Positions 1-64,000 of a DNA stretch of 64,000 nucleotides are shown here, in pieces; position 1 is the stretch's first letter, and every line of letters starts with the position of its first letter. Source of the DNA: Massalongia carnosa (taxonomy: Eukaryota); NCBI GenBank assembly GCA_965645245.1, contig OZ287086.1:806001-870000 (forward strand), given 5' to 3'. Position numbers and translations under genes: made by a program. Under the pieces are notes generated by a model that was given only the letters and a program-made list of their open reading frames with translations, had not been told where the DNA came from and made no database searches.

Positions 1-2904
1 CCAAGGTTTAATAAAATGATTTGATTGTTTAAATTCATCAGTTTTGTGAACTATATCGGAAACGGAATGAAGAACGCGAATAAGCTGACTAGGATGTCGT
101 TTATTTGTTTGTTTTTCGTCTTCGTTCCATTCGGCATATTTGTTGTTCCATAAACTTGTGTCAAAACCGATATTTTCGAATTTTATCGAATATGTGTTTG
201 GAATTCTTTGACAAATAGGGTTATTTTCGGCAATCTTCAATAATCGAATTGCGTATTTATGATTTTTCATTAATAATCGAAGTTTAACTGGTAAAACATG
301 TGATTCAATTTCCATCGCCTGAATAGGTATGGTTTTGAAAGTTCCTAAAATCTTTCGAATCATTTGATTTTGTAGGTTCTGAAATAGTTTTTCATATTTC
401 TTTTGACCATTATACCAAATTTCTGAGCCGTAGTCCGAAATAGGAATAATGCATGACATATAGAGCTATCTGCATGCGGTCGGTTTCAGACCCCATTCGG
501 ATTTCATCAAATTCTGAATTGCAAAAAACGATCGATTCGCAGAAGAGATCCGCGTTTCGACGTGTTTTTTGAAATTTAGTTTTCGGTCTAACCAGACGCC
601 CAACCATTTGACTACATTTTTCGGTTCTAGTACTGTCCCGTTTGGTAATTCCAATGTGTCTTTCGATACATTTCTTGTCTTTTCGAAGTGAATCAGCTCG
701 GATTTATCGTCATCAAATTTGACATTATTCGATGCGGCCCAATCAAAGGCCGTTTTGACTATGATTTCGATTTCTTTGCAATTCTGTTTTGCAGTTTTAT
801 TTTCGACATATATTGCAACATCGTCAATAAAACTGGGAGAATGTGCATTGAATTTCATTCGTATTTTCGGAAACAAGTGACGAATGTAAATCAGAAATAG
901 AATAGGCGAGATTGGTGAGCCTTGTGGAATTCCTGATTCGACATAATATGTTTTTCTTAAATTTTCATCAAATATCAAATTGATCGATCGCTTTGTCATG
1001 AAATCCTTGACCCATTGAATTATTATGCGAGATAATTTCAGCTTTTTCATAACATTTAGCAGTTGATTAATCGAGACAAAGTCAAATGCGCCTTTGACAT
1101 CGAGTAATAAACATGATAAGACGTTTTTATTTCTATTTGCAATTTCAATATCATGAACAACGTTCATTACTGCGTCAATTGCAGAATGATTTTTGCGTCC
1201 GCCCATCTGTTCGATATCGAGTAAATTCGAATTTTCGCCGAAGTAGGCTAGTCAATTTGCAACGATTTTCTCAGCAATTTTACCAAGACAATTTAATAAT
1301 GTGATAATTCGATATGATTTTGGAAACGAATAGTCCGATTTATTAGGTTTTTTCAGAACTGCACCGAGTCCTGTCCGCCAGCATAACGGGTGATAACCGA
1401 TTCGAATGAATTTCGAATAAATCATGAAAAACACGTTTTTCAACGATTGAAACGATTTTTGAACAATTGTAAAATTGATTGCATCAGGTCCACATGCTTT
1501 CTTCGGATTAAATAAACTAATCGCATTTTTCAACTCGTTTTCGGTCAAATCTGGCCAATTATCATCATTTACGCTGTCTTGATTTGATAAATCTTCCTCA
1601 TTATCGTCAATAAATGGGTTTTTTGTATACATTGCTGACACAAATGCATCGCATTTGTCATCAAACTGAACATTTAGCTTGTTTTCATGTAGAATCGGCG
1701 GTATTTTTTCGAATATTCGCGGTTTAGTGTATTTATACGCGGTAAATACATCTTTATTTGCTGCATTTTCAAGAAAAGTCAACCATGTTTTTTGTTTTGC
1801 TTTTCGAATTGCATGAAAATACTCGATTCGACTATGTTTAAACGTCCGATGACTAAAATCGGACGGATAATTCTTCCATTCTCGACGATGTCTGCACATG
1901 GTTTTTCGAAGTTCCGTTAAATCATGCGACCACCAATTTTTCGATTTTGCACAAATTTTCGTTTTCGGAATAAACATTTCAGCCGCGTTTTTGATAACGT
2001 TTTGCAAATATATCGCTGATTCGTCGAATTGATGATTATTCAATAAACTTTGAACTTGTGATTCGTAGATGGTTGAATTTTCGTCTAGATACTTCGCGAA
2101 TTTATTCCAATCAGCTTTATTGCAATTGTATTTATTCGATAATGCGGTTGCATGTGACGTAAAGTTTTTGAAAGATGCGATTAGTTCAAATCGGATGACT
2201 TCATGATCAGAACCTGTGACAGCGTTTTCATCGATTGACCAATTTGTAATTGCATTTTCGATTTTAGAATTTGCAAAAGTTAAATCAATAACAGATGATG
2301 AACTTCCAGAATGGGCGTAGTATGTACATAAGTCAGGTTTGTTTATCAAGCTACACCTGTTTGATTTCAACCATTTGACAAGATTTTCTGATCGAATTGC
2401 TTGTTGAATTTTCGAATTCCACCAGTTATGATGTGCATTGAAATCTCCACAGATGACGAATTGATCAGTTGATTTTGGTTGTAATTGGATTAAAAGTCGA
2501 TCGATCGTGTATGTTTCTCGATCACTTTGACTTTTTTCGTTATAAATATTGAAAATCTGCATTTTTCGAACTTCATCAATTGTAATTTCAATAATTTGCA
2601 TATCGGAATCGTGAATAAGATCCGTTCTAGGCGTGCATTGCAGTTTGGAATTGCCATTTGTGACAAATATAGCTACTCTCGAGCGATAAGTCGCTATTTT
2701 CGGCATAATACATGTAAATGACGGATGTGATATTGTTTTTTGATCTCGTGTCCATGGTTCCTGAAACAAAACAATATCAATTTGATTTGATAAAGCATAT
2801 TCCAAACACGATATCATTGCATTCGTTGACTTTGCACAATTATGTTGAATAAATTTAACATTTTGTGTATTTTCGATGTTTGTCAACGAATGCTGTCCTG
2901 CCAT
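1..2904 (-). pseudogene. LINE A ORF2 (APE endonuclease + RT), nonsense codons
   Basis: QEP/GDFNAHH/SDH APE motifs; GIPQGSPISP and FIDD RT motifs; stops CGA>TGA (1252) and CAG>TAG (466). Confidence 0.93.
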
Positions 2905-4562
2905 TACAAAGCGGCTAATTCGTCAGTCGATTTTCGAACATTTAACGATATAACCATTTCACAATTTTCATCATTGGATTGATGATTCTTGTTGCAATTC
3001 GCGCATTTGACGACGGCGTGTGCACAAGCAATTTTTGACTTGCATGTTGTGCATTCATGATTGCGTGTTTCATGGTTTTGCGCACATATGCTGCATTTCG
3101 CTTGACTTTTGCATTGATAATGCTTGTGTCCAAATTTTTGACAATTAATGCATTGTGTGTTTGGACGAACGGAGGTAAATATTTCCGTGTCACAATGTCG
3201 GCCCGCGATATTGACTCCTTTTAACGCGTTCAAGGCCATATTTCGATCATTGAATGTCAAAACAACGGATGATTTGATCTTGTTATGACGATCACGTGCT
3301 AGCCATCTGGGAACATCGCATAATTGCATGTTCTAATTGAACTTTTGAATTTCGTCTTGCAAATATTGCATGTTTTCATCAAATGTTGCAATATTTACAC
3401 CGTGTGCGACGACTTTGAACCACGATTCGTCCTTTCGAACTGTTCGTGGGTCGAATAAATGCTCCCATATTGATTTATTGTTCAATAAATCTTCAGCAGT
3501 GTTATCAGGACTAGTAGTCAGAACGATGTTTTGACCCGTTTTGGACTTTTCGACCGTGTTAACAACGATAGTCAATTTCGCGTCATTAAAAAGCGAATTG
3601 ATTTGGTTTCGAAGCAACAGTGAATGGATATCGCCGATTTGAGCTTTCGGTGTGATTATCAATCGTCGAGATTTGATCGCCTTGAAATCGTCAGTATTAT
3701 CGAATTTGTTCGCATTCGAATTATTGTTGTTGTTCTTGTTTGTTTTTTTGGATCGAGGAACGGTAGTCCAATTTTCGGAATTGACAGTCGCTTTTCCGAG
3801 CATTTGGCTCCATGTTCTAGCTGTATCGTTGACCTGCGGCCCTGGGACTCGGGCGGTCTCGCTCCGAATTTATGGGTTGACGTTTTGAGTCAAATTCGAA
3901 TTTCCATTTGAATTTCCCTTCGATTTTGTCTGTATAGGTTGCACCGATTGTCTCTTTGTTTCTGGAATTTGGCTAGTTTGTTCTAGCACCCTATTCACTT
4001 TCCAATCAATCATTTCTAACGTTGCTTTTGGCTTGATCGATTTCTTTGCCAGTAGAGAATTGACGTGATCGATGACCATAGCCGTTTCGGGGTTTTGATC
4101 TATTACGAATGACTCTAATAATGCATTTTTTACCGTATTCAATAGTTGAATCGATTTTGATCGATTGATGACTTCTTGACTCTCAATCGAATGTTCGTTA
4201 AATGTTCGTCTTTTGTTGCGTTTAATTGGTGGACTCAGTCGAATATCAGAATTCAATGATGGCATGGGCAGATTGGTACTGAATTCACCAGATGTCGCGA
4301 CAAAAGGTTTCGTTTTTGGGGTGGGTGTGGACGGTTCGGACGAAAATTCTCGCGTTTGGTCCATGGCCTCCGTGGATTCTACGGTTAGGGGGTTGCTCCC
4401 AATTATCGCTACCGAAGATGGCGTGGGGGAGTCGGTTCGGGGGGGGCACGGGGGAGTACTCGGGGGGACCCATAGATGTTGTGGAGGGGGGCCTGGGGGA
4501 GGAGTTGTTGGTATCAATCGATTTGGTCTATGACCTATCGGGTTAAATCTTCGATTGAGCAT
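2904..4562 (-). pseudogene. LINE A ORF1 (gag-like, CCHC knuckles), 2 nonsense codons
   Basis: ORF pieces 3870-4562, 3333-3803 and 2904-3329 are colinear with C ORF1; stops GAA>TAA (3870) and TCG>TAG (3333). Confidence 0.93.
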
Positions 4563-5426
4563 AGTGTTTTTGCCTTTGCAATATCCCTTTAATCGCCACC
4601 AAATAATTTATTCTGACTTTCCCCGGACGTACTAGTCAGAATAGAATTTACACCTGTTTGTTTACTGGTCAAATGACTCTTTCTTTCCTATCCCTATTTA
4701 TTTGACTATAACGCGTCAAATAAATCCTAATCGAGTTAAAATAGACCGTTCCTCGCTAAGGCAGTAAGTCTTATTTAACCCTTTACCAGACACTACAATA
4801 GGTGAAAATAATGAAAGTTTTTTTTTTGCTTTTTTCAATAAAGATAAATTTTAATGCAATGTAAGACAATAGGAGACTTCCTATTCTGATTAATCTGAAA
4901 CAGGACCTCTGGTATAATCCTATTCCAGACGTTTTTCCCCTTCTTTTCAGTGATCTGTTGACCGGCCGTTCAACGAAGATCTATAAAGCCGAAAATGGAA
5001 TGTGCAAAAATTATACGTGAAATATGCTCTGAAAATTTGTGCTTGCGGAAGTTCCCGTAACCTTAAATGAGGAATGAACTTTAGAAGACTCTGACGTCGC
5101 GACAGTTGTTGTACAGTCCCGCGAGAGTAGATAATTTTTGTAGATAATTTTTATAGTAATAATTGAAGGTCATGCGACAACAGAACAGAAGAAAACAAGA
5201 AAAAAGAGCGATTTTTGGTGAGGTTGTTGGTATTTGTTGTTTTTTCCAACTTCTAGAGCGCGCTTTATCACGTCGGTCGCGTGCGACCAGCAGAAAAACT
5301 CTGCTGGAGCTTTGCTAGAGCTCTCCTACACTCAATCTGAGAGCGTTTTAACTCTGGAGGAGCGCAAATGACTGAGAAATAGAGGCTCAATTGACTGTTA
5401 AAGTTATAGTGTATCAAAAGTTGCGG

Positions 5427-5762
5427 TGTAAAAAACCCGTGGGGCGTGGTATGCAATGGCGGCCACCGTACGGAGACCGTCTGCATAGCCCGAGAGGACA
5501 GTATGCGCATGTCGGTGTATATAGAGCAGGGAATGTCTATTTCGCTTGTAACGAGACCCCGTCGGTTCTCCGGCGCATGGGCTACGGCTAGACTCGCCCT
5601 TGATATATGCTTAAGGAGTAAACTGGGTTTGACCTGGGCGAAAGGGACGTCGTTTTTCCCAATCGTAGAATTCATCAATAATCTTGGGCCGTAAAACGCA
5701 CTAGTGAGATGAACGAAAACTGGGATAGAGACTTCACGAAGGAGATGTCAACTCTATTTTAT
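5427..5762. other. Unassigned ~335 bp segment between LINE A and LINE B, possibly an LTR fragment or the 5'UTR of B
   Basis: Begins TG at the exact break of A; contains tgtatatagag; unrelated to the C/D/F 5'UTR; no TSD or partner found. Confidence 0.3.
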
Positions 5763-5774
5763 CATTCTTAGCCG

Positions 5775-7239
5775 GTGGCGTTGATAGGGAGCTCTCCCCG
5801 TCTTGAACCTATGGATCAAACTCGCGAATATGCATCAGCCCCGTCAACACCGACACCAAAGGCAACGAAATTCCCATCGGGTCTATTTTCCACTATCTTG
5901 CCGATGCCTTCATTGAACTTAAACATTGGATCAAGCCCACCAATCAAACGAAATAAAAGACGCACATTTGACGAACATTCGAGAGATAGCCAAGAAGCGA
6001 TCAATCGGGCAAATTCAATTGAGCTTCTAAAGTCGGCCAAAAAAGCATTATTGCAATCATTTATACTCGACCAAAATCCAAAACGGCTATCGTAATTGAC
6101 AACGTTAATTAGTTGATTTCGAAAAAATCAATCAATTTACAAACATCCTTAGATATGATTAACTATAAAATGGGCATAGTACTTGATCAAACTAGTCATC
6201 TTTCCTCAAAAACGTCACAACAACAAACGACTCCACTAGAGAATGGTCCAAAAATCCAAAAACCTGTTGTTAAATTGAATGAAAATCAATTATCGAAAAT
6301 CAGACCATTCGCAAATGAGCCACCGGGGTCTCTGGTAACAATGTTAGCACAACCGGTACATGGAGTCAAATGCTTGGAAAAGCAACAGAAAACTCCGAAA
6401 ATTGGACTACTATTCAAAGGAAAAGTTCGAATCATAATTCGAACAAAATCGATCGATTTGATGCAATCAAGGCCAGACGACTCGTGATTTCACCGAAAAA
6501 TCCTGGCGCTCAAATCGACTCTATGAAGTTGCGTGATCAAATTAACGCGCTATTAAAAAACGCAAATTTAAACATCATCGTCAATACTGTTGAAAAGTCC
6601 AAAACCGGTCAGAATATCGTTCTCACCACTAGCCCTGACAACAATGCCGAAGAATTGTTGAAAAATAAATCTTCATGGGAACACATTTTCGAATCACAAA
6701 GAATTCGAAAAGACGAATCCTGGTTTAAAGTTATAGCACACGGAGTAAATATCTCGTTATTCGATAATAACATGCAATATTTGCAAACCGAAATCGAAAA
6801 ATACAATTCGAATATGCAACTATGCGATTTACCAAGATGACTTGCTCGGAATCGTCAAAACAAAGTCGCGTCGTCGGTAGTTTTGACTTTCAATAATCAA
6901 AATCAAGCGTCAAACGCGTTAAGAGGCGTGAATATCGCGGGTAGACATTGTGACACGGAAATATTTGCTTCCGTTCGTCCAAACAAGCAATGTATTAATT
7001 GTCAGAAATTTGGACATAAGCATTATCAATGCAAAAGTCCGGCAAAATGCAATATATGCGCACAAAGTTATGAAACGCATAATCATGAATGCACAACATG
7101 CAAGTCTAAAATCGCATGCGCACATGCAATTCTGAAATGCGTCAATTGCAACAAAAATCATCAATCGAACGATATAGGTTGCGAAATGTTTATCTCGCTA
7201 AATCCTAGAAAATCGAATGATGAATTAATGCTTGGTTAA
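5775..7239 (+). pseudogene. LINE B ORF1, frameshifted and stopped
   Basis: Homologous to C/D ORF1 (PMPSLN, SPPIKRNKRRTF, CINCQKFGHKHYQC). Confidence 0.9.
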
Positions 7240-10200
7240 TGGCGGGACAACATTCGTTGACAAATATCGAAAATAAACAAAATGTCAAATTTATTCAACA
7301 TAATTGTGCAAAGTCAACGAATGCAATGATTTCGTGTCTGGAATATGCAGTATTAAATCGTGTTGATATTGTTTTATTTCAGGAACCATGGACGCGAGAT
7401 CAAAAAACAATTTCCCATCCGTCATTCACATGTATTATGCCGAAAATAGCGACTTATCGGCCGAGAGTAGCTACATTCGTTACAAAATGCAATCCAATAT
7501 TACAATACACGCCTAGAACGGATCTTATAAACGATACTGATCTGAAAATTATCGAAATTACAATTGATGAAGTTCGAAAAGTGCAGATCTTTAACCTTTA
7601 CAATGAAAAAAGTCTAAACGATCGAGAAACATATACAATCGATCGACTTTTAGTTAAATATCAACCTATATCAACTGATCAATTTATCATATGTGGAGAT
7701 TTCAATGCACATCATAGCTGGTGGAATTCGAAGATTTAAAATGCAATTCGATCAGAAAATCTAGTCAAATGGTTAAAATTAAACAAATGTAGTTTGATAA
7801 ATACGCCTGATCTATATAAATATTTTGCTCATTCAGGAAACTCTTCATCTATTATTGATTTAACATTTGCAAATTCTAAAATCGAAAACGCAATTACAAA
7901 TTGGTCAATCGATGAAAACGCAGTCACGGGTTCAGATCATGAAGTTATTCGATTTGAACTTATCGCGTCTTTCAAGAACTTGACGTCACACGCAACCGCA
8001 TTATCGAATAAATACAACTGCAATAAAGCCGATTGGGATAAATTCGCGAAGTTTCTAAAGGAAAATGCAATTAACTACGAGTCCCAAATACAAAGTCTAT
8101 TGAACAATTATCAATTAATGAATCAGCGTTATATTTGCAAAACGTTATCAAAAACGCGGCTGAAATGTTTATTCCGAAGACAAAAATATGCGCAAAATCG
8201 AAAAATTGGAGGTCGCAAGATTTAACCGGATTTCGAAAAATCATGTGGAGACATCGTCGAGAATGGAAGAATAATCCGTCCTATTTTAGTCATCAAACAT
8301 TTAGACATAGTCGAATCGAGTACTTTCATGCAATTCGAAAAGCGAAACAGCAAACTTGGTTGGCTTTCCTCGAAAACGCAGCGAATAAAGACGTATTTAC
8401 AGCTTATAAATATACTAAACCGCGCATGTTCGAAAAAATACCACCTATTCAATATGAAAATAAGTTAAATGTTAAATTCTATCACAAATGCGATGCGTTT
8501 GTGTCAGCAATGTATACAAAAAACCCGTTCACGGATGATAATATTGAAGATTTAACGAATCAAGACAGCGAAAATGACAACAATTGGCCGAGTTTAACCG
8601 AAAATGAATTGCAAAATGCGATTAGTTTGTTTAATCCAAAGAAATCATGTGGACCTGATGCAATCAATTCCACAATAATTCAAAAATCGTTTAAACCACT
8701 GAAAAACGTGTTTTTCACTATTTATTCTAAATTTATACAAATCGGTTATCACCCGTTATGTTGGCGAACAGGACTCGGTGCTGTTTTAAAAAAACCTAAT
8801 AAACCAGACTACTCGCTGCCAAAATCATATCGAATTATTACCTTACTGAATTGTCTTGGTAAAATTGCGTAGAAACTAGTTGCTAATCGACTAGCCTACC
8901 TCGGCGAAAATTCGAGCTTGTTAGATACCGAACAAATGGGCGGACGCAAAAATCATTCTGCAATCGATGCGGTAATAAACGTCGTTCATGATATCGAAAT
9001 CGCAAACCGAAACAAAAAGTTTTATCATGTCTATTACTCGATGTCAAAGGAGCATTTGACTTTGTTTCGATTAATCAATTGCTAAATGTCATGAAAAAGT
9101 TGCATTTATCTCGCATAGTTATTCAATGGGTCAAGCATTTTATGACCAAACGATCGATCAATTTGATATTCGATGAACACAAAAGCAAAACGTACTATAT
9201 CGAATGTGGAATTCCACAAGGTTCACCAATTTCGCCAATTCTATTTCTGGTTTATATTCGTTACTTATTTCCGAAAATACGAATGAAATTCAATGCTCAT
9301 TCACCTAGCTTTAAAGAAGATGTTGCAATATATGTCGAAAATAAAACTGCCAAACAGAATTGCAAAGAAATCGCAATTATCGTCAAAACAGCTTTTGATT
9401 GGGCCGCAACGAATAATGTCAAATTTGATGACGACAAATCTGAGTTGATTCACCTCGAAAAGTCAAGAAATGCATCAAAAGACAAAGTGCAATTACAAAA
9501 CGGGACAATACTAGAACCGAAAAATTCTGTCAAATGGTTAGGAGTCTGGTTAGACCGAAAACTAAATTACAAAAAACACGTCGAAACGCGAATTGCTTCT
9601 GCAAACCGATCGTTTTTCGCAATTCAAAATTTGATGAAGTCTGAATGGGGACTAAAGCCAACTGCATGCAGACAGCTCTATTTGTCATGCATTATTCCTA
9701 TTTCGGACTATGGCTCAGAAATCTGGTATAACGGTCAAAAGAAATATGAAAAGCTATTTCAGAATCTGCAAAATCGAATGATTCGAAAGATTTTAGGCAC
9801 ATTCAAAACCACGCCTGTTCAGGCGATGGAAATTGAATCGTATATTTTACCAGCCAAGCTAAGATTGTTGATGAAAAATAAAAAATACGCAATTCGATTA
9901 TTGAAGATTGCCGAAAATATCCCTATTTGTCAAAGAATTCCCAGTACCTATTCGGTGAAATTCGAAAACATCGGTTTTGACACTAGTTTATGGAACAACA
10001 GATATGCTGAATGGAACGAAGACGAGAAAAAAATCGAGTAAACCTCATCCTAGTCAGCTTATCCGTATTCTTCGTTCCATTTCGGATATAGTTCACAAAA
10101 CTGATGAATTCGAATCAGTAAATAATTTCATCAAACCATGGAAGCCGTCTTGTAAAATCAAGTTCCAAATCGAAAGATCAAAAGAAACAGCAAAGTCAAG

Positions 10201-10303
10201 TTATTATTCGACTTTATCAAAAATTCAATCAATAAACGCCGATAAATCGCAAATGCTACTCTATATCGAGGGATCAAAAACCGAGTTTTCAACTTCCGCT
10301 GTC
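7239..10303 (+). pseudogene. LINE B ORF2 5' part (APE, RT, start of RNase H)
   Basis: Pieces 7239-7739, 7794-8225, 8135-8872, 9079-10041 and 9977-10303; RT catalytic FIDD changed to FKED. Confidence 0.9.
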
Positions 10304-10550
10304 TTTTTTTTATTTTTTTATTTTTTTATTTATTCATTAAGTGTATTCAACCTAAGGTTATGACACTAAACTATTTTAGGATATGTTTCTATATTACAAA
10401 TAAATCAACCCTTTATAACCCATCTATGTATTGTCAATTTTTCCCCATTTTTACTCCGTGTTAGTAACAACCTATAGTAATCGAAGAATATCGATTTTAA
10501 AATTTGTCTTTGTAAGTTCGTGAATGTTTCAGCATAAATCGTTTCTGATT

Positions 10551-13500
10551 TTACTGTTCGATCTCTCCCCAACCTCCAGTTTCGAAAATCTCGTCATCAA
10601 GCTGACCTAGTATCCATTTTCTTGTCGCGATTTTGTTATTGACAATGAATTTAATCAAAATGTCATTTCCGATTTTTGTATTAAACAACATATTCAAGTT
10701 GATGGTAGTATCGATATTTTGTTTCATGTTTTGAATTTCATCGAAATAGTGAATGCAATTCAATAACAAGTGTTCTGGCGTTTGTCGTTGATTGCATCGA
10801 TTTGTGCATTTTGACGAATTATAATCTTTCAATCGCTGTAAATAAGATCGAAAATAGCCGTGTCCGAATTTTAATTGCATAATAGTAGCAAATATCAATT
10901 TGGAACAGTTGTTTGATAAATAATAAAATCTCGATATGCCAGGTTTCATTTCGAATTTCTCGTAGTATTTGCCTTTTGATTTGCATTGTTGCCATTGATT
11001 CGTCCATGTGGTTAGCATATTTTGATTTATTTGATCTTTTACATAATCAAATGTTATCGCCGAGGACTCGACTAGGATTTGATTTTGGCCCGTCTTTGCT
11101 ATTTTGTCTGCAATTTCGTTTTCGGTAATATTTGAATGACTCGGAACCCATTGCAAAATCACCTGAAAATTGCTTTCAAATAAGATTTTTGCGAGCTTTC
11201 GAATTTGTCTGGCGAAAATATGATTTGTCAAGTTCTGAATTTCGTTTATCGCGTTTATACTATCAGAAAAAATCCAAATCGTTTTTTCTAAGTTCGATAA
11301 AATATTAGTATTCGACATTTTATAGACCCATTTCATTGCTTGTAAAATCGCATGCAGTTCAGCATTTTTAATGCTTGACTTTTTGCTTAATTTCCAGCTT
11401 TTCGAAATCGTATGATACTTGATCAGACAATCTTTTTCGATAAATCGATTAAAATTATTGATAATATTACTCCAATTCCTTATAACTGGCGCAAATGTGA
11501 CTGCAGACGTTGCAAATTCTATTTTCGATCCATCTGTATAAAGTAAAACTCGGGATTTATCGGAGTTCATTGATTTAATTTTGGATAAGGTCGAATAATA
11601 ACTTGATTTAGCAGATTCCTTTGTATTTTCGATTTGAAATTTGATTTTGCAAGGCGATTTCCAAGGTTTAATAAAATGATTTGATTGTTCAAATTCATCA
11701 GTTTTGTGAACTATATCGGAAACGGAATGAAGAACGCGAATAAGCTGACTAGGATGTCGTTTATTTGTTTGTTTTTCGTCTTCGTTCCATTCGGCATATT
11801 TGTTGTTCCATAAAATTGTGTCAAAACCGATATTTTCGAATTTTATCGAATATGTATTTGGAATTCTTTGACAAATAGGGTTATTTTCGGCAATCTTCAA
11901 TAATCGAATTGCGTATTTTTGATTTTTCATTAATAATCGAAGTTTAACTGGTAAAACATGTGATTCAATTTCCATCGCCTGAATAGGTGTGGTTTTGAAA
12001 GTTCCTAAAATCTTTCGAATCATTTGATTTTGTAGGTTCTGAAATAGTTTTTCATATTTCTTTTGACCATTATACCAAATTTCTGAGCCGTAGTCCGAAA
12101 TAGGAATAATGCATGACATATAGAGCTGTCTGCATGCGGTCGGTTTCAGACCCCATTCGGATTTCATCAAATTCTGAATTGCAAAAAACGATCGATTCGC
12201 AGAAGAGATCCGCGTTTCGACGTGTTTTTTGAAATTTAGTTTTCGGTCTAACCAGACGCCCAACCATTTGACTACATTTTTCGGTTCTAGTACTGTCCCG
12301 TTTGGTAATTCCAATTTGTCTTTCGATACATTTCTTGTCTTTTCGAAGTGAATCAGCTCAGATTTATCGTCATCAAATTTGACATTATTCGATGCGGCCC
12401 AATCAAAGGCCGTTTTGACTATGATTTCGATTTCTTTGCAATTCTGTTTTGCAGTTTTATTTTCGACATATATTGCAACATCGTCAATAAAACTGGGAGA
12501 ATGTGCATTGAATTTCATTCGTATTTTCGGAAACAAGTGACGAATGTAAATCAGAAATAGAATAGGCGAGATTGGTGAGCCTTGTGGAATTCCTGATTCG
12601 ACATAATATGTTTTGCTTAAATTTTCATCAAATATCAAATTGATCGATCGCTTTGTCATGAAATGCTTGACCCATTGAATTATTATGCGAGATAATTTCA
12701 GTTTTTTCATAACATTTAGCAGTTGATTAATCGAGACAAAGTCAAATGCGCCTTTGACATCGAGTAATAAACATGATAAAACGTTTTTATTTCTATTTGC
12801 AATTTCAATATCATGAACAACGTTCATTACTGCGTCAATTGCAGAATGATTTTTGCGTCCGCCCATCTGTTCGATATCGAGTAAATTCGAATTTTCGCCG
12901 AAGTAGGCTAGTCGATTTGCAACGATTTTCTCAGCAATTTTACCAAGACAATTTAATAATGTGATAATTCGATATGATTTTGGAAACGAATAGTCCGATT
13001 TATTAGGTGTTTTCAGAACTGCACCGAGTCCTGTCCGCCAGCATAACGGGTGATAACCGATTCGAATGAATTTCGAATAAATCATGAAAAACACGTTTTT
13101 CAACGATTGAAACGATTTTTGAACAATTGTAAAATTGATTGCATCAGGTCCACATGCTTTCTTCGGATTAAATAAACTAATCGCATTTTTCAACTCGTTT
13201 TCGGTCAAATCTGGCCAATTATCATCATTTACGCTGTCTTGATTTGATAAATCTTCCTCATTATCGTCAATAAATGGGTTTTTTGTATACATTGCTGACA
13301 CAAATGCATCGCATTTGTCATCAAACTGAACATTTAGCTTGTTTTCATGTAGAATCGGCGGTATTTTTTCGAATATTCGCGGTTTAGTGTATTTATACGC
13401 GGTAAATACATCTTTATTTGCTGCATTTTCAAGAAAAGTCAACCATGTTTGTTGTTTTGCTTTTCGAATTGCATGAAAATACTCGATTCGACTATGTTTA

Positions 13501-14564
13501 AACGTCCGATGACTAAAATCGGACGGATAATTCTTCCATTCTCGACGATGTCTGCACATGGTTTTTCGAAGTTCAGTTAAATCATGCGACCACCAATTTT
13601 TCGATTTTGCACAAATTTTCGTTTTCGGAATAAACATTTCAGCCGCGTTTTTGATAACGTTTTGCAAATATATCGCTGATTCGTCGAATTGATGATTATT
13701 CAATAAACTTTGAACTTGTGATTCGTAGATGGTTGAATTTTCGTCTAGATACTTCGCGAATTTATTCCAATCAGCTTTATTGCAATTGTATTTATTCGAT
13801 AATGCGGTTGCATGTGACGTCAAGTTTTTGAAAGATGCGATTAGTTCAAATCGGATGACTTCATGATCAGAACCTGTGACTGCGTTTTCATCGATTGACC
13901 AATTTGTAATTGCATTTTCGATTTTAGAATTTGCAAAAGTTAAATCAATAACAGATGAAGAACTTCCAGAATGGGCGTAGTATGTACATAAGTCAGGTGT
14001 GTTTATCAAGCTACACCTGTTTAATTTCAACCATTTGACAAGATTTTCTGATCGAATTGCTTGTTGAATTTTCGAATTCCACCAGTTATGATGTGCATTG
14101 AAATCTCCACAGATGACGAATTGATCAGTTGATTTTGGTTGTAATTGGATTAAAAGTCGATCGATCGTGTATGTTTCTCGATCACTTTGACTTTTTTCGT
14201 TATAAATATTGAAAATCTGCACTTTTCGAACTTCATCAATTGTAATTTCAATAATTTGCATATCGGAATCGTCAATAAGATCCGTTCTAGGCGTGAATTG
14301 CAGTTTGGAATTGCCATTTGTGACAAATATAGCTACTCTCGAGCGATAAGTCGCTATTTTTGGCATAATACATGTAAATGACGGATGTGATATAGTTTTT
14401 TGATCTCGTGTCCATGGTTCCTGAAACAAAACAATATTAATTTGATTTGATAAAGCATATTCCAAACACGATATCATTGCATTCGTTGACTTTGCACAAT
14501 TATGTTGAATAAATTTAACATTTTGTGTATTTTCGATGTTTGTCAACGAATGCTGTCCTGCCAT
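10551..14564 (-). CDS. LINE ORF2 polyprotein: APE endonuclease, reverse transcriptase, RNase H, C-terminal Cys/His motif, 1337 aa
   Basis: QEPW, GDFNAHH, IDLTF, SDH; LLDVKGAFD, GIPQGSPISP, FIDD, WLGV; YTDGS, AELHAI, FSDS, WVPSH, NEIAD; CTNRC...PEHLLLNC. Confidence 0.97.
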   Translation of the reverse strand: MAGQHSLTNIENTQNVKFIQHNCAKSTNAMISCLEYALSNQINIVLFQEPWTRDQKTISHPSFTCIMPKIATYRSRVAIFVTNGNSKLQFTPRTDLIDDSDMQIIEITIDEVRKVQIFNIYNEKSQSDRETYTIDRLLIQLQPKSTDQFVICGDFNAHHNWWNSKIQQAIRSENLVKWLKLNRCSLINTPDLCTYYAHSGSSSSVIDLTFANSKIENAITNWSIDENAVTGSDHEVIRFELIASFKNLTSHATALSNKYNCNKADWNKFAKYLDENSTIYESQVQSLLNNHQFDESAIYLQNVIKNAAEMFIPKTKICAKSKNWWSHDLTELRKTMCRHRREWKNYPSDFSHRTFKHSRIEYFHAIRKAKQQTWLTFLENAANKDVFTAYKYTKPRIFEKIPPILHENKLNVQFDDKCDAFVSAMYTKNPFIDDNEEDLSNQDSVNDDNWPDLTENELKNAISLFNPKKACGPDAINFTIVQKSFQSLKNVFFMIYSKFIRIGYHPLCWRTGLGAVLKTPNKSDYSFPKSYRIITLLNCLGKIAEKIVANRLAYFGENSNLLDIEQMGGRKNHSAIDAVMNVVHDIEIANRNKNVLSCLLLDVKGAFDFVSINQLLNVMKKLKLSRIIIQWVKHFMTKRSINLIFDENLSKTYYVESGIPQGSPISPILFLIYIRHLFPKIRMKFNAHSPSFIDDVAIYVENKTAKQNCKEIEIIVKTAFDWAASNNVKFDDDKSELIHFEKTRNVSKDKLELPNGTVLEPKNVVKWLGVWLDRKLNFKKHVETRISSANRSFFAIQNLMKSEWGLKPTACRQLYMSCIIPISDYGSEIWYNGQKKYEKLFQNLQNQMIRKILGTFKTTPIQAMEIESHVLPVKLRLLMKNQKYAIRLLKIAENNPICQRIPNTYSIKFENIGFDTILWNNKYAEWNEDEKQTNKRHPSQLIRVLHSVSDIVHKTDEFEQSNHFIKPWKSPCKIKFQIENTKESAKSSYYSTLSKIKSMNSDKSRVLLYTDGSKIEFATSAVTFAPVIRNWSNIINNFNRFIEKDCLIKYHTISKSWKLSKKSSIKNAELHAILQAMKWVYKMSNTNILSNLEKTIWIFSDSINAINEIQNLTNHIFARQIRKLAKILFESNFQVILQWVPSHSNITENEIADKIAKTGQNQILVESSAITFDYVKDQINQNMLTTWTNQWQQCKSKGKYYEKFEMKPGISRFYYLSNNCSKLIFATIMQLKFGHGYFRSYLQRLKDYNSSKCTNRCNQRQTPEHLLLNCIHYFDEIQNMKQNIDTTINLNMLFNTKIGNDILIKFIVNNKIATRKWILGQLDDEIFETGGWGEIEQ

Positions 14565-16222
14565 TACAAAGCGGCTAATTCGTCAGTCGATTTTCGAACA
14601 TTTAACGATATAACCATTTCACAATTTTCATCATTGGATTGATGATTCTTGTTGCAATTCGCGCATTTGACAACGGCGTGTGCACAAGCAATTTTTGACT
14701 TGCATGTTGTGCATTCATGATTGCGTGTTTCATGGTTTTGCGCACATATGCTGCATTTCGCTTGACTTTTGCATTGATAATGCTTGTGTCCAAATTTTTG
14801 ACAATTAATGCATTGTGTGTTTGGACGAACGGAGGTAAATATTTCCGTGTCACAATGTCGGCCCGCGATATTGACTCCTTTTAACGCGTTCAAGGCCATA
14901 TTTCGATCATTGAATGTCAAAACAACGGATGATTTGATCTTGTTATGACGATCAAGTGCTAGCCATCTGGGAACATCGCATAATTGCATGTTCGAATTGA
15001 ACTTTTGAATTTCGTCTTGCAAATATTGCATATTTTCATCAAATGTTGCAATATTTACACCGTGTGCGACGACTTTGAACCACGATTCGTCCTTTCGAAC
15101 TGTTCGTGGGTCGAATAAATGCTCCCATATTGATTTATTGTTCAATAAATCTTCAGCAGTGTTATCAGGACTAGTAGTCAGAACGATGTTTTGACCCGTT
15201 TTGGACTTTTCGACCGTGTTAACAACGATAGTCAATTTCGCGTCTTTAAAAAGCGAATTGATTTGGTTTCGAAGCAACAGTGAATCGATATCGCCGATTT
15301 GAGCTTTCGGTGTGATTATCAATCGTCGAGATTTGATCGCCTTGAAATCGTCAGTATTATCGAATTTGTTCGCATTCGAATTATTGTTGTTGTTCTTGTT
15401 TGTTTTTTTGGATCGAGGAACGGTAGTCCAATTTTCGGAATTGACAGTCGCTTTTCCGAGCATTTGGCTCCATGTTCTAGCTGTATCGTTGACCTGCGGC
15501 CCTGGGACTCCGGCGGTTTCGCTCCGAATTTCTGGGTTGACGTTTTGAGTCAAATTCGAATTTCCATTTGAATTTCCCTTCGATTTTGTCTGTATAGGAT
15601 GCACCGATTGTCTCTTTGTTTCTGGAATTTGGCTAGTTTGTTCTAGCACCCTATTCAATTTCCAATCAATCATTTCTAACGTTGCTTTTGGCTTGATCGA
15701 TTTCTTTGCCAGTAGAGAATTGACGTGATCGATGACCATAGCCGTTTCGGGGTTTTGATCTATTACGAATGACTCTAATAATGCATTTTTTGCCGTATTC
15801 AATAGTTGAATCGATTTTGATCGATTGATGACTTCTTGACTCTCAATCGAATGTTCGTCAAATGTTCGTCTTTTGTTGCGTTTAATTGGTGGACTCAGTC
15901 GAATATCAGAATTCAATGATGGCATGGGCAGATTGGTACTGAATTCACCAGATGGCGCGACAAAAGTTTTCGTTTTTGGGGTGGGTGTGGACGGTGCGGA
16001 CGAAAATTCTCGCGTTTGGTCCATGGCCTCCGTGGATTCTACGGTTAGGGGGTTGCTCCCAATTATCGCTACCGAAGATGGCGTGGGGGAGTCGGTTCGG
16101 GGGGGGCACGGGGGAGTACTCGGGGGGACCCATAGATGTTGTGGAGGGGGGCCTGGGGGAGGAGTTGTTGGTATCAATCGATTTGGTCTATGACCTATCG
16201 GGTTAAATCTTCGATTGAGCAT
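14564..16222 (-). CDS. LINE ORF1 gag-like nucleic-acid-binding protein, 552 aa
   Basis: Pro-rich N-terminus; C-terminal CX2CX4HX4C and further Cys/His knuckles. Confidence 0.95.
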   Translation of the reverse strand: MLNRRFNPIGHRPNRLIPTTPPPGPPPQHLWVPPSTPPCPPRTDSPTPSSVAIIGSNPLTVESTEAMDQTREFSSAPSTPTPKTKTFVAPSGEFSTNLPMPSLNSDIRLSPPIKRNKRRTFDEHSIESQEVINRSKSIQLLNTAKNALLESFVIDQNPETAMVIDHVNSLLAKKSIKPKATLEMIDWKLNRVLEQTSQIPETKRQSVHPIQTKSKGNSNGNSNLTQNVNPEIRSETAGVPGPQVNDTARTWSQMLGKATVNSENWTTVPRSKKTNKNNNNNSNANKFDNTDDFKAIKSRRLIITPKAQIGDIDSLLLRNQINSLFKDAKLTIVVNTVEKSKTGQNIVLTTSPDNTAEDLLNNKSIWEHLFDPRTVRKDESWFKVVAHGVNIATFDENMQYLQDEIQKFNSNMQLCDVPRWLALDRHNKIKSSVVLTFNDRNMALNALKGVNIAGRHCDTEIFTSVRPNTQCINCQKFGHKHYQCKSQAKCSICAQNHETRNHECTTCKSKIACAHAVVKCANCNKNHQSNDENCEMVISLNVRKSTDELAAL

Positions 16223-17157
16223 AGTGTTTTTGCCTTTGCAATATCCCTTTTATCGCCACCAAATAATTTATTCTGACTTTCCCCGGACGTACTAGTCAGA
16301 ATAGAATTTACACCTGTTTGTTTACTGGTCAAATGACTCTTTCTTTCCTATCCCTATTTATTTGACTATAACGCGTCAAATAAATCCTAATCGGGTTAAA
16401 ATAGACCGTTCCTCGCTAAGGCAGTAAGTCTTATTTAACCTTTTACCAGACACTACAATAGGTGAAAATAATGAAAGTTTTTTTTTTTGCTTTTTTCAAT
16501 AAAGATAAATTTTAATGCAATGTAAGACAATAGGAGACTTCCTATTCTGATTAATCTGAAACAGGACCTTTGGTATAATCCTATTCCAGACGTTTTTCCC
16601 CTTCTTTTCAGTGATCTGTTGACCGGCCGTTCAACGAAGATCTATAAAGCCGAAAATGGAATGTGCAAAAATTATACGTGAAATATGCTATGAAAATTTG
16701 TGCTTGCGGAAGTTCCCGTAACCTTAAATGAGGAATGAACTTTAGAAGACTCTGACGTCGCGACAGTTGTTGTACAGTCCCGCGAGAGTAGATAATTTTT
16801 GTAGATAATTTTTATAGTAATAATTGAAGGTCATGCGACAACAGAACAGAAGAAAACAAGAAAAAAGAGCGATTTTTGGTGAGGTTGTTGGTATTTGTTG
16901 TTTTTTCCAACTTCTAGAGCGCGCTTTATCACGTCGGTCGCGTGCGACCAGCAGAAAAACTCTGCTGGAGCTTTGCTAGAGCTCTCCTACACTCAATCTG
17001 AGAGCGTTTTAACTCTGGAGGAGCGCAAATGACTGAGAAATAGAGGCTCAATTGACTGTTAAAGTTATAGTGTATCAAAAGTTGCGGTACTTGTGTTTCT
17101 TGTTGTTCAGGCGTGGTGGGATCCGTAACATCGTCTATAAAGCTAGGTGAATGAGCC

Positions 17158-17910
17158 CAACTTCCGCTGTCACATTTGCACCAATTATGCGAAATTGGAA
17201 CAATTTCACCGATAACTTCAATCGTTTTATCGAAAAAGATTTTCTACTCAAAGATCATAGGATTTCGAAAAGCTGGAAATTAAACAAACAGTCAAGCGTT
17301 AAAAACGCTGAACTGTATGCGATACTACAAGCAATAAAATGGGCATTCAAATTGACAATTGCGAATATTCTCTTCAATTTGGAAAAAACGATTTGGATTT
17401 TTTCCGATAGCATAAACGCGATAAACGAAATCCAGAACTTAACAAATCATACTTACGCAAAACAAATTCGAAAATTCTCGAAATGCTTATTCGGAAACAA
17501 TTATCAGGTGGTTCTACAATGGATTCCTAGTCATTCGAAAATAATCGAAAATGAAGTTGCAGATAAAGCAGCAAAAGCGGGACATCGTCGAATCCTAGTC
17601 GAGTCTTCGATAATAAAATTTGATTATGTAAAGGGTCAAATAAATCGAAATAGGTTAGCCACATGGGCGAATCAATGGCAACAATGCAAGTCAAAAGGCA
17701 AATACAATGAGAAATTCGAAATGCAGCCGGGCAAATCGAGTTTTTTTTATCTGTCGAATAATTATTCGAAATTGATATTTGAGACTATTAAGAAAATGAA
17801 ATTCGGATACGGTTATTTTCGATCATATCTGCACCGATTGAAAGATTATAATTTGTCAAAATGCACAGGGCGCTGCAACGAACGTCAAACGCCAGAACAC
17901 TACTTGATGA
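17158..17910 (+). pseudogene. LINE B ORF2 3' part (RNase H and C-terminal Cys region)
   Basis: Continues B exactly after the duplicated caacttccgctgtc (TSAVTFAP...). Confidence 0.9.
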
Positions 17911-18146
17911 TTTTTTTAATTTTTTTATTCATTAAGTGTATTCAACCTAAGGTTATGACACTAAACTATTTTAGGATATGTTTCTATGTTACAAATAAAT
18001 CAACCCTTTATAACCCATCTATGTATCGTCAATTTTTCCCCCGTTTTTACTCCGTGTTAGTAACAACCTATAGTAATCGAAAATTATCGATTTTACATTT
18101 TATCTTTGTAAGTTCGTAACTGTTTCAGCATAAATCGTTTCTGATT

Positions 18147-21100
18147 TTACTGTTCGATCTCTCCCCAACCTCCAGTTTCGAAAATATCGTCATCAAGCTG
18201 ACCTAGTATCCATTTTCTAGTCGCGATTTTGTTATTGACAATGAATTTAATCAAAATGTCATTTCCGATTTTTGTATTAAACAACATATTCAAGTTGATC
18301 GTAGTATCGATGGTTTGTTTCATGTTTTGAATTTCATCGAAATAGTGAATGCAATTCAATAACAAGTGTTCTGGCGTTTGTCGTTGATTGCATCGATTTG
18401 AGCATTTTGACGAATTATAATCTTTCAATCGATGTAAATATGATCGAAAATAGCCGTGTCCGAATTTTAATTGCATAATAGTAGCAAATATCAATTTGGA
18501 ACAGTTGTTTGATAAATAATAAAATCTCGATATACCAGGTTTCATTTCGAATTTCTCGTAGTATTTGCCTTTTGATTTGCATTGTTGCCATTGATTCGTC
18601 CATGTGGTTAGCATATATTGATTTATTTGATCTTTTACATAATCAAATGTTATAGCCGAGGTCTCGACTAGGATTTGATTATGGCCCGTCTTTGCTATTT
18701 TGTCTCCAATTTTGTTTTCGGTAATATTCGAATGACTCGGAACCCATTGCAAAATCACCTGATAATTGCTTTCAAATAAGCGTTTTGCGAGCTTTCGAAT
18801 TTGTCTTGCGAAAATATGATTTTTCAAGTTCTGAATTTCGTTTATCGCGTTTATACTATCAGAAAAAATCCAAATCGTTTTTTCCAAGTTCGATAAAATA
18901 TTAGTATCAGACAATTTATAGACATCTCACTGCTTGTAAAATTGCATGCAGTTCAGCATTTTTAATGCTTGACTGTTTGCTTAATTTCCAGCTTTTCGAA
19001 ATCGTATGATACTTGATCAGACAATCTTTTTCGATAAATCGATCAAAATTATTGATAATACTACTCCAATTCCTCATAATTGGCGCAAATGTGACTGCAG
19101 ACGTTGCAAATTCGATTTTTGATCCATCCGTATAAAGTAAAACTCGGGATTTATCGGAGTTCATTGATTGAATTTTGGATAAGGTCGAATAATAACTTGA
19201 TTTAGCAGATTCCTTTGTATTTTTGATTTGAAATTCGATTTTGCACGGCGATTTCCAAGCTTTTATAAAATGATTTGATTGTTCAAACTCATCAGTTTTG
19301 TGAACTATGTCGGAAACGGAATGAAGAACGCGAATGAGCTGACTAGGATGTCGTTTATTTGTTTGTTTTTCGTCTTCGTTCCATTCGGCATATTTGTTGT
19401 TCCATAAACTAGTGTCAAAACCGATGTTTTCGAATTTTATCGAATATGTATTTGGAATTCTTTGACAAATAGGGTTATTTTCGGCAATCTTCAATAATCG
19501 AATTGCGTATTTTTGATTTTTCATTAATAATTGAAGTTTAACTGGTAAAACATGTGATTCAATTTCCATCGCCTGAATAGGTGTGGTTTTGAAAGTTCCT
19601 AAAATCTTTCGAATCATTCGATTTTGTAGGTTCTGAAATAGTTTTTCATATTTCTTTTGACCATTATACCAAATTTCGGAGCCATAGTCCGAAATAGGAA
19701 TAATGCATGACAAATATAGCTGTCTGCATGCGGTCGGTTTCAGACCCCATTCGGATTTCATCAAATTCTGAATTGCAAAAAACGATCGATTCGCAGAAGA
19801 GATTCGCGTTTCGACGTGTTTTTTGAAATTCAGTTTCCGGTCTAACCAGACGCCCAACCATTTGACTACATTTTTCGGTTCTAGTACTGTCCCGTTTGGT
19901 AATTCCAATGTTTCTTTCGATACATTTCTTGTCTTTTCGAAGTGAATCAGCTCGGATTTATCGTCATCAAATTTGACATTATTCGATGCGGCCCAATCAA
20001 AAGCTGTTTTGACTATGATTTCGATTTCTTTGCAATTCTGTTTTGCAGTTTTATTTTCGACATATATTGCAACATCGTCAATAAAACTGGGAGAATGTGC
20101 ATTAAATTTCATTCGTATTTTCGGAAACAAGTGACGAATGTAAATCAGAAATAGAATAGGCGAGATTGGTGAACCTTGTGGAATTCCTGATTCGACATAA
20201 TATGTTTTGCTTTTGTTTTCATCGAATATCAAATTGATCGATCGTTTTGTCATGAAATGCTTGACCCATTGAATTATTATGCGAGATAATTTCAGCTTTT
20301 TCATGACATTTAGCAGTTGATTAATCGAGACAAAGTCAAATGCGCCTTTGACATCGAGTAATAAACAGGATAAAACGCTTTTATTTCGATTCGCAATTTC
20401 GATATCATGAACGACGTTCATTACTGCGTCAATTGCAGAATGATTTTTGCGTCCGTCCATCTGTTCGATATCTAGTAAATTCGAATTTTCGCCGAAGTAG
20501 GCTAGTCGATTTGCAACGATTTTCTCAGCATTTTTACCAAGACAATTTAGTAATGTGATAATTCGATATGATTTTGGTAGCGAATAGTCTGATTTATTAG
20601 GTTTTTTCAGAACTGCACCGAGTCCTGTCCGCCAGCATAACGGGTGATAACCGATTCGAATGAATTTCGAATAAATCATGAAAAACACGTTTTTCAACGA
20701 TTGAAACGATTTTTGAACAATTGTAAAATTGATTGCATCAGGTCCATATGCTTTCTTCGGATTAAATAAATTAATCGCATTTTGCAGCTCGTTTTCGGTC
20801 AAATCCGGCCAATTATCATCATTTTCGCTGTCTTGATTTGGTAAATCTTCGACATTATCGTCTATAAATGGGTTTTTTGTGTACATTGCTGACACAAGCG
20901 CATCGCATTTGTCATCAAACTGAACATTAAGCTTATTTTCATGTAGAATCGGCGGTATTTTTTCGAATATACGCGGTTTAGTATATTTATACGCGGTAAA
21001 CACGTGTTTATTCGCTGCATTTTCTAGAAAAGTCAACCAGGTTTGTTGTTATTCTTTTCGAATTGCATGAAAATACTTGATTCGACTATGTTTAAACGTC

Positions 21101-22158
21101 CGATGACTAAAATCGGACGGATAATTCTTCCATTCTCGACGATGCCTGCACATGATTTTTCGAAGTTCGGTTAAATCTTGCGACCACCAATTTTTCGATT
21201 TTGCACATATTTTTGTTTTCGGAATAAACATTTCAGCCGCGTTTTTGATAATTTTTTGCAAATGTATCGCTGATTCGTCGAATTGATGATTATTCAATAA
21301 ACTTTGAACTTTTGATTCGTAGTTGATTGAATTTTCGTCTAGAAACTTCGCGAATTTATTCCAATCGGCTTTATTACAATTGTATTTATTCGATAATGCG
21401 GTTGCATGTGACGTCAAATTCTTGAAAGATGCGATTAGTTCAAATCGGATGACTTCATGATCTGAACCTGTGACTGCGTTTTCATCGATTGCCCAGTTTG
21501 TAATTGCATTTTCGATTTTAGAATTTGCAAATGTTAAATCAATAACAGATGATGAACTTCCAGAAAGGGCGTAGAATGTGCATAAATCAGGTGTGTTTAT
21601 CAAACTACATTTGTTTATTTTCAACCATTTGACTAAATTTTCTGATCGAATTGCATGTTGAATTTTCGAATTCCACCAGTTATGATGTGCATTGAAATCT
21701 CCACATATGATGAATTGATTAGTTGATGTAGGTTGATATTTGATTAAAAGTCGATCGATCGTGTATGTTTCTCGATCATTTTGACTTTTTTCGTTATAAA
21801 TATTGAAAATCTGCACTTTTCGAACTTCATCAATTGTAATTTCAATAATTTGCCTATCGGAATCGTTAATAAGATCCGTTCTAGGCGTGCATTGCAGTTT
21901 GGAATTGCCATTTGTGACAGATATAGCTACTCTCGAGCGATAAGTTGCTATTTTCGGCATAATGCATGTAAATGACGGATGTGATATTGTTTTTTGATCT
22001 CGTGTCCATGGTTCCTGAAACAAAACAATATTAATTTGATTTGATAAAGCATATTCCAATCACGAAATCATTGCATTCGTTGACCTTCCACAGTTGTGTT
22101 GAATAAATTTGACATTGTGAGTATTTTCTATATTTGCCAACGAATGCTGTCCTGCCAT
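18147..22158 (-). pseudogene. LINE D ORF2 with stops and a frameshift
   Basis: Pieces 21049-22059, 18916-21036 and 18147-18914 colinear with C ORF2. Confidence 0.93.
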
Positions 22159-23732
22159 TATAAGGCGGATAATTCGTCAGCCGATTTTCGTGGATTTAAT
22201 GCAGTAAACATTTCACAATGTTCATCATTTGATTGATGATTTTTATTGCAGTTTGCACATTTCACAACAACGTGTGCACACGCAGTTTTCGATTTGCATG
22301 TTATGCATTCATGATTACGTGTTTCATGATTTTGTGCACAAATATTGCATTTTGATTTGTTTCGACACTGATAATGCTTGTGTCCGAATTTTTGACAATT
22401 AATACATTGTGTATTCGGACGAACGTAAATAAATATTTCCGTGACACAGTGTTTTCCCGCGATATTTACGCCTTTTATCGCGTTTAAGGCCTGATTTCGA
22501 TCGTTAAAAGTCAAAACGACCGAAGAATTGACTTTATTTTCGCGATCTCGCGCTAGCCATCTGGGTAAATCGCACAATTCCATGTTAAGGTTGACTTTTT
22601 GAATTTCATTTTGCAAAAATTGCATATTTTGATCAAACGTTGCAATATTTACTCCATGTGCGATCACTTTAAACCAGGATTCGTCTTTTCGAATTCTTTG
22701 TGCATCGAACATATGTTCCAATATAGATTTGTTTTCCAACAATTCTGCAGCAGTGTTTTTCGAACTAGTAGTGAGAACGATATTCTGACCGGTTTTCGAT
22801 TTTTCGACCGTGTTGATTACGATATCTAACTTCGCGTTGCTGAATTGCGCGTTGATTTGATCTCGAAGTTTCAATGAGTCGATATCGCCGATTTGAATTT
22901 TTGGTGTAATTATCAGTCGTCTGAGTTTGATTGCATTTAATTCGTCGGTTTTGTCGAGTTTGTTCGAGGTTTGACTCGAATTTTTCGATCTGGAAACAGT
23001 GGTCCAATTTTAGGAATTCGCAGTTGCTTTTCCAAGCATTTGACTCTAGGATAGAGGCGTGTTATTGACCTTTGTACTCGTAACCCCGGCGGTTTCCTTT
23101 CGTGCGTTCGTGTTGACGACTTTATTTGGATTTTCAGTCATATTGACTTGTTGAACCCGAATCGATTTTCGCGTTGTTTCTTAGGTTCGATTACTAGTCT
23201 GATCAATTACCTTGTCCAATTTCCAATTCATCATGTCTAGTGTTGTTTTGATATTAATTGATTTTTTTGTCAATAAGGAATTGACATTATCAATGACTAT
23301 TGCTGTTTCTGGATTTTGATCTTAGACAAATGACTTCAATAACGCGGTTTTAGCCGTTTTGAGTAATCCAATCGATTGTGCTCGATTGATTGCTTCTTGG
23401 CTTTCCTCTACTCGTTCGTCGAATGTTTTTCGTTTGTTACGTTTGATGGGCGGGCTTAATTCTATATTAGAATTTAACGATGGCATGGGTAGATTGGTAG
23501 TAAATTGTCCAGATGGGAATTTGGTTGCTTTTGGGGTCGGCGTAGTCGGGGCGGACGAATATTCATGTGATTGATCCATAGGCTCGTCAAGTACAGGCGA
23601 ATTTTCTATAAGTCCTACTGACGAGAGCCCCGGAGATTCCATTTGGGGAGGGTTTTGAGGAGTGCTCAGGGGTGTTCCCGGGGAGGCTCTCGATATAATT
23701 CGTCGAGTCCTAGGGAGTACCGGATTGAACAT
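22158..23732 (-). pseudogene. LINE D ORF1 with stops
   Basis: Pieces 23322-23732 and 22158-22874; N-terminus diverged from C. Confidence 0.9.
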
Positions 23733-24638
23733 GATTTAATAAATAAATCGATATGCCTTTTCAATATCCCTTTTATCACCACCAAATAATTTTTTCTGAT
23801 GTTCCCCGGACGTACTAATCAGAATAGAAATTTACACCAATTTACAGGTCTAACGACTCTTGCTTTCCTATCCCTATTTATATGACAATAACTCGTCAAA
23901 TAAATCCTAATCGGGTTAAAATAGACCGTTCCTCGCTTAGGCAGTAAATCTTATTTAACCCTTTACCAGACACTACAATAGTTGAAAATAATGAAAGTTT
24001 TTTTTTTTGCTTTTTTGCGATAAAAATAGATCTAAGGCAAGGTAAGATAATAAGAGACTTCCTATTCTGATTAATCTGAAATAGGATCTTTGGTATAATC
24101 CTATTCCAGACGTTTTTCCCCTTCTTTTCAGTGATCTGTTGACCGGCCATTCAATGGAGATCGATAAAGCCTAAAATGGTTTATGCAGAAATTATACGTG
24201 AAATATACTGTGAATATTTGAGCTTGCGGAAGTTCCCGTAACCTTAAATGAGAAATGAACTTCAAAAAAGATGGTCGTCGCGACAGTTGTTGTACAGTAC
24301 CGCGACAGTAGATATTTTTTGTAGATAATTCTTGTAGTAATAATTGAGGGTAATGCGACAACAGAACAGAAGAAAGTGAGAAAAAAGAGCGATTTTTGGT
24401 GATATTTTTGGTATTTGTTGTTTTTTATAACTTCTAAAGCGCGCTTTATCACGTCTGTCGCGTGCGACCTGCAGAAAATCTCTGCTGGAGCTTTGCTAGA
24501 GCTCTCCTACACTCAATCTGAGTCCGTTTTTGCTCTGGAGGAGCTCAAATGACTGAGAAAGAGATGTTCAATTGACTGTGAAAGTTTTAGAGTATCAAAA
24601 GTTGCGGTACTTGTGTTTCGATAGGTGGTCTTTGGTGT

Positions 24639-24897
24639 GGTTGGGGAGAGATCCAACAGTAAAATCAGAAACGATTTAGGCTGAAACAGTCACGAACTTA
24701 CAAAGACAAATTTTAAAATAGATATTCTTCGATTACTATAGGTTGTTACTAACACGGAGTAAAAATGGGGAAAAATTGACAATACATAGATGGCTTATAA
24801 AGGGTTGATTTATTTGTAATATAGAAACATATCCAAAATAGTTTAGTGTCATAACCTTAGGTTGAATACACTTAATGAATAAAACAAAAAATAAAAA
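24639..24897 (+). mobile_element. Short 3'-terminal LINE fragment (GWGEIQQ-stop, 3'UTR, A-rich tail), C-type
   Basis: Reverse complement of C at about 10320-10574; diagnostic positions match C rather than D; ends aataaaacaaaaaataaaaa. Confidence 0.9.
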
Positions 24898-26774
24898 GTG
24901 CATTGAAATCTCAACAGATGACGAATTGATCAGTTGATTTAGGTTATAAATAGATTAAAAGTCGATCGATCGTGTATGTTTCTCGATCACTTTGACTTTT
25001 TTCGTTATAAATATTGAAAATCTGCAATTTTCGAAATTCATCAATTGTAATTTCAATAATTTGCATATCGGAATCGTCAATAAGATCCGTTCTAGGCGTG
25101 CATTGCAGTTTGGAATTGCCATTTGTGACAAATATAGCTACTCTCGAGCGATAAGTTGCTATTTTCGGCATAATACATGTAAATGACGGATGTGATATTA
25201 ATTTTTGATCTCGTGTCCATGGTTCCTGAAACAAAACAATATCAATTTGATTTGATAAAGCATATTCCAAACACGATATCATTGCATTCGTTGACTTTGC
25301 ATAATTATATTGAATAAATTTAACATTTTGTGTATTTTCGATGATTGTCAATAAATGCTGTCCTGCCATTACAAAGCGGCTAATTCGTCAGTCGCTTTTC
25401 GAACATTTAACGATATAATCATTTCACAATTTTCATCATTGGATTGATAATTCTTGTTGCAATTCGCGCATTTGACGACGAGGTTTGCACAAGCAATTTT
25501 TGACTTGCATGTTGTGCATTCTTGATTGCGTGTTTCATGGTTTTGCGCACATATGCTGCATTTCGCTTGACTTTTGCATTAATAATGCTTGTGTCTAAAT
25601 TTTTGACAATTAATGCATTGTGTGTTTGGACGAACGGAGGTAAATATTTCCGTGTCACAATGTCGGCCCGCGATATTGACTCCTTTTAACGCGTTCAAGG
25701 CCATATTTCTATCATTGAATGTCAAAAACAACGGATGATTTGATCTTGTTATGACGATCACGTGCTAGCCGTCTGGGAACATCGCATAATTACATGTTCG
25801 AATTGAACTTTTTAATTTCGTCTTGCAAATATTGCATGTTTTCATCAAATTTTGCAATATTTACACCGTGTGCGACGACTTTGAACCACGATTCGTCCTT
25901 TCGAACTGTTCGTGGGTCGAATAAATGCTCCCATATTGATTTATTGTTCAATAAATCTTCAGCAGTGTTATCAGGACTAGTAGTCATAACGATTCTTTGA
26001 CCCGTTTTGGACTTTTCGACCGTGTTAATAACGATAGTCAATTTCACGTCTTTAAAAATCGAGTTGATTTGGTTTCGAAGCAACAGTGAATCGATATCGC
26101 CGATTTGAGCTTTCGGTGCGATTATCAATCTTCGAGATTTGATCGACTTGAAATCGTCAGTATTATCGAATTTGTTCGCATTCGAATTATTGTTGTTGTT
26201 CTTGTTTGTTTTTTTGGATCGAGGAACGGTAGTCCAATTTTCGGAATTGACAGTCGCTTTTCCGAGCATTTGGCTCCATGTTCTAGCTGTATCGTTGACC
26301 TGCGGCCCTGGGACTCGGGCGGTCTCGCTCCGAATTTCTGGGTTGACGTTTTGAGTCAAATTCGAATTTCCATTTTAATTTCCCTTCGATTTTGTCTGTA
26401 CAGGATGCACCGATTGTCTCTTTGTTTCTGGAATTTGGATAGTTTGTTCTAGCACCCTATTCAATTTCCAATAAATCATTTCTAACGTTGCTTTTGGCTT
26501 GATCGATTTCTTTGCCAGTAGAGAATTGACGTGATCGATGACCATAGCCGTTTCGGGGTTTCGATCTATTACGAATGACTCTATTAGTGCATTTTTTGCC
26601 GTATTCAATAGTTGAATCGATTTTGATCGATTGATGACTTCTTGACTTTCAATCGAATGTTCGTCAAATTTTCGTATTTTGTTGCGTTTAATTGGTGGAC
26701 TCAGTCGAATATCAAAATTCAATGATGGCATGGGCAGAGTGGTACTGAATTCACCAGATGGCGCGACAAAAGGT
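24898..26774 (-). mobile_element. LINE fragment E (most of ORF1 and the first ~155 codons of ORF2)
   Basis: ORF pieces 24944-25369, 25790-26359 and 26375-26774 match C. Confidence 0.9.
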
Positions 26775-29700
26775 CGCGGTTTAGTGTATTTATACGCGGT
26801 AAATACATCTTTATTTGCAGCATTTTCTAGCAAAGTCAACCATGTTTGTTGTTTTGCTTTTCGAATTGCATGAAAATATTCGATTTAACTATGTTTCAAC
26901 GTCCGATGACTAAAATCGGACGGATAATTCTTCCATTCTCGACGATGTCTCAAGGTTTTTGGAAGTTCGGTTAAATCTTGCGACCAACAATTTTTCGATT
27001 TTGCACAAATTTTCGTTTTCGGTATAAACATTTAAGCCGCGTTTTTGATAATGTTTTGCAAATATATCGCTGATTCGTCGAATTGATGATTATTCAATAA
27101 ACATTGAACTTGTGATTTGTAGATGGTTGAATTTTCGTCTAGAAACTTCGCGAATGTATTCCAATCGGCTTTATTGCAATTGTATTTATTAAATAATGCG
27201 GTTGCATGTGAAGTTAAATTTTTGAAAGATGCGATTAGTTCAAATCGGATAACTTCATGATCAGAACCTGTGACGGTGTTTTCATCGATTGACCAATTTG
27301 TAATTGCATTTTCGATTTTAGAATTTGCAAATGTTAAATCAATAACAGATGAAGAACTTCCAGAATGGTTGTAGTATGTACATAAGTCAGGTGTGTTTAT
27401 CAAACTACACCTGTTTAATTTCAACCATTTAACTAGATTTTCTAATCGAATTGCTTGTTGAGTTTTCGAATTCCACCAGTTATGATGTGCATTGAAATCT
27501 CCACAGATGACAAATTGATCAGTTGATTTAGGTTGTAATTGGATTAAAAGTCGATCGATCGTGTATGTTTCTCGATCACTTTGGCTTTTTTCGTTATAAA
27601 TATTGAAAATCTGCACTTTTCGAACTTTATCAATTGTAATTTCAATAATTTTCATACCGGAATCGTCAATAAGATCCGTTCTAGGCGTGGATTGCAGTTT
27701 GGGATTGCCTTTCGTGAAAAATATAGCTTCTCTCGAGCGATAAGTCGCTATTTTTGGCATAATACATGTAAATTACGGATGTGATATTGTTTTTTGATCT
27801 CGTGTCCATGGTTCCTGAAACAAAACAATATCAATTTGATTTGATAAAGCATATTCCAAACACGATATCATTGCATTCGTTGATTTTGCACAATTATGTT
27901 GAATAAATTTAACATTTTGTATATATTCGATTTTTGTCAACGAATGCTTTCCTGCCATTACAAAGCGGCTAGTTCGTCAGTCGATTTTCGAACATTTAAC
28001 GATATAACCATTTCACAATTTTCATCATTGGATTGATTATTCTTGTTGCAATTCGCGCATTTGACGACTACGTGTGCACAAGCAATTTTCGATTTGCATG
28101 TTGTGCATTCATGATTGCGTGTTTCATGGATTTGCGCACAAATGCTGCATTTCGCTTGACTTTTGCATTGATAATGCTTGTGTCCAAATTTTTGAGAACT
28201 AATGCATTGTATGTTTGGACGAACGGAGGTAAATATTTCCGTGTCACAATGTCGGCCAGCGATATTGACTCCTTTTAATGCGCTCAAGGCCATATTTCGA
28301 TCATTGAATGTCAAAACAACGGATGATTTTATCTTGTTATGACGATCACGTGCTAGCCATCTGGGAACATCGCATAATTGCATGTTCGAATTGAACTTTT
28401 TAATTTCGGTTGACTTATGCATTGATAATGCTTGTTTCCAAATTTTTGACAATTAATGCATTGTGTGTTTGGACGAACGGGGGTAAATATTTCCGTGTCA
28501 CAATGTCGGCCAGCGAAATTCACTACTTTTAACGCGCTCAAGGCCATATTTCGATCATTGAATTTCAAAACAACGGATGATTTTATCTTGTTATGACGAT
28601 CACGTCCTAGTCATCTGGGAACATCGCATAAATGCATGTTCAAATTGAATTTTTGAATTTCGTCTTGCAAATATTTCATTTTTTCATCAAATGTTGCAAT
28701 ATTTACACCGTGTGCGACGACTTTAAACCACGATGCGTCCTTTCGAATTGGTCGTGGGTCGAATAAATGCTACTATATAGATTTATTGTCCAATAAATCT
28801 TCAGCAGTGTTATCAGGACTAGTAGTCAGAACGATGTTTTGACCCGTTTTGGACTTTTCGACCGTGTTAACAACGATAGTCAATTTCTCGTATTTAAAAA
28901 GCGAATTGATTTGGTTTCGAAGCAACAGTGAATCGATATCGCCGATTTGAGCTTTCGGTGTGATTATCAACCGTCGATATTTGATTGCCTTGAAATAGTC
29001 AGTAGTATCGAATTTGTCCGCATTCGAATTGTTGTTTTTGTTGTTATTATTTGTTTTTTTGGATCGAGGAACGGTAGTCCAATTTTCGGAATTGACAGTC
29101 GCTTTTCCGATCATTCGGCTCCATGTTCTAGCTGTATCGTTGACCTGCGGCCCTGAGACTCCGGTGGTTTCGCTCCGAATTTCTGGGTTGACGTTTTTAG
29201 TCCAATTCGAATTTCCATTTGATTTTCCCTTCGATTTTATCTGTACAGATCGCACCGATTGTCTCTTTGTTTCTGGAATTTGGATAGTTTGTTCTAGCAC
29301 CCTATTCAATTTCTAATCAATCATTTCTAACGTTGGTTTTGGCTTGATCTATTTCTTTGCCAGTAGAGAATTGACGTAATCGATGACCATAGCCGTTTCG
29401 GGGTTTTGATCTATTACGAATGACTCCAATAATGCATTTTTTGCCGTATTCAATAGTTGAATCGATTTTGATCGATTGATGACTTCTTGACTTTCAATCG
29501 AATGTTCGTCAAATGTTCGTCTTTTGTTGCGTTTAATTGGTGGACTCAATCGAATATCAGAATTCAATGATGGTATGGGCAGATTAGTACTGAATTCACC
29601 AGATGGCGCGACAAAAGATTTCGCTTTTGGGGTGGGTGTGGACGGTGCGGACGAAAATTCTCGCGTTTGGTGCATGGCCTCCGTGGATTTTACGGTTAGT

Positions 29701-30762
29701 GGGGTGCTCCCAATTATCACTACCGAAGATTGCGTGGGTGAGTCGGTTCGGGGGGTGCCCGGGGGTGTACTCGGGGGGACCCATAGATGTTGTGGAGGGG
29801 GGCCTCGGGGAGGAGTTGTTGATATCAATCGATTTGGTCTATGACCTATCGGGTTAAACCTTCAATTGAGCATAGTGTTTTTGACTTTGCAATATCCCTT
29901 TTATCGCCACCAAATAATTTATTCTGACTTTCCCCGGACGTACTAGTCAGAATAGAATTTACACCTGTTTACTGGTCAAATGACTCTTTCTTTCCTATCC
30001 CTATTTATTTGACTATAACGCGACAAATAAATCCTAATCGGGTTAAAATAGACCGTTCCTCGCTAAGGCAGTAAGTCTGATTTAACCCTTTACCAGACAC
30101 TAAAATAGGTGAAAATAATGAAAGTTTTTTTTGCTTTTTACAATAAAGATAAATTTTAATGCAATGTAAGACAATACGAGACTTCCTATTCTCATTAATC
30201 TGAAACATTACGTTTGGTATAATCCTATTCCAGACGTTTTTCCACTTCTTTTCAGTGATCTGTTGACCGGCCGTTCAACGAAGATCGATAAAGCCGAAAA
30301 TAGACTGTGCAAAAATTATACGTGAAATATGCATTGAAAATTTGTGCTGGCGGAAGTTCCCATAACCTTAAATGAGGAATGAACTTTTGAAGACTTTGAC
30401 TTCGCGACAGTTGTTGTACAGTCCCGCAAGAGTAGATATTTTTTGTAGATAATTTTTATAGTAATAATTGAAGGTCATGCTACAACAGAACAGAAGAAAT
30501 CAAGAAAAAAGAGCGATTTTTGGTGATGTTGTTGGTGTTTGTTCTTTTTTGCAACTTCTAGAGCGCGCTTTATCACGTCGGTCGCGTACGACCAGCAGAA
30601 AAACTCTGCTGAAGCTTTGCTAGAGCTCTCCTACACTCAATCTGAGAGCGTTGTGGCTATGGAGGAGCTCAAATAACTGAGAAATAGCTGCTTAATTGAC
30701 TGTTAAAGTTATAGTGTATCAAAGGTTGCGGTACTTGTGTTTCTTGTTGTTGTTGTTTGTTT
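26775..30762 (-). mobile_element. LINE copy F (5'UTR, ORF1 with internal duplication, APE part of ORF2), 3'-truncated
   Basis: Matches C from about ORF2 codon 395 to the 5' terminus gcggtacttgtgtttcttgttgttgttg. Confidence 0.92.
28149..28662. repeat. 254-bp tandem duplication in LINE F ORF1
   Basis: atttcg at 28149, 28403 and 28657 bounds two diverged copies. Confidence 0.85.
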
Positions 30763-30880
30763 CAAGAAACCGTAAGAGTGATCTTTAATGAAATCACTTC
30801 GCGTTATTCATAAAGGTCTCCCGTTTATGAACCGACCATGTCTCGCAGGGATTTTTACTACTATGTTCCTGACCAGGCAG

Positions 30881-33051
30881 TATCCCTCTCGCTGTCATTC
30901 TAGCACCCCCCCCCCAAGCTAATCTATATTGGACTAGCTTCCGCACCGATGAGTCATCAGAACATTAGTTTTCTCTAGAGTGTTTGCGCGTTTGTTTACT
31001 TTTCAAAGAATACTATTCGGTCATTCAATCAAAATAAATCACATAAATTACTATTCTTCAAGCTTCGGAATTGATATTATAAGTATGACGCTCAATGAAG
31101 AAGAAATCCCGAGTGTATCAGACAAATCTCCCATTTAAGCGAAGCAACATAAAATAAATCGCAAAAGAAGTGTTCGGGATATTTTAATCGACCTTCCCCC
31201 TATTTCCTCAAAATATACCCCCATTCGGGTTGAAAACAGGCCTTTTGTTCCGCTCGTTGAAAACGATTCTCGAAATCCTTTGGGATTATTTCGGTTTTTT
31301 ATAACAAGGCAGCATTGTCGTATTATCGCAAATCATACCAATATCAAGGCAAATAACTACATGGAAAAGGAGAAGGAGAACAATCATCGGGTTTGGACTG
31401 ACACTACTGACTCGGAAATTGAGGTTTTTTTGGGCATATTAATTCTTATGGGACTCGATCATCTACCTGCTACAGAGGATTATTGGAATCAACGTCCTGA
31501 CAAACCAGTTATCATGCCTATTCTGTCCGCGATGTCGCTTGGTCGATTTCAACAAATCAAACGATTTTTGAAAATCAATAATGGACAGACTGAGCCTATC
31601 GGACTTGGTCAAGGACCTGATTGGTGGAAGAAACTGGAACCGTTGGCTACTGATTTCCGAAAGACTTCATTGAAACATTGCAGACCAGGAAGTATGATAT
31701 CTATAGATGAACAGCTGGTGTTATTCAAGGGCCGTTCTCGACATACCTTGCAGATTACTACAAAAAGTGCCCATAAAGGATTTAAAATCTACAGTCTCTG
31801 TCAGGATAATTATCTGTTGTCATTTATGTTTGCCTCGAAGAGTAGCAGAATAAGTGAATTGAAAACAGTCAGACAATTGGGATTTTTGCCAAAAGATAAA
31901 CTAACTCCTAGTGCTTTGCTAGTGATTCAGTTATGTAAAGAACTTCCGTCCTCACTGAATTATCATCTTTTCTGTGATAATTTCTTTACTAGTACGAAAT
32001 TATTCAAGGCACTTCGATCAATCGGAATAGCTGCCAGTGGAACTGCTAAAAAGGGCTCGGGCTTTCCAGAAGAATTGTTGGCCATACGGGACGTCACTTC
32101 AAAAGGAAAAGACTGGGGTCTTCAGGCCTATATGGTGGTCGACGATAAGGTGCTTTGTATGGGCTGGGTGGATAATAATGGTGTGCAGTATATGACCACC
32201 GGTCATTCTCCTCAGGACTTGTACGAAATGCACTATATAAATCCGCACAAGAGATATGGAATTCCCGAGACCTCTCTTCAACCTATTGTATCGTATTTCC
32301 CATCAACTCTGGCTCACTCCATTCCCTTGCTCAATCAAGAGGTTCAACGGCCCTTAGGATTACCGATACCAGCCCCAATCAAAGAATATAATCTTCATAT
32401 GGGGGGATCGGATGGAAACGCTCAGCAACGAGCGATTTACTCATACAATCGTCGAACGGATCGTTACTGGTGGCCTTTATTCATTTTTATTTTAGATGCA
32501 GCCGGATTGAATGCCTATAAACTTTACTCGCTGAACTCTTTCGATTCCGAGGAGATAAAATTTACTCGTTCTGAATTTCTTCGTCGGATTGCTCTTGAAC
32601 TGATATCAAATCAAGCGGGCATCAGGCCCGGCTCATCAAAGATAAGCATCAATACCACGATTGATGCTTTAGTACCATCTCCCATTCATCATTACGTTCG
32701 TCTTGAAGGCAGAAAAAGATATGTGTAATGTAACGCCGAGAAAAAACGACCTTCAAAGCGGAAGGGAGAGCCACTGGCTGAAATAAGTGTCGATGGGCGT
32801 AAAAGAAGGCGAAGGGGTGCTAAGACTATATGGGCTTGTGGAGGATGTAATCCAATCAGGCCCTGCTGTAAGAAAGCCAGCTGTTGGGAAGCTATTCATA
32901 TGATAGGGGACGAGTAAATAGGTATCTGATACTCCGTACAACTTCTTGTGAATAGGAATAACATTGATTGGTCAAAAGATTAAGGTTTAGCGCTTTCTAA
33001 CCAACAATGGTTTAGCTTGGGGGGGGTGCTAGAATGACAGCGAGAGGGATA
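30881..33051 (+). mobile_element. piggyBac-like DNA transposon with ~40-bp TIRs
   Basis: TIR tatccctctcgctgtcattctagcaccc...aagctaa at 30881-30922, inverted at 33012-33051; the exact termini are ambiguous by 3 bp. Confidence 0.92.
31085..32917 (+). pseudogene. piggyBac-family transposase with two in-frame stops
   Basis: SIDEQL, CDNFFTS and YNLHMGGSD motifs; ATG 31085 in frame with TAA at 31136; TAA at 32726 cuts off an in-frame Cys-rich tail (C...ACGGC...CC...CWEAIH, stop 32917). Confidence 0.9.
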
Positions 33052-33335
33052 GTATCGATTTTACGTCCCTACTAACCAAAACGAGTCGAGGACAACTCGG
33101 GCGGGTGCTCGTTTAAAATTCTTCTATTAGCTCACGGCCTAGACTGTTATCAATTACCGGGTTCCTCGTATATTGCCCTCTTCTGGTCCCAAGGGTGTCT
33201 TATTTGATGACTATGTTGCCTCCACTATCCCCGGTACGACTCCGGTTCGGGCCGTGTTGCTGACTCTAGCCATCAATCGGATGATTTTCATAACTCAAAT
33301 ACCTTGTATCGTGTAGGCTGTGAAGCTACACTATG

Positions 33336-33634
33336 TGTGAGGCGAAGTACGAACAGTGTCACTAAATGCCTCTACAGTAGTGGTCGGACAATAGAATAGA
33401 AGTCGCTATGGAACAGCAGTAGGTGGAGTGTAATTAATAGATTGATCAGTGGCCCTCCGAAAGAGGTGGGCGAAGGGCTCTTTATCCTATAGCCCCACCA
33501 CGATCAGGCCACGTTCGTCAAACGAATTGCAATTACATGATTAGACCGGTTGAGACTATCGCATGGGTGTCATCCCGCGCACCTCCTGCAGAAGTGTACG
33601 ACCGCTTCCTGTCTTATAGAAAGTTGTCCTGATA
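33336..33634 (-). repeat. G1 3' LTR
   Basis: tgtgagg...cctgata; about 24 differences from the partner LTR, counted by eye. Confidence 0.95.
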
Positions 33635-34689
33635 GTACCCTCCTCCTAGGGCTCATGTCCTCATGTGCTTGCTGTCGCGTTTTCTATAGTCTCAATTCAT
33701 CCTCAGCCTAACCCCCGTCGAGTCCCCTGTTATGAATCCTCTGACATTCCGAACATGATTCATGCTTTTGCCTTCAAAGTCTCGCACCTGGGACTCAAGC
33801 GCTGCATCCAGAATCTCCTTTCATGTCGTTTAAGCCATATCTCCAATAAAACTGGTGAGTTATCGGCCAGTGTAGTGAATTCCAATGAGGTTTCGTGAAG
33901 AATGTGTGAATAATCCCCCACTTCTCATAAAACTCCCCATCTTTCTCTTTCCTTTCTCCCTTATACAAGCATAATACCAATGCCTAAAACTCCAGAATAC
34001 CGTGTTATTTCTGCCCCTTCCTTGTCCCCTGATGAGCTCGGGGATTACCCACTACCTCGCGGTAGTGGAAGACGTCTTCCGCCTTCTAGTCTGAGGAAAG
34101 TACGTGTTCCTGGCGATTCCCCTTCTGTTGCTCGGTCTTCAGCTCGTTCTCTTGCGTTTGGTGAGGCAATATCAATTTCTTCTCTGCGCCGTCCTCTGTC
34201 TCTCCGTCCTCGGCTCCTCTACCCCTGCGGTCGCTTCCTTCCCGTTCCGGTCGGCCTTCTGTCTTTTGTAACCCAATGGGCGTTCGTCGGGTGGTGAGAG
34301 CTCGTCCGGATTTTATATAGAGGGACGGTCAACTTCGGCTTCGCGCTCTGCTTCGGGCTCGCCGGCCTATCGCGGGCCTTCAGGAGATGGTGTGCGTGCG
34401 CCTCCTTCCCGTGTGGCTCCTCCCCCCACCAGGCATTCTCCGGCCTCTCGCGGGTCGCGCGGTGTTGCCTTCCCTCCTCACGAGGATACGTGTGAAGAAT
34501 GAGAGGGTATTGACCTTGAGGGCTACAAGGTCAAGGGAGGAGTGATTTGGTTTTTTCAGAGCGTTAGCAAGGGATACGACGGCCGTTAGATAGAATGAAA
34601 TTTTAGATTTTCAATCTTTATCCGCTCTCATTTCTTGTTCCTCTTCCGTCTTTTCTTGACGTGAGAATCATCATGATTTGCTGGATATT

Positions 34690-37600
34690 GCTGATGATAT
34701 ATTCTAATCAGGTACTGAGATCCTTTCATATCTTCGACTGGTAACCATTGATTATCTGTATCTGAGTAGCCTGACCATTTCACTAAGTATTAGAGTTTAC
34801 CATAATGAATCCCACTGTCTAGGATTTTCTCTACTTCCCACTGCTCTTCCCCCGCGACCTCTATTGCGGGAGGCTCTTCTGATCCTCTTTTTGGATCTAT
34901 ATTGTGGGGTTCTAACAAGGAGACATGAAATACATTATATACTCCCTTCAGTAAGCTGGGTAGTCGCACGCGGTAAGCATTCTTCCCCACGAGAACTAAT
35001 ATCTCATATGGTCCATAATATTTATAATCAAATTTCTTGGATGGCCTAGTAGACTTGAAATTTTTAGCGCTCAGTAGATCTTTCTCACCTACTTTATATA
35101 TCTTAGGAATATGGTTTTCATTATAGAACTTAGCTTGAGAGTTTACATCCTCATTGAGAAGTTTCCGCAACTTTTCTCTTTGTTTCAGCATGTTCACCGC
35201 CCGAAGGCGAGATGCTGGGGTCTCGCTCTCCCTTGCTCGAGAATACTATCTTCCCACTTTGGGGCTTCCCCGAACATTGCTTCGAACGGTGTCATATTGA
35301 TGACGCTGTGCAAGCTATTGTTGTAAGCAAACTCAGCCATTGGTAACAAATATAACCAGTCATTTTGCTGATAGTTCACATAACACCTCAGGTACTGTTC
35401 TAAAATTTGGTTTTGTCTCTCCGTCTGCACATCGGTTTGAGGATGGAATGCTGTGCTATAATAGAGCCGTACTCGGAGGTAATAACAGAAGTACGACCAA
35501 AATTTGGAGCTGAAAAGACTTCCCCGATCTGTTACAATCGACACTGGCATACCGAATTTGGTAAATATTTTTCGACAAAGACATCGCTCATGTTCTCAGC
35601 TTCCCAGTCCTTTCGTGCGGGTATGTAGCGAGAGAATTTCGTATACCTGTCTATCGTTACCAGGATAGAGTCATAAACTTGCCCCCGCCGAATACTTGGC
35701 GGAAGGTCGGTTATAAAGTCCATTGTCCAATTATGTCTAGGTCCTTGGGGGATTGGCAACGACACCAATTCTCCGTAAGGGTTATGTCTTGGAGCCTTGA
35801 CCTGATGACAACGAGTACAGGTTTTGACATAACTTTTGATGTCTTTTCGCATTTTAGGCCAGTAGTATTTTATTTGAATTAATTCCACTATCCGCCTAAC
35901 TCTAAAGTGGCCCGCATTGGGGTCGTCATGATTCTGTCGCAGTAGCGCTTCTCTCAATATGCCTGAAGGTACGTACCATTTATTATCTCTGCATAAAAGG
36001 CCGTCTTCTATATGCCAAAGGTTTTCTTTGTCTTTATTATTCCCCGCGGTTTCCCTTCCAATGCCAGGTAATCTACCTGCGAGTGACTTTGGACACCTTT
36101 GTTGACTTCTAGCGTTCCATACAAACTCTCCCTCTTGTGTTGCTCCCACTGTGCCGACGAGGCGGCAAGGGGCCTTCTCTGCTGCGCGAGTTGATCAGAC
36201 TCTTGCAGTGCCAGAAGGACGGTGCGTAACTCGAGCGGTAGAGCAGTAAAGGCTGAGTCCTTCTCTGAAACTTCCTTTGATTGTTCTAGAGAAATTCGAG
36301 ACTCCTTCTCGGATGTCTCCAAGAGTTGGAACTCTGTAGGCTTCGTTTCTCTTCTCCTTAACTCTACTTACTGCTCCAAGAACCTCGAGAGTTTCATTCT
36401 CAGTCCCTTCAGTAGCCAGTAAGGAACGCGCGCTTGGACCATTTTCGGTCTCATCAACGGAGAGTCCCCTGATTCATAATCAGTTCCGTTAACAGATTCA
36501 GGTTCTATAAATCCATGCACAATTGTGCTATCAACAGTGGGCTCCCATTCCATAACATTTCACCTAGGAGCAGTTACAGGGATGCCGGTTATCGACGCAA
36601 CCACCCACTTCTTCGTCTCGAACTTTTCTTCGAGTTTCTCTGTCCCCTGTCGAATACTCAGAGGCTCCCCTGCTTCACTGGAAACTACTGCACCGACTTG
36701 ATGAGACAAGTTGGGTTCATTTCCAGCATAGTCTGGACGCCTTGAAGGCCCGTCCGGAGGATTATAGCGCCCTGGTCGGTATTCAAATACCAAGTCGAGA
36801 CTAAAGAGTCTTTCCCACCATCGCGCTTCTCTTCGGGATAAATTCTTGGTGGTGAGAAACGTACGAAGGTTGTAGTGATCGGTGATCACACGAATGGGAT
36901 GCATTGCCCCTTCAAGATAGTGTCGCCATTGCTTGCATGCTTCGACAATCGCTAACATCTCAGTTTCGCCCACTCCATAATTGAGTTCAGCTGGGGCCAT
37001 TTTCCTTGTCCAAAAGTCGATAGGATGCCAGCGTCCGGATTCGTCGACTAACTGTGATATAATTGCAAAAATCGCGACTCCTGAGGCGTCCGGTTCTAAT
37101 TGGATTTTCCTCTTCGGGTCGAAGTGCAATAGCATGGGAGCAGTCGTGAAAACAAGTTTTAATTTTTCGAAGGATTCCTTGGCTTCCTTTGCGAACGTAA
37201 ACTGGCCGTCGAATTTACGCCTTTTTCCTCATTTGAGAAGAGTAGTAAGGGCAGTTACTATCCGCGAAAACCCGTCTATAAATCATCTATAGAAGTTCGC
37301 AAAACTTAAGAAGACTTGTACGTCTCTATGATTTTTGGGTTCTGGCCAATTTTTTATCGTCGTTATGCGAGAGGGGTCCATTCTTATGCCCGTTGGAGTC
37401 AAAATAAATCCTAATTATTCAATCTCGTACTTATTGAAAAGGCATTTGGAGAGTTTCGCATGCAGATTATATTTCCGAAGCTTCTCGAGTATTATTTGAA
37501 CGTGATTTGCATGCTCTTCGATTTTTTTTAGAAAATACCAAAATATCGTCCAGATACACTACTACGAATATGTCCAGGTATTCACTTAGAGCTTCGTGAA

Positions 37601-39906
37601 TATACGCCTGAAACGTGGCAGGTGCATTCGCTAACCCAAAAGGCATTACTAGATATTCGTAGTGACCGTACCTGCATCTGAACGCGGTCTTACATTCGTC
37701 GCTGGCTCTAATGCATATAGAGTTGAAGGCGTCCCGAATGTCGAATTTGGTAAAGATGAGCGCACCTATCAACACTTCAACTAATACTTGAATTAATGGG
37801 AGTGGATAACGGTTTTCGATCGTTACTGCATTAAGACCTCGATAATCGACGCATAGTCGCAGGCCACCATCTTTTTTCTTCGCGAATAATATTGGTGCTC
37901 CAGCCGAGGACTTGTTTGGAACTATGTAACCTTTAGCTAATTCCTCGTCTAAATACTCACGGAATGCATTTAATTCTGTCCGTAATAAATTATAAATAGG
38001 CCCGAAAGGAATGTTTCCTTCGGTCTCAATCTCATGATCATGAGGTCCATGTTCCGGTAGTTTATATGCTTTCTATTTTGAGAATACATCACTATAGTCG
38101 GCATATTTGGAAGGGATTTCAGTTGGTACTTCAGTCACAGAACGAATTACTGTTCCCGTTTGGTCGAGATCTTGAATATTTAGAAGAAATGCTTGTATTC
38201 CCACTTCTACGCATAGCCTTCGTATCCCCTGGGAGTCCCCTACCGCTATATCTGGATGACTATTGGAAGTATTACTTCGAGGGACTTGTGTCCGCTCGAC
38301 TACAGGCTCACCAGTCTCAAGGTCATAGACCTCATGCAGACACGCCTAACCGTCCTTGTTTTCTGATGGACGAATATGGAACAATTTGCGCTCATGCCAG
38401 TGGATAACCGGGTCAACCTGATCTGGCTAGGGTATTCCCAGTATCATATCAAGGCCAAACATTTCAGCACCCACGAACGTTTTATCCGCTCGTACCTCTA
38501 TACCCTTATCATCAACCACTCCAACTTGAAGAGTGTGATTATGATAAGTTTATAGAGGCGTTCCATATAGTGTCTTCAATTCCGACGGCGGTGGGGACTC
38601 GACAGGGATTCGTAAGGCAGCCTCCTTCACCTTTATTTGGGAAAGGAAATTCCAAGTAGAACCGCAGTCGATCATAGCGCATATTTGCAGAAGTACCTTT
38701 TCAATGTATAATGTCACTACAGTGAATAGATGTTGTACCGTTTCACCTCTTTGTCTGCGAGCCAAAAAGATCGAGGCAACATCGATTGGCTCTAGGCTTT
38801 TCCCGACCTTCGAGATGGGCTCTACACTCGGAGCGTTTGTTACCTTTCTTGTTACAATTCTAGCATGTAATTCCAAAGTTATCGTAATTTTCTTCACGAG
38901 GCCTCTTGGAATTAGGCTGAGTAACAACAGCCTGTTTAGTGTTAGCGTTCTTGGGCTCATCGGGTTTAGAAGAGGTGGTTCTCATATAGGTAGAGGATCG
39001 CCGGGCGTACGACGGCCATGAGGATCTCTCTCCATTTACAGAACGAGATTGTGTTCTAGTAGAGGTGGTGCGAAGAAAGTCGGGTTTCGGCTCCACCCGC
39101 TCGGCCTCTCGTGCGGCTTCGATCAACTCTACACGGTTCTTGCCTTGTGAGTTGGCGCGAATAATAGCTCGTTGCAAGTAGTCATGTAGGGAATGTAAGA
39201 GGTTACTATGCTTTTGTGACTCCGAAGCCCTTTCCGGTAGTTGATCTTCGAGAGTCTCCAAGTAAGAAACCAATTCCGAGACGGATTGACCCGGACGTTG
39301 TTTAAGATTCTTTAATTGACCGCCGATGTCTAATAGTCAGAGGTGTTTGGGTTTGAGTTTCTCCTGTAAAAGGTGAGTCATATGTTCCCACGTATAGGTG
39401 GGTTGGTCTGGGGTTGGTCTTTCGCGATGCCCGTTATTCGCCGGGGTTCCGTTAATGAAGTTCTCAGCATAGAGAATCTTTGCCCTGTCAGTCGCATAAG
39501 TGATGGGTTTAGTCTCGAACGTCCGTTGACATTCTCTAATGAAGGTCTCATAGTCCTTCTGAATAGTACCCGTGTAAAGCTTATGGTCAGCAACTTTAAA
39601 GGACTTTTCGAGACGAAGAGGGTCCACTTCCTTTGCTCTGATAGGTATTGTCATAGTAGGAGGTTCTGTTGGGAAACCAGCGTCTCGTTCGGCCCTGGCC
39701 TTTTCGAGGTTAGTTGCCAATTGGGCTCGGGCGCGCTGGTCGTTGATATCATACAACTCCTGTTGCATCTCTTCCATATTTAGTAGTCGCTGGTCATTAC
39801 CAGGCCCCTCGCCAGAGGTACGCGTTATAGAAGAATCGTTAGTTCCTTCAAGTTGGGTAATGGGGTTACCTCTAGCAGATGCAGCAGGACGACCTCGTGG
39901 TGCCAT
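34690..39906 (-). pseudogene. G1 gag-pol, fragmented
   Basis: gag MAPRGRP...; [20 protein letters not shown] and YLDD; RH PDASG/EMLAIV; IN HD..GH, C..C, MDFI, TDRG, TER; chromodomain WEVEKILD. Confidence 0.93.
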
Positions 39907-39946
39907 ATCGTAGTCGGACCGTTCTTCGTTTTAAGACTGATCAATA

Positions 39947-40245
39947 TGTGAGGCGAAGTACGAACAGTATGACTATATGGCTCTACAGTAGTGGTAGGAC
40001 AATAGAATAGGAGTCGCTATAGAACAGCAGTAGGTGGAGTGTAATCAATAGATTGATCAGTGGTCCTCCGAAAGAGGTAGGCGAAGGGCTGTTTATCCTA
40101 TAGCCCCACCTTGATCAGGCCACGTTCGTTAAACTAATTGCTATTACATGATTGGACCGGTTGAGACTATCGCATGGGTGTCTTCCCGCGTACCTCCTGC
40201 AGAAGTATGCGACCGCTTCCTTTCTTATAGAAAGCTGTCCTGACA
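39947..40245 (-). repeat. G1 5' LTR
   Basis: tgtgagg...cctgaca. Confidence 0.95.
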
Positions 40246-40348
40246 CTATGTGTCTATATATTTTATTTCTTTCAGCCGGAAGGCTCCGTGTTGTAGACGA
40301 AGGAGACCCGTGTGACAGACATAGCTGACCCGTGTCGTACGTCTTTAG

Positions 40349-41086
40349 CTCTCAGCCGATGACTGCATGAAAGGACTTGAACCTTTAAGAGTATGACCGA
40401 ACGTTGTTAACGAGGTCTATGAAAATCTTATTAACGAGGTCTTCGAGAACAATATTAACGAAGTTCGGCTGAACTCTTTTCATTCGTTTTGGGATCCATC
40501 GAGGTCTACCCGTGTCAAATCAACACCATGCCCGTGTCAAAATACATTATTTTCAGCTAATGACTGCTAGAAAAGGACTTGAACCTCTAAAAATATGTAC
40601 CCCGATATAAACAGGGTGCAGATCTGTCTTAACGAGCCCCCGCAGAACCCCCTTCACAGGGACGTGTTATTGATTTGTGACTGTGTTTTTTGTGAATGTG
40701 TGTTTTGTGACTGTATATTTGTGACTGTATGTTTGTGACTGTGTGCTTTGTAACTGTGTACTTTGTGACTGTATGCTTTGTACAACGTGTAATTGATGAC
40801 TATGTGTTTTGTGACTCTCTGTTTTCCTCGATTTTATTTAACAGGCCGGGCCTATTAAATGGGATATTGTTATTATGCTCCGAGATAGAGTTTTCTTGAG
40901 GTGACAGCATTCGCCCCGGTGCCTTTACGCGTTCTGTTGATCCCAGCTGATGACTGCATAGGGAGACTTGAACTCTCAGGAGCTAGAACGCGTGTCGACT
41001 ATGCCCGGGTGGGGGATGATGCTGCTCCTTTGGTCCACATCTTCTTCCAGCTGATGACTGCATGAAGGAATTTGAACCCTTAGAAG
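40349..41086 (-). ncRNA. Four copies of a ~43-nt putative structured RNA motif (closing stem, T-loop hairpin, GCAGUCAUYRGCU)
   Basis: Copies at 40349-40391, 40549-40594, 40941-40981 and 41044-41086; compensatory changes in both stems; expression not shown. Confidence 0.5.
40676..40816. repeat. ~14-bp degenerate minisatellite (tttgtgactgtRtg)n
   Basis: About 8-9 units visible. Confidence 0.85.
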
Positions 41087-41277
41087 CATAGTACAGGGAC
41101 GCGCGCATTCTACCCCCCGGCGGTTGGCCTTCGTATCCTCTTCCGTACGTACGTCTGCGACGCGTGTGAACCGTTAAATTAGCATTGTTTTGATGCGAAG
41201 AGATAGAAGCAAATCTATATGTTTGACGGTCACCCCACGGTAAGGCCTTTGGCGTCTCCGTGGTGAGGACCGATGGT

Positions 41278-41354
41278 CCGACGGTGTAGAAGGAGGAGGA
41301 CCGATGGTGTAGAAGGAGAAGGACCGATGGTGTAGAAGGAGGAGGACCGATGGT
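41278..41354. repeat. 23-bp tandem repeat ggaccgatggtgtagaaggagga, about 3.3 copies
   Basis: Unit starts at 41298, 41321 and 41344. Confidence 0.9.
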
Positions 41355-41355
41355 T

Positions 41356-41533
41356 GGTCGCGTGCGACCAGCAGAAAAACTCTGCTAGAGCTTTGCTAGA
41401 GCTCTCCTATACTCAATCTGAGAGCGTTTTTGCACTGGAGGAGCTCAAATGACTGAGAAATAGAGACTCAATTGACTGTTAAAGTTATAGTGTATCAAAA
41501 GTTGCGGTACTTGTGTTTCTTGTTGATGTTGTT
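41356..41533 (-). mobile_element. Isolated LINE 5'-terminal ~178 bp
   Basis: Matches C 16936-17107 (ggtcgcgtgcgacc...gcggtacttgtgtttcttgttg). Confidence 0.92.
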
Positions 41534-42672
41534 CTCATCGAAACAGTTAATGCAATTCAATAACATGTTTTCTGGTGTTTGTCGTTGATTGCATCGATTA
41601 GTGCATTTTGACGAATTATAATCTTTCAATCGCTGTAAATATATTCGAAAATAGCCGTGTCCGAATTTTAATTGCATATTAGTAGCAAATATCAATTTGG
41701 AATAGTTGTTTGATAAATAATAAAAACTCGATATGCAAGGTTTCAAATCGAATTTCTCATAGTATTTGCCTTTTGATTTGCATTGTTGCCATTGATTCCT
41801 CCATGTGGTTAGCATATTTTGATTTATTTAATTTTTTACAAAATCAAATATTATCGCCGAGGACTCGACTAGGATTCGATTTTGGCCTGTCTTTGCTGTT
41901 TTGTCTGCAATTTCGTTTTCGGTAATTTTGAATGACTTGGAACCTATTGCAAAATCACCTGATAATTGCTTTCAAATAAGTGTTTTGCGAGCTTTGGAAT
42001 TTGTCTTGCGAAAATATGATTTGTTAAGTTCTGAATTTCGTTTATCGCGTTTATACTTTCAGAAAAAAACCAAATCGTTTCTTCTAAGTTCGATAAAATA
42101 TTAGTATTCGACAAGTAATAGACCCATTTCATTGCTTGTAATATCGCATTGAGTTCAGCATTTTTAATGCTTGACTGTTTGCTTAAATTCCAGCTTTTCG
42201 AAATCGTATGATACTTGATCAGACAATATTTTTCGATAAATCGATCATAATTATTGATAAAAATACTCCAATTCCGCATAATTAGCGCAAATGTGACCGC
42301 AAACGTTGCATCGATTTTTGATCCATCCGAATAAAGTAAAAATCGGGATTTACCGGAGTTCATTGATTAAATTTTGGATAAGGTCGAACGAATAATAACT
42401 TGATTTTGCAGATTCTTTTGTATTTTCGGTTTGAAATTCGATTTTGCAAGACGATTTCCAAAGTTTAATGAAATGATTTGATTGTTCAAATTTATCGGTT
42501 TTTTGAACTATGTCGGAAACGGAATGAAGAACGCGAATAAGCTGACTAGGATATCGTTTATTTGTTTGTATTTCGTATTCGTTCTATTAGGCATATTTGT
42601 TGTTCTATAAACTAGTGTCAAAACCGATGTTTTCAAATTTTATCGAATATATGTTTTGAATTCTTTGACAAA

Positions 42673-44574
42673 TGTTATGATCTACCTAGAGACAAGTCAT
42701 AGGGACACTAGAAATGAATAAAATAAAGATGAAGAAGGAAAAAGACAATCGACAACAAGAACCTGCCCCTATATATCCTCTACTGCGCTAGTACCCATAT
42801 GGTATAGTCGTCATGGAACCTTCTAGCAGCTGCGGGAACGAAATCGAAAGCGCCTGCGTGTTCCATCTACGATTGCCCTAGGCGGTGCCGAGTGCCGAGG
42901 TCGTGCCGTGTAGAATCGTGACACTACCCTTCGCTTTAAATCGCGATCACCTGAGCGCGAACTAGGCGGTGCAAGCGGTGAAGGCAGTCAGTAGTCAGCG
43001 GTGAAACTGGTTCATTAGCTGAAGTGCTTCAGATTCTTTGCCAAGGTTTCCCGTGTCTTTCCAAGCTCTTTCGTCGATTTTCCGGTAATTTCGGTGCAGT
43101 CAGTGCTGTGGTGTCTGGGGTCTGGTGTCTGGTGTCTGGTGCCTGCTCTCTGGTTTCTGGTGTCTGGTGTCTGGTAGTTCTGGTTCTGGTTCTGGGTCTG
43201 GTTGGTACGACTGGTCAAACTAGTGCAAGGGTCGCTCGTTGTCGTTCCGATTTGGGGTTCTTTTACATCCGCCACCGATGATGGTTCTTCTTGGTCTGGG
43301 TAGTTCTGAAGGTTCTGGTGGTTCTGGATCGTACGACTGGCCTAGTGCAAGGGTCGGTCGTTATCGTTCCGATGTGGGTTTCTTTTACATCCGCCACCGA
43401 GGATGGTTCTTCTGGGTTCGAGTTCTGGGTCTGGGTGACTGGCCTAGTGAAAGGGTCGCTCGTTGTCGTTCCGATGTGGGTTTCTTTTACATCCGCTACC
43501 GAGGATGGTTCTTCTAGGTTCTGGTTCTGGGTCTGGGTGACTGGCCAAGTGCAAGGGTCGCTCGTTGTCGTTCCGATGTGGGTTTCTTTTACATCCGCCA
43601 CCGAGGATGGTTCTTCTGGGTTCGGGTTCTGGGTCTGGATGCCACACTGTAGGGGTGGCGGCCTTCTGGTTCTGGTTCTGGGTCTGGGTGCCACGCTGTA
43701 GGGGTGGCGGCCTTCTGGTTCTGGTTCTGGGTGACTGGCCTAGTGCAAGGGTCGCTCGTTGTCGTTCCGATGTGGGTTTCTTTTATATCCGCTACCGAGG
43801 ATGGTTCTTTTAGGTTCTGGTTCTGGGTCTGGGTGACTGGCCAAGTGCAAGGGTCGCTCGTTGTCGTTCCGATGTGGGTTTCTTTTACATCCGCCACCGA
43901 GGATGGTTCTTCTGGGTTCGGGTTCTGGGTCTGGATGCCACACTGTAGGGGTGGTGGCCTTCTGCTTCTGGTTCTGGGTGACTGGCCTAGTGCAAGGGTC
44001 GCTCGTTGTCGTTCCGATGTGGGTTTCTTTTACATCCGCCAGCGAGGATGGTTCTTCTGGGTTCGGATTCTGGGTCTGGCTGCCACGCTGTAGGGGTGGC
44101 GGCATTCTGGTTCGGGTTCTGGGTCTGGGTTCCACGCTATAGGGGTGGCGGCCTTCTGGTTCTGGTTCTGGGCGCCACGCTGTAGGGGTGGCGGCCTTCT
44201 GGTTCTGGTTCTGTTTCGTACGACTTGCCTAATGAAAGGGTCGTTCTTTCTTCAGTCCTCGATTCGGTGAGTTCTTTTACATCCCTCACGTAGGATAATA
44301 GATAAAGACGATCTTTATTGTAATGTTATGATCTACATAGAGACAAGTTATAGGGACACTAGAAACGAATACAATAAAGATGAAGAAGGAAAAAGACTAT
44401 CGACAACCAAAACCTGCTCCTATATATGCTCTACTGCGCTAGTACCCATATGGTATAGTCGTCATGGAATCTTCTAGTAGCTGCGGGAACGAAATCGAAA
44501 GTGTCTGCATGTTCCATCTAATATTACCCTAGGCGGTGCCGAGTGCCGAGGTCGTGCCGTGTAGAATCGTGACA
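42673..44574 (-). mobile_element. Non-autonomous LTR retroelement (TRIM/LARD-like) with a tandem-repeat interior
   Basis: 251-bp LTRs at 42673-42923 and 44324-44574 (TG...CA); TSD acaaa at 42668-42672 and 44575-44579; PPT-like aagcgaagggtag; no gag or pol motifs. Confidence 0.93.
43180..44290. repeat. Composite tandem array: ~100-bp unit (7 copies + 1 degenerate) mixed with ~40-bp ccacgctgtaggggtggcggcc units and (ggttct)n
   Basis: Recurrent gactggcctagtgcaagggtcgctcgttgtcgttccgatgtgggtttcttttacatccgccaccgaggatgg. Confidence 0.9.
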
Positions 44575-45187
44575 ACAAATGTGGTTGTTTTCGGCAATCT
44601 TCAATAATTTAATTCCGTATTTTTGATTTTTAATTAATAATTAAAGTTTTACGGGTAAAACATATGATCCAATTTCCATGGCCTGAATAGTTGTGATTTT
44701 GAAAGCTCCTAAAATCTTTCGAATCATTCGATTTTCTAGGTTCTGAAATAGTTTTTCATATTTCTTTTGACCATTATACCAAATTTTTGAACCGTAGTCC
44801 GAAATAGGAATTATGCATGACAAATAGAGCTCTCTGCATGCAATCGGTTTCAGACCCCATTTTGATTTCATCAAATACTGAATTGGAAAAAACGATCAAT
44901 TCGCAGAAGAGATTCGCGTTTCCACGTGTTTTTCGAAATTTAGTTTTCGGTCTAGCCAGACGCCGAACCATTTGACTATATTTTTCAGTTCTAGTATTGT
45001 CCCGTTTGGTAATTCAAATGTGTCTTTCGATACATTTCTTGTCTATTCGAAGTTAATCAGCTCGGATTTATCGTCATCAAATTTAATATTATTTTATGCG
45101 GCCCAATCAAATGCTTTTTTAACTATGATTTTAATTTCTTTGCAATTCTGTTTTGGAGTTTTATTTTCAACATATATTGCAACATCG

Positions 45188-47030
45188 AATTCATCGATGA
45201 TATCTAACAATTGATCAGCTATAGCATGTTGTGTGGGGCTTGAAGGACCGTTCCAAAATGGATATTGCAGATTGAAATTACCAAGCAGGATATAATGCAC
45301 GCCTTGCTTTAGCATGCTCCGAGCGGTCGATAGAGTGAGGGGCTGTCAGTGGACGAATAGGAGGCAAGGGAGGGATTGTATACGTTGGGTATATTGATCA
45401 CCTCCGCTACGCCTTTGGTGCATGTTTCAATTTTTAGCGTGCACATGTAGGCCGAGGGACATTCTACTTCCCAGCTGTCAGTGTCTATTGAACTGTTGAT
45501 ATAGAAGCACACTCTGGTGTCGCCTCCTTGGCGGTATATGAGGTGAAAGCTACTTTAATGTGAACTGAGCGATATGGGGGGGGATCGGTTCCGCAACGGC
45601 TCCTGTATTGCAATGATATCATAGTCTACCTAGCGCTGGTTTTGCTAAGGCTTTGATTATGTTTTCAGGATTCATAATGCGTATATTAGCCCAGGCTAAT
45701 ACTTGCTCTCCTTGGGAGAAGCCCGATGATAAATTGGCTGAGAGCCTCGAGTTGTGTATTTTTCTTTTCTTGCCGTTCACAATCTTCCATGTTGACGAAA
45801 TTTCGTTCGTTTGTATAGCTGTGAGTGTCGGCGCTCCTCGAAACTGGAATAAAGGCGATTATGACTTAGTTGTGTATAGTGGAGCGCGGTTTTGTATAGC
45901 AATTTCACTTTTTCGCTTTTCAGCCTTTCTGATTTTGCATGCTGTAGACCACGCCTCGTGTCCCTTCTCTCCGCATACGGCACATCGACGGTATTGCCCC
46001 GTTGTCTCCAAGTTGCATTCTTTACTTTGATGTCCACCGGCACAGTGACCACAAGCCGCGGGATTGCGACATGATCTACCTATGTGGCCATATTTCTGGC
46101 AATTGAAGCATTGGGTCATAGTACAACCGCGTGTAAAACGCTCACAGTCTTTTATTACGTAGTTCTCTATCAGACCCTCGGTAATGAGCCGGTTGGCCAT
46201 CTCGGCGGTAGCGACCTCCATGTGTAGCGTTGAGTATGGTTTCTTCTCCCTGATGGCCTTGACTGACCAAGCTACTTTGATTATCTTGAGGTCAGAATAC
46301 AGGCGTACGTTGGCGGCCTGCAGGTACGCGATAGCAGTTGATTGATTGGCCACTTTGATGTTTTCCACCCTGATTCCATTTGCCCTTACTGTGAAGGTAC
46401 GAGTTTTCACCGCTGCGGAGGCGGCCATCATGCGGGTCCAGTCGGTCATTTCCTGCAGAATTTTCTTTGCCTCCAATGACTCCGTGTGAATCCTTATGTC
46501 GCCATTTAACAAGCGCGACACTCCTCGTATTCCTTCCGCTCTATTTTGCAATGTTTCTACTAGCTCTTTGGCATCAGCTTTATTTTTTCCTTATCTGCAT
46601 TCTCCGTTAGGTGAACAGTGATTTCTAGAGCGCGTCGCGCTTCCTTCGGTGTAGGTGTTTTGTCCTTTGAAGTCGGTTGGGACTTGACATTTTTCTTCGC
46701 TGGGGGTGCGGGCCCATCACGACCTCGCCCCGTGGCGGCATCGGCGTAGCTTTAGGGAGTTATATCCTTCTGTTCTATGCGTGTCATTGTTTGTTGAATA
46801 GATTGTAGAGTGTTATTGAGGATATTGGGCGCCTTTGCGACTTCGTCGTCGATCTGCTTTTGCGCTTGCAAAAGCTCCGCTGAATTTTTCAGCAACTGTA
46901 ACGCCACCGGGTCACCCACAGTTCCCACACGATCAAGATACCCCTTGATTTTCTCACGCAAGCTTTCCTTCTTTTCGCTATATTCATTCAAGATCGCGTT
47001 TTGCTGATTGAATGAATTCATAATCGCACT
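45188..47030 (-). mobile_element. Second LINE family H (Tad1-like): ORF1 and start of APE
   Basis: ORF1 knuckles CFNCQKYGHIGRSC, CGHCAGGHQSKEC and CAVCGEKGHEAWSTAC; APE remnants IAIQEP, NVYNP, LGNFNL; DNA unrelated to family A-G. Confidence 0.85.
45859..47021 (-). pseudogene. LINE H ORF1
   Basis: Pieces 46752-47021 and 45859-46551. Confidence 0.8.
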
Positions 47031-47112
47031 TTATGCAATTAATATCTATCTATGGTACGAATAATAACAGCTCAGGAAAGTACGATATCTATAAAGACGT
47101 TAATCGTTATCC

Positions 47113-50002
47113 TTACTTCGTTATCGCATTTAATGCTCTGTAATCAACACAAAAATGCAGGCCTCCGCCTGGTTTCCTAACGAACAACACCGGGGACGCA
47201 GCAGGGGAAGAACTGGATCGAATAAAACCTTTCTTCAGGTTTTCCGTGAGATACTTCTGTAGAACTAACAGCTCATCTCGATTCATGCCATATAACGGGC
47301 CATACGTGGGTTCCTTTCCCTCTATCAACGGAATTTTATGATCATAACTACGTCGCTCGGGAAGCTTAACAGCTTCTTTCTTGGAAAATACATCAAGAAA
47401 TTCATGATATTCCGACGGCAACACTGTAGCGGGATCAATTTCCGGCTTAGGATTCAAGGCATGCTCAATATCTCGGATGTTCACGGTGAAGAGTTCACAC
47501 TCCTTCTTCTTCGCTAGACGGGTAAAGGGGGCTGCCCCTATCATACATATGCTCAATAGTGGAATCTTGTTGATCGGCGACGGAACGAGCGGGGACGGAA
47601 CGAGCAGGGACGGAACGGGTAAGGTCGAAGGTAAAATAGACGAAGTGGCGGCGGTCGCGCGCTGATTTAACCGGCCAGGCCTATTAAATCTAACCGCTTC
47701 AGGGCAAGTGTTTTCATCGACAATTAGCAAAGTCGTATCCGGACTAGCGCTGCTTTCAACGACAAGGGGTTTTTCTGCGCGAAGTTCGGGGACGTTAGTT
47801 ATGCCCATCACCGTATTTGACTCGGAATTGTCAAGACAGTGCTGGCGGCAATGAGGCGAGTAGAAAGTGAGGGAGTTCATGGCCCATCGTATGCTGACAT
47901 CGTGAATTTGCAGCCATTTAATGCTGAGAACTATGGGATAGTCACCGAGACAGGTGACGAGAAGGTTGGCGGGTTCGGAGTGGGAGGCGACGTCAAGGTT
48001 CAAACGGGCAAGGTGGGTAAGTTTTCAAGACGACACGGGACGACCGTCTGCAAGTTCAAGGATATGGGGTTTCTTTATGGGGGCGAGGGGTATGCGGTGG
48101 TAGTACGCGAACGAAGAATCAACAAAGGCAAATCCAGATGCTCCACAGGCAATCAATGCATTAGTCTTGATTCTGATTGTTCATATGGAAACAACGAGAG
48201 ACACAACCAAATGCCTTCCATCCAAGTTTTCTTCGGATAGAGGTTCTTTGGACAGAGAAAATGCCGAAATCGAAATAGCTCCTTCCGATACATGTCTTCG
48301 GCTGCGACTTAGGCCGAAGACTGAGCTTTTTCCTCATCCTGAGTTACCGAGCTTAGTTCGTATGTTTTCATTCTAGATTTTCTTTGAAGACCGGGCAGGC
48401 ATTAGCGAAATGTCCGGATCCTCCACAGTATATGCATAGTCCCTCGTTTATGCGGCGCGATCTTTCAGCCGGTGTGATAGGGCCACGGCGTCTGGAGGTC
48501 GACAGGTCCATGACATCCGAGTCCGTGGATAGAGTGGGGGCGGGTCTAGGAACGGGAGTGGCTAGACTAGAAGAGGTCTTAGTAGTCGGAGTGGACGGAG
48601 CGGAGGAAGAACGAGATGAGCCATACGAAAATGGTTTGCGAAGCGATGCTTGGACGGAGCGGAACCGATTGTCAATCTTCTGAAGAATTTGTATCGTGTC
48701 GTCCAGGGTGTGACGAGACGGACTCAATGAGATAAGATCAGGTGGTACGAAGTCTTTGCTATAGGTAGGCTATCGGATATTTACAAGACGTTCGACAAGG
48801 AAGAAAGAAAATCTCAACAGCGAAAGCAAAGATATAATCTTTCCGTTGATCGCGCTAACCATGCTGAGCCTAGTACTCGCTTATCATTCAAGCCTTAGCG
48901 CCGTGACTCGACTCGGGTGCTAGCGAGGCAGTACCGTGACACAGGGAGGTGGGTAGGTCCACTGTGATTAAGGCGGATTTTAACTCATCGCTGAGACCGT
49001 CCAGAAGAATAGAACGTTTGGCTTCATCATTGAAGCCTGTGTCCGGAACGAGGCGCTGATAGTCGGATAAGTATAGATAAAACTCTTTATTCTTTTATCT
49101 AAGCTGTCGTAGTTCCCTTTGTGCTGTTGCTTTTCTATCAGGATCACGGAATGCCAACTGCAGTTTGATATAAAACGCGTCCATATTGGCAAGAGCAATA
49201 TTTCCATCTCTTTCCAGATACGGCTGCAGTTGATCTAATGCTTTTTCCTTCAAGCGGCTTAGCGTATAAGCGAGCTTGCTTTGCTCGGTGGGGTAGTAGT
49301 CCTTGTTGATGTTCAGCTTGATTCGGAGTTGTGTCATCCCTCCTCGAAGTTCTGCTTTATCACCACCAAAGGGGGATGGGTCCGGATGCTTGGTAGAGCG
49401 ATGCGACCTATTAGACAGTGAGGATACGTCGGCAAGATTTGTACGAAGTTCGTCTATGACAGCCTGACCGGCGGCCATAGTGATTGCATTTTCAGTCATA
49501 GTGGCATTGGCCTGTTCAAGAGAAGATTGCGCGATTGCTTTGTCGTTTTCGAGAGTGGTGATGATTTCCTGAGCATTAGACAAGAAGTTGGTGATGCGAA
49601 GAAAGAACTCGAGCCATGCCTGTGGCTGATGCTGCACAGCATTGCTCAGGTCGCTGAGACCGGAGACGGAGGTGGGGGGGTCGAGATTGTTAGACATGAT
49701 GATGATGATGCACCAGGTGAATAGGCTAGTCGAACGTAGTATCACGATTCGAGGTCAAGTTGGTAATTCAGGTGGTGTAAACGTATTACTTTATCGTCTA
49801 GCTAAGTAGACAAACGTTTGACAAGGAGAAAAGAAACAGAAAATCAACTTTAGGCGAGTATAAGACAGACGAGTGGAACTAGTCCCATTTCGGATTTTGA
49901 TCCAGATTCCACCCTCAAGTCCCTACCATGGCAATATTGGCCCTTACGGTTGCCCTAACTGAATCGGATTAGGCTTAGTCCCTTCCGGATCGATCCATGA
50001 CA
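47113..50002 (-). mobile_element. Ty3/gypsy fragment G3 (probable 5' LTR, gag, protease, start of RT)
   Basis: gag PDPSPFGG...; CIYCGGSGHFANAC; RT start SSSPAASPVLFVRKPGGGLHFCVDYRALN; candidate LTR 49776-50002 (TG...CA) without partner. Confidence 0.85.
48709..48941. mobile_element. Solo LTR (233 bp) in G3 gag
   Basis: tgtgacg...cgtgaca flanked by TSD caggg at 48704-48708 and 48942-48946; gag reads DLPTSL/DDTIQ across the empty site. Confidence 0.9.
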
Positions 50003-50597
50003 ATAAGCAGTATCTTTTCAAAGTTGAAAAACTTGTAAATCATAACGCTGATTCTTTAATATGTTATAAATATATTTAAATTGAAATTGAAATTTAAACG
50101 TGCTTTTATATGTCATAAAATATCATCAAACAAATAATTTTGCTTCATTAAACTTGTTGAGTGTTTAACTTTTATCAGCATAACAGATTAGATTAGATCA
50201 GATCTAGTCTAACCGTATCAGTTACTTAAGATCTTTAACGATATTTTAAGTAATCTAGACTCGAATAAACTATTATGACTTCGCTTAATAGAAAATGATC
50301 ATTTAAAAGAAGACTACTTTACAACAAAATTTTATCTTATATAGCAGAGTCATATACATTGTTATTTATTATATAGTCATATATTCATATATCTATTTCA
50401 AGAGGTTATGAACACGAAAGAGCGATATCGATCACACAGGAATCGAAGCAGATCTACTCGATATATTCAATATTAAAAGAGTAAAGTATAGATTTTACTC
50501 GTCAGAAGTTTTATGAACGACATATATTATATTTTCATGTGCACGAGAAACAGGAACGATTGTTTACAATATTTCATAAGAAAACTATATAGGACCT

Positions 50598-50961
50598 TGT
50601 GAAACTAAGCTACCTTATATATATTGCTATTGTAGTATTTGGGCAAAGTCCTGACCCTAGGGTGTAGCATAATACTGTTCGTACTCCGTCCGCACCAGGT
50701 ACGGAGCCGCAACGGGTAGGCCACGGGATCCATAGACGATGTAGATGCGAACCCTAGGGTCAAGACATACTCTATCTATCTAAGCGACAGATTGTATAGG
50801 AAAGAGTAGGTGAGAGAAACAGGGAAACACGATTTTTGATGAATTTTGATGAGGAAAGAGAGAAGAGATAGGCGGATAGAGGAGGTGATGAGTTTTTCAC
50901 CTCCCTGCTAGCGTCCGGCCCTATCCCGCTTATACGCCTGGTACCGTCCGTCACGGTGACA
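50598..50961. mobile_element. Possible solo LTR
   Basis: TG...CA ends, TATA-like ttatatata, internal inverted repeat gaccctagggt/accctagggtc; no clean TSD. Confidence 0.35.
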
Positions 50962-51095
50962 ACTTCACTAACCCTCAGCCAGCTGGTATGTCATGGAGTC
51001 CAATGATCCTATCCAGGTGGTGTATGACGAAGCGAGAATAGTGAATAGATTTCTACTATTGCGCCACCTGTCCTTCCCGACCAAAAGGCACAATA

Positions 51096-52433
51096 CAGTA
51101 CTAGGCCAAAAGTCTGCGGCCCCGCACCCTACCATCATTTCAATCATTCTATTCAATCAACAATCAACCACGTCACGATTGCTGAAATGTCTTGAAACTT
51201 TACATAATGATTACATACATACTAAACACGAATTCCCCCAAAAATTGATTTTTAATATTTAGTATACCATCCTTCCGACGCTATACACGCTTTTATCCTC
51301 CTATTCATGCTCTCTATTAACCTCCTCATCATTTTCACATCTACCAACGTCTAGGCTTCTTCTAACGCTTTCCAAAGTACCTCACGAACAGTTTCATCAG
51401 TCCCGCTCACCAAATCTATGTTCGGGTTGACTTGATAGACGAGCTTTTTGAGCACATACCAGACGTGCTCGATAGGATTTAAATTAGGTAAATATGGGGG
51501 CCAATCGATGACCTCTATGCCGTTCTCATTGAACCATTCCATAACCTTTTTAGCCTTATGTATAGGTGCGTTATCCTGCAAGAGAATGTGGCCCGGATGC
51601 CAAATTCCAAGCAGATTATCGTTCAATAATTCTATATATGAGTTCGCCGAGTACCCCATCTTCTTCGCAGTAAAATCACGGGCCAATTTGTAAAGATCTG
51701 ACCTGTCATCTCCCTAAAAAGCTGCCCAGACCATGACACTGACTCCTTTGCCTTTGGGGACAGGTTGTATCATCTCTTTATTCTATTTTTCTTTCGGCAA
51801 TCTAAACACCCACTGACGCTGTTTTCCTGACCCCTTTTCCACCGAGCACTCATCTGACCATATAAATCTTGACCAGTGCTCAAAAGTCCACTCACGCCGC
51901 AGCAAGCACCAATCCAATCGTTTCTTGGCCACCTCAGGCGTCAATAAAGGTCGTTTTTTAACCACCCAGTTGGTTAAACCATACAGTTTGAGTGCCCGAT
52001 AAATAGTCGTACGACTGCAGCCGAGCCCCACTTCTAGTTTGATTTGTGCATAAGTGATTCGTGGATTGATTCGTGCATGCTTGATGATATAACGTCGATC
52101 GCGTTCTGACAGCACTTCAGGCCGTCTAGAACGTGATTTAGACACGCCGTCGTTGCGAATTGAGTGCTTTTGAATGGTGCTCTGCACGGTCGATTTAGTG
52201 AAATTAAGAGTCTTCCCAATCTCGGTCGGTGTGTGCCCCAACGCCTGGGCCCCAACAATCATACCACGTTGATATGGCGTCAATTCAGTGTTACGAGGCC
52301 GATTACCACTTATGGGGGTCAAAGAAGCACGAAGCATGGTGAAATGATGAGGTGGAAGATAGGGGGTTGATGAGTTGAAAACGCGAAATCACGAAAATTA
52401 CGGGTTGGGCCGCAGACTTTTGGCACGGGACTG
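51096..52433 (-). mobile_element. Tc1/mariner DNA transposon, 1338 bp
   Basis: 27-bp TIRs cagt...gccaaaagtctgcggccc with 4 mismatches; TA on both flanks (51094-51095, 52434-52435). Confidence 0.95.
51252..52337 (-). pseudogene. Tc1-type DD34E transposase with in-frame stops
   Basis: HTH region, WSDE, QDNAPIH...PNLNPIE (34 residues between D and E), C-terminal GWYTKY. Confidence 0.93.
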
Positions 52434-52844
52434 TACTTAGTCCGCAGACCAAGCTCTATTCTACTATAACTGGGACTCCTGCTATGTTCGCTGTAGGTCC
52501 TGCCGTCCGCACCACGCTTGGTCGAACCGTTACATGGTGGAACAATATTTTGCTATCGACTATACTACATGATAATCTGACGAAACGAACACAAGGAGGA
52601 AAACAGTAACTGCTCGCAGAGATTTCCTTTAACTCTTGAAAAGGGACACTAAGCCTAACTCGGTAAGCTCGCCGTCCACAACGATTATCCGCCGGCACTA
52701 AACCTTAAAGTCTATCTGCATTGACCTGTTCAATAAACCTCCACGTCTCATGTTCACACCATGACATGGTGCGTTGCTGACATTTGTGTCTTCTAGGCCA
52801 AATTCTCAAGAAGTCTTTTGTCAGATATATGCATCATAGGCATT

Positions 52845-53143
52845 TGTGAGGCGAAGTACGAACAGTGTGACTATATGGGTCTACAGTAGTAGTAGGACAA
52901 TAGAATAGGAGTCGCTATGGAATAGCAGTAGGTGGAGTGTAATCAATAGATCGACCAGTGGCCCTCCGAAAGAGGTAGGCGAAGGGCTCTTTATCCCATA
53001 GCCCCACCTTGATCAGGCCACGTTCGTCAAACTAATTACTATTACATGATTGGACCGATTAAGACTATCGTATAGGTGTCTTCCCGCGTACCCCCTGCAG
53101 AAGTGTGCGACCGCTTCATGTCTTGTAGGAAGCTGTCCTGACA
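52845..53143 (-). repeat. G2 3' LTR (299 bp)
   Basis: Homologous to the G1 LTRs and adjacent to the same PPT. Confidence 0.95.
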
Positions 53144-56100
53144 GTACCCTCCTCCTAGGGCTCATGTCCTCATGAGCTTGCTGTCGCGTTTTGTATAGTC
53201 TCAATTCATCCTCAGCCTAACCCCCGTCGAGTCCCCTGTTATAAGTCCTCTGACATTCCGAACATGATTCATGCTTTTGCCTTCAGAGTCTCGCACATGC
53301 GACTCAAGTTCTGCATCAAGAATCTCCGTTCATGTCGTTTGAGTCATATCTCTAGTAGAACTGGTGAGTTATCGGCCAGTGTAGTGAATTCCAGTGAGGT
53401 TTCGTGAAGATAGTGTGAATAATCCCCCACTTCTCATAAAACTCCCCATCTTTCTCTTTCCTTTCTCCCTTCTACAAGCACAATCATAATGCCCAAAACT
53501 CCAGAGCACCGTGTTATTTTCAGCCCCTTCCTTGTCCCCTGATGAGCTCGGGGATTCCTAACTACCTCGTTGTAGTGGAAGACGTCTTCCGCCTTCTGGT
53601 CTGAGGAAAGTACGTGTTCCAGGCGATTCCTCTTCTGTTGCTCGGTATTCAGCTCGATCTCTTGCGGATGGTGAGGCCATATCAATTTCTTCTCGCTCTT
53701 CGCCGTCCTCTGTGTCTCCGTCCTCGGCTCCTCCGTCCCCGGTTCCTCCGCCCCTGCGGTCGCTTCCTTCCCGTTCCGGTCGGCCTTCTGTGTCTTTTGT
53801 AACCCAGTGGGCGATCGTCTGGTGGTGAGAGCTCGTCCGGATTTTATATAGAGGGAGGGTCAACTTCGGCTTCGCGCTCTGCCTCGGGCTCGCCGGCCTA
53901 TCGCGGGCCTTCAGGAGATAGTATGCGTGCGCCTCCTTCCCGTGTGGCTCCTCCCCCCACCGGGCATTCTTCGGCCTCTCGCGGGTCGCGCGGTGTTGCC
54001 CTTCCTCCTCACGATGATAGGTGAAAAGAATGGGAGGGGATTGACCTTGATGGCTACAAGGTCAATGAGTGATTTGCTCTCATTTCTTGTTTCTCTTCCG
54101 TCTTTTCTTGACGTGAGAATCATCAGGATTTGCTTTATATTGCTGATGATATATTCTAATCAGGTACTGAGATCCTTCCATGTCTTCGACTGGTAACCAT
54201 TTATTATCTGTATCTGAGTAGCCTAACTATTTCACTAAGTATTGGAGTTTACCATAATGAATCCTACTCTCTAGGATTTTCTCTACTTCCCACTGCTCTT
54301 CCCCCGCGACCTCTATTGCGAGAGGCTCTTCTGATCCTCTTTTTGTATATATAATATGGGGTTCTAACAAGGAGACAATGAAATATATTATGTACTCCCT
54401 TCAGTAAGCTGGGCAGTCGCTGACGGTCAGCGTTTTTCCCCACGAGATCTATTATCTCGTATGGTCCATAATATTTATAATCCAATTTTCTGGATTGCCT
54501 AGAAGACTTGATATTTTTAGTGCTCAGCAAGACTTTCTCACCTACTTTATATGTCTTGGGCATATGGTTTTCATTATAGAACTTAGCTTGAGAGTTTACA
54601 GCCTCATTGTGAAGTTTCTGCAACTTCTCTCTTTGTTTCAGCATGATCACCGCTCGAAGGCGAGCCGCTGTGATCTCGCTGTCCTTTGCTTCGAGACTAT
54701 TATCTTCCCACTTTGGGGTTTCCCCGAACATTGCTTCGAAAGGTGTCATGTTGATAACGCTGTGCAAGCTATTGTTGTAAGCAATCTCAGCTATTGGTAA
54801 CCAATATAACCAGTCATCTTGTTGATAGTTCACATAACACCTCAGGTACTGTTCTGAGGTTCGGTTTTGTCTCTCCGTCTGCCTATCGGTTTAAGGATAG
54901 AAGGCTGTGCTATAATAGAGCCGTACTCGGAATTAATAACAGAAGTGCGACCAGAATTTGGAGCTGAAAGGCTTCCCCGATCTGTTACAATCGACACTGG
55001 CATACCGAATTTGGTAAATATTTCTTCGACAAGGACATCGCTCATGTTCTCAGCTTCCCAGTCCTTTCGTGCGGGTATATAACGAGAGAATTTCGTATAT
55101 CTGTCTATGGTTACCAGGATAGAGACATAAACTTGCCCCCGCCGAAAGCTTCGCGGAAGGTCGGTTATAAAGTCTATTGTCCAATTTTGTCTAGGTCCTT
55201 GGCGGACTGGCAACGACACCAATTCTCCGTAAGGCTTATATCTTGGAGCCTTGACCTGATGACAACGAGTACAGGTTTCGACATAACTTTTGATATCTCT
55301 TCGCATTTTAGGCCAGTAGTATTTTCTTTAAATATATTCCACTGTCCGCCTAACTCCAAAGTGGCCCGCATTGGGGTCGTCATGATTCTGTCGCAGTAGC
55401 ACTTCTCTCAATATGCCTGAAGGTACGTACCATTTATTGTCTCTGCATAAAAGGCCGTCTTCTATATGCCAAAGGTTTTCTTTGTCTTTATTATCTCCCC
55501 GCGGTTTCACTTCCAATGCCTGGGTATCTACCTGCGAGTGACTTAGGACATCTTTGTTGACTTTCAGCGTTCTATACAAACTCTCCCTCTTGTGTTGCTC
55601 CCACTGTGCCGACGAGGCGGCAAGGGGCCGTCTCTGCTGCGCGAGTTGATCAGACTCTTGCAGTGCCAGAAGGACGGTGCGTAACTCGAGCGGTGGAGCA
55701 GTAAAGGCTGAGTCCTTCTCTGAAACTTCTTTGATTATTCTAGAGAATATCGAGACTCCTTCTCGGATGTCTCCACGAGTTGGAACTCTGTAGGCTTCGA
55801 ATCGGCCTTTCCCTCGTCCAGTTTAGGTGAAGACTTTCTCTTCTCCTTAACCCTTCTTACTGCTCCAAGAACCTCGAGAGTTTCATTCTCAGTCCCTTCA
55901 GTAACCATCAAGGAACGCGCGCTTGGACCATTTTCGGTCTTATCAACGGAAGAGTCCCCTGATTCATAATCAGTTCCGTTAACAGATTCAGGTTCTATGA
56001 ATCCATGCACAATTGCGCTATCAACAGTGGGCTCCCATTCCATAATATTTCCCCTAGGAGCAGTTACAGAGATGCCGGTTATCGACGCAACTACCCACTT

Positions 56101-56950
56101 CTTCGTCTCGAACTTTTCTTCGAGTTTCTCTGTCCCCTGTCGAATACTTAGAGGCTCCCCTGCTTCACTAGAAACTACTGCACCGACTTGATGAGACAAG
56201 TTGGGTTCATTTCCAGCATAGTCTGGACACCTTGAAAGCCCGTCCGCAGGATTATAGAGCCCTGGTCGAGACTAGAGAGTCTCTCCCACCATCGCGCTTC
56301 TCTTCGCGATAAATTCTTGGTGGTAATAAATGTACGAAGGTTACAGTGATCGGTGATCACACGAATGGGATGCATTGCCCCTTCAAGATAGTGTCGCCAT
56401 TGCTTGCATGCTTCGACGATCGCTAACATCTCAGTTTCGCCCACTCCATAATTGAGTTCAGCTGGAGCCATTTTCCTTGACCAAAAGGCGATAGGATGCC
56501 AGCGTCCGGTTTCTTCGACTAACTGTGATATAATTGCAGAAATCGCGACTCCTGAGGCGTCCGTTTCTAATTGGATTTTCCTCTTCGGGTCGAAGTGCAA
56601 TAGCATGGGAGCTGTTGAAATAGGTATATGACTATGGCTATATGGCTATGTAATAATAAAGGTATGTATGACCGTGATGTTAAGGATGAAGAGTTGCTAT
56701 GCAGCAATCTTTTCCTATTACTGGTCACCCTTCTAAGCGAGGTGATCTTCTTATCTTGGGACTAAGCCTAACGCGGCATCTACGGTTTCCGTAGATCATC
56801 TGTCAATCTAGGGCAGCCGTAGGTGCTATGTTCATTGAATTGATAGGTGTTCATTGTGCTGGTAGGAATTGGATATTCAACACCCCCCTTCAAGTCCTAC
56901 CAGTACTTGTTTCCATCGTAGATTCAACCGTAATTGAACTTCTTAACCTC

Positions 56951-59900
56951 TCATGTCTGTTTGTCCATGTTGAGCTGTCTGATAAAGGAGAAGAACTTGA
57001 CGTGCGTAAGGGGTTTTGTCAGTCCATCTGCAAACATGTCTTCGGTCGGAACATAGGTGAGGTCGATTCTTCCTTCTAGCACCTCGTTTCGTATGAAGTG
57101 GTGCTGAATGTCGATATGCTTGGTCCTGAAGTGTAATACGGGATTATTGGCCAGTGCTATGGCGCTTTGGTTGTCGCCTTTCATTGCAATTGTGCCTTCT
57201 CCTCTTAACACGTTTATTGTCGGGGATCCGTCATCAGAAGTCATCAATCAGAGTTCAGTCATCAGTAAACGTAGCCATGTAGCCTCCTTTGCTGCTAAGG
57301 TGAGTGCCATATACTCTGCTTCGGTTGATGACAATGCGACGGTCGTTTGTCTTTTGGAACACCAGCTTATTGGTCCATTGTTCAGCATGAACACATAACC
57401 CGAGGTGGATTTTCGCTGCTCTTTGTCTCCGGCCCAGTCAGAGTCAGAATATCCTTGTATACATAAATCTCCCCCACCGAAGGTGATGCCTCTATTCTTG
57501 GTACCGCTAAGGTATCTGAGAATGTGTTTGGCCGCTTCCATATGTGTTTTGCCTGGATTCTTTGCATGGCGACTGACTACGGACGTTGCGAAAGCTATGT
57601 CTGGCCTGGTTTCTATCATTGCGAACATGATGGATCCAACCATGGTTTGATATTGCTTTATGTCCTTGTCGGAGGCCTGAGATTCATTGATGAAGAGACA
57701 GCCTTCTCGCATGGGAGTGTTTGTTGTCTTTGCGGTTTGCATATGGAATCTTTCCAATACCTTCTCGATATAGGCTGGTTGAGATAGCTTTATGGTTTTG
57801 TTGACTCGATCTCGTTCGACTTTGAGGCCTAAATAGTAGCTGATTGGTCCCATGTCTACCATCTTGAAAGCTAGCTTGAGCTGTTTCTTGACTTCGGTGA
57901 TCATCGGGGAACCCTTTGGGCCTATGATGTTCAAATCGTCAACGAAAGAGGTAACAATGGGTCCTTTTATCCCTTGAGATGTGACGAAGATGCTATGATC
58001 TGCGTGGAGTTTCTCCAGTCCTAATTTGCTCAATAGAAAAGCTGATAGTCGTTCATACCAGAGACGCGGAGACTGTTTCAAACCGTACAGGGCTTTATTC
58101 AGCCTGCACACCATGCCAGCTGTGTCATATCCTTTCGGCATGTGGACATAGATGAGTTGATCGATGAGACCGTTCAGAAAAGCTGTCACTATATCCAGTT
58201 GCTCGATGTCCAGATCATGATGGGCAGCTAGCGCGAATAGCAAGCGAAAAGCCATTGGTTTGACCACAGATGCAAAGGTTTGATCGAAATCTACTCCGTA
58301 TTGTTGTAGATATCCTCTGACAACCCATCTGGCTTTAAAGCGAACGATCTTTCCATTTACGTCCCGTTTCAGCTTGAATACCCATTTGCCACTCAAGACT
58401 ATATGTCCGGGTTCCATGGACTCGGTGGATAATGTATCCCAGGTGTTGTTCTCCAGCAGACTTTTGATCTCCTCATCCATTGCCAGACTCCATTCGTTTA
58501 CGTATTTGGAGTTCATTGCTTGATGATATGTTTGTGGCTCAGCTGTGTCTGACTGAATGAACGCATCGTAGTCGTTCAGGTATGCTGCTCCCTCTATTTC
58601 TAGTTCTTTGGCCAGAAGTATGAGTGGGTCTTCTTCGTCTCTATCTGCCAGTGTGGGGATGTGTTCTGGTTCACTTAATGCCTCATTTGACAGGAGACTC
58701 AGCACTTGTGCGACATGGCCGTGTTTTCTGGGTCTACCTCGTCCACGTTTGGGGATTTCACTTATCTTGGAATTCAACTCTGGTTGGTCTTTTGAAGGAG
58801 TGGGACTGATTTCGAGTGTGGTATCTTTCTCGTTTTGAATCATTATGGAATCGTACGTGGGTAGATCGGTCCCATCTTTGAATGTGGCGTCTTCATGAAT
58901 CCCTAAGTCCTTGACCCTGATGACCTTGTAGTCTTTTTCCATAAAGACGCGATAGATGGTGCTTCCGTCATATCCACACAGGATTCCTTTCTGAGCCCTC
59001 GGAGAAAATTTAGCAGCCTTGCTGTTTAGTCCTTTTCGCTCTTCTTCGTGAATCAACGCATAGACTGTGGATCCGAGAATTCTCAGGTGATCCAGCTTAG
59101 GTGACTTCTTCTCGAAGATCTCATACGGGGTTTTACCTGCCAAGGCGTTGGTTGGTCTGACGTTCTTGGTGTAAACCATGGCTAGAACTACTTCTGCCCA
59201 CAAGTAATCGGGAATGTCTCCGGCAATGACACTGCATCTTGTCATGTCCATGATGGTTCTGCCCATTCGTTCCGCGACTCCGTTTTCTTCTTGAGAGTAT
59301 GGAGCAGCTGGTTCAAACGTTATGCCTTGTTCCAGGAACCAAACGTCTGACTTGTGACTGCGAAGCTCCGTACCGAAGTCAGTGCGAAAACTACTTATGG
59401 GTTTAGCCTTTCCAGATTTGTTTTGGGCCATGCTGTAGTACGTCAACAAGTGATCAAACCATTCACTCTTCTTGTGTCCGGTATAGACATGAGTGTATCT
59501 GCTAGCATCACAGGTGAAAGTGAAGAAGTAAAGTTCTTCAAGAAGTCTTGCTGGCTTGATTGGTCCCACTAGGTCAGAGTTTATCTTTTGAAAGAGCTCT
59601 GTGGCCCTCTCTTGCTGTGTTCGGTTGTATATCTTTTTGGCTTTTCCCATTTCGCATGCATGGCAAAACCAACCTTGGTTGATATCGTCATCGTACGTTA
59701 TGTCTAGCGTTTTCAAATATTTTCGACACGTCGGAATGTTGAGATGACCAAGCCTTGCATGCCATGTAGTGAGTTTTGATTTGACAGATATTTGACAGAT
59801 AGTGACGTCCAGTCCTTGATAGGTGTCCTCGTCCACTTTGCTCAAATGCATCCTCATATCTGGGGTGTCAACGGTCTGTAGCATGAAGTTGTTGTCAACT

Positions 59901-60274
59901 CTCGGTACATGCCCTATGACTTCTGCAGTGGATCCCATGAACAGTCTCCAGTTTGAATTGTCATAGAAGATATCGTGTTGATTCAGCATTCCCAAACTCA
60001 CAAGGTTCACCGGACATTGAGGAATGTAGAGAACATTGTTAAGAATCAGTATCGACGAGGGTAAGCCGTCCTCCATGAACAATGTCTTATGAATGGTTCC
60101 TCTTCCTGGCGACGTTCCTGTGGACGTTGACCCTGCTAGATCAGTGGAGTAGCTCGTATAGTCAGTGAACGAGTATCTGTGGTTGCATACGTGCATATCT
60201 GCAGCGCTGTCCAATAACCACGAGTTCTTGTTCAGATTCGTCATGGTCATGACTTTTTGCAGTCTTGTGGCCAT
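56951..60274 (-). pseudogene. Copia pol (PR, GAG-pre/IN, RT, RNase H) with one in-frame stop at 57248
   Basis: WLLDSAA, WHARLGH, SDLVGP, RTDFGTE, NGVAER, KARWV, LYGLKQ, FVDDL, YSDSDWAG, EAEY, KHID, ADGLTK. Confidence 0.95.
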
Positions 60275-60286
60275 GACCTGTGTGAG

Positions 60287-61728
60287 TCAACTACTCACCG
60301 TTGGAATGTTGGGTGATGTTTGAGGTAAGTCCGCCTTCGTTTCTGGCGAGGTAGTCTTTTGTTTCTTTGCTCTTCCGGATTCGAGCGAACTTCTATGTCT
60401 TTTTAGCTGTGGAAACTTCTGCCAACAGTTATCTGGCCAATGACGAGTGTTCTTTCTCTCGACACATTCAGAGAAGGTGCAGGTCCCAAATGGGGCTCGA
60501 CCTCTCGAGTCAGGTGTGCTGATTGTTGAACAAAAAATCAACCAGGCATACGGCAGCGGGATGCAGGAGAAGAGGGTCTAGGGCTATCAAGGATAGGCAA
60601 AGAGAAGTGCTTGGCAAACGTGATGCAGGTACTCCGTATTTCCAGTGAAGATACTCCAAATTTAGCTATCTGCTGAACTGAATTCTGAACGACTGAATAG
60701 CTAAATTACATGAGGAATCATCGTCTCTTTATACTGCTTGAGGGCCTCCATCTCGGCCTATATCAAATGCATGAACCTGCTTCCTTTGAACCTTTTCAGC
60801 TGGGCAAAATACACTTCGTTGCTGACCGGAGACACCGAGACACTCAGTGATCATGAACAGCTGAATTGCCTCCGAAATGTAGCATTCTTGCTGCATACTT
60901 TTGCCTCCTCGTAGTTGCCGAAGTCGTGCCGAAATCTGAAGCTTTTCGCATATAGCATATGATTGCCTAATCTGGAAATTAGTAAGCAGGAGGCAAAAGA
61001 ACCTCGGTCGCAAATATTCAGGTATCTCGGCAAATTCCAATACTGATATGAAGTGCCTTGGTGTTTTTCATGTTGACAGAATAAGCAACAATGGTCTTCA
61101 TTGCTTCCGACAGGTTTGTGGTTTCGTGTGTCCAATCTCGTCGAAGTTGGGCTATCAATGGGGAATAGACGTCTGTGGTGTTACCCAGCATCATTCCCTG
61201 AAGCATGAACTCCACGGTATGCACATCCACTTTGGCCTTGTCGTCCAGCATTCCTTTAATTTTGTTTAAAGCGCTCTCGTACTCTGCACATTATAGGCTG
61301 GTGGTCTCGAAGTCAATCATCTTCTTAGAACTAACTTTCAGAATGATGTCGCTGATGCTCATTGGTGCTATATCTTGGAATCTATCCTTCAGGATTTTCC
61401 ACATATCTGCCGCATTCTTGTTGTCGATGAGGCTGTAATGGCACTCCGCAACTAATCCGTGAATGATTCCTATAGCCTTGGTCATCTCGGCCTTCTGTCT
61501 ATTCTTCTCGTCACGCAGCTCTTTTACCAAGATGCTGACAGAAAGACCTTTGGCGTCGAAGCCTGCTTGTAATAAACCTTCCTTGATGGTTTCAGCGGTG
61601 ATTTCTGATTGATTCTCTAGAATGGCTCCTTCGCAGTTATTCTTGAGCAGAATGCCCTTCGTATAGCTTGCCCCTGCCGAATATCTTTCGGCCTTCTCCA
61701 AAAGATGTGACGTATCTATGATAGACAT
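60287..61728 (-). pseudogene. Copia gag, with a stop and a solo-LTR insertion
   Basis: AADMWKILKDRF; Cys/His motif CTFSEC...HWPDNCW; reads KALHIS/TPDSRG across the insertion. Confidence 0.85.
60524..61042. mobile_element. Solo LTR (519 bp) inside copia gag
   Basis: tgttgaa...ttccaata flanked by TSD ctgat at 60519-60523 and 61043-61047. Confidence 0.88.
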
Positions 61729-62650
61729 AATGGGAGAATGGGGAGCAATTGAACAAGGCGAGAAACTTGTATAAGTAGTGACTGAAAGAATATGAATCTG
61801 TGACCTTTCTTATAGACAAGGAAAAGACTGTCCCTCCTTAGCCAGTGTCTACTCTGATGTCTCATCAGAGAAACCTGTTTGCTTAACATGCTTGTTTGCC
61901 ATGATGAGAATTTCAACTTAGGCTTTTTCAAGGGTCCAATTGACCAAAATGAAATTGAGCGCAGGGTTCTTCCAATTTGATTTTGTTGCGGAGGCTACGG
62001 ATTATAGGGGTGGAAGTAGGAAACAACAGCAAAAAGTACGTGCGATGATCAAGCTGATCCAATGGCAGGCTACTAATGATTGATTGAAAATGACTGAGGC
62101 TATCTATGGGGTCATATAGCCCATTATATACCGCTGCCTGCCTTGAGCACGATTCTCCCACTTTCTATGTGATCGGTCAGTCAAATGCTGATATGTAAGC
62201 TCGTCTTTGTCGGAGTTCCAAAGCTGACATATTTGCCTCATTATCAATCCACTGTAGAATGTTCGAATGTCTCCTAGAATATCAGACGCGGGATGTTGAT
62301 GATAAATCCCAAGGTGGCCAATCCAAATACTTCTAATAGCTAGTGCGCATTGGGGTTAGTGCCATTTTCTATAAGCAGACATCTCGGCTATCCTCAACAG
62401 ATTTAACCGGCCTTGGGCCGATTAAATAATAAGAGGCAACTGCCGCACAATCTCACCTAGTGCCTTAATGAGGCATAATTGCCAAAAAGAAAGGTCTTTG
62501 TGCCTTCGATCAATGAGTTTACTAAGCTCTTTGATGTCCGATGGATTTTGTATTTTTGCGTGTCCAGAATTCAATCGCGGTTGAACCTGAGGCTTTGATG
62601 ATATTTGTACCAATGGGGGCACTCAGGCCCAGGAATATACTTTTTTGCCA

Positions 62651-62990
62651 TCGACCATCGAGCTTAGCAAGCTCTTTGGTGTCCGAGGACTTGGTTGCCT
62701 TCGACCATCGAGCTTAGCAAGCTCTTTGGTGTCCGAGGACTGGGTTGCCTTCGACCATCGAGCTTAGCAAGCTCTTTGGTGTCCGAGGACTCGGTTGCCT
62801 TCGACCATCGAGCTTAGCAAGCTCTTTGGTGTCCGAGGACTCGGTTGCCTTCGACCATCGAGCTTAGCAAGCTCTTTGGTGTCCGAGGACTCGGTTGCCT
62901 TCGACCATCGAGTTTAGCAAGCTCTTTAGTGTCCGAGGACTCGGTTGCCTTCGACCATCGAGCTTAGCAAGCTCTTTGGTGTCCGAGGGC
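62651..62990. repeat. 50-bp tandem repeat, about 7 copies, in the copia 5' leader
   Basis: tcgaccatcgagcttagcaagctctttggtgtccgaggactcggttgcct at 62651, 62701, ... 62951. Confidence 0.97.
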
Positions 62991-63234
62991 TTCGGTGTAG
63001 TACGATCATTGTGTTCATGCTCTTTCTAAAACGCAATTTTTGTACTTTTGACAAGAAATCGCTGTGTACAGAAGAGAGAACTGATTAATGTGATTTGAGG
63101 GATCGTTTCTAAAGACACAGAAAGATTTTAGTCATGTGTCTACGATTCATTGAATAGGAATGATGCTTAGCTGATTGCACTGCGATGCTGCGGATTAAAA
63201 GCTTCGATTCGTTTTAAATCGATAGCACCCTTCC

Positions 63235-63246
63235 GGGCTCATAACC
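63235..63246 (-). promoter_or_regulatory. Copia primer-binding site GGTTATGAGCCC (tRNAiMet half-molecule type)
   Basis: Directly abuts the 5' LTR; complementary to an initiator tRNA anticodon arm (GGGCUCAUAACC). Confidence 0.88.
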
Positions 63247-64000
63247 TGTTAAAATAGGTATATGACTATGGCTATATGGCTATGTAATAATAAAGGTATG
63301 TATGACCGTGATGTTAAGGATGAAGAGTCGCTATGCAGCAATCTTTTCCTATTACTGGTCACCCTTCTAAGCGAGGTGATCTTATCTTAACTTGGGACTA
63401 AGCCTAATGCGGCATCTACGGTTTCCGTAGATCATCTGTCAATCTAGGGCAGCCGTAGGTGCTATGTTCATTGAATTGATAGGTGTTCATTGTGCTGGTA
63501 GGAATTCGATATTCAACAGGAGCAGTCGTGAAAACAAGTCCTAATTTTTGAATGATTCCTTGGCTTCCTTTGTGAACGTAAACTGGCCGTCGAATTTACC
63601 CCTTTTTCCTCCTTTGAGAAGGGTAGTAAGGGCAGTTACTATCCGCGAAAATCCGTCTATAAATCGTCTATAGAAGTTCGCAAAACCAAGGAAGACTTGT
63701 ACGTCTCTATGATTATTGGGTTCTGGCCAGTTTGTTATCGTCGTTATGCGAGAGGGGTCCATTCTTATGCCCGTTGGAGTCAAAATAAATCCTAAGTATT
63801 CAATCTCGGAATTATCGAAAAGGCATTTTAGAGAGTTTCGCATGCAGATTATATTTCCGAAGCTTCTCGAGTATCATTCGAACGTGATTTGCATTCTCTT
63901 CGATTTTTTTAGAAAATACCAAAAATATCGTCCAGATACACTAATACGAATACGTCCAGGTATTCACTTAGAGCTTCGTGAATATACGCCTGAAACGTGA

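Follow-up and report, generated by a model that had tools for sequence, protein, structure and literature searches.

Four short segments on the minus strand of a 64-kb stretch of Massalongia carnosa DNA (the window, in what follows, is the whole of that stretch) can each be drawn as a hairpin that resembles the T-arm of a tRNA and that is enclosed, together with a short conserved sequence, by a second helix. Do these segments encode a structured RNA, to what kind of element do they belong, and what may such a structure be for? The analysis reported here assigns the four copies, as decayed members, to a so far undescribed family of structured RNAs that is borne by a module associated with LINE retrotransposons.

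Four motif copies in the window

The pattern TTCAART-N(8-11)-GCAGTCATYRGCT matches the window at four places, all on the minus strand (copies 1 to 4, at 40354-40381, 40555-40583, 40945-40972 and 41049-41076, respectively), and was absent from 100 dinucleotide shuffles of the window. The same four places are the only ones in the window that match R1, a covariance model built from 40 members of the family described below, with scores of 56-61 bits. Copy 1 (40332..40403, minus strand, 61 bits) combines the outer helix P1, CUCUU/GAGAG, with the T-hairpin AAAGG-UUCAAGU-CCUUU and the 13-mer GCAGUCAUCGGCU. In copy 2 (40536..40604, minus strand, 56.1 bits), P1 is UUUUU/GAAAA, the hairpin stem is AGAGG/CCUUU, an outer stem uacau/augua is added, and the linker has one extra base (40571) that is absent from part of the related contigs. 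Copy 3 (40923..40994, minus strand, 58.1 bits) has UCCU/GGGA as P1, GAGAG/CUCCC with one A-C mismatch as hairpin stem, and a 9-bp outer stem, acgcguucu/agaacgcgu. Copy 4 (41027..41098, minus strand, 57 bits) has CUUCU/GGAAG as P1 and AAGGG/UCCUU as hairpin stem, with the loop UUCAAAU and a G-U closing pair. The core and outer stems that a sequence-only reading of the locus had listed for four minus-strand copies are thus all present. That reading had also called the spacers between copies largely unrelated, which holds in part: sub-motifs recur in them, CGTTAA.. upstream and GACACGGG downstream of the copies, together with a 15-nt tandem repeat of the ACAGTCACAAA type (repeat family D1, 40674..40835, minus strand, between copies 3 and 2), the copy number of which varies among related contigs.

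Copy 4 is a mutated version of the family consensus. In all overlapping DNA-type contigs of four related runs (18, 6, 1 and 1), 41069 differs by A>G and 41071 by T>C, which restores a UUCAAGU loop and a G-C pair at the place of copy 4. More generally, differences of related contigs from the window are mostly A>G and T>C, which indicates that C>T and G>A changes have accumulated in the window copy, two of them in copy 4, where they account for the odd loop and the G-U pair.

Taken alone, thermodynamics is weak evidence for the window copies. Folding-energy z-scores of copies 1 to 4 are 0.11, -1.76, -2.47 and -0.58, energies being no better than those of shuffles in two of the four, and the T-hairpin is missing from the minimum-energy fold in copies 3 and 4. 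Moreover, both stems oppose a pyrimidine run to a purine run, and composition by itself yields about 70% pairing. The four window copies therefore prove no structure on their own, and the proof has to come from the family.

A covarying junction in fungal-type contigs

The family was collected by scanning public metagenome contigs for the exact pattern, which gave 123 matches in 96 loci, or 127 matches with the four of the window. Where the spacer within the pattern is 8 nt long, at least four of the five T-stem pairs are formed in 88 of 95 matches (the window's four copies counted), as against 2 of 32 matches with longer spacers; these long-spacer matches are the background due to chance. In a control scan of 596 Gb of prokaryote genomes, 37 matches were obtained over all spacer lengths, every one of them single, where about 35 are expected by chance on my own estimate, and viral contigs gave 3. 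These 40 matches score at most 25 bits with model R1, compared to 31-82 bits for family members. About 27 more copies, without a match to the exact pattern, were retrieved with the model; they leave the structural picture unchanged, T-stem pairing being 94.6-95%. Many family loci hold 2-4 copies, 51-600 nt apart, and one group is made of 183-nt tandem units. Neighbouring open reading frames in the family contigs encode Fungal_trans_2, Glyco_hydro_20 and fructosamine-kinase domains, and one run that contains part of the stretch is labelled 'lichen metagenome', all of which suggests a fungal origin for these contigs. The motif is present in dozens of fungal-type contigs: the family is widespread in fungal DNA.

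Pairing was assessed in an alignment (A1) of 40 representatives less than 93% identical to one another. The T-stem is paired in 95% of cells, with double changes at all five pairs. Each of the five inner P1 pairs is unpaired in 0-7 of the 40 cells, which amounts to about 90% pairing, and CG and UA swaps are roughly equal. Thirty-five distinct stem haplotypes were found among the 40 sequences, including transversions such as GUGCU/GGCGC and UAUCU/GGAUA. When the partner strand is slid by 1-3 columns, pairing falls from 77% to 40-65%. None of 500 shuffles of A1 reached the observed pairing or covariation, a control that overstates significance since related copies share descent. The two strands differ as well: of the 400 cells that make up the inner ten pairs, the motif strand pairs in 375 (69 of them G-U) and the complement in 317, which identifies the window's minus strand as the folded strand. 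Both the claim of a single-stranded motif with compensatory changes and the choice of strand, made originally from the four copies, are thereby borne out at the level of the family.

Could the purine and pyrimidine runs account for this result? An alternative fold, in which the 3' strand of the T-stem and the linker pair with the 3' strand of P1, was rejected: it is paired in 70.5% of cells, compared to 71.5% in shuffles, 416 of 500 of which pair as highly, and the same purine-run columns show no covariation in it. Since this alternative fold stays at background, composition alone does not explain the T-stem and P1 result. The same comparison bears on the possibility that the copies are a functionless relic, either what is left of the head of a tRNA-derived SINE or plain duplications, whose likeness reflects recent descent. 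The decay of the window copy, with its C>T and G>A changes, would fit such a relic, and so would the origin of many family copies in a few closely related assemblies. However, pairing and 20 core bases persist where spacers and stems have diverged beyond alignment, the alternative fold over the same purine-run columns does not covary, and neither a tRNA (ARAGORN) nor an A box is found. I therefore regard a relic as very improbable.

The single-stranded parts of the motif are nearly fixed. In the UUCAAGU loop, the consensus base is present at each position in 68-70 of 71 aligned copies, and the 13-mer consensus over the same 71 copies is RCAGUCAUYNGCU; both conservations are partly built in, for the collecting pattern fixes loop and 13-mer and the model rewards them. 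The layout of the junction is as follows: a variable P1 that ends in a near-fixed U-G/U-A, a 5-bp hairpin with the UUCAAGU loop, a 3-nt linker, and RCAGUCAUYNGCU. The three bases at each side of the 13-mer may form a mini-hairpin, P3. They are paired in 99.5% of cells, and six of seven variant cells keep the pair; no double change was seen in P3 among 68 distinct copies, variation being one-sided, so that the sequences are compatible with pairing. Farther out, a UGG/CCA helix is also supported by RNAalifold on whole units, and a CUCGU/ACGGG helix joins the recurring CGTTAATAC and ACACGGGCA flanks, as judged by eye. With these outer helices, each unit takes the form of a rod about 110 nt long, tipped by the T-loop junction.

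How close is this junction to a tRNA? The canonical T-arm has a 5-bp stem, a 7-nt UUCRANY loop and the G53-C61 pair, and it overlaps the Pol III B box. The likeness claimed for the motif hairpin is confirmed in the family: the stem has 5 bp, the 7-nt UUCAAGU loop fits UUCRANY, and the closing pair is G-C in 61 of 68 distinct copies. The resemblance ends at the hairpin, for the motif has neither D nor anticodon arm. In the acceptor/T minihelix of a tRNA it is the 3' strand that is continuous, whereas in the motif it is the 5' strand that runs from P1 into the T-stem, and a conserved insert of 16 nt separates the 3' strand of the motif T-stem from P1. ARAGORN found no tRNA gene in the window, and Rfam gave no hit in the window at the gathering score. 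With relaxed thresholds (E up to 10 for 40200-41400, E up to 1 for eight family loci) nothing relevant or tRNA-like appeared; the weak hits obtained (CRISPR-DR25, sR38 and Fluoride, E 1.4-6.6) are either outside the motif or attributable to chance. That the sequence-only reading did not recognise the motif as a described family agrees with these Rfam and ARAGORN results, and no match was found to a known SINE, tRNA or Rfam family, the outcome that it had singled out as fatal to novelty.

Several known RNAs were considered and rejected individually. For the hammerhead ribozyme, CUGAUGA is confined to the antisense strand and varies between copies (copies 1 and 2 have CCGAUGA and CUAAUGA); inspection by eye shows no hammerhead core on the sense strand, a degenerate one in antisense, and neither stem II nor GAAA. 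The boxes of a C/D-box snoRNA (UGAUGA/CUGA) are not conserved among copies, again by eye. UGCAGUCAUCAGCUG resembles a stretch of 7SL RNA; the pairing registers differ from those of the SRP Alu domain, and Rfam gave no SRP hit. As to telomerase RNA, words that resemble a telomere template are limited to isolated 8-mers, which are not conserved between families. A literature search with the 13-mer as a word found no paper.

A non-coding module fused to LINE sequence

The window is a graveyard of transposons, with several copies of a LINE that has endonuclease, RVT_1 and RNase H domains, a Gypsy element and other elements. Within it, the four hairpin units belong to a module, X, whose copy here is decayed and split by two other transposons; this setting had escaped the sequence-only reading. 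The first part of X (40245..41352, minus strand, unique within the window) holds the four units. Its 5' end lies at about 41351, where a breakpoint recurs in related contigs, and is occupied by 23-nt tandem repeats (family D3, 41272..41354, minus strand). The next 180 nt (41353..41533, minus strand) are, by sequence comparison, the first 180 nt of a LINE 5' end that abuts X; they lie outside X in another genome, as a contig of run X6 diverges at 41351.

Downstream of the units, X is interrupted by a Gypsy-type LTR retrotransposon with an RT_RNaseH domain (33335..40244, minus strand), delimited by LTRs at about 33335-33632 and 39944-40244 and by a 5-bp target duplication, CTATG. Contigs from three runs of three studies lack the Gypsy element and join 33327 directly to 40243. 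X then resumes with M1 (33188..33323, minus strand), which shares 70-80% identity with what comes after the array in nine other loci and in which 19 of 29 predicted pairs show compensatory changes; M1 is a second covarying domain of X. The second interruption is a piggyBac-like DNA transposon (30881..33051, plus strand) with 42-nt inverted ends and a transposase open reading frame (31361-32728; DDE_Tnp_1_7, E 2e-49). It separates M1 from M2, another conserved block, close to the 3' end of X (30796..30883, minus strand; 72-78% identity, in 22 loci downstream of arrays). Loose ends of related contigs at 33049 read M2-like sequence, matched by eye. Together with the Gypsy-free joins, these loose ends indicate that uninterrupted copies of X exist in related genomes.

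X ends about 10-40 nt before the start of LINE 'D', whose 5' UTR and ORF1 lie just downstream of it (28401..30757, minus strand) and start at the usual first base of that family, the ORF2 of which has endonuclease, RVT_1 and RNase H domains. The LINE that follows X in the window is full-length. The window copy of X is about 1.5 kb long, and its longest sense open frame spans 122 codons in 1508 nt. X is a non-coding module of about 1.5-2 kb, which holds 1-4 arrayed units of about 110 nt together with M1 and M2.

The association of X with LINE sequence extends beyond the window. Of 57 loci, 15 (by eye, about 10 distinct places) have fragments of LINE ORF2 downstream of the array and in the orientation of the motif; in none of the 57 were such fragments found upstream of the array or in antisense. 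The downstream pieces start at ORF2 residues ranging from 320 to 1192. Pfam domains found downstream of arrays are RVT_1 in two loci (L023 and L079) and, in a third (L014), an endonuclease domain 1.1 kb past the last unit, which suggests that the LINE of L014 is near-full-length. The LINE proteins of other families are about 25-35% identical to that of the window. In the best-sampled family (L007), X is about 1.95 kb long. The 5' start is the same in most copies and precedes the first unit by about 840 nt; a few copies are 5'-truncated at scattered points. Twenty loci hold the 3'-end motif of X with at least 150 nt beyond it, and several of the flanks past this end align from their first base to other flanks with offsets of 26, 52, 144 and 456 nt. 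A fixed X 3' end has therefore been joined repeatedly to different points of one downstream element, a pattern that holds for the one contig family examined, in loci with flanks of 1.5 kb. No A-rich tail is present at the 3' end of X, either in the window or in the L007 family, whereas the LINE has an A-rich tract at its end. A non-coding 5' module is thus fused to LINE sequence of the same orientation, as in MINE elements.

MINE, from Magnaporthe, is indeed the closest known system. In Magnaporthe grisea, a 1.1-kb non-coding sequence, WEIRD, is fused to a 5'-truncated MGL LINE, and the WEIRD-MGL chimeras have been explained by template switching of the LINE reverse transcriptase (Gogvadze et al. 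2007, PMC2104539, where MINE transcripts are cited as EF585235-EF585237). Like WEIRD, X is a module of about 1-2 kb that encodes no protein and always lies 5' of a LINE on the same strand, and, where checked here, the 3' end of the module is full-length while the LINE part is variably truncated. The likeness is one of architecture. Two differences stand out. That paper describes no RNA structure, whereas X has covarying domains. In addition, X is present in many diverged fungal-type contigs, whereas the same text reports neither a solo copy of WEIRD nor relatives of it in other genomes. In later work on fungal chimeric retroelements, I found nothing relevant by title or abstract.

A second comparison is with tRNA-derived SINEs such as Mg-SINE, mentioned in the same article. 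X is similarly non-autonomous and LINE-dependent and has a tRNA-like piece, but it lacks an A box 30-60 nt upstream of the B box, has no A-rich or LINE-like tail of its own, is far longer, and lies 5' of LINE sequence.

Possible roles of the units

Position in a LINE leader raises the question of whether the units act as DNA. According to one hypothesis, they are promoter or insulator monomers, in which GGTTCAAGTCC would be a Pol III B box bound by TFIIIC and CAGCTG an E box; the array would then compare to mouse L1 5' monomers or to extra-TFIIIC sites, and the RNA fold would be secondary. Mouse L1 5' UTR monomers are tandem units, variable in number, that serve as DNA promoters in a LINE leader. 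The arrays share with them tandem units of about 100-200 bp and a variable unit number in a LINE leader, from one to four, with 183-nt tandem units in one family; covarying RNA stems are not known for the mouse monomers. The location of the array in the leader of a retroelement that needs an internal promoter speaks for this hypothesis, as does the fit of the motif DNA to the B-box consensus GGTTCRANTCC, exact in two window copies, with one mismatch in another and two in the last. However, a DNA site requires neither covariation of flanking stems nor G-U tolerance on one strand. Moreover, B-box matches across the whole window are at chance level (9 found, 7.9 expected), A-box-like words precede 11 of 78 units compared to 8 in the downstream control, so that no Pol III A-box enrichment is seen upstream of these units, and a T5 run on the sense strand of the window X would be awkward for Pol III read-through. 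A DNA-level role is, on balance, rather unlikely.

Alternatively, the units may act in RNA processing, either as a new small self-cleaving ribozyme or as a mimic of the T-arm, cleaved by RNase P or RNase Z; either would trim read-through transcripts or define the ends of the retroelement RNA. Precedent exists, since HDV-like ribozymes are found at the 5' ends of the non-LTR retrotransposons R2 and L1Tc (PMC3185411). The motif resembles them as a conserved structured RNA in a LINE-type 5' leader; it differs in lacking the nested double pseudoknot and any Rfam hit, and in that its units are arrayed hundreds of bases inside the RNA rather than placed at its first base. About 20 near-invariant unpaired bases beside freely covarying stems are what a catalytic core or the site of a universal enzyme would look like, the hairpin fits the T-loop consensus, and X requires some means of getting a sharp, constant 3' end. 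On the other hand, Rfam gave no match to known self-cleaving ribozymes (hammerhead, HDV-like, twister, pistol, hatchet, hairpin) in 40200-41400 of the window or in the eight loci, at the E values given above, and the antisense CUGAUGA described earlier offers nothing in their stead. In the best-sampled family, the examined copies of X begin well upstream of the first unit or at scattered points rather than at a unit, and the strand topology is reversed relative to the tRNA acceptor/T minihelix. I consider a processing role unlikely.

A third possibility is that the tandem folds serve a long leader, by blocking 5'-3' decay or by recruiting ribosomes to ORF1 through mimicry of the tRNA elbow. 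The tandem exoribonuclease-resistant RNAs of flaviviruses are a model for decay-blocking folds. Compact tandem folds do lie upstream of ORF1 in near-full-length copies (L014 and the window), in a leader that is long and structured. However, Rfam shows no match to known resistant RNAs or IRES families, and most X copies are fused to a truncated LINE without ORF1, so that a role in translation would leave their spread unexplained; this explanation seems quite unlikely.

The reading that I tentatively prefer, which is purely inferred and has somewhat less than an even chance of being right, is that the T-loop junction serves the retroelement RNA as a recognition fold that acts in cis. X would not be mobile alone, its fixed 3' end being found fused to LINE sequence in the one family examined. 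The junction patterns suggest that the LINE reverse transcriptase would jump from LINE RNA onto X RNA. The T-loop junction would dock a conserved partner, either a Gag-like zinc-knuckle ORF1 protein or a T-arm-recognising factor of the host, and docking would place or stabilize X RNA in the LINE particle, as a result of which X would be copied. The persistence of 20 near-invariant unpaired bases across diverged LINE families argues for a conserved partner or for catalysis, and fits a host factor or catalysis better than a binder encoded by the element. A bolder proposal, to which I would give little credence, is that the T-loop junction, perhaps with M1, is the core of an unrecognised class of LINE-parasitic non-coding RNAs across ascomycetes, WEIRD possibly being a member, and that it is a new self-cleaving ribozyme or a tRNA-elbow mimic that captures a universal host factor and thereby wins access to the LINE reverse transcriptase.

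What is new here should be separated from what is known in kind. Precedents exist both for structured elements in retroelement leaders and for modules of the WEIRD type; the motif itself, its breadth across fungal contigs and M1 appear to be undescribed. Structured RNAs of fungal transposons have largely been left out of surveys: one fungal screen states that transposable elements were avoided (PMC8216456), and a term search of the main text of another survey found transposons unmentioned (PMC5640933).

The covariance model is a ready marker for annotating X-type modules in fungal and lichen genomes. The motif itself provides a testable handle on the repeated copying, by LINE reverse transcriptases, of one non-coding RNA (WEIRD in one case, X in the other) ahead of truncated LINEs. 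SINEs hijack LINEs through their 3' tails; if the fold recruits RNA, it would be a 5'-side counterpart to these tails, and if it cleaves, it would represent a new ribozyme class.

Conserved blocks M1 and M2 of the module

Module X, the minus-strand non-coding retroelement module, carries two conserved blocks 3' of its array of T-loop hairpins. The first, M1 (33188-33323, minus strand; another example lies at 503-651 of the metagenome contig L058), was folded with RNAalifold from 20 copies, which yielded 29 predicted pairs, 19 of them with compensatory changes. Unpaired stretches of M1, such as GGCCCGAA, are conserved as well. According to this folding model, M1 is itself a conserved RNA domain of several helices. 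An Rfam search with the whole loci containing M1 gave no match. The second block, M2, is located close to the module's 3' end (30796-30883, minus strand) and retains 72-78% identity between families that are not alignable elsewhere. Nested within the module is a piggyBac-like DNA transposon (30881-33051) with inverted ends of 42 nt and a DDE_Tnp_1_7 transposase ORF at 31361-32728.

LINE sequence beside the module and other elements

At its 5' end the module directly adjoins the initial 180 nt of a LINE 5' end, LINEs being retrotransposons with several copies in the window, and this piece is preceded by a fragment of a LINE ORF2 (aa 1146-1276). This arrangement (41353-41926, minus strand) could be a multi-part chimera or reflect a nested insertion. 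Rearranged and nested LINE copies are also clustered at 18150-29873, where ORF1 and ORF2 segments are duplicated and out of order. Tandem repeats with units of 102 and 49 nt (families D1, D4 and D5) make up a block of about 1 kb at 43222-44215, and a 50-nt unit (family D2) is present in seven tandem copies at 62595-63044. By eye, an open frame of 1008 aa at 57248-60274 (minus strand) looks like a putative Ty1/copia-type Gag-Pol.

A 15-nt repeat and base changes within the module

Positions 40674-40835 are occupied by a 15-nt tandem repeat of the ACAGTCACAAA type, whose copy number varies between related contigs (joints 40735>40801 and 40770>40805). CAGTCA is common to this repeat and to the 13-mer, the near-invariant RCAGUCAUYNGCU strand of the T-loop motif. 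When 40245-41352 was compared with the related contigs of sequencing runs X1, X2, X4 and X6, A>G and T>C predominated among the differences; the window copy therefore has an excess of C>T and G>A transitions. Judged from the sequences compared, this excess resembles the outcome of repeat-induced point mutation.
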